Shown here: positions 1 to 57,337 of the stretch, one piece after another | Numbering within the stretch: position 1 is the stretch's first letter | Layout: the number at the start of each line of letters is the position of its first letter | NCBI GenBank assembly: GCA_041666325.1 | Contig: JBAYHC010000001.1 | Coordinates: 1 to 57,337, forward strand | Reading direction: 5' to 3' | From: Patescibacteria group bacterium | GTDB lineage: Bacteria; Patescibacteriota; UBA1384; XYA2-FULL-43-10; 1-14-0-10-43-13 | DNA: 57,337 nucleotides | Position numbers and translations under genes: made by a program | The notes under the pieces: generated by a model | The model's database searches: none | The model's input: only the letters and a program-made list of their open reading frames with translations | What the model was told of the DNA's origin: nothing

Positions 1-1148
1 CCCCTTCTGACAGAGCAGAGTGAATCAAAAACTGTCTGATCAAAATCGAGATTAGAAAAGTCCTGGCTATAATAGCCAACGCAGACATCCTTTGAAATTT
101 TCGTATCCTGATTTTGGCCAGAGACCAGCGAGCGCAAAAATGTGCTTTTGCCCACACCGTTCGGTCCGGTGACCAAGAAATGCATCCGCTTGTGCATGGT
201 CTTGTCGACCTTCTTGGTGCGGGGTGAGTGATCACGAAAAGCGGTCAGAGCGTTAATCTGGACTAGGTCGCCGCCAATCCCCTCTTGCACCGGTATATGA
301 AAATTGCGGATAGTTCGGTCGTCTTGTCTGACATCAACAACGCTTTCCTCAAGCTCTTCAGCTTCATCTTTCAGCTTCTGTGCTAGTCGGCGCATCTTGC
401 CGCCCTTGTTGGAGAAGAAGTTCACCTTCTCTTTGCGGTCGATAATCGAGCGCTTGAGTTGGGCGTTCTTCCTTATCTCGCTTTCGACCTGCTTCTTGAT
501 CTCCTCGACGACTGAGTAATAGTCGCCGACATAATATTCGATTTTGTGGGTAAAAACATTGAGATAAATAACGCCATCGGTAAAACAGTTCAAGAAGTCG
601 GCATCATGAGAGATGACGATAACTGTTTTGTCGTAGCGGATCAAGAAATCAATCAAATGTTCGATGCCGGCTTGATCAAGATTGTTGGTTGGCTCGTCAA
701 GCAGAAGGATGTCCGAGTTCTGGATCAGGGCGAATGCCAGCAAAAGCCGGGCTTGCTGTCCGCCAGAGAGGTCCCCAACTAGCTTATCAGTTGGGACATC
801 TAGATTAACCGCTGTCATAACCTTGTGGATTTTGCTAACCAGGTCATTGGACGGAACACTGAATGCCTTGGCGAAATACTCTACTACGGTCAGCGCGAGC
901 TCGTCGCGGGCGATAACCTGTCGGGCGGTGGCGATAGTAATATCTTTGCCGATGTTGATTTGTCCAGATTTCGGTTTGAGCTCACCGGTAATCATGTTAA
1001 ACAATGTGCTCTTGCCAGCGCCGTTTTGGCCCATCAGGGTGATCTTTGAGCCTCTGTGGACGCTAAAACTGGCTTCATCCAAAAGAGGCTTGTCGTAGTG
1101 ATATTCAAATGTGACTTCGTCAAATCGTAGTATTACTTCGTCATTCAT
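1..1148 (-). CDS. ABC-F family ATPase (tandem ABC cassettes with linker); C-terminus runs off the left edge
   Basis: Own reverse-strand translation from ATG at 1148: MNDEVILRFDEVTFEY. Walker A GQNGAGKST, signature LSGGQQARL, Walker B ILLLDEPTNNLD, charged linker, second Walker A GPNGVGKST. No TM domain. Absent from the ORF track because no stop lies inside the window. Confidence 0.9.
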   Translation of the reverse strand, partial: MNDEVILRFDEVTFEYHYDKPLLDEASFSVHRGSKITLMGQNGAGKSTLFNMITGELKPKSGQINIGKDITIATARQVIARDELALTVVEYFAKAFSVPSNDLVSKIHKVMTAVNLDVPTDKLVGDLSGGQQARLLLAFALIQNSDILLLDEPTNNLDQAGIEHLIDFLIRYDKTVIVISHDADFLNCFTDGVIYLNVFTHKIEYYVGDYYSVVEEIKKQVESEIRKNAQLKRSIIDRKEKVNFFSNKGGKMRRLAQKLKDEAEELEESVVDVRQDDRTIRNFHIPVQEGIGGDLVQINALTAFRDHSPRTKKVDKTMHKRMHFLVTGPNGVGKSTFLRSLVSGQNQDTKISKDVCVGYYSQDFSNLDFDQTVFDSLCSVRR

Positions 1149-1163
1149 ACAGCTCTCACAAAA

Positions 1164-1185
1164 GAAAAAAGGCGCGAATCACGCC
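1164..1185 (-). terminator. Possible weak intrinsic terminator after the 163-aa kinase gene
   Basis: On the minus strand, ggcgtgattcgcgcc (short GC stem) followed by tttttt. Confidence 0.35.
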
Positions 1186-1223
1186 ACTAATATTAATATA
1201 ACACATTTTGACCAAAAGTACAG

Positions 1224-1715
1224 CTAAAAGTAATCCTTTATCCATTCATCGATATTATGCCTTAGGTCGAAGACGATGACGTTTTCGCCTTTGCCGGGTG
1301 GGTCAAATCGCTTGGCCGAGCGTTTGAAGCGCTGATTACTGATGTCATGCCTCTCAGGCACAATTTTATTTTTTTTGTGTCTTTCCTGGCGGACTTTTTC
1401 GGGGATATTTACGTAGACGATTCTGCTTTCGGCTCCGACCTTCTCTGCCAAGGCTTGCAATCCTTCTCTGATCTCCAGTGTATCGCCAAGGTCATCATAG
1501 ATAACTGACTTGCCATCATTAAACAAGGCCAAAATCTGCTTGTGGGCAATGGCCGTCACTTGGTTCCAGTCAAGCCATTTGTGGAGTTCCTTATTCTTTT
1601 CCTCCCAGATATCATCATATGAAACACGCACAAAACCAGTCGTCTCCGCAAGCCGTTTGGAGAGATATGTTTTGCCAGAAAACGGCAATCCGGACATAAT
1701 TACTAGAGTTGGCAT
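1224..1715 (-). CDS. Small P-loop kinase-like ATPase (AAA_33/zeta-like fold guess)
   Basis: 163-aa ORF. Walker A GLPFSGKT near the N-terminus. Size typical of small nucleotide/sugar kinases. Confidence 0.7.
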   Translation of the reverse strand: MPTLVIMSGLPFSGKTYLSKRLAETTGFVRVSYDDIWEEKNKELHKWLDWNQVTAIAHKQILALFNDGKSVIYDDLGDTLEIREGLQALAEKVGAESRIVYVNIPEKVRQERHKKNKIVPERHDISNQRFKRSAKRFDPPGKGENVIVFDLRHNIDEWIKDYF

Positions 1716-1773
1716 TTGTAGTTCTTGGCGGCCAATACCACTATCACAAGGTTTTAGCTGTTAGCGGCACGGC

Positions 1774-2172
1774 CTACTCTCCTGTTTTCTCGCCGTGCTC
1801 GGCTGCTTCGGCTGCCTCAGCTTCAGCCTTGGTCACATGGATCGTGCCTTCGGGGTGGTTGGCGGGAGAATAGATGGTATAGAGCTTGAGCGGTCCATCT
1901 CCGGTGTTAACGATGTTGTGTTCTGTGCCGGCGGGTATCACGACAGCCCAGTCGGACTCAATCCCTGTCTCTTCGCCGTCCAGGATCGCCTTGCCCTTGC
2001 CGTCCTCAATCCGGATAAACTGATCTACCTTATCATGGACTTCCATGCCGATATCTTCGCCGACCTTGAGGCTCATGACCACCAATTGGCTGTTTGGTCC
2101 GGTGAAGAGAACCTTGCGAAAGTTATCGTTCATGTCTGTTTCTTCCTCGATGTTTGCGATGTATCCTACCAT
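1774..2172 (-). CDS. Cupin-domain protein
   Basis: 132-aa ORF with a cupin-like beta-barrel motif: GMEVHDKVDQFIRIEDGKG ... VIPAGTEHNIVNTGDGPLKLYTIYSP. Confidence 0.7.
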   Translation of the reverse strand: MVGYIANIEEETDMNDNFRKVLFTGPNSQLVVMSLKVGEDIGMEVHDKVDQFIRIEDGKGKAILDGEETGIESDWAVVIPAGTEHNIVNTGDGPLKLYTIYSPANHPEGTIHVTKAEAEAAEAAEHGEKTGE

Positions 2173-2368
2173 AATGCTCCTTTTGTGTAATCTGCTAATT
2201 ATAATCTGATTATACCAGATGTCTCTTGCTTGGGGCTAACAATATTACCGATTCCAATCTTTTTCATCTCATTTTCCCTCTCGTAAATGTTGACAGATAG
2301 CCTGATACAATCTAACATAACGTACATCTGACTGTCTAACCACTGAGACAGTGAACGGAGGACAGACG

Positions 2369-3139
2369 ATGAAGTGGCCAAGCAAAATCATTCTCGTTAG
2401 GCACGGCCAATCCGGCTACAACATTCTACGAGAGAAGAAGCTCGCAGATCCTGCATATCGCCGATTTGTCGCCGGTTTCGACAAGAATCCCACGGGTCTG
2501 ATCACGCGTTATCGTGCGTGGCGCATTTGGCACAAATACAGTCTTGGTTATGGCGATTGCGATACGCCTCTGACAGAGGCCGGGGCGGCTCAACCTGTCG
2601 TTGTCGGGCAGGCGCTCTCGACGGAAATTGAGCTTCCCGAAACCATCTTCGTTTCTCCGTATGATCGCACGCACCAAACTCTTGCTGGCCTAATCGAGGG
2701 TTGGCCCGAGCTTGGTGGTGTCCGGGTTGTTGAGGAGCCGCGCCTAAGAGAGCAAGAGCACGGGTTAGCGCTCGTCTACAACGATTGGCGGGTTTTTCAC
2801 GCGCTAAACCCATCTCAGCGTATTCTCTTCGGCCTCGAAGGACCGTATTGGTATCGATATCCGCAAGGTGAAAATATTCCAGACGTGATCGAGCGTATGC
2901 GCTCACTGGTTGGGACCATGGTTCGGGACTACAGCGAGAAGAGAATTCTGTTTGTGACACACCATGTCGGCATCCTGGCCTTCTTTGCCACAATCTTTCG
3001 CTGGAGCGACAAAGAGTTCATCGAGTGGGACAACAATCGTAAGCCGATAAATTGCGGGGTAACCATCTTCCGCGGTAACCCTGATGTCGGAAGGGACGGC
3101 AAGCTTGAGCTTGTCGAGTACAACAAGAAACTATACTAA
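2369..3139 (+). CDS. Histidine phosphatase (phosphoglycerate mutase-like) family protein
   Basis: ILVRHGQSGYN (RHG catalytic motif) and a later HH motif (VTHHVGI). ATG at 2369 is preceded by GGAGGA; the track's 2351 start is an upstream GTG. Confidence 0.8.
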   Translation: MKWPSKIILVRHGQSGYNILREKKLADPAYRRFVAGFDKNPTGLITRYRAWRIWHKYSLGYGDCDTPLTEAGAAQPVVVGQALSTEIELPETIFVSPYDRTHQTLAGLIEGWPELGGVRVVEEPRLREQEHGLALVYNDWRVFHALNPSQRILFGLEGPYWYRYPQGENIPDVIERMRSLVGTMVRDYSEKRILFVTHHVGILAFFATIFRWSDKEFIEWDNNRKPINCGVTIFRGNPDVGRDGKLELVEYNKKLY

Positions 3140-3168
3140 GCCATTGCGCCAGCAATTTCTCCCATCCC

Positions 3169-3197
3169 GCCCGATCTGTAACCAGACGGGCCTTTTT
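3169..3197 (+). terminator. Intrinsic terminator after the phosphatase gene
   Basis: gcccgatct/agacgggc stem (one bulge) followed by cttttt. Confidence 0.5.
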
Positions 3198-3277
3198 AGT
3201 TGGACAGGCAAAAAATTTAAACCCTTGCCTGCCAGAGAACCGTCCCCTTAAGTCTGTAATATCCCCCCACAAGTGGT

Positions 3278-3748
3278 CTATTCGTACTTAATTCGTTCAA
3301 TAAGCTTGATTTTGTCTGCTGTTAAATATTTGGTCTTTGGAAATTGACATCTTCGCAAGATAATTGCTGCTTCTTCTCTTTTCGTGATTAAATTCATATC
3401 ACCTGTTGACCAACTGTCATTTATGGCGCGGTAATGTCGGTCGTTCATAAAAACATAGAGCGTAATGAGCACGGAATTAATATCTGAAATAAGTACATTA
3501 ATTTGCAACTTTTCTCTTTTATCAATTTTGTTAAAAATTTCCTGGCTATTTGTCCCGTACTTAATCAGCAGCTCATCGATGTAGTTCTCAAGCTCGTAAA
3601 ATTTCTTAAAGAAAGAAATGATCTCTTGATTCGACAGACCACTGCGAGACAGTTCCTTATTAGCTCCAAGCGTCAATCTTATTCCAATCACAACTCCTGC
3701 CAATGAGCCTATGATTGTTAGCAATGAAGTAGTGAATGTGGTATTCAT
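3278..3748 (-). CDS. Hypothetical protein with N-terminal TM helix
   Basis: 156-aa ORF. Hydrophobic N-terminus LLTIIGSLAGVVIGI. AT-rich. 29 nt downstream of the preceding ORF. No recognisable motif. Confidence 0.55.
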   Translation of the reverse strand: MNTTFTTSLLTIIGSLAGVVIGIRLTLGANKELSRSGLSNQEIISFFKKFYELENYIDELLIKYGTNSQEIFNKIDKREKLQINVLISDINSVLITLYVFMNDRHYRAINDSWSTGDMNLITKREEAAIILRRCQFPKTKYLTADKIKLIERIKYE

Positions 3749-3777
3749 TAGAGCATCCCATTAATAATGCATACTCG

Positions 3778-4167
3778 TTATTCTAGAGCCAGGATCAATT
3801 TCACAGCGGCAATTAGTTGTCTTATCGCAAATCCACGTTCGATTGGGGAGCGTCCCCGAGTTCCCTTTTCGCTGATTGCACGCATGGTAGATCTTGGAAT
3901 AACATGGATCTGATCCAGCGAGGCTGATTGGCACTCAATGCCCAAGCTCCGAATAAATTCTAGCATCCTTTCATTGGTGCGACTAAAGAATAGCTGAAGA
4001 AACCCAGGCTTCTCCTTCTCGGTGCTGGCGATCAGCTCCCGAAGTTGTTCCGGGAAATCGCTAAAATCTTGTCTCTCCCGATGCTCGCGCAAGGCGCTTT
4101 GAAAACCTTTCCTCTCCCCATCTGACAAAGTTTTATAAATGTTTGGATCAGCATAGATCTCAGGCAT
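3778..4167 (-). CDS. Hypothetical protein
   Basis: 129-aa ORF with a GAGAGGA ribosome-binding site before the ATG. 71 nt downstream of hsdR. No recognisable motif. Confidence 0.55.
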   Translation of the reverse strand: MPEIYADPNIYKTLSDGERKGFQSALREHRERQDFSDFPEQLRELIASTEKEKPGFLQLFFSRTNERMLEFIRSLGIECQSASLDQIHVIPRSTMRAISEKGTRGRSPIERGFAIRQLIAAVKLILALE

Positions 4168-4238
4168 TTATCCTCTCGATCATTAATTATTGTTATTGGG
4201 GACGCTTGTCCCCGATTACCCCCGATTACCACGTTTAT

Positions 4239-7200
4239 TTATTCCCCCCAATCTTTACAAACGGTTTCTGCTTGAAGCAAAACCAGTTGCGTGGCGCCCT
4301 CTTGCTGGTCTGGCGGGTAGTTGTATTTCTTTAGCAGCTTCTTGATGTAAATTCTGATCTTCGCCCTAACATTTTCTCGGAATGCCCAATCGATGGTTGT
4401 GTTATCACGGAGCATCTGAACTAATTCCTTGGCGATTAATTTTAATATTTCATCGCCCAATTCAGTAATTGCCGACTCGTTCTCGGCGAGTGCATCATAG
4501 AAGGCAACTTCATCATCGGTCAGCCCTAAATCTTTACCTTTCTGTGTTTCTTCACGAATCTGCTTTGCCAAATCAATCAATTCGGTAATCACCTGAGCCG
4601 CCTCGATTGTCCTGTTTTGATATTTGCGAATTGTTGATTCAAGGAGTTCTGCGAAAGACCGAGACTTAACCATGTTTTTGCGCGAAAAAGACTTTATTTC
4701 ATCATTTAATAGCTTTTTTAATGCCTCTAACGCCAAATTTTTGTGTTCCATTCCCCGCACTTCCTCCAAGAACTCGTCGGAGAGAATTGCCACATTCGGT
4801 TTATCCAGACCGGCAGCTGTAAATACATCAACTACCTCATTGGAAGAAACCGCACTGGACACGATTTGTTTAATAGCGTAATCGTAATCTTCCTTTGTCG
4901 GCCCGGAAACAATCGTAAGTTTTACTATACTCGCCTTAACCGCCTGGAAAAAACCCACCTCATCCCGGATCTCCAAGGCTTTGTCATGCGGAACAGCCAA
5001 AGAAAAAGCTTGGGATAATTCAACAACCGCTTGAAGGTACCGCTTCTTGCCATCGTCGAGCCCTAGGATAAAATCAGCGGCTTGTCGAATAATGCCCGGC
5101 TTTTGGCCAGCCGTGGTAGTAAAAAACTTATCGTAATTAAAACCGTGATACATCGCTCGCACAATCTCATTTTTCTCAAGCATCACAGAGACAGCTTCCT
5201 CCTGCGGTATGGCCGTTTCTTCCTGGTCATTCTTGGTATAATTCGCCAACGCTTCTTTCAATTCCTGCGCTATGCCAAGGTAATCAACAATCAAACCGCC
5301 TTGCTTGTCTTTGTAAACTCGATTAACCCGGGCAATTGCCTGCATCAAGCCATGTCCCTTCATCGGTTTGTCAAAATACATTGTGTGGAGACTGGGCACG
5401 TCGAATCCGGTTAGCCACATATCGCGCACAATTACCAGCCTTAACCCATCAGCTGGATCCTTCATTCGGTCGGCCAATTTCCCCAACGCATCTTTGTTGT
5501 GTATGTGTGGCTGATAATTTTGCGGATCAGCAGCACTGCCAGTCATAACAACTTTAATTATTCCTTTGCCATCGGCAGAATCGTGCCAATCAGGCCGCAA
5601 TCTAACAATCTCGTCATACAATTCAACGGCAATCCTGCGGCTCATCGCCACAATCATTCCCTTGCCTTCAATCGCCGACAAACGATTTTCAAAGTGCTCA
5701 ACAATATCTTTAGCTACTAGCCTAATCCGTTTTTCACTCCCAACCATCGCTTCCAGCCGTGCCCACTTGTTCTTGAGCTTTTCCTTGAATTCAAATTCTT
5801 CGCCCTCGGTAATATCCTCAAATTCCGGATCGATTTTGGGTCGTTCCGATTCCAAGAGTTCAATTTTGGCCAAACGCGCCTCGTAATAGATCGGCACGGT
5901 GGCATGGTCATCGATAGCTTGAGCGATATCGTAGATATCAACATATTCACCAAATACCTGGCGTGTGTTTTTGTCCGTTAATTCGATCGGCGTGCCGGTA
6001 AAACCAATAAAGGTAGCATTGGGCAAAGCGTCGTGCATGCTTCGAGCAAATCCATCAATGAAATCATACTGGCTGCGATGAGCTTCATCCGCGATCACCA
6101 CAATATTGCGCCGCTCCGAAAGTAACTGCTTTTCAAATAAACCTTTTTCGCAAAACTTTTGAATCGTTGTGAAGACAACTCCACCGGCAGTAACTTTTAA
6201 TAATTCGCGAAGATTCCGGCGATTGCTTGCCTGCTTGGGAGTTTGGCGCAATAAATCGGAAACGCCACAAAAAGTGGTGAAAAGCTGATGGTCGAGATCA
6301 TTCCGATCGGTTAGCACCACAATCGTCGGGTTGTCCAACGCCTCGATCAGTTTTCCGGCGTAAAAAGCCATCGTCAGACTCTTACCAGAGCCCTGGGTAT
6401 GCCAAACCACTCCGCCACGCCGGTCACCATCAAGTGCCGTTGCCTTTATCGTCCGTTCAATCGCTTTATTTGTGGCATGGTACTGGTGATAAGCTGCCAC
6501 TTTTTTAACAATATTGTCCTTTGATTCTTCAAAAACAACGAAATGGGTGATTAGATCCAGCAACCGTGATTTATCAAACGCCCCGCGAATTAGCACCTCG
6601 AGTTGTGGAATTAGATCCGATGCCTTTTCGTCGCCATCAATAGTTCGCCAACGCATAAAACGATCAAGATCGGAGGTAATTGTCCCAACCCGGGCATCAT
6701 GGCCATCAGAAATAACCTCCAGTTCGCTATAGACAAAAAGCGAGGGAATATCGTTTTTATAAGTTTGAATCTGATTGAATGCATCCTTAACCCCGACTTT
6801 TTCATCGGCCAAGTTCTTGAGCTCAAAAATCGCGACGGGCAAACCATTAATAAATATCATCAAGTCAGGTCGGCGATTAGCGTTTTCAATGACTGTAAAC
6901 TGATTCAGCACCAACCAATCGTTGTTCTCTAAATTTTTCCGATCAACCAGCCAAACTTTATCCCCGGCAATCGAACCGTCCGCCCGGCGATATTCAACAT
7001 CGACACCATTAACCAAATACTGATGGAAAAGCTTATTGTTCGAAGTAATCCGAGAACTTTCATGCGTCACATTCAAAATTTTCTTCGCCGCTTCTTCCTG
7101 TGCCTCAAAGGGAATAGCGGGATTGATTTTGGCTATCGCCGCCCGCAACCGCCCAACCAAAACTACATCAGAGAAGTTCTCCCTTTCCGGCTTTTCGCTC

Positions 7201-7295
7201 CCCGGCTCAATATCCGGCCCAAAAGCATAGCCATACCCCAGCCCTTGAAACCACTCAATCGCCGCCTGTTCTAAATCTGATTCGGTGTATTTCAT
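4239..7295 (-). CDS. hsdR: Type I restriction enzyme R subunit
   Basis: 1018 aa. N-terminal PD-(D/E)xK-like [19 protein letters not shown]2 helicase motifs [10 protein letters not shown] and ADEAHRSQ. Sits in an operon with hsdM/hsdS. Confidence 0.95.
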
Positions 7296-7985
7296 TTATT
7301 TTAACCTATCAATAATTAGTGGAATGGCCACGAGCGTAGCGATCGCTATGAATATTTTCCAAATATCTAGCCTAATACTTCGGCCAAACTGAATTTCGCC
7401 CTCAAGAATTAATTTCGGGTAAATTCTTGCCGGCCACGAAGCAAGAACCAACCAAAGGGCGGACGGAATGAAGTATACATACAAGGGGGTGTTCGCTCCA
7501 TGCAAAATCACTATTTTGAAAAACAAAAACACAAAAACAATTGAAATAAAGTGGATTACAAACAAGGCTGGGTAAGAATGGAAGAACCAGTTCCAATTAC
7601 CTTTGCCCAAAAGCTGAAGAAGCCGATCTTTGTAGTATGCGTAGTCTTTTCTGTCAGAAGTCTCAATTTTTAAGCTTATTGAGTCCTGAATAAATCTGTC
7701 AAAACTAAGGCGCAAACTCGTTGCGCTGCCGTAGTAAACAAGTGTTAAAGTTTTTAAATTTGGAATATTGCATTCTCTGAATTTATTTAAGAAGTCACTT
7801 TTATTATCTTCTGTACATTCATAGCCGTTTTTTAACGAAAAGCTAAAGTCAGGCTCTCGATGGTATGATTTACTAGCTTGGTTTTCCTCTTTTGCAATAC
7901 TCTCAAATACATCTATGATTGATTCTAGCCCCTGCAGCGTTAAGTTTGACGATTTAATGTCATAGGTGAAAGATTCTTTTCTCAT
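7296..7985 (-). CDS. Hypothetical polytopic membrane protein embedded in the R-M operon
   Basis: 229 aa: a soluble N-terminal half, then about 3 hydrophobic helices (ALFVIHFISIVFVFLFF, YVYFIPSALWLVLASW, IFIAIATLVAIPLII). Its stop TAA abuts the hsdR ATG. Its start overlaps the upstream stop (ATGA). Confidence 0.7.
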   Translation of the reverse strand: MRKESFTYDIKSSNLTLQGLESIIDVFESIAKEENQASKSYHREPDFSFSLKNGYECTEDNKSDFLNKFRECNIPNLKTLTLVYYGSATSLRLSFDRFIQDSISLKIETSDRKDYAYYKDRLLQLLGKGNWNWFFHSYPALFVIHFISIVFVFLFFKIVILHGANTPLYVYFIPSALWLVLASWPARIYPKLILEGEIQFGRSIRLDIWKIFIAIATLVAIPLIIDRLK

Positions 7986-8752
7986 TTTAACCCCAACTCC
8001 CCACCCAACAATCTTTTTGTAAAAGAATTATTGTTCTGTCTTTTTTCTGTAATCTTTATTTGTCGAAGCATTTCCTTCTCGTCCTCCGACCAAAAATCGT
8101 AGAAACCTAAGGTAAAAACTTTAGTGATTGCCTTAACGTTGTCGCCACTTATCCGTAGCTCGAACTCATACTTTCCTGGTTTGACAATATTTGGTCTCTC
8201 GCCTCTAGCGACCATGTTTGGTTCGACAATTGTGTCGAGTTTCAATAGACATCCGCCCTTGCCCTCTTGGACAAAATGACCAAAGTCACAATGGCGGAAT
8301 AGAGCACTCGGGATTCTGGTCAGATGAGTTGATGGTTGGAAATGGCTCCATTTCAGATTCATGGGTAAAAAATGCCCTACTGGAACAACAGATCCATTCT
8401 TCTTTACTGCATTAAATTTGCTAACCATCACTTCGACATTTTCTCCTGGCCTGTTATTGATATTCTCGACCAAGATGCGAATATAAATTGCGTTGCCAAT
8501 CGGCAAAGTCATGATCTGGTTATCCCGCACAAATTGACCGGTTAGCATAATCTGATGGCAGTCAGGAGGGGTCAAATTTATTTTCATATCAAGCAAAGAC
8601 TGGTTAAGCCAATCCTTGATTTTCTCTTGAAAAAGTGCCACCACCACCGCCAAAAGGGTTATGGCCGCTAAAATTACTTGAATCCAGAACCCTTTTTCGT
8701 CTGTAAGTACGGGGATAATGTTTGGAGCAGAGGTTATTGTCATGCTTGTCAT
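7982..8752 (-). CDS. Hypothetical single-pass membrane protein embedded in the R-M operon
   Basis: 256 aa. N-terminal TM FWIQVILAAITLLAVVVALF, then a beta-rich-looking domain. ATGA overlaps at both ends (with hsdS and the 229-aa gene). Confidence 0.7.
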   Translation of the reverse strand: MTSMTITSAPNIIPVLTDEKGFWIQVILAAITLLAVVVALFQEKIKDWLNQSLLDMKINLTPPDCHQIMLTGQFVRDNQIMTLPIGNAIYIRILVENINNRPGENVEVMVSKFNAVKKNGSVVPVGHFLPMNLKWSHFQPSTHLTRIPSALFRHCDFGHFVQEGKGGCLLKLDTIVEPNMVARGERPNIVKPGKYEFELRISGDNVKAITKVFTLGFYDFWSEDEKEMLRQIKITEKRQNNNSFTKRLLGGELGLK

Positions 8753-10005
8753 ATAATCCTCAACTTTCCGCTCATTAGGTGAGGCAAAAAAGAATCACGG
8801 ATTTGGGACAAGGTTTCTATTTGATTCATGTTATCAACCAGTTTTTGCATGATTGGATTTGCGATTGTGCCAAACTCTTCCAATGCATCATCGCTCGGTA
8901 ACTCCAAATCAACGCTTGCTGTTTCAATAGGACTTAAATTCTGTTGAGCTGTTCCTTTTGAAATGGCGATCAAAAAATCCTGAAACTCTTTTTGACGAAA
9001 TAGAAAGTACGCAAAAGCATAATCTCTCTTATCGTATGGGACAAGTTTTGCCACCCGTTGGTTTAATAGATAATCGTCTCTGCCGTAAACTAAACAAGTT
9101 CTGCCGACATTACCAGTCAAAGACAAAATAATATCTCCACTTTGCAGGATATCGGATAACGGCATTTTGGAGGGTGGGTTTTTGATTCTATTTGTACATT
9201 TTGTAACAAAGTTTCCGTCTTGAACATTTTTTATCGTCACCAAACCAAACTTTCCATTGTCTCCAAAATTTTCACTTGAAAATGAAAAACCAGAAAGGAT
9301 TTTGATAAAATTTCCAAGCTTCACCGATCGCCAATCATCTTTGTTTTCGAAATCAATGAACCACTCTTTAAAAATCGCCTGGCCGAGGGATTCTAGGGTT
9401 TTGTTCATTTTCCGATTGAGCTCAATCTTATCATCCAGCGCCCCCAAAACCTCCGCAATTTTTCGTTGCTCGGCGAGTGGCGGAAAAAGTATTAAAGATT
9501 CTCTGATCGATTCAGTCGTCAAGTTCACCTGGACTCCACTTCTCGCCGTTTTTCTCAACCGCTCAATATATTCGTTTGTGTTAATGTAGAAATACAAAAA
9601 CAATGGATCGATGTTATTGTTAGGAGTAATTTTACCTACGCGTTGGTTAACTAGAAACTTTTCGCCTCGTATTCTAGCCGAATGACCAAGCAAGTTCATT
9701 GACGCTTTCATGTCTGTCATGCACATTAAAATATCGTGTGGCTTTGCAATAAACCTGTCGAGTAAGTGAGCCTTTTCTTTTGGGAAGCAATCTTCCTTTC
9801 CAGTAATCTTTAACCCACCGCCAATCCCAATGTTTCCCATTTTGAAAACAGGCAGAGCGTCGTTCGATTTGCCAACAAAATCTTTACTGATAAACGAGTA
9901 GCCATTACAAAAATTAGCTACTTCTTCAAGCTTTTTAATTTCCCAATTCTCCGGAATCAGGCCGAGTTCGGTTTCTTTGAACTTTTTTGTTAATAATGTT
10001 TTCAT
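8749..10005 (-). CDS. hsdS: Type I restriction enzyme S (specificity) subunit
   Basis: 418 aa with two target-recognition halves separated by conserved helices (PPLAEQRKIAEVLGALDDKIELN and C-terminal LQKLVDNMNQIETLSQIRDSFLPHLMSGKL). Confidence 0.9.
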   Translation of the reverse strand: MKTLLTKKFKETELGLIPENWEIKKLEEVANFCNGYSFISKDFVGKSNDALPVFKMGNIGIGGGLKITGKEDCFPKEKAHLLDRFIAKPHDILMCMTDMKASMNLLGHSARIRGEKFLVNQRVGKITPNNNIDPLFLYFYINTNEYIERLRKTARSGVQVNLTTESIRESLILFPPLAEQRKIAEVLGALDDKIELNRKMNKTLESLGQAIFKEWFIDFENKDDWRSVKLGNFIKILSGFSFSSENFGDNGKFGLVTIKNVQDGNFVTKCTNRIKNPPSKMPLSDILQSGDIILSLTGNVGRTCLVYGRDDYLLNQRVAKLVPYDKRDYAFAYFLFRQKEFQDFLIAISKGTAQQNLSPIETASVDLELPSDDALEEFGTIANPIMQKLVDNMNQIETLSQIRDSFLPHLMSGKLRII

Positions 10006-11054
10006 TTGGGAAGAATATTTTTTGGTACTGATTGTGTTATTTCATAAATTGGGCCGGTATCACTTTTTGTGTCGTTATAGTTATCGTAACCAGTTGGCAA
10101 GTGCTGAAACATTGCATTTACGCCTTGTTGTATCATTATGGTACGCTCGTCCGACTCGGCGCCAGCACTAATGAAATCATTCAGGGTTTCTGCAACATTT
10201 TTCCTGTGCTTATTGACCGACTCCAGATGAGCGTTAATACGATAATTTTTTGAAGCATAAGAAACCGCATAGGACAACAGCGAGACAAGCGCGAGTTTAA
10301 GTATTCCGTACTGAATATTAAATACTGTGCCGGTTTTTATTCGCCAGCCCCCGATATCGCCCACAAGAAATAAAATTAGGTAGACAACAATGTTGGCTAC
10401 AATAATTCTCATTAACCACTTGAAGTATTTATCTCTGTCAACTTTCCAGCGCTCCTTCTCAGCGGAGTGAATTTTTACTTGAGATTCAAAATATTTTCCA
10501 GTGGTCTTTGCGGCAATCTCGCCCTTTGCTTTGCTTACCTCGTCGCTTTTTGTTTCGAGTTGGGATATTTTACCCTGTAATTCTTCAATTATCTGCTGGT
10601 ACTCCTTTCGTGCCTTTGTCACCTCGGCTTGCATTGCAACTAGCTCTCTTTGCTTGGGATTCTTTTGTAGCGAACGCTGCCTCAAGTGTATTAGAGACGA
10701 TATAATATTTCTGAAAACCTGATTATATAATTCAATAATCATTTGTTCGAAATTATTTTTCTCACCGGTTACATCACTACTCTGTGATGGATCAAACGCT
10801 TTTAGCCAATTTAATCTTTCTAGATACTGGGTTAACAATGAGTCTACAGCTTTTGCTTGTTCATCAGGCAGCACATCTTTATATGAGTGCATAACAAAAT
10901 CCGCAAAGATATCTCTCAGTTCCTCAAGCTTTGGATAAATAGCATCAAACGTTAGCGTTCCAAGCTTGTCCTTATTTAACGCTAATTTTTGAATATCAAT
11001 ATTTTTCAGATTGTCAGGAGAAACTAACTGGTCAAGATCCAGAACGATGCTCAT
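10002..11054 (-). CDS. Hypothetical coiled-coil protein with two C-terminal-half TM helices, inserted between hsdM and hsdS
   Basis: 350 aa. Heptad-like charged stretch (ELVAMQAEVTKARKEYQQIIEELQGKISQLETKSDEVSKAKGE). Two TM helices (LMRIIVANIVVYLILFLVGDIGGW; ILKLALVSLLSYAVSYA). Stop overlaps the hsdS ATG (ATGA). 27 nt after hsdM. Confidence 0.7.
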   Translation of the reverse strand: MSIVLDLDQLVSPDNLKNIDIQKLALNKDKLGTLTFDAIYPKLEELRDIFADFVMHSYKDVLPDEQAKAVDSLLTQYLERLNWLKAFDPSQSSDVTGEKNNFEQMIIELYNQVFRNIISSLIHLRQRSLQKNPKQRELVAMQAEVTKARKEYQQIIEELQGKISQLETKSDEVSKAKGEIAAKTTGKYFESQVKIHSAEKERWKVDRDKYFKWLMRIIVANIVVYLILFLVGDIGGWRIKTGTVFNIQYGILKLALVSLLSYAVSYASKNYRINAHLESVNKHRKNVAETLNDFISAGAESDERTIMIQQGVNAMFQHLPTGYDNYNDTKSDTGPIYEITQSVPKNILPK

Positions 11055-11081
11055 ATTAATACCTCTGAGTTGAAAGGCTTT

Positions 11082-12602
11082 TTAAAAACCAATTTTTGTT
11101 AAGTTTTCTTTAATTTTTTTCTCAAATTCTTTAGATTTCTCGAATTGATTGTTTAATTCAGAAGTCAATCGTTTCATCTTTTCTTCGAAAACTTCGTCGT
11201 CTTCCTCGATGATTTCCGATCCGACATAGCGGCCTGGCGTTAGGACAAAGCCGTTTTTCTCCACTTCCTCAATCTTGGCCGCTTTGCAAAAACCCTTTTT
11301 GTCTTCATATTTGCCATTGATGTTGCGCCAATTGTGGTAGGTTTCTGAGATTGTTGTTATATCTTCGGCCGTCAATTCGCGGTTCTTGCGGGTAACCATC
11401 TTTCCCATTTTTCTAGCATCAATAAAGAGAATCTCGTCATGGCGGTTACGAAACTTGTGGTCATAACGGTCTCGGGACACAAACCACAGGCAGGCCGGTA
11501 TTTGAGTCGAGTAAAATAGTTGGCTGGGCATCGCCACGATGCAATCAACAAGCCCTGCCATGATAAGATTTTTGCGGATCTCACCTTCGCCGGAAGTGTT
11601 CGAGGACATCGCCCCGTTGGACATAACAAAACCGGCAATACCGGTTGGCGAAAGATGGTGGATAAAGTGCTGGATCCAGGCATAGTTAGCCGAGCCGGTT
11701 GGCGGTACCCCATATTTCCAGCGGACATCATTGCGAAGTAGCTGGCCATCCCAGTCGCTATCATTGAACGGCGGATTGGCAAGGATAAAATCGGCTTTTA
11801 GATCCTTGAAAAGATCGTTATGAAAGCTGTTGCCGTATTCGATATTGCCCCGAATGTGCCGTAAGGCAAGGTTCATTTTGCAGAGCCGCCAAGTGGTGTG
11901 ATTTGATTCCTGGCCGTAAACCACAATGTCATCCTTGCGTCCTTCGTGATTGTGGTTAAAGACTTCTGTTTGGACAAACATGCCGCCGCTGCCGCAACAT
12001 GGGTCATAGACACGGCCAGAATAAGGCTCGATCATTTCAACTAAAAGCTTGACGATTGATTGCGGAGTATAAAATTCGCCGCCGCCCTTGCCCTCGCTAC
12101 CAGCAAAACGGCCAAGGAAATATTCGTAAATCCGACCGAGCAGATCCTTTGATTTTTCTTTACTTTCAGCTAAATCAATGTCACTGATGATATCGATAAC
12201 ACCGCCAAGCCTGAGTTTATCGAGGGCAGGGCGAGCGTAATCTTTTGGCAAGACACCCTTAAGATCGGGATTTTCTTTTTCAATGGCGATCATGGCGTCA
12301 TCGATAAGTTTGCCAATTTCCGGCTTCTTGGCACTGTCACGCAGTGAATTCCAACGAGATTCGCGAGGCACCCAAAAAATGTTTTCGGCTATGTAATAAT
12401 CCTTATCTTCGGCCTCATCTACCCCTTCTTCTTTGACCAACTTTTCATGCAATTGTTCAAATGAGTCGGAGATATATTTGAGAAAGATCAAACCGAGCAC
12501 AATGTGCTTGTACTCTGCCGGATCCATATTGTTGCGCATCTTATCAGCCGCCGCCCAAAGCTTCTCTTCGAAACCGATATTAGCCGATGTTTTGATTGCC
12601 AT
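11082..12602 (-). CDS. hsdM: Type I restriction enzyme M subunit (N6-adenine DNA methyltransferase)
   Basis: 506 aa. SAM motif [12 protein letters not shown], catalytic LANPPFN, HsdM N-terminal helical domain. Confidence 0.95.
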
Positions 12603-12604
12603 TT

Positions 12605-13228
12605 TTAGTCCTTTCGGATATCGATTAGTTGGAGATTGGAACCATCGGCAACCAGATATTGATAATCATTTAGCAATACCATCTTGTGGGCGGTGGTGTA
12701 GAAGTTGGGAAGACACTTTTTATAACTCTCTTTGAAGTGGTCGCTGCCCCAATGCGGGAAGACGATGATGTCGGTTATCCCCAGCCCCTTGGTACCTTTG
12801 AGTAATGGGGCTTTAGCCAGGTCGTCGAGATCTTCGGAGGGAGCAAGGTCTGGCCCGGCGACGATTGAGCCGGCCGATGAGCCGATGTAGTACTTGCCCT
12901 CTTTGACAAATTGACGGAAGAGCTCAAGCGAGTCGGTCTGCTGGAGTTGTTGCAGCAAGAAGAAGGTATTGCCGCCGCCCATCACTACTCCGTTGACTTC
13001 GGCTAATTGCTTGGCAATGTCATCTTTGGTTTTGCTGGTTAGAGAATAATCGGCGACCTCAAATCCAGCCTGGACCATCGAATCAATATCCAGCTTCAGC
13101 CAGGTTTTGTCGCCCTCTTCGACCTCTGATGCGGTAGTGATAAACAAAAACTTGGCCGGCTTGTCGATGTGCTCGCCTACCGATTTGGCCACCGTTTGTA
13201 AACTTGAGGTCAGAAAAATATTTTTCAT
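12605..13228 (-). CDS. Peptidase S51 (dipeptidase E-like) family protein
   Basis: MKNIFLTSS..., [29 protein letters not shown] (nucleophile Ser context). The ATG at 13228 is chosen over the upstream extension. The stop lies 2 nt before the hsdM ATG. Confidence 0.75.
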
Positions 13229-13430
13229 AATTGATTCCCGTCTCTTAGTATAAACACCATCAGGACTTATTATTTTCCCAACCACCATATCACTTTTCGG
13301 GCGTGAGTGGAAGGAGGGGGCGCACGGTGTTGCAGGCTGGTATTAGTCGCAAAACCCCACCTAGCCTCCCCTTCCGCTACCCAAAAAGTGGAGGAACAGA
13401 GGGTATTCCGTAAGCAAAGGCCGCGGTGAT

Positions 13431-15101
13431 TTAGTCGGTGTTGTGGATTTCGAGGATGCGGTCGAGACGGAAGCAACGCTTCTCCTGCCGCTCGTGGCAA
13501 TACGCCTCGATGCCCAAAAACGTTTGACCCATGTAGTTCATCTCGCCTATGACATTGGGCGAGATGGTGCGGCGAGACTGGACATCGTTGGACTTGAGGT
13601 AGGTGATCTCGAGTGTGCCGGCGCAGTCGATGGCGGATTGGATGGCGGCGGTTTTCGCGTCCGCCGGGCATGTGTCAGCGGTCAGTCCGTATTGGTATGT
13701 GGTGATAAAGTTGTTTACCCGCCAATCCATGATGATGTGGCTCTTCTGCAGCGGCTTCTTCAGCACCAGGCCCTCGAAGCTGGTGCAGCGAGAGAGTGCG
13801 ACATAGGCTTGGCCGTGGGCAAAGGTGCCGTTGCCGATATCTAGAATGACACGGTCGAAGGTCTTGCCCTGGCTCTTGTGGATGGTGACAGCCCAGGCCA
13901 ACTTCATCGGGTATTGGGTGAAGCTGCCGACAACCTCGGAATCCAGAAAGCCCTTGGTTTCATCATAGAAGTAGCTGTACATTTCCCACGTAAACGGCGC
14001 CACTTCGACGGTCTTGCCGGTCGAAAGCTTGACATCGACTATGGTTGTTTCGATCTCCGTGTCGAGATCTTTGTCCAACTCGGTTACTGTCCTTATATTG
14101 ATAATTTGTCCGATCGAGCCGTTAACCCAGCGGGCAGAGGAATCATTGTTGAGCATCATTACTTGCGAGCCAACCTTAACTTCGAGGTTTTGGGCCGTAG
14201 GGAGATTGCGAAGTTCGAAGTTGCCACTTACCACTCCCTCGGAGACGAAGGAAGTGCTCTCGACACCAGCTAACTTTTCTTGATTGATGCCGTCAGCCAG
14301 GGCGTTTGTCGGTGTGAGGTAGACATAGAGTTGGTTTTTAGTTTCAGTAAAGTCTTGGTTGACTCGGCTATTCAATTGGGTAAGTTGCTCCGGGGTGATC
14401 GAGTTGTCGCGAACGGCATTGAGCAGGCCAATAAATTCTGTGTCACTCTGGCGGTAGATCTTGTCCAGCTCGACAAATTCCATTGAGAAATCGGCGGGAG
14501 CATCAATGTCCTGCAAGAGCACGCCTTGCGTTGCCAATTGCCCTGCTCTGGGCGAGAGACCAAAAACGTTGGCCGAGAAGAAGTAGGGCGTTGGATAGAG
14601 ACTGGCAAATATATCTTTCTCTCCGTTGCTGACGACCGGAGGCAATTGGTAGAGGTCACCAATAAAGATCATTTGGACACCGCCAAAGGGAAGATTTTGG
14701 TGATTGCCATTCAGGCGCATGAATTTATCGATGCAGTCGAGAAGATCAGCCCGAACCATCGATATTTCATCGATGACAATCATTTCGAGTTTCTTGCAGG
14801 TCTTGGCCTTCTTGTCGGTGGACTTTAATTGTTTAATTTTCTGCGGGGTGATGTCCGGCCGGAACCCGAAGAAGGAGTGGATAGTCTGGCCCTTGACGTT
14901 GAGTGCCGCCACTCCAGTCGGTGCCAAAACAACAAGCTTCTTCTTGGTGTGAAGCCGGAAGTGTTCCAGGAGAGTTGATTTGCCTGTCCCGGCCCTGCCG
15001 GTGATAAAAAGGTTTTTGTAGCTGTTCTCCAAAAGATTGAGCGCTGTTTTGAACTGCTCGTTTAACTCGATCGTCTTTGTCTCGTGTTTTGATTTGGTCA
15101 T
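13431..15101 (-). CDS. PIF1/RecD-like SF1 helicase with C-terminal WYL domain
   Basis: Walker A GRAGTGKST, Walker B VIDEISMV, TIHKSQGKTFDRVIL, AYVALSRC. The C-terminus LEITYLKSNDVQSRRTISPNVIGE...AYCHERQEKRCFRLDRILEI fits the WYL pattern. Confidence 0.85.
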   Translation of the reverse strand: MTKSKHETKTIELNEQFKTALNLLENSYKNLFITGRAGTGKSTLLEHFRLHTKKKLVVLAPTGVAALNVKGQTIHSFFGFRPDITPQKIKQLKSTDKKAKTCKKLEMIVIDEISMVRADLLDCIDKFMRLNGNHQNLPFGGVQMIFIGDLYQLPPVVSNGEKDIFASLYPTPYFFSANVFGLSPRAGQLATQGVLLQDIDAPADFSMEFVELDKIYRQSDTEFIGLLNAVRDNSITPEQLTQLNSRVNQDFTETKNQLYVYLTPTNALADGINQEKLAGVESTSFVSEGVVSGNFELRNLPTAQNLEVKVGSQVMMLNNDSSARWVNGSIGQIINIRTVTELDKDLDTEIETTIVDVKLSTGKTVEVAPFTWEMYSYFYDETKGFLDSEVVGSFTQYPMKLAWAVTIHKSQGKTFDRVILDIGNGTFAHGQAYVALSRCTSFEGLVLKKPLQKSHIIMDWRVNNFITTYQYGLTADTCPADAKTAAIQSAIDCAGTLEITYLKSNDVQSRRTISPNVIGEMNYMGQTFLGIEAYCHERQEKRCFRLDRILEIHNTD

Positions 15102-15214
15102 GGTGTTATCGTTCGTATTTTGTTTGGCTGGTGTCTAAATCATCTTACCATTGTGCGACCCATTGTTAAATGCTCCGTCAGATTCCATCCTTGCGATAAC
15201 TTGATTAATCATGA

Positions 15215-15243
15215 CAAAAAAGAGCACCCATGGTGGTGGGTGC
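15215..15243 (-). terminator. Intrinsic terminator after the 111-aa gene
   Basis: Minus strand gcaccca-ccacca-tgggtgc (7-bp stem) followed by tctttttt. Confidence 0.65.
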
Positions 15244-15285
15244 GGGGCATGAAGGTGAAAGATCAAATGGTTGGGGTGGGTGGAA

Positions 15286-15621
15286 TCAAGTCTTCTCCTT
15301 GGTTTGTGTTGGCATTGCTGCCTCTGGTTCAAGACCTGTTCCCGCTGGCGCGCTTGCCGCTTCCAGCTCTATCGGTATTTCTGTGCCAGATCTGATTCGG
15401 TCGATCCTCTGAAGGTAAGGTTCCATCACGGCGTCATCTATAGCATTACGGAAGTCGATTACGCTGCGAATTAGACGATACTTCGGCACTGGTCCAAGCA
15501 CGATGTCGCCGCTGGCAGTAGTTGGGCCAGCTACTGCAGAGATAAGGAAGGCAAACAATCGATAGCAAACATTGATTATTAAGGCGATTGCATAAGTTGT
15601 CACACTGCTTGCCAGTACCAT
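15286..15621 (-). CDS. Hypothetical small membrane protein
   Basis: The ATG at 15621 (MVLASSVTTYAIALI...) is preceded by GGAGG at 6-nt spacing. It has an N-terminal hydrophobic segment and its own terminator. The track ORF starts 27 nt further upstream. Confidence 0.55.
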   Translation of the reverse strand: MVLASSVTTYAIALIINVCYRLFAFLISAVAGPTTASGDIVLGPVPKYRLIRSVIDFRNAIDDAVMEPYLQRIDRIRSGTEIPIELEAASAPAGTGLEPEAAMPTQTKEKT

Positions 15622-15723
15622 CACATGCCTCCATTGCAATATTATCACACCGTAAAAGACAAAAAAAGATTCAAGAAAGTCACAGTCAATGTTAAGAATG
15701 TTTTGGGGCTAGACCACTTATAC

Positions 15724-15749
15724 AAAAAGCGCACCCGCGGGACGGGTGC
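15724..15749 (-). terminator. Intrinsic terminator after the 166-aa gene
   Basis: Minus strand gcacccgtcccgcgggtgc followed by gcttttt. Confidence 0.6.
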
Positions 15750-15799
15750 TGTGAGAAGACGCGAAACAGTAAAGCCGTAAAGCAATAAGGCGGTAGAGC

Positions 15800-16300
15800 T
15801 CAAAGGTTGAAGAAGTCGAAGGCGGCTTCGGCGGATAGGCGCCCGGGAAGGCCGAAGATATCGCGAAACATCTTGGCCAGTGCTTTCTGGTCGGCCTTGA
15901 GCTTGAGGTGAAGAATCGAGGAAAACTTGATCTCGTGAAGTTCGATCGGTGTGCCGGCAGCTAGGGAGTCTAGCTCTCTGCGGCAACGCTTCTCGTCGCA
16001 GCAGGTGTAGTGCAAACCGATTGAAATGCCGCCGCCGTAGCTTTGGTAAATGGAAAAGTAGCTAACTGGTCTTTCGTTGCAGAAGTGACAGATCATCTTA
16101 GGTTGACGGGTCTCGCCTTGCTCAAGTAGCCAACCAAGATGGCGATGTAATCGGTTGGGATTCGGGCTGTTCGTCTCGTCGAGACGATCAAGCATGAATC
16201 TTAGCCAAGGGTAATCACTAAACATTATAAGCTCTGTCGCTTCACCCTTCTTCTTTCCGGACCCAATGGTGTACGGTCCGGTCGGTGTGTATTCGGGCAA
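15800..16300 (-). CDS. Hypothetical Cys-rich protein (TTG start in track)
   Basis: 166 aa. Cys cluster CHFC...CC...C. Visibly higher GC than its neighbours. No recognisable family. Confidence 0.55.
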   Translation of the reverse strand: MPEYTPTGPYTIGSGKKKGEATELIMFSDYPWLRFMLDRLDETNSPNPNRLHRHLGWLLEQGETRQPKMICHFCNERPVSYFSIYQSYGGGISIGLHYTCCDEKRCRRELDSLAAGTPIELHEIKFSSILHLKLKADQKALAKMFRDIFGLPGRLSAEAAFDFFNL

Positions 16301-16374
16301 CTCTCGTTGTTCCTCTCTCCTCAGGATGAGCTTATTATACTGAGTTAGGAAACAATGTCAAGATAATTCTCCCT

Positions 16375-16547
16375 GAACCCAGAAATTCGATCCTATTTAT
16401 TAAGTCATTCTGAGCCGAAGGCGAAGAATCTAGGCGCAGCCGTGTGTATTGAACCTTATTCATTTCGCTTCGCTAGATCCTTCACTTCGTTACCACTCGT
16501 TCAGGATGACGGAATTAGCTAAGTTTTAGCCTCGAATTTCTGGGTTC
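16375..16547. repeat. 173-nt nested imperfect palindrome (REP/MITE-like or structured RNA)
   Basis: Perfect 16-bp outer arms gaacccagaaattcga (16375-16390) / tcgaatttctgggttc (16532-16547). Inner arms gtcattctga (16404-16413) / tcaggatgac (16501-16510), and gaagaatctag (16423-16433) / ctagatccttc (16473-16483). Confidence 0.7.
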
Positions 16548-16665
16548 GCGGGATGCTAGGCGTAAGGCAAAAGTAATACAGGAGTAAGACGTCAGGGTGA
16601 AGCAATGTACGCCAAAATGCGCCTCGTATGATTAGGGTGCCGATATTAGCCAGCGAATAGATTAG

Positions 16666-17292
16666 TTAATCTTCAAAGTAGTCGATGTATTTGGCCTTGA
16701 TTGTTGCAAAATCGGTCTGTTCCAAATCGATGTGGCGGTCTGCTAGGGTATTCATACTATTTAAGAGGTCATAGTACTCCTCTTCCGAGGCAACCTTAAG
16801 ACCGAGTGACTCAATCTCTGCTTCGAGTTGTTTGTCTGACTTTTCTATTTCGTCTTCATCCGCCATGATTTCGGCCTCGAAGTAGTAGCCCCAGCCTGGA
16901 ACTTTGACAAGCGAAAAGATAATATCTTTATAACGGTAGTCATATTTAGTATTGGCCATGAGGGCATATTTGGTGTAGCCGAGAATTTTGAGAAAACCGA
17001 TGAAGTCGTCATACTTTCCGTTTTCGAGCTTAAATTCGTATTCTTTGCGAGCGTCTTTGCCGCCCCACTTGCCGTATTTCATCACGATCTCCGGCTGTTT
17101 GTTGGTGATACGTAGGCGTAGATCAATTGTCTCGTCCTTGAGGTCTCTGGCTTCCTCCGTGCCGGTGCTGTAGATCAGTGAAAATCGTTTTTTAGTGCCC
17201 AGAAACGCGCCCTTTTGTCTGAAAAGATTAGTTAGTTCGTCAAACTTTTCTTGGCTTAGGTGTCCGCGGTGTTCAACTTCAACCTTGATCAT
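16666..17292 (-). CDS. CYTH-like (triphosphate tunnel metalloenzyme / class IV cyclase-like) protein
   Basis: 208 aa. N-terminal KVEVEHR resembles the ExExK signature. Later LRLRI and GYYFEAEI strands. Confidence 0.55.
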   Translation of the reverse strand: MIKVEVEHRGHLSQEKFDELTNLFRQKGAFLGTKKRFSLIYSTGTEEARDLKDETIDLRLRITNKQPEIVMKYGKWGGKDARKEYEFKLENGKYDDFIGFLKILGYTKYALMANTKYDYRYKDIIFSLVKVPGWGYYFEAEIMADEDEIEKSDKQLEAEIESLGLKVASEEEYYDLLNSMNTLADRHIDLEQTDFATIKAKYIDYFED

Positions 17293-17347
17293 TGGTCTCC
17301 TTGGTGAATTTTGTCTAATTTAGCCTGAAATTGTAGGTTGTTCTAAT

Positions 17348-18565
17348 TTAGGCGGCTGGCCAGAGCACATCCAACTCGTCCATCCCCTCTTTTGAAAGGT
17401 AAACCGGTTTGGCATATTTTTTGGCTGAGTACTGCAAATAGTCCGAAAATTTCCATCCGCTCGTATCCTGCTGTGTTGTCTTGTTCAGATACACCCTAAA
17501 CAGCTTTGCCAAAACTTGAGCGAATTGTTTTTTGTTCTCGGCCAATCTTAATCTTGCTCTGTCTTGCTGGGCCCTGAGCTGATCCTGCCTGCCGGCATTT
17601 TTCATGTCCAGATACATTTTGATATTATCGCGCTGCGTCTGGGCGAATTTCTCAAATTGTCCCGCCATCCAATTGCCCTGTTGGTGGTATTCGGCTAACT
17701 TTTCCTCTAATTTAGCTGCCTCTGCCTCGATGCCGTCAATTTTCTTGATATGTTCGCCCATTTCTACAACAAACTGTTCGTCCTGCCAAATCAATGAGGC
17801 TAATGTTTGAATCGTGCTGTACAAGGGTGCCTTTTCTCTCAATTTGCTCTCGTCAGCATGGATGAAGCCGGTGGATTTAACCGCTCCTGTTTTCGCTGTG
17901 ATCACATCCTGATTGAGGTCGGAATCGACTTGCGGATCATCCATGACGCGTGATGACTCGATAATGATGGCGCGCGCAGCCCACATCAAATAATCGATTC
18001 TTTTACTTAGATGCAGCATTTGTTGTTCACTGTCTTCGTCCAGATAATAGTCGATGAGGTCCTCCATCGATTTATCAAGGAGTTCTTGCTTAACAACAAT
18101 TCCTATAATATTTTCTGGCTCAACTCTTGTGGTGAGCGCTTCTCCGTCCCAGCCCTTTTGCCGCAGCGCCTTTGCCGAGATTTTGTTCAGTCCCGGGGAA
18201 ATGAGTAGGCCGACATTTGATACTTTTTTCAATTTTGATGCCCATTCATTTTCGGGCATGAGTGATTGGTCATAAACGGAGATCTGGTGTTGTCTATCAT
18301 TGATGGTTTGAGTGACTGGCGAGTATCCAACCGGCATTAGCCTCTTCACTCTTTTGCCCGATTCTTGGTGTTTGGTGTCTTCGATGGAGAGTATGCCGTT
18401 GGCTAGTATTGGATCGAGTGAAAATAAGCCTGTTTCGTGCAGCATGAAGCCCTTCTGCTCCTTGATTGGGTCAACGAGCATTGATCTGGCAGTGTCCTCT
18501 GGCGATTCGACTGGAGCGGCTTCCACTGATTCAACGATTCCCTGAGGTAGTCCTCGTTCGTTCAT
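17348..18565 (-). CDS. Hypothetical protein (C-terminal half coiled-coil-like)
   Basis: 405-aa uninterrupted ORF. Charged helical C-terminal half (EAEAAKLEEKLAEYHQQ...). No recognisable motif. Confidence 0.6.
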   Translation of the reverse strand: MNERGLPQGIVESVEAAPVESPEDTARSMLVDPIKEQKGFMLHETGLFSLDPILANGILSIEDTKHQESGKRVKRLMPVGYSPVTQTINDRQHQISVYDQSLMPENEWASKLKKVSNVGLLISPGLNKISAKALRQKGWDGEALTTRVEPENIIGIVVKQELLDKSMEDLIDYYLDEDSEQQMLHLSKRIDYLMWAARAIIIESSRVMDDPQVDSDLNQDVITAKTGAVKSTGFIHADESKLREKAPLYSTIQTLASLIWQDEQFVVEMGEHIKKIDGIEAEAAKLEEKLAEYHQQGNWMAGQFEKFAQTQRDNIKMYLDMKNAGRQDQLRAQQDRARLRLAENKKQFAQVLAKLFRVYLNKTTQQDTSGWKFSDYLQYSAKKYAKPVYLSKEGMDELDVLWPAA

Positions 18566-18623
18566 TGTCTCCTCCTTGCATAATTATCGCTCGCTTAATC
18601 ATAGATTATATTTTTGATCTTGA

Positions 18624-19964
18624 CTATTTTTTGGTCAACAAGCCGACACATTCTAGGTGGTGAGTGTGAGGGAACATGTCGATTGGTTGAACCTTCTTGA
18701 GCGCAATTCCTTGTTCCTGAAATAATTTGATATCTCTGGCGAAGGTAGAAGGATTACAGGAAACGTAGATCAGGCGCAGGGCGAAAGGCGTAAGTTTGGA
18801 GAGAGAGTTGATTAACTTTGGAGTAAGGCCGGCGCGGGGAGGGTCGAGGATAATGGTAGAAGGTGGAGAGGGGAGGGTAGAAGGGTGAGCTGACAGACCA
18901 CAGACAAACTCTTCGGCATCGGTGCAGATGAAGTCGCAGTTGCCAACCTTGTTGACGCGAGCATTGTCCTTGGCGTCGCGGATTGCTGCAGGAATAGACT
19001 CAACACCGATAACGCTTTTCGCTAAAGTTGAAAGATAGATGCCGATAGTGCCGGTGCCGCAATAAAGATCAAGTAGTACATCCTTGGGAGTGATAGCCGC
19101 GTACTTGTTGATGGTGTCGTAGAGTGTTTTGACGCCGAGCGAGTTGGTTTGGAAGAATGATTCGGGGGAAATTTGAAATGTGAATGAGCCGATCTTCTCG
19201 TGAATTACCGGAGAGCCGAAGATAATGCGGCGGCGAAGGTTGCGCAGTGATTTGGCCGGAGCGATGGTGTGGTAGATAGACTTGATGCCATCAATCTGGG
19301 TAAGAGCTCCGACAATGCCCTCTCTATCGGGCAGCTCTTCACCTGAGGTGATTATCTCGACCATAAATTCATTGGTGAATTTACCTTCTCTGATCTTGAG
19401 TTGCCAGAAGGAAGATTTTTTCTCGACATGCAAATTAATGTGGGATTGGAGTGTGTCCAGTATCTCATTGCATGTCTCTGACTGAAGCAAGCACGAATTA
19501 ACAGCAGTTAACCCGTTTTCGTGAATATAGTGATGGCGGGCAAAGGAGATACGTTTTTCCTTATCCTCAAGGAAGAAGAAGCGGATAGAATTGCGGTAAT
19601 ATCGATCACTCTCTGATCCGGGGATAATTTTTTCTGGCTTCGTTTCTATCCTTGCTCGCTGCAGCGTTTCGGTGAATAGTTCTTCTTTGAATTTGAGCTG
19701 ATCGGTGTAGGCAATATTCTGGTGTTCGCATCCGCCACAGGCATCGAAGAATGGGCAGGGCGGATTGATCCTGGAGTCGCTTGGCTCGATTACGTTCTCC
19801 AAAACGGCCTCGGCATAGCTTTTCTTCTTGCGGTTTATCTTTACTTCAAGAAGATCGCCCGGGACGGATTTCTTGACGAAAACGGCCTTACCCCTCTCGT
19901 CGTGACCCATGCCCCAACCTTCGTTGATAAGTTTTTCAATTTTTAGTATTTGGTTTTTGCTCAT
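18624..19964 (-). CDS. rlmD: 23S rRNA (uracil-5-)-methyltransferase, RumA/RlmD type (TRAM + Fe-S + SAM MTase)
   Basis: TRAM-like N-terminus. Cys cluster CPFFDACGGCEHQ. SAM motif LLDLYCGTGTIG. C-terminal IYVSCNPSTFARD. Confidence 0.85.
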   Translation of the reverse strand: MSKNQILKIEKLINEGWGMGHDERGKAVFVKKSVPGDLLEVKINRKKKSYAEAVLENVIEPSDSRINPPCPFFDACGGCEHQNIAYTDQLKFKEELFTETLQRARIETKPEKIIPGSESDRYYRNSIRFFFLEDKEKRISFARHHYIHENGLTAVNSCLLQSETCNEILDTLQSHINLHVEKKSSFWQLKIREGKFTNEFMVEIITSGEELPDREGIVGALTQIDGIKSIYHTIAPAKSLRNLRRRIIFGSPVIHEKIGSFTFQISPESFFQTNSLGVKTLYDTINKYAAITPKDVLLDLYCGTGTIGIYLSTLAKSVIGVESIPAAIRDAKDNARVNKVGNCDFICTDAEEFVCGLSAHPSTLPSPPSTIILDPPRAGLTPKLINSLSKLTPFALRLIYVSCNPSTFARDIKLFQEQGIALKKVQPIDMFPHTHHLECVGLLTKK

Positions 19965-20476
19965 TTGCTTAGATAAAAGACAATTATAGCAGCGGAGGTA
20001 GCGACATTGAGAGAGTTGGCCATACCGTGCATTGGAATCTCAATTGCCGAGTCTGCAAGAGCAAGGACCTCTTCTTCTATTCCCTCTACCTCATTGCCAA
20101 GGACTATTGCTGTTGGACTCATGTAATCAAATTGACGATAATCGACACTTTGGTCAGTTATCTCCAGAGCGACGATTTGCACTCCCCTACTCTTTAGCTC
20201 AATAATTAGCTCTTTGCTTGATTCGTAATACTCCCATGGAACCGAGTCAACTGTGCCAAGGGCAGTCTTTTCGATCTCTTTATTGGGCGGTGTCGGGGTA
20301 ATGCCGCAAAGATAAACTCTGCTTACTCCTGCTCCGTCACAGGTTCGAAATATTGCTCCGACATTATGGGCAGAGCGAATGTTGTCCAAGATCAAATAAA
20401 CCTCGCAACGAGGTCGATTTGTCTGCTTGAATAACTCTTTGCGCGTTTTGTTCTCTTCGATAGTGAGCTTGTGCAT
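19961..20476 (-). CDS. SpoU/TrmH-family RNA 2'-O-methyltransferase
   Basis: LILDNIRSAHNVGAIFRTCDGAG, ALVLGNEVEGI and IPMHGMANSLNVATSAAI motifs. ATG at 20476 is preferred. The track's TTG at 20512 lies inside the repeat array and is an alternative. The stop overlaps the rlmD ATG. Confidence 0.85.
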   Translation of the reverse strand: MHKLTIEENKTRKELFKQTNRPRCEVYLILDNIRSAHNVGAIFRTCDGAGVSRVYLCGITPTPPNKEIEKTALGTVDSVPWEYYESSKELIIELKSRGVQIVALEITDQSVDYRQFDYMSPTAIVLGNEVEGIEEEVLALADSAIEIPMHGMANSLNVATSAAIIVFYLSK

Positions 20477-20566
20477 AAATTTAGGCAGCAAAGCGGTAAG
20501 ATAATAAAGCAATATGGCGATAAAGCCCTACTGCCTTAATGCTCTACTGCCCTACCGCCACATATT
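20477..20566. repeat. Phased 8-nt word array (RRTARRGC-like), plus-oriented block followed by inverted block
   Basis: gcaaagc ggtaagat aataaagc aatatggc gataaagc, then cctactgcc ttaatgct ctactgcc ctaccgcc (the reverse complement of the same word type). Confidence 0.5.
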
Positions 20567-21853
20567 CTAGCCCTTGAGCCTTTTCTTTACTTCTTCGGCT
20601 AAGAATTTGCTTGGAAAGACTTCTTGGGTTGAGCTTGTTAGGTCGCGTAAGATTGCCTCGTTTTTCATGGCTTCACGCTGGCCAATGATAGCAGCGTATT
20701 TGGCTCCGAGTTTGGCTGCTGCTTGGAGCTGCTGCCGCAGGCCATCATTTGAGGGCACGAAGTAAACATTGATATCTTCTTTGGCGAGAGAATCGTAGAT
20801 TTTTTTGGAGATCTCTTTGGCTTTTTCGCCGAGCTGCAGGATGGATATTTCAACACCGCGTCGTTTTGGAACCTTGACTCCCTGTTCCTTCATGAGGCTA
20901 ATGACTCGTTCAATGCCTATCGAGTACCCAACCGCGGGCGTGGCGGGCCCACCCAGAAGCTCGATCAGACCATTATATCTACCGCCACCGCCAAGCACGC
21001 TTTGGCGCCCCTTGTCGGCTGCGACTGCAATTTCAAAAACAGTATTAGTGTAGTAATCCAAGCCTCGAACAAGATGAGGATCAAGATCATATCTAATATT
21101 GAAGTAATCAAGATATTCTAATGTATTTTGAAAGTGAACTCGGCACTCGGTGCAGAGCGAGTCTAGGATTACGGGAGCATCCTTGGAGACTTGTTGGCAT
21201 GGCTCCTCTTTGCAGTCGAGCAGGCGGAGTGGGTTTTTCTCGTAGCGCGTTGTGCAGTCCTTGCAAAGTTTAGCAAGACGTTCTTTGTAATATTTTTTTA
21301 ACTTGGCTAGGTATTTCGGTCTGCATTTGGGACATCCGATGGAGTTGGCGTATACGACAAGGTTTTTCAGGCCCACGCGACGCAAAACTTCCCAGGCCGA
21401 CATGATGGCAAGGTAGTCTGATTTGGGTGAGTCATCACCAAATATCTCGGCTCCCAACTGAAAGAATTCACGGTAGCGCCCCTTTTGTGGGCGTTCGCGC
21501 CGAAACATCGCTCCAGAGTAATAGAGTCGAACTGGTTGAGACCAGGATGACATGCCGCTTTGCACATAAGAGCGAACAGCGCCGGCTGTGCCTTCTGGGC
21601 GGAGCGCGTAGCTCGTCCCCTCTTCGCTGCCAGATTGTTGCAATAGAAACATCTCTTTTTGCACTATGTCAGTTGCCTCACCGATGCCGCGCGTATAGAT
21701 CTCGACATTCTCAAAGTGTGGTAAGTCAATCCGATCAAAACCAACACCCTCCAGTGTTCTTGCTGATACGTCAAAGAAATACTGCCAGTAAGACTGTTCG
21801 GTTGGCAATATGTCCTTTGTCCCTCTCGGTGTCTGGTAAGATGGTTTGCTCAT
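20567..21853 (-). CDS. hisS: Histidine--tRNA ligase
   Basis: MSKPSYQTPRGTKDILP start preceded by GGAG. Class II motifs (YALRPEGTA, FRRERPQKGRYREF, GGGGRYNGL). Anticodon-binding C-terminus. The track's 42-aa N-terminal extension is rejected. Confidence 0.95.
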   Translation of the reverse strand: MSKPSYQTPRGTKDILPTEQSYWQYFFDVSARTLEGVGFDRIDLPHFENVEIYTRGIGEATDIVQKEMFLLQQSGSEEGTSYALRPEGTAGAVRSYVQSGMSSWSQPVRLYYSGAMFRRERPQKGRYREFFQLGAEIFGDDSPKSDYLAIMSAWEVLRRVGLKNLVVYANSIGCPKCRPKYLAKLKKYYKERLAKLCKDCTTRYEKNPLRLLDCKEEPCQQVSKDAPVILDSLCTECRVHFQNTLEYLDYFNIRYDLDPHLVRGLDYYTNTVFEIAVAADKGRQSVLGGGGRYNGLIELLGGPATPAVGYSIGIERVISLMKEQGVKVPKRRGVEISILQLGEKAKEISKKIYDSLAKEDINVYFVPSNDGLRQQLQAAAKLGAKYAAIIGQREAMKNEAILRDLTSSTQEVFPSKFLAEEVKKRLKG

Positions 21854-22104
21854 TACTTCTCCATTTAGCTGTCTGTTCAATAAAGAGGACACGGCTCCGT
21901 TACAATTATTACAAGATATAAAAGACGTAGAATCATGGCGTAACAAAGGGTTGATACCCCGTGGCCATTCGATGGTCACTCATGGTCTCAAAGACTTGCT
22001 GCTTAATCTTGGGTCCAGAGCTTGTCCTGGGGTATTATACCCTTTATTTAAGGACACCAATTGATTAAAAGCGAAAACAATTTTCTTCTTGAAATACTAA
22101 CAAC

Positions 22105-22273
22105 AAATTGGCTATAAAGCAACAAAGACGATAAGGCTGTAAGGCTAGTAGAGCTAGTAGAGCTAGTAAGGCAAATAGTCGTTCACCGTCCTGTTGCTAC
22201 GTTGCCGTAATGCTTTATTACTCTATCGTTTTACTGCTTTATTGCTTTACCGCCCTATTTCCTTACTGTTTAA
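22105..22273. repeat. Inverted pair of phased 8-9-nt word arrays, including a 3 x 9-nt tandem repeat
   Basis: Plus block: gataaggc tgtaaggc, then ctagtagag ctagtagag ctagtaagg (22145-22171). At 22201-22272 the reverse complement reads ggtaaagc aataaagc agtaaaac gatagagt aataaagc. Confidence 0.6.
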
Positions 22274-24178
22274 TCATATCTCGATCAGTCTGCGGGGATC
22301 GACGGAGATAATCCGTTTACACTGTTTCTTATGTATTTTGATGATGTGTTCCTTGGTTAGATACCCGACCACATTGTCTTGTTGCGGTGTTGGCTTGCAG
22401 CAGCCAGCCATGACGTGTTTGATGTTGGCCAGAGAAGCGATGCCGGTGCTTACTTGTTGCCTTCTTGCGAGTTTTTTCTCGGATGTGTTCAACTCGGGAT
22501 ATAGGACCTTGAGCAATTTCAATTTCTGCAGTACTCCCTCGGCAATGGCGACATAGGCGGAGCCAAGATCATTGTAGGGTAGCACGGAATTGGCGACAAA
22601 CTGATTAGCCTTTGCCTTATCTAGCGGCTGAAATCTGTGCTTGCCGATGAGCTCAGCAATCAACCTTTCCCCCGTTTCCAACATGAAATCGTAGTTCTTG
22701 GCTCTGATAGCGTTGCGGATGTGATGCTTGGCATTGGAGGTTTTGACGAATTTGAGCCAGTGGCTTGAGGGCGAAGCCTTTTTTGATGTCAGGATCTCAA
22801 CTACGTCACCGGTTTTCAGTGCAGTTGAGATTGGCATAAGGCGATCATTGATCTTGATGCCGGAGCAGGTATTACCAAGGGCGGTATGGATACGATAAGC
22901 GAAGTCGAGTCCACATGATCCAGTTGGCAGTTTGACTATCTCACCCTTGGGGGTGAAGACAAAGACCTGTTTGGAGAAGAGCTCTTCCTTGATTTCTCGA
23001 ATAAGTTCTCTCTTGTTGTGGATGTCGTGGATCTTCTTCAATTCAGCTAACCACTCCTGTCGATTGCGTTCTGCAATCTTGGCATTTTTCTCGACATAGC
23101 TGTCCTTATAGCTCCAGTGGGCAGCTGGTCCATATTCATTGATCTCGTGCATCTCCTCGGTCCTAATCTGTATCTCAAACACATCGCCGTTGCCATTGCT
23201 GACTTTGGTGTGGAGTGATTGATAGATGCCATTTTTTGGTCTGGCGATGTAATCATCAATTTGACCGGGAATGGGTGGAAATACGCCATGGACTAGACCA
23301 AGGACTCTGTAGCAATCTTCAACCGAGTGGACGATGATGCGGAGGGCGATTATATCGAAAATGTTGGCAATGTTTTTGCCCTGTTTGACCTTGTTGTAGA
23401 GGCTATAGAGGTGCTTGGCACGTCCGGCGATGTTAGTGTATTTGATTCCGGCTTTGGTGAGGGCCGAAGAGATTGCTGGAATCGACTCGTCTATTACGCG
23501 CTTGGGGTTCTTGTAAGCCGGTTTTGCTATCTTGATAAATTGAGCGTACTCATCCGGGTAAGCAAATGGAAAGGCAGAGTCCTCTAACTCGCCCTTAACA
23601 ATACCCATCCCAAGTCGTTCGGCGATTTGAGCGTAAATCTCGATTGTTTCGCGAGCATAAAACCGACGCTTCTGCTCGGGGATAAATTCTAGTGAGGCAG
23701 CATTGTCCAGGCGGTCATAGAGCTTGATGATTATAACTCTGATGTCCGAGCTTGCAGCCAACAGGATCTTGCGGTAGTTGTCGGCCTGGCGCAGATACAT
23801 AGTTTCATCGGAGTGGGCCAAACCCTTACCCTTGGTTCGGAGCGCTGAGATTTTTGTTACGCCCTCGACCAGATTGGCAATTTCCTGTCCGAATGCCGTT
23901 TTTAGCTCGTCATAGGTAGCGTCCGTGTTTTCGAGCACATCGTGCAGCAGTGCTGCGGCGATCGCTTGGTAATCGTAACCGTCATTTGCTAGGCGCGCCG
24001 CGACTCTGAGCGGGTGCATGATGTAGGCGCAGCCAGAGCGTCTTTTCTGACCCTTGTGCTTCGCTTTCGCCAGAATATAGGCATCAAAAACCACCCTTTT
24101 CTCTTCCTCTGAGAATGAATTTTCCTGACGAGAAAAGACCTTGGGAAGAATCACTTTTCTTGATGATTTTTGGGTCAT
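22274..24178 (-). CDS. relA: Bifunctional (p)ppGpp synthetase/hydrolase (RelA/SpoT homolog)
   Basis: 634 aa. HD domain (HPLRVA, LLHDVLENT), synthetase domain, TGS (VFTPKGEIVKLPTGSCGLDFAY), C-terminal Cys motif. Confidence 0.95.
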   Translation of the reverse strand: MTQKSSRKVILPKVFSRQENSFSEEEKRVVFDAYILAKAKHKGQKRRSGCAYIMHPLRVAARLANDGYDYQAIAAALLHDVLENTDATYDELKTAFGQEIANLVEGVTKISALRTKGKGLAHSDETMYLRQADNYRKILLAASSDIRVIIIKLYDRLDNAASLEFIPEQKRRFYARETIEIYAQIAERLGMGIVKGELEDSAFPFAYPDEYAQFIKIAKPAYKNPKRVIDESIPAISSALTKAGIKYTNIAGRAKHLYSLYNKVKQGKNIANIFDIIALRIIVHSVEDCYRVLGLVHGVFPPIPGQIDDYIARPKNGIYQSLHTKVSNGNGDVFEIQIRTEEMHEINEYGPAAHWSYKDSYVEKNAKIAERNRQEWLAELKKIHDIHNKRELIREIKEELFSKQVFVFTPKGEIVKLPTGSCGLDFAYRIHTALGNTCSGIKINDRLMPISTALKTGDVVEILTSKKASPSSHWLKFVKTSNAKHHIRNAIRAKNYDFMLETGERLIAELIGKHRFQPLDKAKANQFVANSVLPYNDLGSAYVAIAEGVLQKLKLLKVLYPELNTSEKKLARRQQVSTGIASLANIKHVMAGCCKPTPQQDNVVGYLTKEHIIKIHKKQCKRIISVDPRRLIEI

Positions 24179-24404
24179 AAATCTGACTTAATACGGCTAT
24201 TTTGTGCTCAACCAAAATTGCTTTGTCGTGTGTTGCAAACGTGCTCGTTGTTATTGCAAGATATTACAGTAGAAAACTCGGTGTCCACGGGGGCTGCCAG
24301 CTCTTCACGAAGAGCTAATAGCCGGCAGCTTGCTGCGTAATCCTAGGCCCAGAGCTTCTCTTGACCATGAACTCGGGATCGAGTGGTGACAGGGGTAATA
24401 CCTT

Positions 24405-26948
24405 TTATTTCGTTCGAACTACTACTTTTTCCGCTTTGTGGAGATAAATATGATCCCCCTTCTTCGAGATAACCGCTACATTTCCAGGCTCAAACTCTTC
24501 CTGAAGGATGGCTTCGGCGAGCGGCGTCTCGATGTGATCCCCGATTATTTTGCGAATTGGTCTTGCGCCAAAGTCTGGATCAAAGCCATTTTCAGCTAGC
24601 CACTCTTTGGCGGGTTTCTCTACTATCAATTTAATTTTTTGTTCGTGCAGACGATTTGCGAGTTCCTTGATTTGTAATTCAACTATATCGATGATAGCTT
24701 CACGGCTCAATGGTCGGAATACAATCACTTTGTCGACACGGTTTAAGAACTCGGGTTTGAAGAACTCCTCCATTTCCTCGAAGACGCTGTTTCTTAATTT
24801 TTCATACTCTTCCTCTGATTCTTCGCCCGTTGCAAATCCGATAACGGCTCGTTTGTCGAATATGTTTGTACCCAGATTCGAGGTCATAACCAGAATGGTG
24901 TTTTTGAAATCAACTTTGCGCCCTTTAGCATCAGTTAGTTCTCCATCCTCCATAATCTGAAGGAGGATATTAAACACCTCGGGGTGGGCTTTCTCAATTT
25001 CGTCAAAGAGAATGACTGAATATGGTTGACGTCTGATTGCTTCGGTTAATTTGCCGCCCTCTTCATATCCAACGTAACCAGCGGGTGCGCCAATAAGTCG
25101 TGAAACATTGTGGCGCTCCATGAACTCGGACATGTCTATTTTCACCAGAGCGTTGCGGTCTCCCAGCACTTCGGCCGCAAGAACTCTCGCAAGTTCGGTT
25201 TTGCCTACACCTGTTGGTCCCAGGAAAATGAAGGATCCTGTTGGGCGATTGGGGTTGGCTATGCCAACGCGGGCACGTTTGATTGCCTTCGTTACCTCAA
25301 GGACTGCCTCGTCCTGTCCGACAATGTGCTGTTTGATTCTCTTCTCTAGATCAAGATATCTTTTCTTCTCCTCTGCAGTAAGATCCGTGACCGGGACGCC
25401 AGTCCAGCGAGAAGCAACAGTGGCGATATCGTCGACCGTAATAATTTTTTCCTTGGATGGTTTGTTTTCGAGTTTAATTAGTTTAATAGCATTTTCGATG
25501 CGAATTTCATCTTCGCGAAGACGGGTTGCTTTCTCGTACTGTTCTGCCATGATGTACTCTTCTTTGCGTCGAAGAATTTGGCGCAGTTCCCGTCGTAGGT
25601 TCGCTAGATCCGCAGTGCTCGAGGAGACGGTGTTGGTCGCAGCTGCAGCCTCATCAATAAGGTCGATCGCCTTATCGGGCAAAAATCGGTCATTGATGTA
25701 TCGTTTTGATAATTTTACGGCAGACTCAATCGCTTCAGCAGTGTACTTAACATTATGGTATTTCTCGTAGCGTGTCTTGATGCCGCGCAGGATTTCGATT
25801 GCCTCCGGCACAGTTGGCTCTTTGACCACGATAGGTTGGAAACGTCTCTCGAAGGCTGGGTCGCGTTCGATGTGTTTTTTGTATTCATCAAGTGTGGTTG
25901 ACCCAATAAGGTGAAGCTCTCCACGCGAAAGCATCGGTTTCAACAGGTTGGCAGCATCAATTGAGCCCTCGGTTGAGCCAGCTCCGACGACGGTGTGAAT
26001 CTCGTCGATGAACAGGACTACATTTCCGCTCTTCTTGATTTCGGCCAAAAGCTTCTTGACTCGGCTTTCGAACTGACCGCGATACATTGTCCCTGCCAGG
26101 AGAGCACCCATATCAATCGACAGAATTTCTTTGCCAACAAGTTTAACTGGCACTTTGCCGTCGACAATTCTTTGGGCTAGTCCCTCAACAATCGAAGTTT
26201 TGCCAATGCCAGGCTCGCCAATCAGAACTGGATTATTTTTGGTCCTGCGGCATAGGATTTGGATCAATCGTTCTGTTTCGTTGTCCCGTCCCACGACAGG
26301 GTCCAGCTTGCCGTTCTGAGCCAGCTTGGTCAGGTTGGTGGTGAATGAGCTTAGAAACGATTCGCTTTTTGTCTTGGTTGTGGATTGGCCCATGTTAGAA
26401 AACTGCCCCATCGGATTAAACGATTCCATCTCGGGCATATCTACGCTTGGAGGATTGCTGCTCTCTGTGCTTTGGTCCAAACCTTGGCTAAGCGATTGCA
26501 GCGTATCCTTGATTCCGCCGAAGATGGTTTCGATCTGCTTCTTGAGATCATCGGGATTGACTCCGATTCGCTCAATTACAGCGTACGAATTAAATTCTTT
26601 GTTCGATAGAAGCGCCAGAAGCAGATGCTCTGTGTCAACGGCGTAGTGTCCGTACTGTGAAGCGATGGAAACGGCTGATTTGATCGCTTCTTTGGCTTCC
26701 TCTGTCAGCCCATCTGGTGCGGCTTGTGTTACACGTTTGCTTACAAGTGAAACAACTACCTCGACTCGATCTGAGGCTATTTCAAAGCTGGAAAGTATCT
26801 CGTAAGCGAGCGTATCCTTTACCATTAGCAGAGCCATGAGCTGATGCTCAGTATCCATAACCGTGTTCTGTTCTTTGGCGATGCGTTCGGATGTAACCAG
26901 AACCTTTTTCAAGTTATCGCTAAATTTTTTAAATACTCCTAAATCCAT
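24405..26948 (-). CDS. clpC: ATP-dependent Clp protease ATP-binding subunit ClpC-type
   Basis: 847 aa. Clp_N repeats, two AAA modules (GEPGIGKTS; GPTGVGKTE), short UVR-like middle region, IGF loop. Confidence 0.92.
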
Positions 26949-27113
26949 TTTGCCCCCGTGACATTTTATGTTTTAACACATGATTGTATCAGTAATTTAT
27001 AATCTTTGCGAGTCTATGGCCAGTCAATATTTCGCGTGGTCATTAAAATATTCCCCTAGCTTCCCGATCTTTGGAGATGGCATTCTTCTGTTTCTAGAAC
27101 TATATGACCGAAG

Positions 27114-28193
27114 TTACTCTTCTGTGGCTTCGTCTGCAGTTGCGCCCTGGTCGGCAACTTCGATGTCGATGCCCCATCCGGTAAGCTTGGAAGCTAGTCG
27201 CACATTTTGACCATTCTTGCCAATGGCCAGCGAAAGACTGTCCTTGTCAACGAAAACGGTCGCTTTGTTGTCGCGAGCTGAGATAGCTATATTTTTGGTT
27301 TTTGCTGGAGAGAGTGCGTTGGCAATGAACTGCTCAACATCTTCGTCCCAAAGTACAATATCAATTTTTTCTTCGCCGATTTCATCCAAAACCGACTGAA
27401 CTCGAGTACCGCGTTGTCCGACACATGATCCAACTGGATCAATTTTCTCTTCGTGGGCTGTGACGGCAATTTTGGTACGGGAACCAGGTTCTCTGGCGAT
27501 GCTTTTAATTTCAACTGAACCAGTAGCGATCTCTGGAACTTCAACAGCGAAAAGGCCGGCAATAAGCTCCTCAGCGGTGCGCGAGACGAGGATCTGTGGT
27601 CCCTTGGTTGTCTCGGCAACTTCTTTGACATAAATCTTGAGTCTCTGTCCGACGCGATAGCGCTCGTTGCGGATCTGGTCGCTTGGATACATGATGCCAT
27701 TTGCTTTTCCGAGTGAAACGACGATATTGCGTCCCTCGATTTGCTGAATAGTGGCATTAACGACTTCATGTTCCTTGTCTTTGAATTCTTTGAAGAGCAG
27801 GCCTCGTTCGGCTTCACGGATTCTCTGGATGATAACCTGCTTGGCTGTTTGAGCGGCAATACGGCCGAAATCTGTTTGCTTGGGCAGTGGAACGACGATC
27901 TCGCCACCGATTTCTATGTTTTTGTCGAACTTTTCTGCCTGATCAAGTGTGAGCTGCTGTTCTGGCTCTTCGGCTTCCAGTCCCTCGACAACTTCATAAA
28001 CGCGAAACATATCTGCTTCACCAGTTTGTGGATCAAGCTTGGCTCGAATTACCTGTTTTGGTCGACCATAATCTTTGCGATAGGCTGCGGCCAGAGCAGC
28101 TTCAACTGTGTCGATTACAACATCCTTATCAAGGCCCTTCTCTTCGCAGAGATCATCGATTGCGGCCATAAACGGGCTAATTTTTTGAGTCAT
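27114..28193 (-). CDS. nusA: Transcription termination/antitermination factor NusA
   Basis: 359 aa with N-terminal, S1 and two KH domains (GSRTKIAV..DPVGSCVGQRGTRVQ; IGKNGQNVRLASKLTGW). Confidence 0.95.
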   Translation of the reverse strand: MTQKISPFMAAIDDLCEEKGLDKDVVIDTVEAALAAAYRKDYGRPKQVIRAKLDPQTGEADMFRVYEVVEGLEAEEPEQQLTLDQAEKFDKNIEIGGEIVVPLPKQTDFGRIAAQTAKQVIIQRIREAERGLLFKEFKDKEHEVVNATIQQIEGRNIVVSLGKANGIMYPSDQIRNERYRVGQRLKIYVKEVAETTKGPQILVSRTAEELIAGLFAVEVPEIATGSVEIKSIAREPGSRTKIAVTAHEEKIDPVGSCVGQRGTRVQSVLDEIGEEKIDIVLWDEDVEQFIANALSPAKTKNIAISARDNKATVFVDKDSLSLAIGKNGQNVRLASKLTGWGIDIEVADQGATADEATEE

Positions 28194-28464
28194 ATTCTCT
28201 CCTCTTTGTGCAGATTTAACTGTTCCGCTACTTAAATTATATCAATTCTATTAATAAATTACGAATTCAATTTAGCTAGTAATGTAGTAAAAATGGCAGC
28301 CTTTCGGCCACCACATCAACGTAACAATTCAAAGTATAAATCAATTCGGTGATTATGTCAATGGGAGTGCTGGCAGAGTCGAAATGGCCTGCCTTTCTAA
28401 TCACTTGTTACAAACTAATTATACGGTTCTTTGTGTTTGGTTTAGTGTGCCCGTAATTCTTCCA

Positions 28465-28493
28465 TTGACTAAATCAACAAAATATGATATAAT
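28465..28493 (+). promoter_or_regulatory. Near-consensus sigma70-type promoter of GC-rich cassette A
   Basis: TTGACT, 17-nt spacer, TGaTATAAT (extended -10). About 70-nt leader, then GGAGGG at 28550-28555. Confidence 0.6.
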
Positions 28494-28563
28494 TCCTGCA
28501 TCTCGCGTATCCAACTCGAATCCTCGGGCTCTGGAACTATGCGATTCGTGGAGGGAACGGTTC

Positions 28564-29871
28564 ATGTTAACGCTTACGAGGGCGGCCAGCATCATGTTGC
28601 TGGCGGGATTGGTTCTTAGCGGATGCGGTGGCAGCACCTCCCCCATGGTGGGCTCGGGCGTGACTTTCGAGACTGCGCCGTTGCCCGCTGGCGAGGAGCC
28701 GGCAGCAACGCGCGGTGACGGCAGCGTCGCCCTGTACCTCTATGAGTGGGATGAGCTCAGCGCCAAGTGGGCAAAAGCCCTGCTCGTTACCGAGCCGGGT
28801 GTCACCGCCCACTACCGCTTCCGGACCGGAGTCCGATTCTGCTGGGTCGTGTCCACCCGGCGTGGCACTCCGGCCTTCAACTTCGTTCGTTCGGAGCTGA
28901 CGCGCGCCATCGCCCTGAACGGGGTGGTGCCGCCGGTTGCGCCGCAGCGCTACCGGCTCAACTACACCGGCGACTACCACTTGTCGATCGACGGGACGCG
29001 CGATGGTAGCCCATGCTCGATCGGCGTTGCTATCCGTGTGACCGAGTACGGGCCGCAGTTTCGCAACTTCGACGGCCTGATCACCGGCTCAACAGACGGC
29101 TCGAACTGGGGCACCGGCGTGAGCACGGCGTCGTCAAGCCGGATCAAGGTGCGGGTGACCATCTGGAACGACGGCATCGCCACCGCCACCCACACCAGGG
29201 TGCGGATCGACGATTTGTCCATGTCCCAGCGTGATCACTCTGTGTTCACCTACGTGAACGCCAACGAGAGCTGGCTCTCCAATGAGCCGATCCGGTCACT
29301 ACAGGTACATACGCCAGAAGCGACAGTTGGCCGGGTGGTGCGCCTGACGAGCAAACTCTATGACGCCATCGATGGCAGACTGATCAGAAACCTGCCGGAG
29401 GGAGTCAATGACTATCATGGCGTCGACATCGGTAGCGTGCCTCCGGGCTCCGGGCGGATCGTCGAGTGTGAGCTGGACTTCCGGGTGCCGAGTTCGCCCG
29501 ATGCAGAGACGTACGCTGTCACTTTCCGGTCAGCCGAGGCGCTCTACGGCACCTACAGCGACTGCAGGAAGCTCGGGACAGCGCGGTACGTCACGACGGC
29601 AGTCAAATCGTATGTCATCCCGGAGTGTGGGCCTGCCTTCGAGGTCATCACCCGAAGCGTAGCGCCCTTACCTTGGCCGCCGAATGGCTGGGTGGTGACC
29701 AACACGGCGACCGGCCAGCAGGTGCCGCCGGCTGGCACAATCGGCTCGGGTACGGAGGTCTGGCGGCTGCAGCCGGGCATGTACAACTTCGCAGCTCCTT
29801 TCACCGCTCGTGTTGGTGACGCCGTCAGGCTCACCAGCTACGAGGCGACAATTCTGGTTGCTGCCCCGTAA
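28564..29871 (+). CDS. GC-rich predicted lipoprotein of unknown function
   Basis: ATG at 28564 follows GGAGGG by 8 nt. MLTLTRAASIMLLAGLVLSGCGG is a signal peptide plus lipobox (L-S-G-C). 435 aa, strongly G/C-biased codons unlike the flanks. The track's upstream extension to 28384 is AT-rich and rejected. Confidence 0.75.
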   Translation: MLTLTRAASIMLLAGLVLSGCGGSTSPMVGSGVTFETAPLPAGEEPAATRGDGSVALYLYEWDELSAKWAKALLVTEPGVTAHYRFRTGVRFCWVVSTRRGTPAFNFVRSELTRAIALNGVVPPVAPQRYRLNYTGDYHLSIDGTRDGSPCSIGVAIRVTEYGPQFRNFDGLITGSTDGSNWGTGVSTASSSRIKVRVTIWNDGIATATHTRVRIDDLSMSQRDHSVFTYVNANESWLSNEPIRSLQVHTPEATVGRVVRLTSKLYDAIDGRLIRNLPEGVNDYHGVDIGSVPPGSGRIVECELDFRVPSSPDAETYAVTFRSAEALYGTYSDCRKLGTARYVTTAVKSYVIPECGPAFEVITRSVAPLPWPPNGWVVTNTATGQQVPPAGTIGSGTEVWRLQPGMYNFAAPFTARVGDAVRLTSYEATILVAAP

Positions 29872-29891
29872 GAAGGGCTGCATTCGTCTTC

Positions 29892-29926
29892 GCCGCTCCC
29901 GGCTTCGCTGGGGGCGGTTCTTTTTA
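29892..29926 (+). terminator. Intrinsic terminator of cassette A
   Basis: ccgctccc-ggcttcgct-gggggcgg stem-loop followed by ttcttttt. Confidence 0.6.
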
Positions 29927-29938
29927 TCCAAATATCGA

Positions 29939-29967
29939 TTGAACTCTCTGCATTATTGGCGTAATAT
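29939..29967 (+). promoter_or_regulatory. Promoter giving a leaderless or near-leaderless ABC exporter mRNA
   Basis: TTGAAC, 17-nt spacer, TAATAT. The -10 ends 8 nt before the ATG at 29976, and no Shine-Dalgarno sequence is present. Confidence 0.45.
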
Positions 29968-29975
29968 ACAGAGCT

Positions 29976-31751
29976 ATGGCAAAGAAGAAAAAACAAGACA
30001 TGTCGGTCTATTGGCGCAGTCTCAAACCCTATATGGGCTTGATTGTGCTGACTTTGATCTCGCTTCTTGTCGCTAGAGCGGCCGCGACAATTGAGCCATT
30101 GTATCTGAAGAAGATAATCGACTACATCGTATCTAATCCGAGCACACAGCTGGTCGGCAACAGTGCGTTGGTTAGTTTAATCATCGTCTTTTTCTCCTTG
30201 CGCATTGTTTCCTTCGTCTTTGAGTTTTTGCGTGATTTTTTCTTTGCTCCTGCTCAGATTGGTGCCGGGAGGGACATATCCAAGAAACTTTTCGACAAAT
30301 TGCTTGGTCTCTCGATCAGATATCACCATGATCAGAAGACCGGCTCCTTGGCTCGGCGTATTGCTCGCGGCGCCCAGTCCATAAACTTTATCTTGGACAT
30401 TATTGTTCTAAGCGTGTTGCCGACACTGGCAGAATTGATGTTTGTAACAATACTTCTCCTTCGCCTTTATCCGCTGGAATATACACTGGTGACTGTCAGT
30501 ACGGTTGTTCTCTATGCGCTCTTCACTGTTTACACCACGGAGCTGCGTCAAAAATATCGCTTGGCTGCCAATGTGGCTGACGATGAATCTTCTGCTATTC
30601 AGATTGAGACTATCTATAACATGGAGACGGTTAAATACTTTGGCAACGAGGAATTTCAACGCAAGAAGTTTCTCGACAAAGTATCAGATTGGTATCAGTC
30701 AAGCGTCAGATCCAACCAACTTTTTGCTGCTGTCAATGCCGGCCAAGCCGCTATACTGCTTGTCGGATTTGGTTTGATCATCTACTTTGCTATCGGTCAG
30801 GCATTGTCGGGCAGATTGACCGTTGGTGACCTGGTCTTGCTTACGACCTATATAGTGCGCCTAGCAACTCCGATCAGTATGCTTGGCTTTGTTTATCGCA
30901 GAATCAAGGACGGTGTGACTGATCTTGAGGAAATTTCCAAAATATTTAGTGAACCGCTCGACTTGCAGCCGGATACCGGCACCAAGAAACTTTCCCGGTT
31001 TAGTGGCTCGATCAAGTTTGAGGATGTTTATTTCGGTTATAAAAATCGTCCGGCCCTGCGCGGACTAAGCTTCGAAGTGCCGGCTGGATCGCGCGTCGCG
31101 ATTGTTGGTCCCTCTGGCGCCGGCAAATCAACCATCGTCAAGCTGCTTTTCCGTCTCTATGATCTGGAGAAGGGCAAAATTAAATTCGATGACATCAATA
31201 TTACCGATATTGATGCGCGAGCGCTCTATAGCTTGATTGCTCTCGTGCCACAGGAAACAACCCTGTTTAATGATACGATTGAGTACAATATTCGTTTCGG
31301 TAAGCCTGACGCCACGAGTGATGAGATCAAGCGCGCTGTGAGATTGGCTAATCTTGATAAGTTGATTTCTCGTTTGCCCGATGGCCTCGCAACCGTGGTT
31401 GGTGAGCGAGGGGTCAAGCTCTCGGGCGGGGAGAAACAACGGGTTTCTGTGGCCCGCGCAATTCTTAAGGATCCGAAGGTTTTGGTTTTTGATGAGGCAA
31501 CGAGTAATCTTGATGCAGAATCGGAGGCAGAGATTATCAAATCAATCAGAGAGGTTTCGAGTGGAAGGACAACTATTTCGATAGCACATCGTTTGCCTAC
31601 TATCATCGACAATGACGTTATCTTTGTTCTAGACAATGGCTCGCTGGCCGAGAAGGGCACCCATCAGGAACTTCTTAGCAAAAAAGGTGTCTATTGGCGC
31701 CTGTGGCAAAATTTTGAAAAGGAAGAAAACAACGTCGTTCAGATTATGTAG
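29976..31751 (+). CDS. ABCB-type exporter (fused permease + ATPase half-transporter)
   Basis: 591 aa. Six-TM N-terminal domain, Walker A GPSGAGKST, signature LSGGEKQRVSVARA, Walker B VLVFDEATSNLD. Confidence 0.92.
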   Translation: MAKKKKQDMSVYWRSLKPYMGLIVLTLISLLVARAAATIEPLYLKKIIDYIVSNPSTQLVGNSALVSLIIVFFSLRIVSFVFEFLRDFFFAPAQIGAGRDISKKLFDKLLGLSIRYHHDQKTGSLARRIARGAQSINFILDIIVLSVLPTLAELMFVTILLLRLYPLEYTLVTVSTVVLYALFTVYTTELRQKYRLAANVADDESSAIQIETIYNMETVKYFGNEEFQRKKFLDKVSDWYQSSVRSNQLFAAVNAGQAAILLVGFGLIIYFAIGQALSGRLTVGDLVLLTTYIVRLATPISMLGFVYRRIKDGVTDLEEISKIFSEPLDLQPDTGTKKLSRFSGSIKFEDVYFGYKNRPALRGLSFEVPAGSRVAIVGPSGAGKSTIVKLLFRLYDLEKGKIKFDDINITDIDARALYSLIALVPQETTLFNDTIEYNIRFGKPDATSDEIKRAVRLANLDKLISRLPDGLATVVGERGVKLSGGEKQRVSVARAILKDPKVLVFDEATSNLDAESEAEIIKSIREVSSGRTTISIAHRLPTIIDNDVIFVLDNGSLAEKGTHQELLSKKGVYWRLWQNFEKEENNVVQIM

Positions 31752-31783
31752 CATGGACCGAATCTTATTCTCTTCGAGATTGG

Positions 31784-32773
31784 TTACGAGGCGGCCTCGA
31801 TTGACTCAATCGTTTCTCTGATGGTGCTGGCCGAATCATGCAATTTCTTTCTTTCGTCCAAAGAGAGATTGATGTCCAGTATTCTCTTGATGCCGGTTGA
31901 TCCAACAATTGCCGGTATTGATATATAGATGTCTTTTAGTCCATATTCTCCGCTCAGGTATACAGAGACAGGAAAAGCGTGGTTCTCGTCGTAAAGTATG
32001 GCCCTAACCACCCGTGCTACAGCCAATGCTATGGCATAAGAGGTATAGCCTTTCTTGGCGATAACATTAGCCGCCGCATTCTTGGTTGCTAGGTATGCCT
32101 TCTCAACCTTCTCTTGAGTATATTGCGGCAATGATGCCAAGGGTTCACCCATTACATTGCAGTGAGAGTAAACTGGCACCTGGCTATCGCCATGTTCCCC
32201 GATAAGATAGGCACCAACACTCTCTGTGGCTAGATCGAACTCCTCGGCCAAGAGGTGGCGGAAGCGAGATGAGTCCAGGGTTGTTCCGGTACCAAAAACT
32301 TGTGAGCTTGGAAGGCCGGAGGCCTTCATTGCAACATAGGTCATGATGTCCAGAGGGTTTGTGACAACTAGAAGAACGGCACGATCGGTAAATTTGCGGA
32401 CGTTTTTAGCAACATCGGCAACAATTTTTGCATTTTCGCTGGCAAGGTCCAGGCGAGTTTGACCCGGTTTTTGAGCAAGACCCGCACAGATCACGACCAC
32501 TCGTGCTTCCTTGCAATCCTCGTATGTGCCGGCCCAGATTTTGACCTCTGAAACAAAGGATAGCCCGTGTTCCAAATCGAGTGCCTCCCCTTCGCATTTG
32601 TCTTTGTTGGCGTCTATTAGGACAATCTCAGAAGCGGCACCCTCGACCATGAGGGCGAATGCTGCTGATGCTCCGACAGAACCGGTACCAACAACCACGA
32701 CGCGATTGCCATCGTTTTGTTGAAAATCTGTCGCTCTGTGGACCTTTTTCTTTCTTGAAGTATCTTTTATCAT
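31784..32773 (-). CDS. ldh: L-lactate dehydrogenase
   Basis: VVVVGTGSVGASAAFAL (Rossmann fold), NPLDIMTY, GEHGDSQVP catalytic region. Confidence 0.9.
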   Translation of the reverse strand: MIKDTSRKKKVHRATDFQQNDGNRVVVVGTGSVGASAAFALMVEGAASEIVLIDANKDKCEGEALDLEHGLSFVSEVKIWAGTYEDCKEARVVVICAGLAQKPGQTRLDLASENAKIVADVAKNVRKFTDRAVLLVVTNPLDIMTYVAMKASGLPSSQVFGTGTTLDSSRFRHLLAEEFDLATESVGAYLIGEHGDSQVPVYSHCNVMGEPLASLPQYTQEKVEKAYLATKNAAANVIAKKGYTSYAIALAVARVVRAILYDENHAFPVSVYLSGEYGLKDIYISIPAIVGSTGIKRILDINLSLDERKKLHDSASTIRETIESIEAAS

Positions 32774-32797
32774 TATTACCCTCAGTATATTATTAGG

Positions 32798-33469
32798 CTA
32801 TAGTGACTTTATCATTTCTTTAGCTTTTTCATTCTCTGGATCCAAATTTAGAATCTTGTCTAGAGCAGCTCTTGCCTCGGTTGCATTATTGTTGCGCAGA
32901 TAAGCTGCAGATAGTTGCAAGCCGATTTCACTGCGTTGTTTGGTGCCATCGTACACACTGGCAAGTAAAGCGATTGCGTCATTGGTTTTGCCTTGCAAAG
33001 TGTAGAGATGTGCCAGGTTAATAACGGCCGGGAGTAAGTTCGGGTTAAGGCTGATGGCTTCTTTGTAAGCCGTTTCAGCCTTGTCGTACTGGTTCAGATC
33101 GCGATAAAGGTTGCCTAGGAAATTCTGCGTCGTAGCATCATCCTTGTTCATCGAGAGGGCTTTTTCATAAGCAGAAACTGCCTCTTCTCTTTTCCTCTGC
33201 TGCTGGAGAACGTACCCATATTCACGCCACAAGGCAGAGTCGTCGCTCGCCGTGCTTAGTAGTGTTTTGTACTCTTTTTCGGCTTCGGCAAAGTTATTGT
33301 TCCCTGAAGCGCTCCTCGCCAAAGCAAGATGATCAATCGAATTTGAACCACTTTCTTTGTTTTGCTTCTGCCAAGCAACAAGCATAATTATTCCGGCCGA
33401 TATCATCAAGATTAGTCCAGCTATTGTTACAAGCCTCTTTTTCCGCAATTTTTTGTCTGCTCTTGTCAT
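32798..33469 (-). CDS. TPR-repeat protein with N-terminal TM anchor
   Basis: 223 aa. TM LVTIAGLILMISAGIIMLVAW, then about 4 TPR-like repeats (AVSAYEKALSMNKDD, AETAYKEAISLNPN). Confidence 0.8.
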   Translation of the reverse strand: MTRADKKLRKKRLVTIAGLILMISAGIIMLVAWQKQNKESGSNSIDHLALARSASGNNNFAEAEKEYKTLLSTASDDSALWREYGYVLQQQRKREEAVSAYEKALSMNKDDATTQNFLGNLYRDLNQYDKAETAYKEAISLNPNLLPAVINLAHLYTLQGKTNDAIALLASVYDGTKQRSEIGLQLSAAYLRNNNATEARAALDKILNLDPENEKAKEMIKSL

Positions 33470-33591
33470 AGTTCTCCCAGCACTATCGATACTAGCCGGC
33501 CGATTGCTAAACCTAAAATAATGGTAAATAGGTATAAGCCAAGAATCAATCCTACCCAGCCCATAAAAAGCATGTTGCGGATCTTATTCAT
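33466..33591 (-). CDS. Untracked 41-aa hydrophobic micro-ORF between the permease and the TPR gene
   Basis: Own translation: MNKIRNMLFMGWVGLILGLYLFTIILGLAIGRLVSIVLGEL. Its ATG overlaps the permease stop (ATGAATAA) and its TGA overlaps the TPR ATG (ATGA). It is below the track's size cutoff. Confidence 0.55.
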   Translation of the reverse strand: MNKIRNMLFMGWVGLILGLYLFTIILGLAIGRLVSIVLGEL

Positions 33592-34759
33592 AGCGCAAAG
33601 CCTCTAGTGGATTTAGCTTAGCGGCGCGTCTAGCCGGCAAAAACCCAGTCGAAACGCCAACCAAGAAAGAGAAGCCAAGCATCAGGGCAATGAACACTAT
33701 CGGCGTCAAAAAAAGATCAACGGGTTCTCCTCCTACACTTTTTGCCAACACGTTAATGGTCAAATTTACGAAACTGGAAGTTAGCCAGCCCAGGGTAAGA
33801 CCAACAACGCCGCCTGTCGCAGATATAATGATGGCTTCAGATAAGAAAATAAGGTAGACGGTTTTATCATCCGTACCAGTTGCTTTCATTATCCCAACGT
33901 CGCGAGTGCGCTCAAGCAAGGCGATTGTCATGGTGTTGAACATACCAATCGACGCGACAATCAAAGCGACGCCGCCAAAGACGGCAAGGACAATCTGAAT
34001 AATTCTAAAGACGCTATCGAGCTGGCCGATCGTATCGGCCACTGAGGCAACGCCATAACCGGCGTTTTCAATCTCATTCTTAAGGGGCACCAGATTTTCA
34101 CGTTTGCCCACTTTTAATTTAACTTGGCTCACATCAAGCTCGCCGGTTTTGTCCAATAGATCGGGGGTAATATATGCAGCAACCGTCGAGTCGTCAAGAT
34201 AGGTGCCGACAACTTTAAGATTTTCTTCAATTGTATTGACTGCAGAATTCTTGTTCCGAACAAAAAGCTTGAACGCCAGGGACTTGTCAACAGCGTTGCT
34301 CGAAGCAACATTTAAACCCTTTGCCAAGCCAGTTGAGATCGCAACCCCTTTACTCTCACCTACCCCATAAAAGGTTCCGCTCTCCGGCTTCAAACCCTCT
34401 AGATTAAAAAAATCTGTCGGCACGACGCTTGCCACGCCATCGAGTACTTTACCCTCGAGAGATACTTTGATTGGTACAGAATTAACGACCACCACTTTCT
34501 CAATCCGGGGGTCATTTTTGTATTTCTCAACAAACGCCTTGTCCGGAGCAGCAACTTTGCCAGCCGAAACATTAACCGTAGTTACTGCTTCGATCGAGGC
34601 GACTCTTTTGATGGATAGGTCCTGTAAGCCATAACCCAGTGAAACCAAAAAGACGATTGTGGCAATACCAACCGCAATACCAAGGATGGTTAAGGCACTT
34701 CGCATTGTGTTCCCGCGGAGGTTGGTAATTGAGATTCTAATAATGTCAAGCAGTCTCAT
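33584..34759 (-). CDS. ABC transporter permease, FtsX/MacB type
   Basis: 391 aa. TM1, a large extracytoplasmic domain, then 3 C-terminal TMs. The stop/start overlaps the ATPase gene. Confidence 0.88.
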   Translation of the reverse strand: MRLLDIIRISITNLRGNTMRSALTILGIAVGIATIVFLVSLGYGLQDLSIKRVASIEAVTTVNVSAGKVAAPDKAFVEKYKNDPRIEKVVVVNSVPIKVSLEGKVLDGVASVVPTDFFNLEGLKPESGTFYGVGESKGVAISTGLAKGLNVASSNAVDKSLAFKLFVRNKNSAVNTIEENLKVVGTYLDDSTVAAYITPDLLDKTGELDVSQVKLKVGKRENLVPLKNEIENAGYGVASVADTIGQLDSVFRIIQIVLAVFGGVALIVASIGMFNTMTIALLERTRDVGIMKATGTDDKTVYLIFLSEAIIISATGGVVGLTLGWLTSSFVNLTINVLAKSVGGEPVDLFLTPIVFIALMLGFSFLVGVSTGFLPARRAAKLNPLEALRYE

Positions 34760-35568
34760 TTGTTCTCCGCTTTCTGCTTGCTTGCTTTATCCGCTTCCTT
34801 CTCATCATGAAAAACGAGTTCCTTGAGATCATCCAGTCCTTTTATCTCCTCGCCAATAGATTCCCGGTGACGGTTAACTTGAATCTTTTCAACCAATCCG
34901 TCTCTAATAAAGAAGACTCTATCGGCTTCCCTTAAGTACTCTGGGTTATGTGTGACCATAATAATTGTCCGACGGCTTTTTTGGTTCAAAATCCGGAAAA
35001 CGGTCATCACGTCATTAGCTGAATGGCTGTCTAAATTGCCTGTCGGCTCATCAGCAACAATAATCCACGCATTAGTCGCCAAAGCCCGGGCGATTGCCAC
35101 GCGCTGTTGCTGGCCACCGGAGAGTTCTGATGAGTGGCGATCGGCAAATTTTGAAAGTCCAAGCATTGATAGAATTCCAACTGCTCGATCACGCCGTCTT
35201 TTTAGCGGCTCTCGATCATTGGTTAAGGGAAAAGCGACGTTCTCCCAAACCTTGAATGATTTGATGAGGTTAAACTGCTGAAATACGATGCCGATTTTAT
35301 CCCGGCGGTATTTGGCGAGCTGTTTACTGTTAAATTTGGCAATGTTTTCCCCGCGCACGACAACCTCGCCACTAGAAGGTGGCTCGAGACCGCAAATTGA
35401 ATTTAAAATAGTACTTTTGCCAGAGCCTGAGGGTCCAAAAAAGATAACATACTCACCTGAGTAGATTTCAAGATCGACACCGTTCAGGACTGGTACCTCG
35501 TTGCTGCCAAGTAGGTACTTCTTGGTCACGTTTTTGAGTGCTATAACCGGAGTTTTTGGCATCTCCAT
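34756..35568 (-). CDS. ABC transporter ATP-binding protein (MacB/LolD/FtsE-like)
   Basis: Walker A GPSGSGKST, LSGGQQQRVAIARA, Walker B IIVADEPTGNLD, plus a charged 45-aa C-terminal tail. Confidence 0.92.
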   Translation of the reverse strand: MEMPKTPVIALKNVTKKYLLGSNEVPVLNGVDLEIYSGEYVIFFGPSGSGKSTILNSICGLEPPSSGEVVVRGENIAKFNSKQLAKYRRDKIGIVFQQFNLIKSFKVWENVAFPLTNDREPLKRRRDRAVGILSMLGLSKFADRHSSELSGGQQQRVAIARALATNAWIIVADEPTGNLDSHSANDVMTVFRILNQKSRRTIIMVTHNPEYLREADRVFFIRDGLVEKIQVNRHRESIGEEIKGLDDLKELVFHDEKEADKASKQKAENK

Positions 35569-35619
35569 CCCCTCGCTTATCCTAAGTATTATAATATTGA
35601 TATTCGAAGCTCATTGCAA

Positions 35620-38600
35620 CTAATTGCGCCTGAACTTATTTATCAATGGTGCATCCTTCAGCCTCTTAGTCCAGCTGAAGGTCTCTTCCAGGGATTTAAC
35701 AACCAGCTGAAGAAGTGACTTTTCTTTGGTCGGGGTGATGATGGTTTGGTCTTGGGACTTGGTCATGTTGCCGGAAGCGTCTTTAGAGATGATTCTGAAC
35801 TGATAGGAGGCGTTGGGACGGATGTCGGGGATGATGACGGTGTGGGTCATGTTGAAGGTGGTGACTTCTTCAGTCTTGCTTTGGTACTCGTCAGAGATGC
35901 CTTGGCCGTATTCGACTTGGCTGGTAGAGGGCTCATCTGTCTCCCAAGTGATAATAGCCATGATCTTGGCGCTCTCGCCCGAACCGGTCGTGGTAACCTC
36001 GCTCTTGGTGGTGGAGATAACAGGCGGGGTGGTATCGGTGGGGGCAGTGAAGGTGGCATCACTTGAGGTAGCAACATTACCGTAGGAATCGGTTGATTTG
36101 ACTTGGTAATGGTAACTCTTGGCAGACTCTAAGCCGATGATGGTGACGGAGTGGAGAGTGGTAAGATCGGACTTGCCCTGTTCGGAGGTGTACGCCCCGC
36201 CTGCTGGACCAAAACTTACCTTGGAATCGGCATTGACGTTTGTCGTCCAGGTGATGGTGGCTTGGGTTGGTTTTAGATCTTCGATCTTTAAGCCAGAGAT
36301 GGTGGGTGTTGGCGGAATGGCAATGGCATAGTCATCAGAGGTGGTAGTGTTCTCATCTGCATCGGTCGCTTTAATCCTCACGTGATAAGTAGTACCTGGG
36401 GAGAGGTCTTCGAGCTTGATGGCGTGATCAGTGTTTTGGTTGGTCTCTGACTTGGTCGAGCCATAGCTCGTGGTGGTGCCATATTCCAAAACGGTAGTCG
36501 AGAGTTTGTTCGTGGTCCAAGTGACTGTAGTAGAGGTGTTAGTCGTCGCAGTGGGTGTGACTGAAGAGAGAGTGAGCGGAACACGTTCAGGGGTAGTGAC
36601 CTCAACCACCTCAGAGGCACCAGTAATCTTGACTTCGTTTTGGCTTAGAGTCTTAAAGTAGTATTTAGTGGAGGGCTCTAATTGCTGGACCAAGACAGAG
36701 TGAGAGAGGGTTGAGTCAAACTGACCGACGACCTGGGCGGCCGTGCCGGATGTGGTAGTGGTTCCCGTACCGGATTCTAGTGGTTCCTTACTGTAGACGA
36801 CAAAGCTATCAGCCAATTGGTCGGTGTTCCAGGTCACGGTAGCCCGAACTCCATACTCCTGTTTCCAGTTTTGGAGAGTGATGGTTGGACTTGCGGTAAC
36901 GTCGGGAGCAGCTCCTGGTTGGGAGGAGAGGACGGCTGTGGGGCGGGAGACATTGCCCAAGGTATCGGCTGTTTTGACACGGTAGTAGTAGCGTTGGGAT
37001 TGGTTTAATTTAACATCAAGGTAACCATTCTTTGTCGTTGTATCGAGTTGGCTAAAACTGCTACCGTCTAATGACCGTTCGACAGTATAATTAGCAAAGT
37101 TAGAAACATCCGGATCAGTCCATATTAGCATCAGTCGGTAAGTGCCAACCTCTAAATTGCTGCCATCTTTCAAGGCAAAATCAGTCGGCGTATTGGTAAT
37201 TGCGTTACTGGCAGAAAGCACGTTGTTGTAAGGATCCTTAAATTCAACATAGATGATCGCCGAATCTCCGAGGCTCCAACTTGATACAGTTGTCGGTTTA
37301 GCGCTCAATGTCGCCCACTCTGAAGCATTAGACATATCCTGGTTATTGGAAATTCGATACTGGATGGCCTGTTCGGTGGCGCCATCTTCCCGAGCCAGAA
37401 GAGTAATAGTGGCGGTGTTGTCGCCAGTGGCATCGACCAGAACAGCCGACTCGCCGTTGTTCACCCTTGGAGGCTTGGTATCCAAGAGAAGATCGTTAGA
37501 TATTCCCTCTCCCGTTCCTTGGTTGGTAGTGCCTTTGACTTTAATCTTGAAGCCCTGAAGGGCGGTAAAGTATTGGTTTGGATAATCGGTAGCAATTTGG
37601 TAATACAATGTATGACTAGAAATTGCTTCGCTCCCAGTGATACCAGCGCCAACATCACCTGAGAGTGCTGCTGTTGTAGCGTTGTGCCAGGTGGCGGTTG
37701 TGGGATTGTAATATTGAACAGTGACTGCTGAATCATATCTTAGACCATAGTCGACCTTGATTTTACCAGTACTCTGTTGGATGGCAGTAACACTTCTGGG
37801 AGCAATATCGGCAGGCATTGCTTCAACTTGGGTTGAGGCAGCAGATTCGATCTCGACTTCAGTCGGATCTAAGTGAACAGACTTTAAGGTGAAGTAATAT
37901 GTTGTACCGTTGGTAAGGCCAGTAACAGCGTATTGAGAGACAGTGCCGGGAGTGACGCTCGGTTGACTTCCAAGCTTAGTGCCAAGCTCCCCCTGGGTAG
38001 TTGACTGATAAATATTCATCTTCGAAACTGCTGCATCAGTGGTATTCGTCCAAGCTAGGGTAACGGATTCATGACCAGCAGTGGCTGAGACTTGACTTGG
38101 AGCATGAGTTGGAACAACGACCACACCGGTAGTGGCGGTGTATGAGGTGCCCGGATCAGTTGAATCATCGGTTACTGTAATTCTGTGGTTACCGCCAGTA
38201 CCGAAGATGAAAGCAGCGTTATCAAAGGTTTTTGCACCAAGGTCGGCCACTTGGAAGGTATACTTTGAGACTGACGTATTAGGCAGGGTTACTGCTGAAT
38301 CAGTCGAGGTAAAGTAAACCTGGCCGGTGTAATCAGTCTTCACATTGCCCAAGACATCGTAGGCAGTGACAATGACATCAGAAGTAGCGGCGCTATCGAT
38401 GGGCGCCGTGGTCATTGCTGGAGAAAAGGCAATGCCCAGACTACCCAGAGAGGCGGGTTTGATCTTGATTGGTAGGTTTGTTGGTGTAATGGCATCAGCA
38501 CCGTTCTTGCCGTGGAGATAGAAGGCCAGACTTGTGCCACCAGTGCTTACAGTAAAGGCAGAGGAATCAAAGATGTGGCGGCCGTTGTCATATGTATCCC

Positions 38601-41600
38601 CTGTCGTAGTTCGTAGATCATGCTGACCATCGATGTAATTGCTGCTCCAAGTGAAGTCTAATTTGTTGGAAGCGGCATCATAGGGGAAGGTGTAAACCTT
38701 GTCTGCATCCATGCTAAACCAGATGGGGCCGCTGTAGTCATACTTAAGGTTCGAGTAGGCATCGTAGGTAGTAACGACAATGTCGTAAGGAGATTGAGAG
38801 CCTCCCGCCAAGCCGGTTGAGTTCCAGGGAAAACCGGCCGTGGCAAATTGAGCCGTGCCGGCTTGGGGATAATCGCTCATCCCATAGTGGTCTAAGTTTC
38901 CTGGCCGAACCTGAATAGAATAGCGTTGATCTGTGGGTGATTGATCAGATAGTGTGCCATCAGTAACAGAAAGGCTAATGGTTTCAGTCTTCTTCAAGAC
39001 GATTGAGGTGGCAGCAGAGACACCGGAGGTAAAGGTGGTAGTTGTTGTTGTGCCGAAGTTGATTGGTGTTGAGGTCTTGTCGGTCGCAGTTGGATAGATC
39101 GTTCCGCCGCCTGGGGCAGCAGCGGCATTAGCCGCTCCCGAGAAGGTAATGCTTTTGTCCCCGGTGTAGTCAGTGGCAGTATTGTCATATTGGTCATACG
39201 CCGTGATGGTGCCGGTCAAGGTTGCACCAGTTGTTGTAGAGGCAGGAGAGCCAGAAATGGAGAGTTGAATGCGAGAAGCGACATCAGCGGTGATAGTTGC
39301 GGCTTGGGTTGCATTGGTCCAGGATTGGCCGGCCGGATCAGCAGTCAGAGTAGCTGAGCCGACAGTCTCATCGTAGAAGTAAAAAGTACCGGAAGAGACA
39401 TTTGTCAGGGTGATTGAGGTAATGACCGCCGCCTTACATGCCACTGCCGAGGAGTTGTCCGAGCAAAAGAGTCTAGTTGTGCCATTGGTAGCAAGATCAG
39501 AGGTTAGATCTATCTGCTGGCTGGCAACTGTCACATCTTCATCGATCGCATTACGAACTACTGCAGTGTAAAGCGTTGAAACCGTGTGGGCAATGGTCGT
39601 TTTGGCATCATTAGTAAAGACTACCTTGTCAATCGCCGCAATAGTAAAGCTGCGAGTGGAAGCCGTTGAATATTGATTAAGCGTACCGCAAGCACCACTT
39701 GGATCGCAGGAGGAGAGTCGGACATAGTAAGCCTGACCTTGAGTTAGAGCTGAAGTAAAAGTAAAAGTTCCGGCAGTTCCCGAGGTATAGCCATCTTGAG
39801 TGCTCGCTCCCCCGCCGTCGTAATTCATGCCAGTATAACTACCTTGGTAGCCACCAGTATTAAATGAATTAGTATCATTGGCTTGAGTAAAGGTTGCGGC
39901 ATTGGCAGTAAAACCAGAGTCGGTAGCAATTTCAACCTTCATCCGATACCAATCGGCTGGGTTATCGGAATCCGTGGCAGTAAAACTGATTGTTGGTAAT
40001 TGGGATACATTGGTCGCAGTATCGGCTGGGGAAGAGAAAGTGACAGCGGGAACATGCTGAAAAGCAACCGTTCCGATAGTACCATTCCCATTTTTACTTG
40101 CAGTTGCGCTACCCTGCGAATATGTATCGGTTCCTGTTGGATAAATTGCGATTGATCCGCCAGAGCCATCTTTATACACACCGTTAGCCGTAATTGCACC
40201 GCTGCCAGAGAAACTAGACAATAGCATGTAGATGCTACCGCCGGAACCGCCGCTAAATGCCACACCACTGCCAGTTGTACCACCATTCACGCTAATCGTC
40301 CCACTCTGAGCGAAAGACGTGTCCCCGGTAATAATAACGGCAATTCGACCGCCACCACCACCGCCATAGCTGTTTGATGTACCGCCAACCGCTGAAATCG
40401 TGCCGGAGTTTGTTAGTTGATTGGCTGTGATAAAGATGCTACCACCAGAACCATTGCCAGCATTGCCGCTGACGCCATTGGCACTAATCGTACCGCCATT
40501 GTTATTTAGAATACCGGACACAGTGAGCTTAATGGCACCACCACCGTAAGAACTGCCACGACCACCCGAACCAAGACTCAGCGGCGAAGCAACGGTACCA
40601 TAGGTTGGTCCGCTTGTCCCGTTCTCATTGCCACCTCGGCCACCATAACTACCACCGGCATAGTTATTTACACCCTTGCCAGGTCCCGCATCAGGCGCAA
40701 AGCCCTTGCCATCAGCATTAAGCGTACCACCAGAATTGATAGTAATATTTGTCGCAGTAATGGAACCGCCAGTACCGCATTTCACCTCAGTAGAACAACC
40801 GGTTGGAATCGGATCAGGGTTTGTAGACGCATTGCCATCCAGAACAAGCGTGCCCCCGCTATTTATAGTGATGGAGGAAAAAGTATATGAAACTGCTGTT
40901 GGCGGATTTTGTGTTGAATCCGTATTACCAAGAATGAGAGAGGTCATATTGCCGGCACCACCCAGCGTCAAATTGCCCGAAGCTCCCATCTGCGAACTTG
41001 GCAAAGAGATAACACCCGCCATTCCGACGATCGGTACAGCATTAACATTTACACTGCCGCTAGTAACAGTTAACGCACCGCTATATGTTGTCGTAGTCGC
41101 AACAATGGTAATATTTCCGCCATTACTAGCATAGTATCCATTAGCGCTTATCGCCCCTGCTCCCTCGAACGTCCCGGCATTAATATAAACTGATCCGCCG
41201 GCACCGCCGGATGTATAATAAGCACCGCTAGAAGCGCTGCCACCGTTAGCCGAGATCGTATTACCCTGTGTTAAGGTGCCAGAAATCGATAGAGCGATAC
41301 GTCCACCACCGCCAGCACCATAGCTGTTAGTCACGCCACCTGTGGCTGAAATGGTTCCCGTACCAGACATTGAAGCAGCAATAAGGTAAACACTACCACC
41401 GGAACCGTTACCGGCATTGCCGCTCCCGCCAATTGAAGAAACAGCGCCATTGTTTGTTAAAGCTCCCGAAACCGTCACCTTGATCGCGCCGCCACCAGCT
41501 GTGCCGCTTACCCCGCCCGAGCCGATATTTACCGGCTCGGTGCTCGAACCATAAACCGATCCACTAACAGCGCTGCCAGAACCGTTGCCGCCACGACCAC

Positions 41601-44600
41601 CATAACTACCGCCGGAATAGTTTCCTGATCCCTTGCCTGGGCCGTTATTCGCCGAATAGCCCTTACCATCGACATTAATCTTTCCTGTAGAATCTACTGT
41701 CAATGCATCAAAAAGTAGGTTCATTTTATAAGTTTCACCTGCTGCGTCAGTAGAATTGGCATAATGCGTTAGGATTCCCCCATTGGTCACTATCCATGTA
41801 CCAGAACCGGTATAGTCCTGAACACCAGCAGAGGTATCCGGAAGCACAGTGCCGGCATTAACGGTTTTACCGTTATTGTTAATGGTGACTGTTTTAGTAC
41901 CGTCAGCCAGTTGCTTATAAATTGTTCCGGCACCGCCACCAGCATCAGAGCTCACCCCATTACTTCCGCCATAAGCTTGAGCGGCAACTGAACCAGTGTT
42001 GTTGCCACTAGTTAGAGTGATTGCAATGCGACCACCTCCAGCGCCCCAAGTACCGGTTCCGGTATAGGCATTTGCGCTGATTGTCCCGCCGCCTATCATT
42101 GTACCGGACGTGATATTTACTGTACCACCGGAGCAAGAGGCACTATTAGAAACAGTTTGCCCGCCTGCGCTAACTATGCTGCCAGTCACCAAATTAGTTT
42201 GGCCCGTAACATTAAGAATGATCGCGCCGCCGCCAAAGATATCACTCCTACTACTACCTGAGCCAAGGCTAATTGGGTTTGTTACCGAACCATACGTCGA
42301 ACTGGCAACCTGGTCAACGCCAACACCGCCATAGCCAGAGGTCAATTTGCCAGCAGTATAACCTGGCCCCTGACTCTGGCCATAACCCTTGCCGGTAACA
42401 TCAATTTTGCCAGTCGCGTCAACTGTCAAGGCGTCAACCGAAAGCTTCACTTTTTTGAGTAGATTATCAGCCGTTGCGGTGACAGCGCTCGAGTTGGGTA
42501 ATGAAGTTAGGATTGCCCCGTTCGTAATCGTCCATGTGCCGGTGCCAGTGTAATCCTGCACTCCAGCTGAGGTATCAGGCAAGATTGTCCCGGAGTTTGT
42601 TGTAATAGCATTATTATTAATCGTGACTGTTTTTGTGCCGCCGAGACTTTGGTAAACAGTTCCCGCCCCACCACTCGAAGTACCCCCGGCTGAACCTACC
42701 GCTCCGTAAGCCGTCGGTGTCCCGGAGTAAGTACTTGTAGTTGCTGTGATTGAGATTCGCCCACCACCGGAAGCGCGCTGACCCGCTCGGCCATTAGCCG
42801 TAATTGTACCACTACCGGACATTGAACCTGCGGTTATGTAAACACTACCGCCGGCGCCAGGATCATCAGCACCGAGGCCATTAGAGGAAATCGAACCGTT
42901 ATTAGCCAAGGCCCCACTAACAGTAAGCTTGATTGCTCCGCCACCGGATCCGCCAGAGCCGCCGGAGCCAAAATTAACCGGCGCCGTAACTGAACCGTAG
43001 GTATCCCGACTTGTTGTGGACTGCCCGCCTTTGCCGCCATAACTGCCACCACAATAGTTCGAACAAGCCGTGTTTGGACCCTGGTTGTAATCATAGCCAA
43101 GGCCATCAACATTGACTATGCCGTTAATCGTCAAGTCGCCCGTAATGGTCAGATCAATTTTATATGTCTCGGCAGTACTATTATCCGAGTGTGACAAAAT
43201 ACCATCGGCCGCAACAGTTAAATTGGTAAGACCGGAAATTGTCCCGGTCGAGTCGGCATTAAAGGTAACCTTCGAAATTGAGAAGTTTGCCGAAGTTGTT
43301 ACTGTTCCACGATTAGTAATTGCCCCGGCAGCGGTGCCGCTGCCACTAGAGAGAGCAGTCTCCGAATCCATGATTAACGTTGTCCCGGCAATGACAATCA
43401 GCTCAGCTTTGCGATCCACGGTGACAGTATCGAATTGCCATGTCTGACCGGTCGGAATCTCTGTGCTATAACCGGAACGCACCAAATTGTTATTGTCGAC
43501 TATCAAGGCTCCGTAAGTTTGGCCGCCGGTGTTTTTATACACCGTTCCGGCGCCGCTCTGATATGTATAGGTTGAAGTGCCGCAATATGCGGAAACTGTA
43601 CCGCTGTGGGTATTTGTCGCAGCAATAATTGCCACGCGACCGCCGCCGCCGCTTCGTTCGTTGGAGCTGTTTCCGCCATTGGCACTGATCGTGCCATTAC
43701 CGGAAACCGAGTTAGCACTGATAGATACGCTTCCACCAGAACCGGTCTCAGCCACAGCAGCGCCATTGGCACTGATCGTGCCATTTTGGGTGAGTGAACC
43801 CGTGATTGCCAATCTGATCGCGCCACCGCCCGCCGCCCCTCCTCCGTCACCGCCGGAGCCTAAGGCTAGCGGCACTTTCGGGTCCCCATATGTGGCCGCG
43901 CTTGTCCCCCAACCCTTACCGCCATAGGTTCCGGCGTGCCAATCAGCTCCGGCACTACCGGGACCGGTATTTTGGGCAAAGCCTTTTCCGTCCGCGCTGA
44001 TTTTCGCCCCTGTTCCAACGGTTACATCATTGGCAACTTTAAGGATTATCCCTCTTCCGCACTTTGGTGTTCCCGAAGAACAACCATTTGGAGTGACGAC
44101 ACTGCCCGAATCATCAGTCGGGTTGACGGTGGTATCGCCGGAAAAGACGAGGGTGATGCCACCAGTAGCAGCTTGGTTGAGGGTGATGTCGTGTTGGATA
44201 TCCCAGATATGGGCGGCGGTGCCGCCGGTGATGGGGTTTTTGTCAAAGGTAATGGTTTGGTTGTAGTTGTTTTGAACGATGAAGTCGTAGATGTTGTTGT
44301 TGACAGCTCCGGTTGAGACTAAAGCAGCTGAGCCGTTGCCTGGGGTAGTGTTGGCAACAGCGCCATCGAAGATCACATCGTCATTCGCCGCGGGAGCGTG
44401 GCCGCAATCCCAGTTGCCGGCTGTCGTCCAGGCGGCATTGGCAATGCCCTGCCAGGTGCAAGCGACCCCACCGGCCCCAACATTCGGGTCAACAGTGATC
44501 GGGAATTCGGCAGTGGCTAGGAAGTCAGGATCAATGGTGTATTTAATAATCTCTTGATTACCCCTGTTGTCATTCTGAACTGAAAGTGAAGAATCTAGCA

Positions 44601-46038
44601 AAGCGTTTGCATTCGTTCCTTCGGAACTAGATCCTTCGCTACTCTCGGGATGACGAACAGGAAGAGCAGCATCTTCTATGGTCATGCTGATCTTGCCCTG
44701 TTTCTTCTTGGCATCTTCAATCGTTGGAGCATAGAGGCGGAAGACTGGGGGAATGGTTTCGTTCTCTATCTCGTTCTTCTTGCCTCTATCTTCTTCTCGG
44801 TAAGCTAGCCATGAACCGTCTTTGTCTGGGTCTTCGGTGAAAAAGAAGTTATTGGTGGAATTAAGGGAGAATATAAGAGTGCTGGAAATCTTTTCAGAAT
44901 TGTCATTCTGAGGTGAAACCGAAGAATCTCCTGATTGAGGGGATCCTTCGCTCTGCTCAGGATGACCAGAAGAAACCTTAGGATGACTAATTAGAGCTTC
45001 CTTAGACTTGATAGTGATGAACTCTTTAACCTTGTTGGATTCCATGACATAACGAGCCGAGATTTGGTCGGTAATATGGTAGAGAACACCCTGGTCGCCC
45101 AAGGGCGTGACCTCGGTGTTGGCAATAGTGTTTGCGGGCAGGGAGTTGTTGTCTGGTATTTGGGCGGAAGAATCTTGAGCCTTGGCCTTTTGGGTGTCAT
45201 CCTGAACTGATGAGGCTATGAGGTGAAGGATCCCATCATATGCGTATGTAAGGGGATTCTTCGTTTCACTCAGAATGACATCATTTTCCCTATCCGATGG
45301 AGACGGAGTCCATAATCCGCTGACTTGCTGTCTAGATGACATGCTTACTTGCTTGAGTGTTTTCTCCTCCGGCACATTAAGCCCATCACTAAGGAGATTG
45401 ATTGAGAGCTGGTAGCTTGCGGCATTAGGGATACGGTCAGAGGTGGAGATGATATTAGCACCGACGGTTTTGGCTTCTTTGTTGGAGAAGCCGATAGTAA
45501 GATCATCATTGGTGCCGGTAAAGATAGTGGTGTCTTCCGGAGCGGAGGCAGCGATGTATTTGACCGAGGGCTTAAGTCCTGGGATAGAGGTAAAGAGATT
45601 GGAGTAGTTGGAGGAGATGGAAAAAGAGAGTGAGATGATGAAGATTAGGAGTGCGGAGATGTTTAGTTGGGAGAAGTAGGGGTAGGCATGAAGTCTATGA
45701 TAGAGTTTGCTCCGCATCGAGAGATAGACATGGAGGCGGTTTAATGATTTGAATGAGGTCTTGCCCGATTGCTGAAGTTGGATAATTTTGCGGTCGATTG
45801 CCTCAATCTTATCGGCTTCACGGCGTAAAGCATCGACTGCCTCGTCAATTACGACGGCGGTTTTTCGATCGACTCCAGCCTTTATATTTGGTGAATAGAC
45901 TTTTCTAAAATCAACTTTAACAAAACGCCGAAAGATAGTTGTGGATAACTTTTTACTCATACCAGAAAAAACAGAAATAATACCTAAAAACTTCCGTTTG
46001 GTCTTCCCAAAGGTGTGATGTTTAGTTTGAGAGTCCAA
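35620..46038 (-). CDS. Giant (3472-aa) N-terminally anchored surface protein: Gly-rich repeat modules, Ig-like region, FN3 array
   Basis: Single uninterrupted ORF. TTG start 9 nt after AGGAGG. TM ISALLIFIISLSFSISS at about aa 125-145. No C-terminal sorting motif. Confidence 0.9.
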   Translation of the reverse strand: MDSQTKHHTFGKTKRKFLGIISVFSGMSKKLSTTIFRRFVKVDFRKVYSPNIKAGVDRKTAVVIDEAVDALRREADKIEAIDRKIIQLQQSGKTSFKSLNRLHVYLSMRSKLYHRLHAYPYFSQLNISALLIFIISLSFSISSNYSNLFTSIPGLKPSVKYIAASAPEDTTIFTGTNDDLTIGFSNKEAKTVGANIISTSDRIPNAASYQLSINLLSDGLNVPEEKTLKQVSMSSRQQVSGLWTPSPSDRENDVILSETKNPLTYAYDGILHLIASSVQDDTQKAKAQDSSAQIPDNNSLPANTIANTEVTPLGDQGVLYHITDQISARYVMESNKVKEFITIKSKEALISHPKVSSGHPEQSEGSPQSGDSSVSPQNDNSEKISSTLIFSLNSTNNFFFTEDPDKDGSWLAYREEDRGKKNEIENETIPPVFRLYAPTIEDAKKKQGKISMTIEDAALPVRHPESSEGSSSEGTNANALLDSSLSVQNDNRGNQEIIKYTIDPDFLATAEFPITVDPNVGAGGVACTWQGIANAAWTTAGNWDCGHAPAANDDVIFDGAVANTTPGNGSAALVSTGAVNNNIYDFIVQNNYNQTITFDKNPITGGTAAHIWDIQHDITLNQAATGGITLVFSGDTTVNPTDDSGSVVTPNGCSSGTPKCGRGIILKVANDVTVGTGAKISADGKGFAQNTGPGSAGADWHAGTYGGKGWGTSAATYGDPKVPLALGSGGDGGGAAGGGAIRLAITGSLTQNGTISANGAAVAETGSGGSVSISANSVSGNGTISANGGNSSNERSGGGGRVAIIAATNTHSGTVSAYCGTSTYTYQSGAGTVYKNTGGQTYGALIVDNNNLVRSGYSTEIPTGQTWQFDTVTVDRKAELIVIAGTTLIMDSETALSSGSGTAAGAITNRGTVTTSANFSISKVTFNADSTGTISGLTNLTVAADGILSHSDNSTAETYKIDLTITGDLTINGIVNVDGLGYDYNQGPNTACSNYCGGSYGGKGGQSTTSRDTYGSVTAPVNFGSGGSGGSGGGAIKLTVSGALANNGSISSNGLGADDPGAGGSVYITAGSMSGSGTITANGRAGQRASGGGRISITATTSTYSGTPTAYGAVGSAGGTSSGGAGTVYQSLGGTKTVTINNNAITTNSGTILPDTSAGVQDYTGTGTWTITNGAILTSLPNSSAVTATADNLLKKVKLSVDALTVDATGKIDVTGKGYGQSQGPGYTAGKLTSGYGGVGVDQVASSTYGSVTNPISLGSGSSRSDIFGGGAIILNVTGQTNLVTGSIVSAGGQTVSNSASCSGGTVNITSGTMIGGGTISANAYTGTGTWGAGGGRIAITLTSGNNTGSVAAQAYGGSNGVSSDAGGGAGTIYKQLADGTKTVTINNNGKTVNAGTVLPDTSAGVQDYTGSGTWIVTNGGILTHYANSTDAAGETYKMNLLFDALTVDSTGKINVDGKGYSANNGPGKGSGNYSGGSYGGRGGNGSGSAVSGSVYGSSTEPVNIGSGGVSGTAGGGAIKVTVSGALTNNGAVSSIGGSGNAGNGSGGSVYLIAASMSGTGTISATGGVTNSYGAGGGGRIALSISGTLTQGNTISANGGSASSGAYYTSGGAGGSVYINAGTFEGAGAISANGYYASNGGNITIVATTTTYSGALTVTSGSVNVNAVPIVGMAGVISLPSSQMGASGNLTLGGAGNMTSLILGNTDSTQNPPTAVSYTFSSITINSGGTLVLDGNASTNPDPIPTGCSTEVKCGTGGSITATNITINSGGTLNADGKGFAPDAGPGKGVNNYAGGSYGGRGGNENGTSGPTYGTVASPLSLGSGGRGSSYGGGAIKLTVSGILNNNGGTISANGVSGNAGNGSGGSIFITANQLTNSGTISAVGGTSNSYGGGGGGRIAVIITGDTSFAQSGTISVNGGTTGSGVAFSGGSGGSIYMLLSSFSGSGAITANGVYKDGSGGSIAIYPTGTDTYSQGSATASKNGNGTIGTVAFQHVPAVTFSSPADTATNVSQLPTISFTATDSDNPADWYRMKVEIATDSGFTANAATFTQANDTNSFNTGGYQGSYTGMNYDGGGASTQDGYTSGTAGTFTFTSALTQGQAYYVRLSSCDPSGACGTLNQYSTASTRSFTIAAIDKVVFTNDAKTTIAHTVSTLYTAVVRNAIDEDVTVASQQIDLTSDLATNGTTRLFCSDNSSAVACKAAVITSITLTNVSSGTFYFYDETVGSATLTADPAGQSWTNATQAATITADVASRIQLSISGSPASTTTGATLTGTITAYDQYDNTATDYTGDKSITFSGAANAAAAPGGGTIYPTATDKTSTPINFGTTTTTTFTSGVSAATSIVLKKTETISLSVTDGTLSDQSPTDQRYSIQVRPGNLDHYGMSDYPQAGTAQFATAGFPWNSTGLAGGSQSPYDIVVTTYDAYSNLKYDYSGPIWFSMDADKVYTFPYDAASNKLDFTWSSNYIDGQHDLRTTTGDTYDNGRHIFDSSAFTVSTGGTSLAFYLHGKNGADAITPTNLPIKIKPASLGSLGIAFSPAMTTAPIDSAATSDVIVTAYDVLGNVKTDYTGQVYFTSTDSAVTLPNTSVSKYTFQVADLGAKTFDNAAFIFGTGGNHRITVTDDSTDPGTSYTATTGVVVVPTHAPSQVSATAGHESVTLAWTNTTDAAVSKMNIYQSTTQGELGTKLGSQPSVTPGTVSQYAVTGLTNGTTYYFTLKSVHLDPTEVEIESAASTQVEAMPADIAPRSVTAIQQSTGKIKVDYGLRYDSAVTVQYYNPTTATWHNATTAALSGDVGAGITGSEAISSHTLYYQIATDYPNQYFTALQGFKIKVKGTTNQGTGEGISNDLLLDTKPPRVNNGESAVLVDATGDNTATITLLAREDGATEQAIQYRISNNQDMSNASEWATLSAKPTTVSSWSLGDSAIIYVEFKDPYNNVLSASNAITNTPTDFALKDGSNLEVGTYRLMLIWTDPDVSNFANYTVERSLDGSSFSQLDTTTKNGYLDVKLNQSQRYYYRVKTADTLGNVSRPTAVLSSQPGAAPDVTASPTITLQNWKQEYGVRATVTWNTDQLADSFVVYSKEPLESGTGTTTTSGTAAQVVGQFDSTLSHSVLVQQLEPSTKYYFKTLSQNEVKITGASEVVEVTTPERVPLTLSSVTPTATTNTSTTVTWTTNKLSTTVLEYGTTTSYGSTKSETNQNTDHAIKLEDLSPGTTYHVRIKATDADENTTTSDDYAIAIPPTPTISGLKIEDLKPTQATITWTTNVNADSKVSFGPAGGAYTSEQGKSDLTTLHSVTIIGLESAKSYHYQVKSTDSYGNVATSSDATFTAPTDTTPPVISTTKSEVTTTGSGESAKIMAIITWETDEPSTSQVEYGQGISDEYQSKTEEVTTFNMTHTVIIPDIRPNASYQFRIISKDASGNMTKSQDQTIITPTKEKSLLQLVVKSLEETFSWTKRLKDAPLINKFRRN
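35740..38110 (-). repeat. Array of at least 6 FN3-like domains in the C-terminal part of the giant ORF
   Basis: Repeated (A/T)(T/V)(I/V)TW(T/N)T(N/D) ... Y(Y/H)(F/Y/V)(R/K/T) strands, e.g. TVTWTTNKLSTTVLEYG...TTYHVRIKA and ATITWTTNVNADSKVSFG...YHYQVKS. Confidence 0.7.
40050..44010 (-). repeat. Five 240-320-aa Gly-rich modules inside the giant ORF
   Basis: Recurring pattern DGKG(F/Y)..GPG..GGSYGG(K/R)GG..YGS...P...GSGG..GGGAIKLTVSG.L.NNG.ISANG..GSGGS(V/I)YI.A...SG.GTISA.G...GGGGRIA. The DGKG anchors lie near 43990, 43100, 42390, 41665 and 40708. Confidence 0.8.
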
Positions 46039-46175
46039 TTCCCCATCCCTCCTGATTCATTTACTGTAATCAGTATATAAAAAAACACTGATTGCTGCAA
46101 TGCATCTTGCCTAAGTGCTTCCCTGGAAATGGTATCATATTCCGTAAAGGTATTATCGTTAGTACTAATTTCGTT

Positions 46176-46802
46176 TTAGGCAGACGGCGCTTCGTCTGAT
46201 CCAGAGTCCGGATTTCCCTCTCTCTCAAGTCTGTCAAGCTTCTTTAGTACCTTGGGTATGGCCGTAAAGTCTAATTTGAATTGATTTAATATTGTTGTGC
46301 CGCGGAGTGCTGCTGCCGGATGATACATTGGGATAAGGACCCTTCTTTTGCCGGCAAAGTTGATCCACTTGGGTTGCCCGTGAACTTGGGAAATCTTCGT
46401 GTCGGGCAGGAATTTACCCATCGAAAACCGCCCTAGGGTAACGATTACCTTGGGGTCGATAATCTCGATCTGCTTGTCAACAAAGGGCTTGAATGCCTCT
46501 AACTCTTCGGGTAGTGGATCTCTGTTCTCGGGTGGACGAAAGTAAACAACATTGGAGATCCAGATATCTTCCCGCTTAATGCCGATCTCCAAGAGTGTTT
46601 CATTGAGGAGTTTTCCTGCTCGGCCGCAAAACGGAATACCTTGTTGGTCTTCGTTAAATCCAGGCGCTTCACCAAGAAAGAAGAGTGGTGAATCAGGGTT
46701 GCCATGACCAAAGACAAGATTGGTCGCACCGGCTCTTAGGGGCAGCGTGCTTTCGGCGCTGATTTGATGGCGTAGTTTTTCTAGCTCTTCAATCTTAGAC
46801 AT
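46176..46802 (-). CDS. Uracil-DNA glycosylase, family 4-like
   Basis: GEAPGFNEDQQGIPFCGRAGKLL motif and a C-terminal HPAAALR motif. ATG at 46802 (MSKIEELEKL) is preferred over the track's TTG at 46841. Confidence 0.85.
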   Translation of the reverse strand: MSKIEELEKLRHQISAESTLPLRAGATNLVFGHGNPDSPLFFLGEAPGFNEDQQGIPFCGRAGKLLNETLLEIGIKREDIWISNVVYFRPPENRDPLPEELEAFKPFVDKQIEIIDPKVIVTLGRFSMGKFLPDTKISQVHGQPKWINFAGKRRVLIPMYHPAAALRGTTILNQFKLDFTAIPKVLKKLDRLEREGNPDSGSDEAPSA

Positions 46803-46848
46803 AATTGTTTTCAGTATAGGACGAGATCGGACAAAAATCAAAAGTGGC

Positions 46849-47844
46849 TTACAGCCATTGAGTTGGCGTTTTAAGAAACTGTTCTATTGTTTGACCTACC
46901 TCGGCTGCATTGCTTGTTTCCATTAATGCCATTTTGAGTTCTTTGGCGCCATCGTAGCCTTTTAGATAGGAAGCAAAGTGTTTGCGCATGAGCATAAATG
47001 GCCGAGAGTTACCCAGAAGTTGTTCAAAAAGCTTGGTGTGCTCGAATAGAACTGCTAGAACTTCAGCTAGGGGTAAGTCACCTTTTTTGATCTCTTTGTT
47101 GAAAAACCATGGATTGCCAAAGATACCGCGGCCAATCATAGCGCCATCGATCTTGTAGGTCTGAACTTTTTTTATGGCTTCTTCGGTACTCCTGACGTCA
47201 CCGTTGCCAAGAATGACGATATCACTCCCCCGTGCCATTGTGGCAACTTGTCCGATTATGTCCCAATTGGCTGGAACTTTTGACATCTCTTTCCTGGTTC
47301 TGCCGTGAACTGTGATAGCTGCTGGCTGGGCTTCCAGTAATGCCGGAATCCACTCCTCGATGTCGATCTTGCTAAAGCCGATCCGGGTCTTGACTGAGAC
47401 GGGCTTCTCTCCTGCGCCTTCCTTGGTAGCGGCGATAACCTCTTTCGCTAAGGTTGAATCCTTAATTAAAGCCGATCCGGCACCCTGCTTGACAACTGAT
47501 TTGTCGGGACATCCCATATTGATATCAATACCATCGAAATCTAACCCAGAGACTATCTTCGCCGCCAAATAGAAGTTTTCCGGCTTAGATCCGAAGAGCT
47601 GAGCAACGATTGGTCTCTCTGAGTTATCGTATTGAAGGTCGAAAAGAACACGGTCCCGTCCCTTATTTGAGACAATGCCGTCAACTGAGGCGAACTCAGT
47701 GAACATGACGTCTGGTTTGCCATACTTGGCAATTATTTGCCGAAAAGCGGCGTCTGTGACGTCTTCCATTGGCGCGAGTGCCAAAATCGGCTTGGTTAAA
47801 GTGGGCCAGAAATTAGTGTTCGACATGTCGTCAAAACATAGCAC
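46849..47844 (-). CDS. dus: tRNA-dihydrouridine synthase
   Basis: LAPMEDVTDAAFRQI, DINMGCP and VHGRT motifs of the Dus TIM barrel. Confidence 0.9.
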   Translation of the reverse strand: MLCFDDMSNTNFWPTLTKPILALAPMEDVTDAAFRQIIAKYGKPDVMFTEFASVDGIVSNKGRDRVLFDLQYDNSERPIVAQLFGSKPENFYLAAKIVSGLDFDGIDINMGCPDKSVVKQGAGSALIKDSTLAKEVIAATKEGAGEKPVSVKTRIGFSKIDIEEWIPALLEAQPAAITVHGRTRKEMSKVPANWDIIGQVATMARGSDIVILGNGDVRSTEEAIKKVQTYKIDGAMIGRGIFGNPWFFNKEIKKGDLPLAEVLAVLFEHTKLFEQLLGNSRPFMLMRKHFASYLKGYDGAKELKMALMETSNAAEVGQTIEQFLKTPTQWL

Positions 47845-47931
47845 ATTTGAGTCTCAAATTATAGACCATGAAAGCAGACGTGTTTGTTTGAACTAAATTA
47901 ATATCTCGAAGAGATGGGACATCAATTCGGC

Positions 47932-48570
47932 TTATATTTGCTTGGCAAAGATTATCCAGCGCTTGGATGTTGTGCCTGGAGGCCAGCAGGTCATAAGGGT
48001 CAAAGTCTTGTCGTCTTTATCGTCTGGAGTGGCATCAGTAATGCTAAAGTCATCGGCTGCCACGGCCTTTGAAGCTACTACCTCATATTCGTAGTTGTCT
48101 CTTTTGTAAAAAACTACAAACCTATCCCCAACTTTCATTGAGTTGATGTCCTTAAATACTTCTTTGAAATTACCCGGCCTGTCTTTGTAGTATTTGGAGT
48201 GGCCAAAGATGAAGAGATTGCCCTTTTCTTTGGGCGACGTGGCATGATTGCGGCTGAGGGCAACACCATTCTCGATTGCTTTTAAGTATTGTGCTTCGTT
48301 GTTGTCGTCAACATCAGGAATAATTGGCGCCCAGATATTTATCTGGGGAACAGATAACCCAAACTCACCAATATCAGCTTTGATAGGGGTATTGTCCTCT
48401 GTTGCATAGTCTATGACGCTGGCGATAATTGTCTTAGTGTCAGATTTTTTGATCCGCTTGTAATAATAAGCAGTTCCTATCGCTGACACGATGACAAGAA
48501 AAGCAATCGCGGCCGGCACACCGATAATTAATTTCTTATTACGCTTTTTGAAAGTGAATTTATAATCCAT
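47932..48570 (-). CDS. Sortase-family transpeptidase
   Basis: 212 aa. N-terminal TM, FGHS (catalytic His context), LTLMTCWPPG (TLxTC catalytic Cys). Directly downstream of an LPLTG protein. Confidence 0.85.
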   Translation of the reverse strand: MDYKFTFKKRNKKLIIGVPAAIAFLVIVSAIGTAYYYKRIKKSDTKTIIASVIDYATEDNTPIKADIGEFGLSVPQINIWAPIIPDVDDNNEAQYLKAIENGVALSRNHATSPKEKGNLFIFGHSKYYKDRPGNFKEVFKDINSMKVGDRFVVFYKRDNYEYEVVASKAVAADDFSITDATPDDKDDKTLTLMTCWPPGTTSKRWIIFAKQI

Positions 48571-48595
48571 TTTGTCCTTTGTACGATTTTCGACA

Positions 48596-48627
48596 CGGAA
48601 CGACCCCGATATCCGGGGCCGCTTCCG
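48596..48627 (-). other. Strong hairpin between the LPLTG-protein gene and the sortase gene
   Basis: cggaacgaccccg / cggggccgcttccg gives about 12 bp with one bulge and one mismatch. There is no T tract after it on the coding strand. Confidence 0.6.
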
Positions 48628-48638
48628 TACCGATGTCT

Positions 48639-51600
48639 TCAGAATAGATTGCTTGCTAGATTAACCATCTTGACCCAAATTGCCTTCAATGTCCCCTCTT
48701 CGCCCGTGAGAGGCAGAACACCAGGTGTTGCACTCACTTGATTAGTATTTGTTGAGATATTGCCAGCTGTGTCATAAGAGCGAGCTGTGTAGTAATACTT
48801 CGTGCCATTGGTTAGGCTGGTGTCCTCGTAGCTGGTCGTTGTTTTGCTATCGACTGTCTTGACAAGGCTTCCCAGGGAGCCCTCTGTCGTTGACCGGTAA
48901 ATCTTAACACCTGTTAAATCAGAGTCAGTCGAATTTGTCCACGAAATAGTTGCCTTTTTGTCGCCAGCCGAAACAGCTATATTGGTTGGTGCTGACGGTG
49001 CGTTTGTGTCTGTCGAGGCAACAACTGCGAAGTCTGTCAGGTGGGTTGTAGCAAATGTAACAGTGTTTGTTGTTGTGTCAACTGAGCTAGCAGCAACGGA
49101 CTCCCACTGTCCACTATCCTCATTGAAGGCCTTCACAACCAGATTTGCTTCTTTGACGCCAGTTGGAATATCACCGTCATTGTAGTGAATTGTGCCTGTC
49201 ACCTGAGAAGCAAGAGTTGTAATAGAGTTACCGCTACCATCAATGGCTTCAACGGAGATACCCTTAATTGGAACATCGGCTTTTGTGCTAACAGCCTCTG
49301 CTTTCATTGGGGTTACCGTCAAAGTTGCGCTCGATGACGAACTACTGCTCGAGCCCTCTTCGCTGCTACTGCTTGAGCTTGATGACAATGCTCCGGTTGG
49401 AATTGCCAGAGAAGCATCAACTGCGCCGGATTTCGTTAGCTCAACAGTTGCTGGAGATGAACTACTAACATCTGCTGTTACTGCTTTGGCCAAAGAATCA
49501 GTTTTGGTCTCGGCTGTTAAGGTTAGTGTCTCTGTCTCACCCTTGTCAACGACTATCTTGCTGAAACCGCTCTCTGTGACCTCGCCGTTTTCTGGATTGT
49601 CTTTGCCTGCTTTGACTGAATATGCATCACCGGATTTATTTGATGGTAGATCAAACTTTACTGCTCCATTGATAGTACCATCTTTATCTTCCTCTGATCC
49701 ATCTGAAATCTCGAAAGCAATTGTGCCCTTGTCATTGAAGATCTGGACTGATGCTTCCTTGAGATCAGTACCATCGCTCTTGTTGATTTCTATTTCAGCA
49801 CTCGCATCAGCTTTGACCAGTGAGATTGTAACATCTGCACTCTCTTTGGACTTGATCTCGACCCTCGATGTCTCCGTTGCGAATAATCCCTGTTCCCGAG
49901 CATTCGTTACTAGATTATATGTATCCGGAGCGACGCTGATAGCGACAACACCATTTACGTCAGTAACACCGGAAAAACCGAATTCTGGACCCTCTGGACC
50001 CTCTGGTCTTGGGCCGCCAGGACCTTCATCGATAATATCAGCAAGTTTGTTGTTGGCAAAAACATTTACGCCCTCAATTGTATTGCCATCTTGATCCTTG
50101 ACGGTGACATTAATGGTGGCATCAACTTTAGCCAGAGTAAGATTGTGTGTTGTTGTGCCTCCGTCTGTTGTTGTCAAAGTCTTAGGACTCATGCTTGGAA
50201 TATACTCAGAAGTCCCTCCCATGATAGCATTTGCAGGAGCTACACCGACATTAACATCTGTAGCAGGTGGAACCTTGACGGTGTATGTACCAGTCGCAGT
50301 ATCAACTGAGCCTTCACTGAATCCGCCCTTCCAGAATGCACCTACCATGAGATTAAGCTTCTTGGCCGTTTCGCCCGTGATCTTCACATTATCATTTGAA
50401 GCATCTTGGATCTCGCCGGAAACTGTACCGGTCTTCTCTACTACTACAAGCTGAATCGTAGTATCGCCAGTAATCTCAACTGATTTTTCCTTGCCGGCGT
50501 ATTGAGAGTTTGGTGGATAGAAGGCATTGAAAGCGAATGTGCCTGTGGTAGTGTAAACAGTTGCTTGACCGCCAGCACCAGGTCCGCCAAATCCGGGACC
50601 AAATTGAGGTCCGCCAGTGCCAGTTGGGCGGGCATTAATCCAGTTGCCATCAGAAACAAGATTACCATCACCGTCTATGGTTGATACGGTAATTTTTTTG
50701 GTTGCCTTGTCGAATCTGAATGTTAGAGTATCTCCGCTTGAACCCTTCTGAGGACCTGTTGTTGGGAAAAGTTGGTTTGCGTCCATTGCACCTGTTGGTT
50801 TGCTGGCGGGACCTTCGGCCATTGCGCTTATGGTCCACTCCATCAATCCCATACGCTCTCCGCCCTTCTTTCCTCCACCCTCTTCGCCTCCTTCACGCAT
50901 GCCTGGCCCGCTACCACCGGGATTCGCCATGACACGATATGTCTTGCCCTTCATTACCTTGATCGTGCCAGTTCCATCTGAGCCAGTGAAAGACATCATT
51001 GGAGGGCCAGGATTCTTGGTGTCAAAAGCCATGATTGGCGTGCTAGCCAGTGCCGCGTCGCTGCCGCCATCAACACGATATGTTTGAACTGCGATTGATC
51101 CATCGAATGCCTGTAATTTGATCGTTCCAAGGCTATTGGCGCCCTTCTTGACTGCAAATCTGGTTTTGGGCACATAGTATTGTCCGCTCGGATCAAAGCG
51201 ATGAAGCTCCCACTCTCCGGTACCTGCAGATGTACTGAAGCTGAACGACCCATCGGTTGGATTAACCATCAATGGCTGGAAGCTATGTGTACGAAAATTC
51301 TGAGCTCCTGCTCCTCCTGATGCTGGCGTGCCATCTGGATTAATCAGTTTGCCGGTAACAGTAGCATTTGGCCGATCGACTAGCATCTCGAGCGAAACTG
51401 TCTCAGCTTCTGCGGCAGCCTTATTGAAGCTAATTGGCATCGGTGGCTTGGCTACAAATTCCGCCGGTGCTTGTTGCTGCTGCTGTCCTTGTCCTGGAGG
51501 AGGTGCGAATTGGGGCATAGCAGAGACCATCAGATTGCTTTTCTCGCCCTGAACAGAGACCCGAAGTTGCGCGACACCACTGCTGTTTGTCTGAGCAAAA

Positions 51601-52529
51601 GCGAAGCCACCACCACCATTAGAGAAAGCATTGACGTTGGCCCCCTGGATTGCTGCTCCGGTATCAGCATATTTGACAGTAACTTCGATGATCTTGTTAG
51701 ATCGTTGCAGAACAAGATTAATTGTCTGTGTCGCTGGAATAGTGATATTTTGCGGTTCGATCTGCATATATACATTAGTAACATTCTTTGCGGTCTCGCT
51801 GTTTGGATCAACGCCATGGCTGGTTTCCAGAACAAAGGTACCATCTGTTATACCGTAGAAGGTAGCATCACCGAGTGCATTGCTGGTTGCTCGCCACATG
51901 CCGCAACAGCTTTGCGGGTGGACTTCTAGCGGATAGCCCGCAACCGGCTGGCTATTATAAGAGACATTAACAGTCAGCGAGGCTGTACCAACATTGATTG
52001 AAGCGTTATTGTCGGGGCCCTTCTTGCCATCAAGCGCAGAACCGTTATTTAGGGTGTATGTGTTGGTAGACCAGCTACCGCCTTGTGTCGGGTTTGTCAT
52101 GCCCGTGAACTCCAGGGTAACTGTGCCGGCGGGAACTGCTGTCGACCCGTTCTGGATCGCCAAAATCAAAGAACCATCACCCTCTGGATATATCTCCATT
52201 CTTTGGTTCTTGAGTGCAGTGGTAGTGTTGCTCCCGAGGGTTGCGTTCCAAAAATCAGGCGGTTGGCCACCCATGGTGTTGATTTGGATTTCAACACGTC
52301 CGGTAGTGGCCGGAATTGCGGTTGCTGTTGTGAACGTGTGCGTAAATGTCACACTTGTCGCACCAAGTGTCGAACTGCTTGCTGCCCACGTCGGACTGGT
52401 GATGGCGCCAGCCTTGGCATGGGGTATGCCGAACCGAGACGGTTTATCTCCATTGCTAGAGATGATTGCATAGCCAAAAATGAGTGCTAATAATAGCACC
52501 TTGGCTAAGAGCTTTCTCTTTCTAAACAT
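48639..52529 (-). CDS. Large LPLTG-motif surface protein (sortase substrate candidate)
   Basis: ATG at 52529 is preceded by GGAGGGAGAA. Signal/TM LLAKVLLLALIFGYAII. Repeated beta-sandwich-like segments, a Q-rich linker, a poly-Ser tract, one FN3 (ATISWTNSTDSDLTGVKIYR...YYYTARSYD), and LPLTG at 48702-48716. Confidence 0.9.
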   Translation of the reverse strand: MFRKRKLLAKVLLLALIFGYAIISSNGDKPSRFGIPHAKAGAITSPTWAASSSTLGATSVTFTHTFTTATAIPATTGRVEIQINTMGGQPPDFWNATLGSNTTTALKNQRMEIYPEGDGSLILAIQNGSTAVPAGTVTLEFTGMTNPTQGGSWSTNTYTLNNGSALDGKKGPDNNASINVGTASLTVNVSYNSQPVAGYPLEVHPQSCCGMWRATSNALGDATFYGITDGTFVLETSHGVDPNSETAKNVTNVYMQIEPQNITIPATQTINLVLQRSNKIIEVTVKYADTGAAIQGANVNAFSNGGGGFAFAQTNSSGVAQLRVSVQGEKSNLMVSAMPQFAPPPGQGQQQQQAPAEFVAKPPMPISFNKAAAEAETVSLEMLVDRPNATVTGKLINPDGTPASGGAGAQNFRTHSFQPLMVNPTDGSFSFSTSAGTGEWELHRFDPSGQYYVPKTRFAVKKGANSLGTIKLQAFDGSIAVQTYRVDGGSDAALASTPIMAFDTKNPGPPMMSFTGSDGTGTIKVMKGKTYRVMANPGGSGPGMREGGEEGGGKKGGERMGLMEWTISAMAEGPASKPTGAMDANQLFPTTGPQKGSSGDTLTFRFDKATKKITVSTIDGDGNLVSDGNWINARPTGTGGPQFGPGFGGPGAGGQATVYTTTGTFAFNAFYPPNSQYAGKEKSVEITGDTTIQLVVVEKTGTVSGEIQDASNDNVKITGETAKKLNLMVGAFWKGGFSEGSVDTATGTYTVKVPPATDVNVGVAPANAIMGGTSEYIPSMSPKTLTTTDGGTTTHNLTLAKVDATINVTVKDQDGNTIEGVNVFANNKLADIIDEGPGGPRPEGPEGPEFGFSGVTDVNGVVAISVAPDTYNLVTNAREQGLFATETSRVEIKSKESADVTISLVKADASAEIEINKSDGTDLKEASVQIFNDKGTIAFEISDGSEEDKDGTINGAVKFDLPSNKSGDAYSVKAGKDNPENGEVTESGFSKIVVDKGETETLTLTAETKTDSLAKAVTADVSSSSPATVELTKSGAVDASLAIPTGALSSSSSSSSEEGSSSSSSSSATLTVTPMKAEAVSTKADVPIKGISVEAIDGSGNSITTLASQVTGTIHYNDGDIPTGVKEANLVVKAFNEDSGQWESVAASSVDTTTNTVTFATTHLTDFAVVASTDTNAPSAPTNIAVSAGDKKATISWTNSTDSDLTGVKIYRSTTEGSLGSLVKTVDSKTTTSYEDTSLTNGTKYYYTARSYDTAGNISTNTNQVSATPGVLPLTGEEGTLKAIWVKMVNLASNLF

Positions 52530-52641
52530 TTTCTCCCTCCTAATTAATTTTCCTACTAGAAACAAAAAATTCGCTTATTTAGTATTTTATTCTTTAGTGC
52601 CAAATAGTCAATTACCCCCATGGCAGGTACGGGACTCATTT

Positions 52642-52794
52642 TTATCCACAGAAGAGGCTGGAATTTATTCCAAAATAAGATAATTCTTGGTCAATATTGA
52701 TGGCTGTTTCACTTGCCTGAGTCCCACCGGTAATCAAGCCGCTAACAACTTCCTCAAAGTGACCAACAGGGACAACATGGCGGTTCGGTGCCAT
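52642..52794 (-). CDS. Possible 50-aa ORF, faintly DUF2188-like N-terminus
   Basis: Own translation MAPNRHVVPVGHFEEVVSGLITGGTQASETAINIDQELSYFGINSSLFCG. GGAGG lies about 13 nt upstream. Short and weak. Confidence 0.25.
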   Translation of the reverse strand: MAPNRHVVPVGHFEEVVSGLITGGTQASETAINIDQELSYFGINSSLFCG

Positions 52795-52880
52795 TCTTGT
52801 TCCTTGTCCTCCTCAGAGATTTGTAGGCTTATTCCATCACAATGTTTGATCTCCGTCAATCTTATTTTAGTCCATATCTA

Positions 52881-52908
52881 TTGACAAATGTTATAGTTTG
52901 TGTATAAT
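52881..52908 (+). promoter_or_regulatory. Sigma70-type promoter of GC-rich cassette B
   Basis: TTGACA, 16-nt spacer, TATAAT. 55-nt leader with a small hairpin (gggc-ttg-gccc), then AGGAGG. Confidence 0.6.
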
Positions 52909-52963
52909 ACTTAGCGTGTCCGATGTTTGGGCTTGGCCCATTTCCCACGAAGGAGGAAGCACA

Positions 52964-53554
52964 GTGAGTCAGACAGGAACACAGAAAGAGAAACTGCCCG
53001 GATGGCTGATCTTGCGCAACGCCGCGTCCGAAATCACCGGCGCCGGCCAGAAGTACTTCCCGTTGCTCGACGATGAGGTGTCCGAGGGTTTGGTCGCCGA
53101 CCTCGGCATCAACTGCGTCGCCCGTACCAACGAGGTCATCCCCGAAGAGCATCTCGAAGAAGTGCTGGACGAGGTGGCCAAAGCCCTCTGCGCGATCGGC
53201 AAGCCGTGGGACGCGACCTTTGTCGCGTTCTTCGTCTCGCACGAGGGCATCGACGGTCTCGCGGCTCGCGTCGAAGCCCTGGATGACTGGGGCGTCATCA
53301 GGTGCACCTGCGGCGACTGCGCCGGCATTACCATCGCTCCGCTGGCGCTGGTCGACGCCCACAACGAGAAGAAGCGTCTGCGCGAAGAGCGACAGCGCCA
53401 GATCGAAGAGCAGATGCGTCGGCGCGGCCCCATAGAGGCGCTCTTCGGCGAGGACGGGATCCTGAGCCTGTTCACCCGCCGCGGGTCTCGGCCAGACGAC
53501 CGCATGTCGCCCGAGACCGAAACCGTGGCTACCGGCAGCGACAACGGCCACTAG
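52964..53554 (+). CDS. GC-rich hypothetical protein, paralog 1 (196 aa)
   Basis: GTG at 52964, 7 nt after AGGAGG. Shares the core NEVIPEE(H/R)LEEVL..VA.A.CAIG.PW...F..HEGIDGL..R..A...WG...C.C with the next gene. No known family recognised. Confidence 0.7.
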   Translation: MSQTGTQKEKLPGWLILRNAASEITGAGQKYFPLLDDEVSEGLVADLGINCVARTNEVIPEEHLEEVLDEVAKALCAIGKPWDATFVAFFVSHEGIDGLAARVEALDDWGVIRCTCGDCAGITIAPLALVDAHNEKKRLREERQRQIEEQMRRRGPIEALFGEDGILSLFTRRGSRPDDRMSPETETVATGSDNGH

Positions 53555-53621
53555 GTACGCCGCTTAGGAGTCGGCCTTTCAGCCGAGTCGCTTACGTCAA
53601 GAATATGAGGGGTTTGATTCC

Positions 53622-53672
53622 GGGGGTCCTGTTGCGAGCATCGCTCGCGCCGCAGGACCCCCTTCTTTTTTT
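53622..53672 (+). terminator. Intrinsic terminator of cassette B (repeat copy 1)
   Basis: gggggtcctg tt gcgagc atc gctcgc gccg caggaccccc, followed by ttcttttttt. Confidence 0.8.
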
Positions 53673-53694
53673 GCCTAAATTAGAGCGAGTGTTA

Positions 53695-53723
53695 TTGACA
53701 AATCAATCTTTTTTGGGTATAAT
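53695..53723 (+). promoter_or_regulatory. Consensus sigma70-type promoter of GC-rich cassette C
   Basis: TTGACA, 17-nt spacer, TATAAT. 55-nt leader with a tggg-ttcaa-ccca hairpin, then AGGAGG. Confidence 0.65.
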
Positions 53724-53778
53724 TCCGTCGTGTTCAGTCTGGGTTCAACCCATTGCCTACGACCAAAGGAGGAGACAG

Positions 53779-54369
53779 ATGACGATTCGTGAGATGATTG
53801 CCCAGCCGAAGAAGCCGGGCTGGCAGTTGCTGCTTGAGTCCGCTAGGGCTATGACGGCGCTGGTGGAGCGCTCAGCCGAGGAGATCGAAGCCAAGTTCGA
53901 CGAGGCGATGTCGAAGCTGACGGTCCACTGCTCGGCTCGCTTCAACGAGGTCATCCCCGAAGAGCGCCTCGAAGAAGTGCTGGCTGCCGTCGCGGAGGCC
54001 GCGTGCGCCATTGGGGAACCGTGGTCGATGCACCTGCTCATGTTCCATCTTGCCCACGAGGGGATCGATGGCCTCAAGACGCGCATCGGCGCCATCGAGG
54101 GTTGGGGCACCGTCGAATGCGGTTGCCACGAGGAGCAGTGCATGGGCATCATGGTCGCTCCCAACGAGCATATCGCGCGTGTCCGGGAGAGAGCGCGCAT
54201 GATGCAGATGATGGAGCAGGTCGGGGAGGCCAGTCCCCTGGCGGCTGCTTTGCTGAGCCCCGGTGGTCTGGTAGACGCACTTCAGGCCGATGGCCTCGAT
54301 GTCCGTGTCATCAGCCCGGGTGATATCGCCGGGTTGTTCGGCGGATCGGACCTGAAGCCCGCAGACTGA
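53779..54369 (+). CDS. GC-rich hypothetical protein, paralog 2 (196 aa)
   Basis: ATG at 53779 after AAAGGAGGAG. Same 591-nt length as paralog 1. The track's upstream extension to 53302 is a GC-rich read-through of the previous cassette and is rejected. Confidence 0.7.
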   Translation: MTIREMIAQPKKPGWQLLLESARAMTALVERSAEEIEAKFDEAMSKLTVHCSARFNEVIPEERLEEVLAAVAEAACAIGEPWSMHLLMFHLAHEGIDGLKTRIGAIEGWGTVECGCHEEQCMGIMVAPNEHIARVRERARMMQMMEQVGEASPLAAALLSPGGLVDALQADGLDVRVISPGDIAGLFGGSDLKPAD

Positions 54370-54415
54370 GCGGTGACCTTGTGGCCACTGTCGCGTACCA
54401 AGGTTTGCTTCCCAA

Positions 54416-54466
54416 GGGGGTCCTGTTGCGAGCATCGCTCGCGCCGCAGGGCCCCTTCTTTTTTTG
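54416..54466 (+). terminator. Intrinsic terminator of cassette C (repeat copy 2)
   Basis: Same sequence as 53622-53672 apart from one substitution and one 1-nt deletion, followed by a T tract. Confidence 0.8.
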
Positions 54467-54469
54467 TTC

Positions 54470-54501
54470 AAAAACAAAAACGACGTCCTTGCGGATCGTC
54501 G
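54470..54501 (-). terminator. Intrinsic terminator of the 265-aa gene
   Basis: Minus strand cgacgatccgcaaggacgtcg followed by tttttgttttt. Confidence 0.65.
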
Positions 54502-54527
54502 CGGAAAAAACACAATTCTCGATACAA

Positions 54528-55325
54528 TCAAGAGCCGAATTGCTCTTGCGCGGACTCGCTCATGATCGCATCATGTGCCATTCTTTCGCCCTTCTCGGTA
54601 ACTCTAACAAATCCCCTTTCGTCAACCGCAAAGAAGTCATCGGCAATCAGTGAGTTTATCTCTGGTACTGGACCAACTGGTATAATGATCTCCTCGCGCC
54701 TGAGCTCAATACCGGCTTTCACTGTGAGCAGGTAGAGGTTCCGAAAGTACTCCAGGCAGTCGGCATCAATCTTATTGTATGGTCCGCTACTACAGGCGCC
54801 AATATAGTAGCTCAAATCAGTTCTTGCTGGAAACGCAACAATTTCGAAAAGACGTAGAACAAGCAATTTGCTCAACGGGTATTGGCGAAGCGTAGGCCAA
54901 TTGCCCGGATGGATTCGCTCGGCCCTTTCTCTGGCAATGTCGAGATAACTGCGACAGATCGAGATGTCGTTACATGCCACGTGGAGATGATCAAAAGCCT
55001 GACCGAAAGTTATCTCGATGCCGCTCCTGAAGCGGCGGGGAAGAACAACAAACGGTGTGTGAACTACCTGGCAACAGCCGGAATTGAAGGCATACGTGGT
55101 AAGTTTGCTGGGATCGAGCATCTCGGGCTCATTTTCGAAAAACCAGGCCGCAAAGTCAGGCGATTCGTTGGCAAGAACCTGCAATGCAGCCTTGGCATCG
55201 ACGCAGAAACCGTTTCGTTCATCTCCGTCGATAACTCCCAGGACACAATTGATCCAGCCCAATTTGGTTTCAGCACTCGCGCGGCCGCCCTCCGGACGAC
55301 CATGAACAAGAATCCATCTCCCCAT
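54528..55325 (-). CDS. Hypothetical protein (265 aa)
   Basis: ATG 9 nt after GGAGG. Uninterrupted ORF with intermediate GC. No recognisable motif. Confidence 0.6.
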   Translation of the reverse strand: MGRWILVHGRPEGGRASAETKLGWINCVLGVIDGDERNGFCVDAKAALQVLANESPDFAAWFFENEPEMLDPSKLTTYAFNSGCCQVVHTPFVVLPRRFRSGIEITFGQAFDHLHVACNDISICRSYLDIARERAERIHPGNWPTLRQYPLSKLLVLRLFEIVAFPARTDLSYYIGACSSGPYNKIDADCLEYFRNLYLLTVKAGIELRREEIIIPVGPVPEINSLIADDFFAVDERGFVRVTEKGERMAHDAIMSESAQEQFGS

Positions 55326-55357
55326 TGTCCATGCCTCCTCATCTCAGTCTCAAACGC

Positions 55358-55386
55358 AGAGTACTTATTTAAGTTAGCTCTGTCAA
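55358..55386 (-). promoter_or_regulatory. Possible promoter of the 265-aa gene
   Basis: Minus strand cATTGACA, 17-nt spacer, TACTCT. Good -35, weak -10. Confidence 0.35.
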
Positions 55387-55395
55387 TGAGTTATT

Positions 55396-55423
55396 CAAAA
55401 ACCCGCCGAGAGCACAGACGGGT
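55396..55423 (-). terminator. Possible terminator of the 74-aa gene
   Basis: Minus strand acccg-13 nt-cgggt followed by ttttt. The stem is short. Confidence 0.4.
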
Positions 55424-55438
55424 TTTTGAATTTAGCTG

Positions 55439-55663
55439 TTACTCCTTTTCTTCTTCCTCGGACATCATCTCATCATCGGAAAGCTCCTCTTCCTCAATGT
55501 CCTCTCCCGTATCACCAAGCATGCTGCATTCAACTCCGCCGTCTGTTGGAACTATCTCAACGACGTTATGGCCCGGCTTACTCTCCATGTGCGATCTAGC
55601 ATCAGTCTCACTTTCGCTAGCAAAGTCACAGCCGGCGTGAAGGCAAATATATTTTGTCGACAT
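55439..55663 (-). CDS. Small C2H2-like zinc-finger protein with a very acidic tail
   Basis: 74 aa: YICLHAGCDFASESETDARSHMESKPGH (C-x4-C-x12-H-x6-H), then GDTGEDIEEEELSDDEMMSEEEEKE. AAGGAG lies before the ATG. Confidence 0.6.
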   Translation of the reverse strand: MSTKYICLHAGCDFASESETDARSHMESKPGHNVVEIVPTDGGVECSMLGDTGEDIEEEELSDDEMMSEEEEKE

Positions 55664-55703
55664 TTTGGCTCCTTGTTATGCAATTGCATCCCTCCGCGTT
55701 TCA

Positions 55704-55712
55704 ATTATATCA
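55704..55712 (-). promoter_or_regulatory. Extended -10 element upstream of the 74-aa gene
   Basis: Minus strand TGaTATAAT, about 40 nt before the ATG. Confidence 0.4.
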
Positions 55713-56007
55713 AGAGTTGAATAGATGTAGTCCTGCGTGACGCGTTTGGCTTTCAGGGATTGCTCCCGCTAAACAGACGCTAAATTGATAATTTTATCAA
55801 AATTTGTGGCAGGCAACTATATGTAACGAGAGTGTGTTTACGATTTCTTGACACTCATTTGAGCCCAATGTAGCGTAGATAGTGGTCGATTGGAGCCTGT
55901 CTAAAAACTCATCTGAAATGATCACAAATTTCGCCTCATGAAGAGTTATCAAACAGACTCTAGGGGATGCAACATTTCCCATTTTTTTTAACGGAAAACG
56001 AACTCAT

Positions 56008-56148
56008 ATGAGCAGTAGTGATTTAACGAATGGCTTGGGCTCTTCCGGCATGACTTTTCTGGCCTGGTTTGCCTATGTCGGCTTTCTCTTTTTGATTAGC
56101 TTTACTGTCGTTGCTATCAAAAACGCACTGGGCAAGAAACAAGAGTAG
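56008..56148 (+). CDS. Possible 46-aa single-TM micro-ORF
   Basis: Own translation MSSSDLTNGLGSSGMTFLAWFAYVGFLFLISFTVVAIKNALGKKQE. No clear Shine-Dalgarno sequence. It converges on the LysM terminator. Confidence 0.3.
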   Translation: MSSSDLTNGLGSSGMTFLAWFAYVGFLFLISFTVVAIKNALGKKQE

Positions 56149-56164
56149 GGTTTTCGTTCTAGAA

Positions 56165-56203
56165 CAAAAAAGAGGCGCCCCACAGCCGATGGCTGGGGGC
56201 GCC
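56165..56203 (-). terminator. Intrinsic terminator of the LysM cassette
   Basis: Minus strand aggcgcccccagcc-atc-ggctgtggggcgcct followed by cttttttg. Confidence 0.75.
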
Positions 56204-56228
56204 TTGTTGATGGCGCGACCGAAGGCGG

Positions 56229-56540
56229 TCACTGCCTGGTAACCCGCTTGTAGACGGGTACCCTGAGGTGTTGCCCGGGGAAAAGATTCGAAACCTTTTC
56301 CTCCCGAGCATCTCGAATCTCGTGGACCACCTTGCAGACATACGCCCCCTTCGGGTTGTACTCCTTAGCGATGGACCAGATTGTGTCACCCTGCTTGACC
56401 GTGTAGTCAGTGTAGCTGACCACGGTCACCGGCCAGTTCGCGACGGCGACTTTCGCCGCCAACGCAAACATGGCCAGAAGTACGAGGCAAAAGAGGCTGA
56501 AGCGAATTCGCGCCTCGCGACGCGGCATCTTGCGGGGCAT
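56229..56540 (-). CDS. GC-rich small TM + LysM-domain protein (103 aa)
   Basis: ATG at 56540 after CAGGAG. Basic N-terminus, TM FSLFCLVLLAMFALAA. LysM: YTVKQGDTIWSIAKEY...LFPGQHLRVP. The track's upstream extension is rejected. Confidence 0.75.
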   Translation of the reverse strand: MPRKMPRREARIRFSLFCLVLLAMFALAAKVAVANWPVTVVSYTDYTVKQGDTIWSIAKEYNPKGAYVCKVVHEIRDAREEKVSNLFPGQHLRVPVYKRVTRQ

Positions 56541-56689
56541 ATCTGTTACTCCTGTGCCAGTCCTAGAGGATTCAGTCCGCCATAAGCAGACTAATTGGCC
56601 GGTTTCCGGCCGCTGGCAACTGCTCTCAGCACAAACGCGTTGCGCCGAAAGCGTTGCCAAGCGAACGATCCCAATACTCCACATTTTAT
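56541..56689 (-). promoter_or_regulatory. About 150-nt GC-rich structured 5' leader of the LysM gene
   Basis: Readable stems: tggcaac/gttgcca, ggccgg-aaa-ccggcc, agtctgc-ttatg-gcggact. No known riboswitch motif recognised. Confidence 0.4.
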
Positions 56690-56718
56690 ATTATAGCACA
56701 ATTCTTTCATGAAGTCAA
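56690..56718 (-). promoter_or_regulatory. Consensus-like promoter of the LysM cassette
   Basis: Minus strand TTGACT, 17-nt spacer, TGcTATAAT (extended -10). Confidence 0.6.
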
Positions 56719-56877
56719 TGCTATCGGTATCACCATAATAGTATGTCTGACCCATCATCACATTTATACCAAATCTCCATGGATTGTCCACAAATTTTGA
56801 CAGGGCTTGCCAAGATTGGTTGTTTGGTGTATAATTTGGAAATTGTTTAAAAAAATTGACTACTTAGGAGGTAGCTC

Positions 56878-57337
56878 ATGAGAACGAAAATTGTAGCATC
56901 GGTCGGTCCAGCCACTGAGTCAGAGGAGACGATTAAAAAGTTAATCGAAGCCGGTATGGGTGTTATGAGATTAAATTTTTCTCATGATGTTCATGAGGCG
57001 CATGGTCAAAGAATTGATACTGCAAGAAAAATTGCAGCTGAATTAGGCAAGGACATAGAGGTTCTGTGCGACCTGCAAGGTCCCAAAATTCGCGTACGCG
57101 AATTCCCTCATCCCCCACTAATGCTTTATCCTGGTGACATGATTGCACTCACAACATCCTCTAACCCGGACATTAAACCAATGGACCTCGTTATCGAGGA
57201 CCCATATCTGCATGAGGACGTTAAGCCCGGAGATCCTATCCTTATGGATGATGGCCAGATTGAATTGGTGGCTGAGCGAGTCGAGAACCATAGAATTTAT
57301 TCAAAGGTTATAGTTGGCGGCGAGCTTTATCCAAGAA
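56878..57337 (+). CDS. pyk: Pyruvate kinase (N-terminal part; continues past the right edge)
   Basis: AGGAGG before the ATG. MRTKIVASVGPATES...MRLNFSH...DLQGPKIR are hallmark motifs. Absent from the track because no stop lies inside the window. Confidence 0.92.
   Translation, partial: MRTKIVASVGPATESEETIKKLIEAGMGVMRLNFSHDVHEAHGQRIDTARKIAAELGKDIEVLCDLQGPKIRVREFPHPPLMLYPGDMIALTTSSNPDIKPMDLVIEDPYLHEDVKPGDPILMDDGQIELVAERVENHRIYSKVIVGGELYPR

Follow-up and report, generated by a model that had tools for sequence, protein, structure and literature searches.

Membrane-protein genes of no recognized family in the junctions of a type I restriction-modification operon from a probable Patescibacteria genome

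The operon and its junctions

Within the 57,337-nucleotide stretch of DNA that was analyzed (the window), a run of genes on the minus strand encodes an S51 peptidase, HsdM, a 350-aa protein (A350), HsdS, a 256-aa protein (B256), a 229-aa protein (C229) and HsdR, in that order (Table 1). A preliminary description of this DNA had given the same order, and we confirm it together with all of the junctions: a 2-nt gap between the peptidase gene and hsdM, a 27-nt gap between hsdM and A350 with GAGG located 9 nt 5′ of the ATG, ATGA overlaps at A350/hsdS, hsdS/B256 and B256/C229, and a C229 TAA that abuts the hsdR ATG. HsdM matches Pfam HsdM_N and N6_Mtase (8.5e-108) and PADLOC MTase_I (5e-218), HsdS matches Pfam Methylase_S in two stretches and PADLOC Specificity_I (4e-80), and HsdR carries the Pfam domains HSDR_N, SWI2_SNF2/ResIII, T1R_D3-like and T1RH-like_C and matches PADLOC REase_I with 1112 bits. 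All three subunits are full length and have the diagnostic domains of their class, and together they form an apparently intact type I restriction-modification (R-M) operon in what is probably a Patescibacteria/CPR genome. A350 separates the core genes hsdM and hsdS, and B256 and C229 together separate hsdS from hsdR.

Table 1. Genes and repeat of the locus, with positions in the window
Feature	Product	Positions	Strand	Basis or remark
S51 peptidase gene	207 aa	12605-13228	minus	Pfam Peptidase_S51 (2e-31) and independent gene call
hsdM, type I methyltransferase subunit	506 aa	11082-12602	minus	HsdM_N and N6_Mtase
A350, embedded gene in the M/S slot	350 aa	10002-11054	minus	outside curated families
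hsdS, specificity subunit	418 aa	8749-10005	minus	Methylase_S; two target-recognition domains
B256, embedded gene in the S/R slot	256 aa	7982-8752	minus	outside known families
B256 3′ end, degenerate direct repeat of the hsdS 3′ end (8749-8823)		7982-8056	minus	includes ATGA junction
C229, second gene of the S/R slot	229 aa	7296-7985	minus	orphan
hsdR, restriction/translocase subunit	1018 aa	4239-7295	minus	complete; HSDR_N and SWI2_SNF2/ResIII among its domains

The peptidase had been regarded as the leader gene of the operon, a view that the comparison with other genomes does not bear out. The gene adjoins hsdM in no related locus, no S51 homolog is present among the 58 related loci searched, and the annotated closest loci carry differing genes upstream of hsdM. 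Its GC content (48%) resembles that of the flanks, and its reading frame extends to 13288 in the list of open reading frames, from which the independent gene call takes 207 aa. The peptidase gene is an unrelated upstream neighbor, outside the R-M and accessory set. Base composition also sets the inserts apart from only part of the operon. At 37.0-41.5% GC they are more AT-rich than hsdM (45.4%) and hsdR (45.6%), as had been claimed for the hsd genes in general, but not than hsdS (38.6%), which is equally AT-rich. The numbers of promoter-like and terminator-like sites across the locus equal the shuffle expectation and so speak neither for nor against co-transcription.

The embedded proteins and their families

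The proposal that the three inserts are membrane proteins of no recognized family is upheld. Membrane segments are predicted from hydropathy and AlphaFold2 models, and the Pfam, NCBIfam and PADLOC searches returned zero family matches for A350, B256 and C229; nor was any defense-specific domain detected in them. A350 is composed of a helical N-domain (residues ~13-131), a stalk helix of ~100 residues (133-231) that runs into the first transmembrane helix, and a second transmembrane helix (~247-267) that completes a hairpin (mean pLDDT 76). The motif NKHRKNVAETL is conserved after the transmembrane pair, and positive-inside counts predict an N-in/C-in topology. A Foldseek structure search gave no match. 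The family, which is unnamed and conserved over its full length, is large: 3001 cluster representatives were recovered at E≤1e-3, which puts it at no fewer than 3000 clusters when grouped at 50% identity.

Some relatives of A350 show a weak resemblance to SLATT and DUF6161 proteins, the latter having been flagged as a predicted defense family by a language-model screen (10.1101/2025.01.08.631966). Among 93 family members, 11 gave sub-threshold matches to DUF6161 (best 8.8e-6) and 7 to SLATT, likewise sub-threshold (SLATT_1, n=4, best 2.1e-5; SLATT_4, n=3). The consensus of subfamily c7 aligns with DUF6161 over profile positions 11-209 of 216 (5.5e-5, 23.2 bits), and in one relative, P0182, the A350 N-domain is joined to a SLATT_1-like half that scores 17.8 bits. 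Because all scores in the family fall under the Pfam gathering thresholds (27 bits for DUF6161, PF19658; 26.3 bits for SLATT_1), formal membership of A350 in either family was rejected. The likeness concerns the C-terminal half, where the stalk end, two transmembrane helices and a conserved cytoplasmic helix have a similar size and layout. By contrast, the helical N-terminal domain is specific to the A350 family, and its partners are R-M genes rather than the SMODS, SLOG or reverse-transcriptase genes associated with SLATT. The earlier idea of a membrane effector thus finds weak, sub-threshold features in the relatives of A350, but none in the window protein, which has no SLATT match at E≤1 and no DUF6161 match.

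B256 has a short N-tail, a transmembrane helix (residues 19-40) and a beta-sandwich (54-236; pLDDT 89, pTM 0.78) that is predicted to be cytoplasmic, as is the soluble domain of C229. Conserved residues include D64/H66, S136-H137 and R153..C155-D156. Foldseek matches are to generic Ig/arrestin-like folds only, and the 89 homologous clusters are mostly from Patescibacteria. C229 consists, according to hydropathy, of a soluble N-domain of ~130 aa and ~3 transmembrane helices. A search of 5.8 billion proteins returned only the protein itself, and no relative was found in Pfam, NCBIfam, PADLOC, the PDB or viral contigs. The gene is unchanged in a second assembly (L074), and the chance of a 229-codon open frame at 37% GC, estimated from base composition, is ~1e-7. 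C229 is a lineage-specific orphan, located where sister operons carry PIN_12 or other genes.

The 3′ end of B256 appears to record how the gene arrived, because the C-terminal tail that it encodes (about 17 codons) resembles a degraded version of the C-terminus of HsdS. In the window, the 3′ ends of B256 and hsdS are identical at 36/75 nt versus 19.8 ± 3.9 for random pairs; this value equals the maximum of ~5000 random pairs and is hence marginal, and the local alignment score does not reach the 99th percentile of the null. Relatives show the repeat clearly (56/75 nt in L059 and 49/75 nt in L061), and their peptide tails are near-identical. Judged by these alignments, both ATGA junctions around the B256 homolog in the closest relatives are copies of one hsdS-end junction that arose by duplication. 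Nucleotide comparison thus shows that, in this operon lineage, B256 entered at the hsdS 3′ end and duplicated the hsdS tail together with the ATGA junction, a route by which a gene can be inserted while hsdS stays intact. Since a duplication of this kind is an insertion footprint, B256 is a later insertion, and the earlier view that the locus does not look like the result of later loose insertions is not supported for this gene.

Genomic neighborhoods and slot contents

Our sample of A350 contexts is small and comprises 19 close-clade and 6 further loci, mostly on short metagenome contigs (Table 2). The close clade is probably of Patescibacteria origin. A recognizable R-M gene lies at most two genes away in 17 of its 19 loci, and the systems concerned are of types I and III or resemble type II; A350 is directly 3′ of a same-strand methyltransferase gene in 13 of the 19, and a divergent methyltransferase gene is adjacent in 2 more. 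Operon and insert do not share one history. In L056, HsdM is 64% identical to that of the window but A350 only 32%, whereas in L001 the respective values are 24% and 39%. Because A350 identity is uncoupled from HsdM identity, A350 shuffles between operons. Distant relatives (~20% identity) adjoin FtsW/MurG or are located between HSP20-DnaK and ClpB, so that occurrence of homologs outside R-M and defense contexts, which had been named as evidence against a defense role, is observed for this part of the family.

Table 2. Genomic contexts of A350 and B256 homologs
Homolog	Context	Loci
A350	type I, M-A-S order	P0008, L004, L041, L049, L051, L052, L055-57
A350	type III, Mod-A-(AAA_15)-Res order	L045, L050, L058
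A350	N6_N4 methyltransferase-HNH-A order	L047
A350	divergent from LexA/S24-N6_Mtase fusion	L001, L053
A350, distant	beside NgoPII and C5 methylase	
A350, distant	beside HsdR-like gene and M/S fusion	
A350, distant	integrase island with HEPN_Apea	
A350, distant	Vibrio plasmid array with Hhe, AbiH and GIY-YIG	
B256	type I	L011, L016, L017, L020-22, L059, L061, L062
B256	type III Mod, 4-nt overlap	L008
B256	N6_N4 methyltransferase and MutH-like	L012
B256	N6_N4 methyltransferase	L013

Of 23 close loci, 14-15 place B256 next to R-M genes of type I, II or III. About one third of the close homologs and nearly all distant ones occupy non-R-M contexts, with neighbors such as SNase, beta-lactamase, radical SAM and transposase genes. 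No conserved partner gene adjoining B256 was found. The expectation that homologs of the inserts recur within or beside R-M systems elsewhere therefore holds for A350 and B256, but not for C229. The three genes occur together in this window alone, and A350 and B256 do not co-occur in any of the other 75 loci. We rejected a single co-evolved three-gene module on these grounds, C229 having no detectable relative; A350, B256 and C229 are three independent cassettes.

The related operons show the same junctions with other contents. HsdM is 78-80% identical to its counterparts in L059 and L061, and HsdR is 69% identical to that of L059, whose slots hold SLFN_AlbA_2 and PIN_12. Slots of other orthologous operons contain Hypoth_Ymh (HEPN/Ymh), KAP NTPase, SEC-C, pP_pnuc_1 and DUF3800, and GmrSD is also among the recognized conflict domains in sister operons. 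Sister operons whose HsdM is 63-80% identical lack A350, and unrelated genes occupy its slot. A gene between hsdM and hsdS had been considered unusual, but such a gene is seen in 4 of 9 type I operons of this lineage, which were located independently via B256. Accessory genes that shuffle horizontally are thus shown to use the M/S and S/R junctions as slots. The arrangement follows the known pattern of defense genes embedded in R-M operons, populated here by new, uncharacterized families.

Possible roles of the embedded genes

Genes embedded in type I R-M, BREX, DISARM and Hma operons have been considered under the term "guilt by embedding" (Payne et al. 2024, bioRxiv 10.1101/2024.01.29.577857). 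More than half of them have no assigned function, and the survey, in which the words "membrane" and "transmembrane" do not appear, covered RefSeq genomes (10.1101/2024.01.29.577857). For example, PrrC is found almost only within type I R-M operons (10.1101/2024.01.29.577857), and TgvAB interrupts an active type I operon and provides independent, complementary phage defense (PMC11411939). Embedded accessory genes in type I R-M operons have therefore been described before (10.1101/2024.01.29.577857; PMC11411939), although the preliminary description took the present arrangement to be an apparently undescribed analogue. Like the genes of Payne et al., which are not mobilome or housekeeping families, and the PDC/HEC candidates of PADLOC, the inserts are uncharacterized genes nested among defense core genes, and the homologs of A350 and B256 are recurrently embedded. 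They differ in matching no PADLOC v2 model, PDC models included, in being membrane proteins, and in coming from what is probably a Patescibacteria genome. TgvAB, a restriction enzyme of type IV, has recognizable domains and a function demonstrated by experiment, whereas the window inserts have no recognizable domains.

By analogy with such embedded genes, we infer that the inserts may be co-expressed with hsdM, hsdS and hsdR and serve as additional anti-phage or conflict genes that are largely autonomous. Slots of the R-M operon filled by independent, largely autonomous defense cassettes would be the best explanation overall, one to which we give about even chances. Comparison of homologs makes the A350 and B256 families good candidates for extra anti-virus genes. 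A350 would most likely be a two-transmembrane effector of the SLATT/DUF6161 kind, with its cytoplasmic N-domain as the sensor of a trigger. The stalk would then bring about oligomerization of the hairpins, and the membrane would leak or depolarize such that the infected cell is sacrificed. A separate observation is that the regular place of A350 after a methyltransferase gene is left unexplained by autonomous cassettes; the tie of the close clade to unrelated methyltransferase classes calls for an explanation in terms of defense, regulation or membrane tethering.

Patescibacteria/CPR have tiny genomes, few CRISPR systems and a heavy reliance on R-M. Because of these properties, a search for lineage-specific immunity would most obviously begin with genes that recur within their R-M operons.

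Alternatively, the inserts could be non-defense cargo, that is, fast-evolving membrane proteins, stress-related or useless, that have lodged in permissive, well-expressed junctions. The orphan status of C229, the arrival of B256 via duplication at a conserved hsdS sequence, the many B256 homologs outside R-M systems, the chaperone and cell-wall contexts of distant A350 relatives and the undetected functional domains would all fit this explanation. We nevertheless consider it rather unlikely. A350 accompanies R-M systems of types I, II and III, which have no insertion sequence in common, and in many lineages both the A350 and B256 families are conserved over their full length and retain invariant motifs, which implies selection on them. 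Moreover, the sister-operon slots carry conflict domains (HEPN/Ymh, PIN, KAP, Schlafen-like, GmrSD), and within the window no transposase or integrase flanks the operon. As cargo, the inserts would owe their link with R-M genes to insertion or recombination hot spots, not to function.

It is improbable, in our estimation, that A350, perhaps with B256, is an accessory subunit or tether that anchors or regulates the R-M complex at the cytoplasmic membrane and has no independent defense role. Although A350 regularly stands right behind methyltransferase genes across R-M types, insert reading frames overlap hsd genes, and A350 and B256 are predicted to be membrane-anchored with cytoplasmic soluble domains, the sister operons lack A350 and have unrelated genes in the slot, so the R-M system does not need it. 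The insertion footprint of B256 and the family members without nearby R-M also oppose this role, and one protein would need to recognize methyltransferases differing in fold and subunit structure. One conceivable site for such a tether is the vicinity of the machinery by which DNA enters these episymbiotic bacteria.

PrrC of the E. coli prr locus is soluble and combines an ABC-ATPase-like domain with a tRNA anticodon nuclease domain, and EcoprrI specifically masks it. The inserts share with PrrC their status as accessory genes inside a type I R-M operon, and the A350 close clade is likewise found almost only beside R-M genes. A PrrC-type anticodon nuclease identity was rejected, since no insert matches a P-loop or nuclease family and all are predicted membrane proteins. 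A guard of the PrrC kind, in which the R-M complex or methyltransferase keeps one or more membrane proteins inactive until phage inhibition of restriction releases them to disrupt the membrane and kill the cell, would draw on the A350-methyltransferase adjacency, the translationally coupled junctions, the SLATT-like two-transmembrane architecture of A350 and the near confinement of PrrC to type I operons. We regard it as quite improbable. The partner methyltransferases (HsdM, type III Mod, small N6_N4, C5) are unrelated, which makes it unlikely that one specific protein-protein contact is conserved; the three inserts do not travel as a set, and distant A350 relatives stand alone in defense arrays or housekeeping contexts. 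The specific form proposed earlier, a guard by the type I complex, is made less likely by both families, members of which also accompany R-M systems of types II and III or occur where no R-M is present.

A broader version, to which we also give only a slim chance, would make the CPR-type clade of A350 a generic restriction guard that monitors whether its cognate methyltransferase or R-M system (type I, II or III) is active or intact and collapses the membrane when a phage disables restriction, with B256 as a second, independent module of this sort. Were it true, the main antiviral defense would have a portable, type-independent backup in organisms where CRISPR is largely absent, and with A350 as an R-M-coupled membrane effector, what PrrC exemplifies as a single E. 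coli nuclease would become a widespread mechanism independent of R-M type. Otherwise, the locus still illustrates clearly how type I operons exchange cassettes slot by slot.

The operon and the genes set into it

The minus strand of the window carries an apparently intact type I restriction-modification (R-M) operon, whose hsdM, hsdS and hsdR genes are all recognized by domain searches. Three further genes, A350, B256 and C229 (named for their lengths in amino acids), occupy two of its junctions: A350 lies in the hsdM/hsdS slot, and B256 followed by C229 in the hsdS/hsdR slot. The coordinates and junctions in the preliminary description agree with the ORF list and the sequence. Going from the S51 peptidase gene to hsdR, the first two genes are separated by 2 nt, and hsdM and A350 by 27 nt that include a GAGG Shine-Dalgarno sequence; the next three junctions are ATGA overlaps, and the TAA of C229 is followed directly by the ATG of hsdR. 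The inserts (37.0-41.5% GC) had also been called more AT-rich than the hsd genes, which is true relative to hsdM and hsdR (about 45.5%) but not relative to hsdS (38.6%). A scan for promoters and terminators returned counts equal to the shuffle expectation, and the window contains no tRNA or Rfam matches.

The S51 peptidase, previously taken for the leader gene of the operon, was rejected as a part of the system and is treated here as an unrelated neighbour, because no related locus has a counterpart next to hsdM and because the GC content of the gene is that of its flanks. Directly upstream of it is a gene for a helicase of the PIF1/AAA_30 family, with a weak WYL domain, which may be another defence-related gene beside the operon. 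Two small same-strand ORFs come directly after hsdR; the related locus L059 likewise has two genes following hsdR, of 221 and 198 aa, the former encoding four transmembrane (TM) segments. Two very long ORFs are present elsewhere in the window.

Positions of the features discussed, in the window and in related loci
Feature	Location	Positions	Strand	Basis or remark
S51 peptidase	window	12605-13228	minus	Peptidase_S51 domain search
hsdM	window	11082-12602	minus	ORF list and domain searches
A350 (350 aa)	window	10002-11054	minus	ORF list, no family
hsdS	window	8749-10005	minus	ORF list and domain searches
B256 (256 aa)	window	7982-8752	minus	ORF list, no family
C229 (229 aa)	window	7296-7985	minus	ORF list, no family
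hsdR	window	4239-7295	minus	ORF list and domain searches
PIF1/AAA_30 helicase	window	13431-15101	minus	
Small ORF	window	3778-4167	minus	129 aa
Small ORF	window	3278-3748	minus	156 aa
Very long ORF	window	35620-46038	minus	3472 aa
Very long ORF	window	48639-52565	minus	1308 aa
hsdS 3'-end direct repeat	L059	10679-10753 vs 9930-10004		56/75 nt
hsdS 3'-end direct repeat	L061	8361-8435 vs 7612-7686		49/75 nt
LexA/S24-methyltransferase fusion	L001	7547-9394		
LexA/Peptidase_S24 gene	L004	7401-8033		
N6-methyltransferase gene	L004	8036-9991		
Single-gene array	L072 (NZ_CP117031.1)	184405-203283		
HSP20-DnaK to ClpB region	L075	5173-12730		

Cassette turnover and the insertion footprint of B256

The two occupied junctions are slots with cassette turnover: operons whose Hsd proteins are the most similar hold different genes at the same places. 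For example, L059 (HsdM 78%, HsdR 69% identity) carries four genes, including one for a Schlafen-like AlbA_2 protein, between hsdM and hsdS, and B256 followed by PIN_12 between hsdS and hsdR. At the same two positions, L061 (HsdM 80%) has two unknown genes, and B256 followed by a gene for a 211-aa protein, while L022 (HsdM 63%) has Hypoth_Ymh, and B256 alone. Elsewhere the slots hold genes for a KAP NTPase and a SEC-C protein, as well as pP_pnuc_1 and DUF3800. Identity is fairly even along both hsdM and hsdR, with no sharp recombination breakpoint inside either gene. The window operon recurs as L074 (Ga0376277_0025314), which comes from the same metagenome (JGI 3300037810) as its sister operon L059 (Ga0376277_0006881); slot variants thus coexist in one community.

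The B256 gene of L059, and likewise that of L061, closes with a near-copy of the final ~60 nt of hsdS (peptides LSQIRDSLLPRLMSGKLRVK and LLQISDSILPRLISGKMRVK), and B256 thus entered at the hsdS 3' end by a duplication that left HsdS intact. The duplication copied the ATGA junction as well, and so explains both ATGA junctions flanking B256 in these two loci. The tail copy in the window matches at 36/75 nt, compared with 19.8 +/- 3.9 for random pairs, which is marginal on its own; it may be a decayed form of the same repeat. We infer a similar origin for two of the three ATGA overlaps in the window, where the repeat is marginal. No such footprint rises above the null for C229 or A350. The preliminary description favoured one co-translated unit over later loose insertions. 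The B256 tail duplication, the slot turnover and the occurrence of A350 together with B256 in the window only all speak against an ancestral co-evolved unit, and the inserts are best understood as later, precisely fitted insertions. An origin of the inserts from phages or plasmids was considered and rejected, with no relatives of the three in IMG/VR viral contigs or GenBank phages and a single plasmid match, in Vibrio, to a distant A350 subfamily.

Predicted structures and a possible mode of action

None of the three inserts belongs to a family in Pfam, NCBIfam or PADLOC, and PDB sequence searches with them gave nothing meaningful; weak matches to LeoBC (2e-3), HMMR_N and Sec62 were dismissed as coiled-coil or TM noise. 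The proteins are predicted to be membrane-anchored, with their soluble parts facing the cytoplasm. AlphaFold2 models A350 as a helical N-terminal domain (residues ~13-131, pLDDT ~90), a stalk formed by a single ~100-residue helix (133-231) leading into TM1, a short loop, and a TM2 that extends as a cytoplasmic helix (247-296). Counts of Lys and Arg favour an N-in/C-in hairpin, and the best-conserved stretch of the family, SYAxSFASKNYxINxxLxxxNKHRKNVAETL, sits after TM2.

Resemblances of A350 to known proteins are faint. Foldseek found nothing in the PDB (best E 0.43), and a Pfam scan of 18 close members gave coiled-coil noise only. Among 93 members there are sub-threshold Pfam matches to DUF6161 (11/93), DUF2207_C (13/93), SLATT_1 (4/93) and SLATT_4 (3/93). 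The consensus of c7, a distant subfamily, matches DUF6161 at 5.5e-5 (23.2 bits, below the gathering score of 27); the match spans residues 104-315 and positions 11-209 of the 216-position profile. In a chimeric relative, P0182, the N-domain is of the A350 type and is joined to a different two-TM half that is SLATT_1-like (residues 184-301, profile positions 7-111 of 122, E 3.6e-3), which hints at modular exchange between sensor and effector parts. The two-TM half of A350 is thus DUF6161/SLATT-like in layout and possibly a remote homolog, although the window A350 itself gives no match to either and membership is not established. DUF6161 has been flagged by a protein-language-model screen as a predicted defence family without known homology (10.1101/2025.01.08.631966).

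For B256, AlphaFold2 predicts an N-tail of ~18 residues ahead of a single TM helix (19-40), followed by a beta-sandwich (pLDDT 89, pTM 0.78) that is probably cytoplasmic, since Lys plus Arg in the family number 1.4 before the helix and 3.5 after it. Polar residues that are invariant or nearly so in the family alignment (D64, H66, S136-H137, R153, C155-D156) suggest a putative metal or active site. A Foldseek search of the PDB returned nothing beyond generic Ig/arrestin/Kir-CTD-like sandwiches (E >= 2e-3, TM-score <= 0.42), and the top BFVD match, to a haloarchaeal pleolipovirus protein that is itself uncharacterised (2.4e-7, TM 0.44), is uninformative. By hydropathy, C229 combines a ~130-residue soluble N-domain with about three TM helices.

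A composite reading, which we consider about evenly balanced between true and false, is that the inserts are R-M-embedded cassettes with a role in defence or conflict and that A350 acts in a SLATT-like manner. The inserts would be co-expressed with the hsd genes, and their embedding would point to such a role. In A350, the cytoplasmic sensor domain and stalk would control oligomerisation of the TM hairpin, which would then permeabilise the membrane.

Neighbourhoods of the insert families and competing explanations

Whether insert homologs recur between the hsd genes of other genomes was a question left by the preliminary description. Two of the inserts belong to families that recur in or beside R-M systems, and the third is an orphan. 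C229 has no detectable relative in protein, PDB or viral-contig searches. The B256 family (89 clusters, mostly Patescibacteria MAGs) lies beside R-M genes in 14-15 of 23 close loci. It is found in nine other type I operons, usually immediately downstream of hsdS, which it overlaps by 4 nt, and in many cases immediately upstream of hsdR; it also overlaps a type III Mod gene (L008), lies near a ResIII helicase (L010) and follows N6_N4 methyltransferases (L012 and L013, one with a MutH-like nuclease). In the other close loci, and around almost all of the distant relatives (Nitrospira, Planctomycetota, Acidobacteriota), the adjacent genes are unrelated. An all-against-all comparison of neighbours revealed no conserved partner gene, and the slot neighbours of B256 are not consistently membrane proteins.

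The A350 family is large and unnamed. A word-indexed search yielded 18 clusters only. An exhaustive profile search returned 3001 representatives with E<=1e-3, of which 1467 have E<=1e-10; almost all are 320-350 aa long and align over their full length. The close clade, probably Patescibacteria relatives, was sampled as 19 non-redundant loci with 30-53% identity. An R-M gene is recognisable within two genes of A350 in 17 of these, and a same-strand methyltransferase gene lies directly upstream in 13. The arrangements are hsdM-A350-hsdS in type I operons (the P0008 contig, L004, L041, L049, L051, L052, L055-57), Mod-A350-(AAA_15)-Res in type III (L045, L050, L058), a small N6_N4 methyltransferase and HNH nuclease followed by A350 (L047), and A350 in divergent orientation to a LexA/S24-N6_Mtase fusion (L001, L053). 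A CPR genome has only a few DNA methyltransferase genes among its ~700-1000 genes, and against the resulting background of a few per cent, which is our own estimate, 13/19 greatly exceeds what chance would give. The identities of A350 and HsdM are uncoupled (32% and 64%, respectively, in L056; 39% and 24% in L001), so A350 moves relative to the R-M backbone.

Distant A350 members (~20% identity) have mixed contexts. One is beside NgoPII and a C5 methylase, one precedes an HsdR-like gene together with an M/S fusion, and one is on an integrase island with HEPN_Apea. Another, on the Vibrio tubiashii plasmid pFP31 (L072), is part of a same-strand array of single genes (Hhe, HEPN-associated protein, 5'-nucleotidase, A350 relative, GIY-YIG, AbiH; spacers roughly 100-500 nt) that resembles an integron-like array of cassettes, many of them defence genes. 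Yet another adjoins FtsW/MurG, and a superfamily member on a Bacteroidota contig (L075) sits between HSP20-DnaK and ClpB, a stress-chaperone setting that is hard to square with defence as a function of the entire superfamily. Linkage to R-M genes characterises the close clade, not the superfamily as a whole. These chaperone and cell-wall contexts, the orphan status of C229 and the many B256 homologs in non-R-M contexts leave some room for the explanation that the inserts are non-defence cargo, which we judge unlikely. That A350 tethers or regulates the R-M enzyme is a very doubtful alternative, given that sister operons do without it. Least probable is a PrrC-like guard, which would suit the regularity with which A350 follows methyltransferase genes, but the methyltransferase classes are unrelated and solo A350 relatives exist.

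The most interesting residue is the tie of the close A350 clade to methyltransferase genes across unrelated classes, which neither purely autonomous cassettes nor a PrrC-type specific guard would explain cleanly. PrrC and the C. jejuni rlo genes are accessory genes inside type I R-M operons. TgvAB is a further case (PMC11411939), and a guilt-by-embedding survey counted 17,432 non-redundant genes embedded across BREX, DISARM and type I R-M systems combined, over half of which lack a known function (10.1101/2024.01.29.577857). Embedding of this kind is established, and the earlier phrase "apparently undescribed analogue" is an overstatement: the window operon is a further instance, and what is new is the families, which are absent from current libraries.

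Several A350-linked methyltransferases have LexA-like neighbours. In L001, LexA DNA-binding and Peptidase_S24 autocleavage domains are fused to an N6-methyltransferase adjoining the A350 homolog; in L004, a LexA/Peptidase_S24 gene directly precedes a DNA N6-methyltransferase gene near A350; and in L041 and L051, LexA/Peptidase_S24 genes of 211-212 aa lie directly upstream of the A350-linked N6-methyltransferase. This proximity suggests possible SOS-type control of the R-M methyltransferase.

Follow-up and report, generated by a model that had tools for sequence, protein, structure and literature searches.

Results

Two tandem GC-rich ORFs on a Patescibacteria contig

The window, that is, the whole 57,337-nt stretch of DNA analysed here, contains a pair of ORFs of 591 nt each (stop codon included), ORF1 at 52964-53554 and ORF2 at 53779-54369, with a spacing of 815 nt. 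Both lie on the forward strand, as do their promoters, leaders, internal blocks and terminators described below. ORF1 starts with GTG and ORF2 with ATG, and each encodes a protein of 196 aa with a pI of 4.8; GC content is 0.65 and 0.64, and GC3 is 0.83 and 0.79, respectively. The two proteins share 39% identity (E = 3e-29), and the DNA identity between the two cassette copies is only about 57%. All the features listed in the original prediction were present, only the leader hairpin being weaker than claimed, and the two units are homologous from promoter through terminator.

The neighbouring genes encode a sortase, surface proteins, UDG, Dus, pyruvate kinase and a sigma factor, the last of which does not adjoin the cassettes (~5 kb away). 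Neither phage genes nor an integrase were found within 10 kb on either side of the pair. The locus matches a 687-kb ENA contig base-for-base, and an 87-kb JGI contig from a different sample shows a single SNP over 14.4 kb, located at 44145, outside the cassettes. Because the locus is identical in the ENA contig and no cassette difference occurs in the JGI contig, an assembly artefact at this locus is unlikely.

Promoters and leaders of the two units

The promoter of unit 1 (52879-52908) consists of a -35 element TTGACA at 52881-52886 with the extension typical of the family (TATTGACAAAT), a 16-nt spacer and a -10 element TATAAT at 52903-52908, and matches the consensus at 12/12 positions. The promoter of unit 2 (53693-53723) also carries TATTGACAAAT and TATAAT and scores 12/12 against the consensus, with a 17-nt spacer (TTGACA-17-TATAAT at 53695-53723). 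The entire 57-kb window has only three promoters of this quality. The extension is identical between the units at 11/11 positions, at an offset of 814, and is identical in a homologous locus from an unrelated metagenome (L007) as well. There, too, the promoter is ATTATTGACAAAT...TATAAT, and the -10 box again lies 55 nt from the start codon.

Each leader is 55 nt long. The unit 1 leader (52909-52963) has a stem-loop at 52928-52940 (UGGGC/GCCCA) and the Shine-Dalgarno sequence AAGGAGGA at 52950-52957, while the unit 2 leader (53724-53778) has a stem-loop at 53740-53752 (UGGGU/ACCCA) and AAGGAGGA at 53766-53773; both units contain an AGGAGG ribosome-binding site. A leader hairpin with compensatory changes had been proposed. 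The hairpins do exist and one compensatory pair is present, but shuffled sequences fold just as well as the leaders (z = +0.26 for unit 1 and +0.66 for unit 2), and a statistically supported hairpin was rejected.

It had also been claimed that the regulatory ends are more conserved than the coding sequence. Outside the hexamers and the short extension, the promoter (24/34 identical positions) and the leader (59%) are not above the coding core (65%), so this claim could not be upheld for the promoter region as a whole. As L007 and other loci carry like promoters, promoter conservation is a trait of the family and not of the tandem pair; the identity of the hexamers would reflect a functional constraint common to the whole family.

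Near-identical terminators and an internal 40-nt block

Both units end in a predicted intrinsic terminator. In unit 1 (53622-53672), the hairpin is long, has an internal loop and precedes a T-run (-37.3 kcal/mol, z = -5.2). The terminator of unit 2 (54416-54466; -33.0 kcal/mol, z = -3.7) differs from it by a substitution of A by G, giving a U-G pair, and by deletion of one C. The near-identity of the terminators was therefore confirmed, with hairpin and T-run agreeing at 50/52 positions (one substitution and one indel). The terminator core GGGGGTCCTGTTGCGAGCATCGCTCGCGCCGCAGG is identical at 35/35 positions at 53622 and 54416, at an offset of 794, and does not occur again in the window, where none would be expected by chance. 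The proximal 3' UTRs of the two units are 39% identical. An exact scan of metagenome contigs for the terminator core gave no match and is uninformative, since it missed the known JGI contig too.

The internal 40-nt block at 53129-53168, which encodes NEVIPEEHLEEVL, and its copy in unit 2 at 53944-53983 are identical at 38/40 positions, as predicted. The block includes 12 consecutive identical codons, a run with a permutation p value of 0.0055, and its dS is 0.125 vs 1.39 for the whole gene. Anomalous identity is found only in the terminator and in this one coding block. The L007 homologue does not have the nucleotide block in common. Terminator sequences are unrelated among the family loci; hence function alone does not require an identity of 50/52.

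A structured non-coding RNA was rejected on the basis of an Rfam covariance-model search, in which the best E-value was 0.5 and far under any gathering score, of CDS folding (z from -0.15 to -1.1 vs synonymous shuffles) and of clear conservation at the protein level.

Age of divergence between the copies

For ORF1 vs ORF2, dN is 0.63 and dS is 1.39 overall, a saturated value, and 1.8-2.0 at both ends. The omega value (dN/dS) is ~0.45 for the whole ORF and ~0.36 in the core. Because dS is saturated and omega is ~0.45, the divergence of the tandem copies is old and took place under purifying selection; the diversifying selection on the proteins that had been suggested is not compatible with these values. 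Moreover, ORF1, ORF2 and P0003, the L007 protein, are mutually equidistant (39%, 38% and 37% identity), which contradicts the recent duplication implied by the original prediction. The copies thus diverged from each other long ago, whether by an old duplication or by separate acquisition, and purifying selection retains both. The duplication itself is ordinary.

Cassette architecture at other loci of the family

Exhaustive HMMER searches revealed a rare family of ~30 clusters, with 31 representatives at E-values up to 1e-3 among 1.8 billion representatives. A word-indexed search of 5.8 billion proteins returned the window's own proteins only, and two further members only when it was repeated with the family profile.

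The family gene is likewise monocistronic at 10 further loci, where it follows a strong Shine-Dalgarno site and a sigma-70-like promoter, the latter close to the consensus at nine of them. The promoters of the 11 members scored match at 10-12 of 12 positions; the TTGACAAAT extension is present in 5/11 and a Shine-Dalgarno site in each, and the promoter of a twelfth member (L176) is weaker. On the 3' side of the stop codon, a GC-rich hairpin was found at 9/9 other loci with a 3' flank, followed by a T-run in 8/9 (all except L174); L007 was excluded from this count, as its contig ends 9 nt past the stop codon. No conserved neighbour, partner gene or synteny was detected across 11 loci, the neighbours of which all differ, and the family gene is often located on the strand opposite to them.

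Each unit would be read most naturally as an autonomous monocistronic expression cassette, in which a consensus sigma-70 promoter would give a transcript with a 55-nt leader and small 5' stem-loop, a consensus Shine-Dalgarno site and the 196-codon GC-rich ORF, predicted to end at a very stable intrinsic terminator. Judging from these signals, both copies are probably transcribed independently, strongly and constitutively.

GC excess of the family genes

The ORFs had been described as much GC-richer than their promoters and surroundings, and they are indeed compositionally foreign, with GC3 values of 0.79-0.83 vs 0.40-0.57 for ordinary genes of the window. Similar differences between family gene and host were obtained at L004 (0.74 vs 0.25-0.39), L089 (0.72 vs 0.33-0.45), L174 (0.52 vs 0.25-0.43) and L090 (0.49 vs 0.18-0.38), and at L176 the value is 0.77 vs about 0.4-0.5 for most neighbours. 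The family gene has the top GC3 among its neighbours at most loci and is GC-richer than the host at nearly every locus examined. Across the 11 members scored, GC content is 17-40% in promoters, 33-56% in leaders and 48-65% in coding sequences. TA dinucleotides are depleted, with observed/expected ratios of 0.26-0.33 vs 0.64 in host genes. The excess in GC and codon usage is a family-wide signature that begins near the transcription start site.

Translational selection for high GC3 was rejected, as the highly expressed host genes for ribosomal protein L33, pilin, trigger factor, ClpP and GAPDH are not GC3-rich. Selected mRNA secondary structure was rejected as well on the folding scores given above. 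A GC3 of ~0.8 despite saturated dS, in a host at ~0.5, fits a recent joint arrival or a GC-maintaining force; it does not fit copies that have long resided there and drifted neutrally. The same genomes also contain further orphan genes, unrelated to the family, that are GC-rich and have similar codon usage. A 435-aa GC-rich lipoprotein-like gene, searched for a possible donor lineage, turned out to be an orphan.

The protein family and its predicted fold

The absence of a recognised family was confirmed: searches with single proteins and with all 30 members against Pfam, NCBIfam, PHROGs, PADLOC and PDB sequences gave no significant or recurrent match to an annotated family. Foldseek comparison of the full-length and core models with PDB and BFVD yielded no structural relative (best E-values >= 0.5). 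Conserved motifs of the family are PGW, R..E.IP, F and W...CxC, and P60 is present in 30/30 members, R54 in 29/30 and F89 in 29/30. The Cys motif CxC-x(2-6)-C is placed in a beta-hairpin and is absent from about a third of the members.

AlphaFold gave a confident model of ORF1, with a pLDDT of 86 and a pTM of 0.74 at full length and a pLDDT of 95 and a pTM of 0.88 for the core. The predicted fold is a four-helix bundle with a Cys-rich beta-hairpin, a charged helix and a disordered tail, and the product is a soluble, acidic protein. The CxC..C on the beta-hairpin is a possible metal knuckle in approximately two-thirds of the family, and the invariant loop R-x-x-E-x-I-P looks more like a binding surface than the active site of an enzyme. 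Zinc-binding anti-sigma factors (ZAS) carry H-x3-C-x2-C in a helical anti-sigma domain, and their gene stands beside an ECF sigma factor gene. A ZAS identity was rejected, because the family has CxC-x(2-6)-C in a beta-hairpin, the sigma gene is ~5 kb off and Foldseek gave no match. As a low-confidence guess, the ORF products might be protein-binding protective or conflict factors. The immunity, effector or host-interaction functions raised in the original prediction would be candidates only, and no conserved partner gene accompanies the family.

Discussion

We consider that the two genes, which are arranged head to tail in a Patescibacteria (CPR) chromosome, are probably long-diverged members of a rare family of accessory genes that stand alone and have no annotation; they would be comparable to morons but not carried by a phage (probability of about 0.6). 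The GC excess is most simply accounted for by a horizontally spreading cassette, a moron-like unit outside phages, and it is composition and patchy distribution alone that point to such spread. We found neither mobility machinery nor a target-site duplication nor a donor genome; tblastn against phage and plasmid collections gave no family match, and pattern scans of GTDB genomes (representatives), IMG/VR and JGI metagenomes gave no relatives. In the nearest GTDB relative (UR.bin185, L092), ProRS is directly upstream of pyruvate kinase without the family gene, which is a weak comparison as synteny is not conserved.

Several other explanations were weighed. The abrupt compositional discontinuity at the locus could be produced by a chimeric or collapsed repeat, or by the joining of GC-rich contaminant DNA to a CPR contig. 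Since independent assemblies of two different samples show no difference within the locus, the ~57% DNA identity of the copies precludes collapse or artificial duplication, and 10 unrelated contigs display this architecture again, the chance of such an artefact is very small. A recent in-situ tandem duplication with positive selection, in which the flanks have not yet diverged, would fit the collinear units, the equal ORF lengths and the near-identical terminator and coding block. It is nevertheless highly improbable given the saturated dS and the low omega: the proximal 3' UTR, the promoter spacer and the leader have diverged as well, and P0003, from another metagenome, is as close to each copy as the copies are to one another. 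A sequence-specific function rather than gene conversion might keep the terminator and the 40-nt block alike, for instance RNA-RNA pairing or a protein-binding or sRNA-like element common to both transcripts. The frozen synonymous sites of the block (12/12 codons) agree with this, and a segment of ORF1 (53435-53455) is complementary at 19/21 positions to the ORF2 block and at 17/21 to the ORF1 block; 19/21 was reached by 1/100 synonymous shuffles, which hints at a possible RNA-level constraint. On the other hand, the terminators of other family members are unrelated, the complementarity of other members to their own block is not above shuffled controls, L007 does not have the block at the nucleotide level, and neither Rfam nor CDS folding supports such an element, so that we regard this function as improbable. 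Intramolecular block pairing as a family feature was rejected, as it was not found in other members. Recombination or gene conversion, one of the options of the original prediction, is the simplest cause of the likeness, and short-tract conversion from one tandem copy to the other would best account for the near-identity of terminator and block. Within this single pair of copies, conversion and nucleotide-level constraint would look alike.

The origin of the GC excess allows a further alternative, namely that, rather than marking a foreign origin, it is upheld along the transcribed part of vertically inherited genes by selection or a biased process, such as GC-biased gene conversion or selection for nuclease-resistant, long-lived mRNA. 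In favour of this, composition switches near the transcription start in 11/11 members scored, the promoter appears to be co-inherited with the gene, both copies in the window hold their high GC3 despite saturated dS, and TA is depleted relative to host genes. In 5'-end-dependent mRNA decay, a 5' stem-loop and a 3' hairpin stabilise mRNA, and the 5' stem-loop and long 3' hairpin of the cassettes would act in the same way. Yet highly expressed host genes do not have such a bias, and no mRNA structure beyond composition was detected. The distribution is very patchy (~31 clusters), neighbours and synteny are not conserved, and the other unrelated GC-rich orphans of the same genomes fit imported DNA better. 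We thus hold maintenance under vertical inheritance to be doubtful and retain the horizontally spreading cassette as the preferred reading.

A moron is defined as a unit that has a promoter and a terminator of its own and deviates in GC content (PMC3594210). Like the phage morons of the HK97 gene 15 type (Juhala, Hendrix and colleagues; reviewed in PMC3594210), the cassettes have their own sigma-70 promoter and intrinsic terminator, here as predicted from sequence, deviate in GC from their neighbours, have been inserted amid unrelated genes, frequently on the other strand, and are patchily distributed. Unlike them, the cassettes lie outside any phage or prophage (the family has no matches in INPHARED, IMG/VR, PHROGs or BFVD), and the same protein family and conserved promoter extension recur across many hosts. 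Classical morons are defined against a relative that lacks the cassette, a comparison for which UR.bin185 is only weakly informative.

Integron gene cassettes resemble the units in that a compact ORF has an imperfect inverted repeat behind it and the cassettes follow one another head to tail. They are, however, promoterless and end in attC (RYYYAAC, GTTRRRY), whereas the present units have perfect promoters. This identity was rejected, because the hairpin is followed by a T-run, the sole GTT precedes GCGA and not RRRY, and no integrase is nearby. Classical gene-conversion pairs, such as tufA/tufB of Salmonella, are homogenised over most of their length. The cassettes share with this type of concerted evolution the patches of near-identity in same-orientation paralogues, but they have two patches of 40-50 nt only, amid saturated divergence, and conversion is an interpretation here. 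Polymorphic-toxin and bacteriocin loci contain tandem arrays of diverged immunity or orphan-immunity genes. As in those arrays, the proteins are small, helical, acidic and apparently non-enzymatic, with diverged tandem paralogues and a patchy distribution. In contrast to them, there is no toxin or conserved partner at any of the 11 loci and each gene has its own promoter and terminator; PADLOC, Pfam and NCBIfam gave no match. A toxin-antitoxin or toxin-immunity pair was likewise rejected, since no conserved co-transcribed partner exists at the 11 loci and the gene is monocistronic.

More speculatively, and with rather low likelihood, the cassettes may belong to an undescribed class of phage-independent, self-contained units moving among Patescibacteria, for example by natural competence; Saccharibacteria are naturally competent (PMC10633639). 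Such a class would be marked by an extended promoter that is conserved, by a stem-loop at the 5' end, by an ORF rich in GC and poor in TA, and by a strong terminator; its cargo would be a four-helix protein of new fold with a Cys hairpin, acting in episymbiont-host or anti-phage conflict. The GC step would then be intrinsic and maintained, not left over from a donor.

For short-tract gene conversion between paralogues that have diverged this far, the tandem pair provides a natural test case on a small scale. Patescibacteria have tiny genomes, and most of their accessory genes are without known function. Here, a rare family with a confidently predicted fold and no known structural relative is packaged as a unit apparently built for maximal expression and is compositionally foreign at most loci. 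It may therefore serve as a lead on how episymbionts, with neither phages nor plasmids as vehicles, gain new genes and express them, and on the proteins that serve the conflict or host-association biology of Patescibacteria.

Paired units with separate promoters and near-identical terminators

ORF1 (52964-53554, + strand, GTG start) and ORF2 (53779-54369, + strand, ATG start) are both 591 nt long, encode 196 aa each and lie 815 nt apart in two collinear units. Each unit has a promoter matching the consensus at 12/12 positions, TTGACA-N16-TATAAT in unit 1 (52881-52908, +) and TTGACA-N17-TATAAT in unit 2 (53695-53723, +), and only three such perfect promoters occur in the whole 57-kb window. The leader is 55 nt in either unit, with the Shine-Dalgarno site AAGGAGGA in both. 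A long GC-rich hairpin followed by a T-run lies 3' of both ORFs, with a folding energy of -37.3 kcal/mol (z = -5.2) in unit 1 and -33.0 kcal/mol (z = -3.7) in unit 2. Hairpin and T-run are identical at 50/52 positions between the units; their core (35/35 identical) has no further copy in the window, where chance alone would produce none. Within the coding sequences, a 40-nt block (53129-53168 vs 53944-53983) is identical at 38/40 positions, and the two proteins share 39% identity (E = 3e-29). Hence, the paired ORFs, offset, promoters, block and near-identical terminators of the original prediction were all confirmed. The leader hairpin it described is present, with one compensatory pair distinguishing the units, but shuffled sequences fold at least as well as the leaders.

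The ORF2 frame also continues without a stop on its 5' side, across the unit 2 promoter and unit 1 terminator and on into ORF1 (53302-54369, 355 aa), in another frame than ORF1 where they overlap; this probably results from the scarcity of stops in GC-rich sequence.

The ENA 687-kb contig carries the locus without any difference, and the JGI 87-kb contig, assembled from another sample, departs from it at one SNP over 14.4 kb (44145), which does not fall within the cassettes. As DNA identity between the two copies is moreover only ~57%, an assembly artefact is excluded for practical purposes.

Old divergence and two conserved patches

The codon alignment of ORF1 and ORF2 gave a saturated dS of 1.39, dN of 0.63 and omega of ~0.45. 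dS was 1.8-2.0 in the termini (residues 1-50 and 127-196) and ~1.0 in the core (residues 51-126, dN 0.36). The two ORFs thus represent an old divergence under purifying selection, and not the diversifying selection suggested earlier. Recent duplication is likewise contradicted, by the saturated dS and by P0003, the closest outside homologue (contig L007, from an unrelated run): ORF1, ORF2 and P0003 lie equally far from one another (39%, 38% and 37% identity). Therefore, the pair stems either from one very ancient duplication or from separate acquisition of each copy. The L007 promoter also reads ATTATTGACAAAT...TATAAT, with the 55-nt spacing between -10 box and start codon that the window copies have; promoter similarity is a lineage trait, not specific to the window pair.

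Between the units, no identity was seen upstream of the -35 box or beyond the T-run. The promoter is identical at 24/34 positions (hexamers and extension identical, spacer diverged), the leader at 59%, the N-terminal, core and C-terminal parts of the CDS at 44%, 65% and 44%, and the proximal 3' UTR at 39%. The block encodes 12 consecutive identical residues with identical codons, matching even in GAA/GAG choices (permutation p = 0.0055, local dS 0.125), whereas identical residues outside it share the codon in only 43%. Function alone does not require either identity, because the terminators of other family loci form hairpins just as well from unrelated sequences, and the block at nucleotide level is not shared by L007. 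The simplest explanation, we infer, is short-tract gene conversion between the tandem copies. The recombination first proposed for the pair is thus plausible for these two short patches.

In addition, ORF1 53435-53455 is complementary to the block, at 19/21 positions of the ORF2 copy (53950-53970) and 17/21 of the ORF1 copy (53135-53155). The 19/21 value was reached by only 1/100 synonymous-codon shuffles, and no comparable block pairing was found in other family genes. The complementarity may have arisen by chance from antisense codon pairs rich in E/L/A/R, or it may reflect an RNA-RNA contact.

A rare family with a confidently predicted fold

A word-indexed protein search returned the window's own proteins only, and exhaustive HMMER against 1.84 billion representatives gave 31 proteins with E up to 1e-3, seven of them with E up to 1e-10. 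The family alignment shows conserved PGW.IL..A, R-x-x-E-x-I-P (P in 30/30, R in 29/30), W, F (29/30), Q/H-x-G, W and CxC-x(2-6)-C, in which each of the three Cys positions is present in ~20/30 members. As originally suspected, the family is unrecognised: no member matched Pfam, NCBIfam, PHROGs, PADLOC or PDB sequences.

Given the family alignment, AlphaFold2 predicted the full-length protein at pLDDT 86 and pTM 0.74, with helices at 13-34, 37-53, 61-78 and 84-105, a beta-hairpin at 109-126, a further helix at 127-153 and a disordered tail; the core domain alone reached pLDDT 95 and pTM 0.88. Foldseek against PDB and BFVD found no structural relative (best E ~0.5). The proteins are acidic (pI 4.8), and no signal peptide was seen on reading the ORF1 and ORF2 sequences. 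We read the product as a putative soluble binding protein, whose predicted fold is not yet among solved structures.

Cassette architecture at other loci

Ten further loci were examined (L004, L006, L007, L088, L089, L090, L172, L174, L175 and L176), and the family gene is monocistronic at all of them. The promoter matches 10-12 of 12 consensus positions at 9/10 loci, that of L176 being weaker (TTGACT-17-TACCGT); TTGACAAAT occurs in 5/11 members scored, the two window copies included. Leaders span ~40-80 nt; several contain a stem-loop near the 5' end, and each locus has a strong Shine-Dalgarno site. A GC-rich hairpin follows the stop at 9/9 loci with 3' sequence (the L007 contig extends only 9 nt beyond the stop codon), then a T-run in eight and an A-run in L174. 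The neighbouring genes differ at every locus examined, none being conserved, and the family gene often lies on the opposite strand to a co-directional array.

Host and neighbourhood

ClpB (72-73% identity) and pyruvate kinase (73%) match proteins of MAGs labelled Patescibacteria or Candidatus Saccharibacteria, with Berkelbacteria MAGs next for pyruvate kinase (63-67%). The window therefore belongs to a CPR bacterium whose genome measures at least about 0.7 Mb. The genes around the pair encode a sortase (47932-48570) flanked by two giant fn3-like surface proteins (35620-46038, 3472 aa; 48639-52565, 1308 aa, 12 residues shorter in the ENA contig gene call), UDG, Dus, orphan ORFs, a LysM protein and pyruvate kinase; none of them is a phage, integrase or transposase gene. 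The surface proteins and sortase (35620-52565) are typical episymbiont surface equipment. Convergent with ORF2 on the - strand are a 265-aa orphan ORF without family match (54528-55325) and an acidic ORF of 74 aa that gave a weak C2H2 zinc-finger-like match (55439-55663).

Between the 1308-aa gene and pyruvate kinase, all genes are orphans. At that position in L092 (1-2527), a contig of the nearest available relative, Patescibacteria UR.bin185, prolyl-tRNA synthetase is immediately upstream of pyruvate kinase; positions 1-860 of the contig hold long ORFs in several frames, an ORF pattern like that of a GC-rich island. Elsewhere in the window, a PIF1-type helicase with a C-terminal WYL domain (13431-15101, GC3 0.67) stands beside a type I restriction-modification system, with HsdM (11082-12602), HsdS (8749-10005) and a 1018-aa ORF (4239-7295). 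In L006 (723-2339), a homologous helicase, 53% identical to it, directly adjoins the family member.

GC excess of the family genes

Composition switches near the transcription start, from promoters of 17-40% GC through leaders of 33-56% to coding sequences of 48-65%. ORF1 and ORF2 are GC-richer than their surroundings, as first noticed (GC3 0.79-0.83 vs 0.40-0.57 in ordinary window genes). At most loci the GC3 of the family gene is the highest or nearly so: 0.74 in L004 (neighbours 0.25-0.39), 0.72 in L089 (0.33-0.45), 0.52 in L174 (0.25-0.43), 0.49 in L090 (0.18-0.38), 0.77 in L176 (most ~0.4-0.5, one unrelated ORF 0.84), 0.72 in L175 (0.40-0.69) and 0.68 in L172 (0.46-0.74). The excess in gene GC is small in L172 (0.56 vs 0.50), L006 (0.58 vs 0.53) and L088 (0.52 vs 0.51). 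ORF1 and ORF2 are also markedly poor in TA dinucleotides, the observed/expected ratio being 0.33 in ORF1 and 0.26 in ORF2, against 0.64 in the host gene pool and 0.72 in the other GC-rich island.

A second GC-rich cassette in the window has a promoter (28465-28493, TTGACT-17-TATAAT), a leader, a 435-aa lipoprotein-like orphan ORF (28564-29871, GC 0.61, GC3 0.74) and a terminator (~29890-29926). The ORF has no family match, its only homologue being itself, and in codon usage it correlates with ORF1 and ORF2 (r = 0.64-0.74), not with the host pool. Because several small ORFs of GC3 0.66-0.84 also surround the L176 member among genes of ~0.4 (4856-5119, 6565-6780, 7070-7843 and 9059-9499), GC-rich orphan genes appear to be common to these genomes in general.

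Origin and significance of the cassettes

Patchy distribution, foreign composition across hosts of very different GC and lack of synteny point to horizontal spread of whole cassettes. Natural competence, described in Saccharibacteria (PMC10633639), would offer a route; neither a donor nor a mobility mechanism was found. A process maintaining GC in the transcribed region is still a live alternative explanation of the excess, because both window copies keep GC3 of ~0.8 despite saturated dS. Translational selection is excluded, since the highly expressed host genes for L33, pilin, trigger factor, ClpP and GAPDH lack high GC3, and no mRNA structure under specific selection emerged from synonymous-shuffle controls.

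Among known concepts the phage moron comes closest, a unit that is transcribed independently between a promoter and a terminator of its own and deviates in GC content (PMC3594210). The cassettes share these properties; however, the defining phage context is absent, so they are moron-like, not morons. The cassettes were also compared with integron cassettes, toxin-immunity pairs, ZAS anti-sigma factors and structured RNA, whose defining features were not found here.

The tandem pair itself is ordinary biology. The greater interest lies at the family level, in a rare unannotated family with a confident predicted fold without known relative, which appears from its sequence context to be packaged as a self-contained, predicted high-expression cassette, with a GC content above that of its host at nearly all loci examined.
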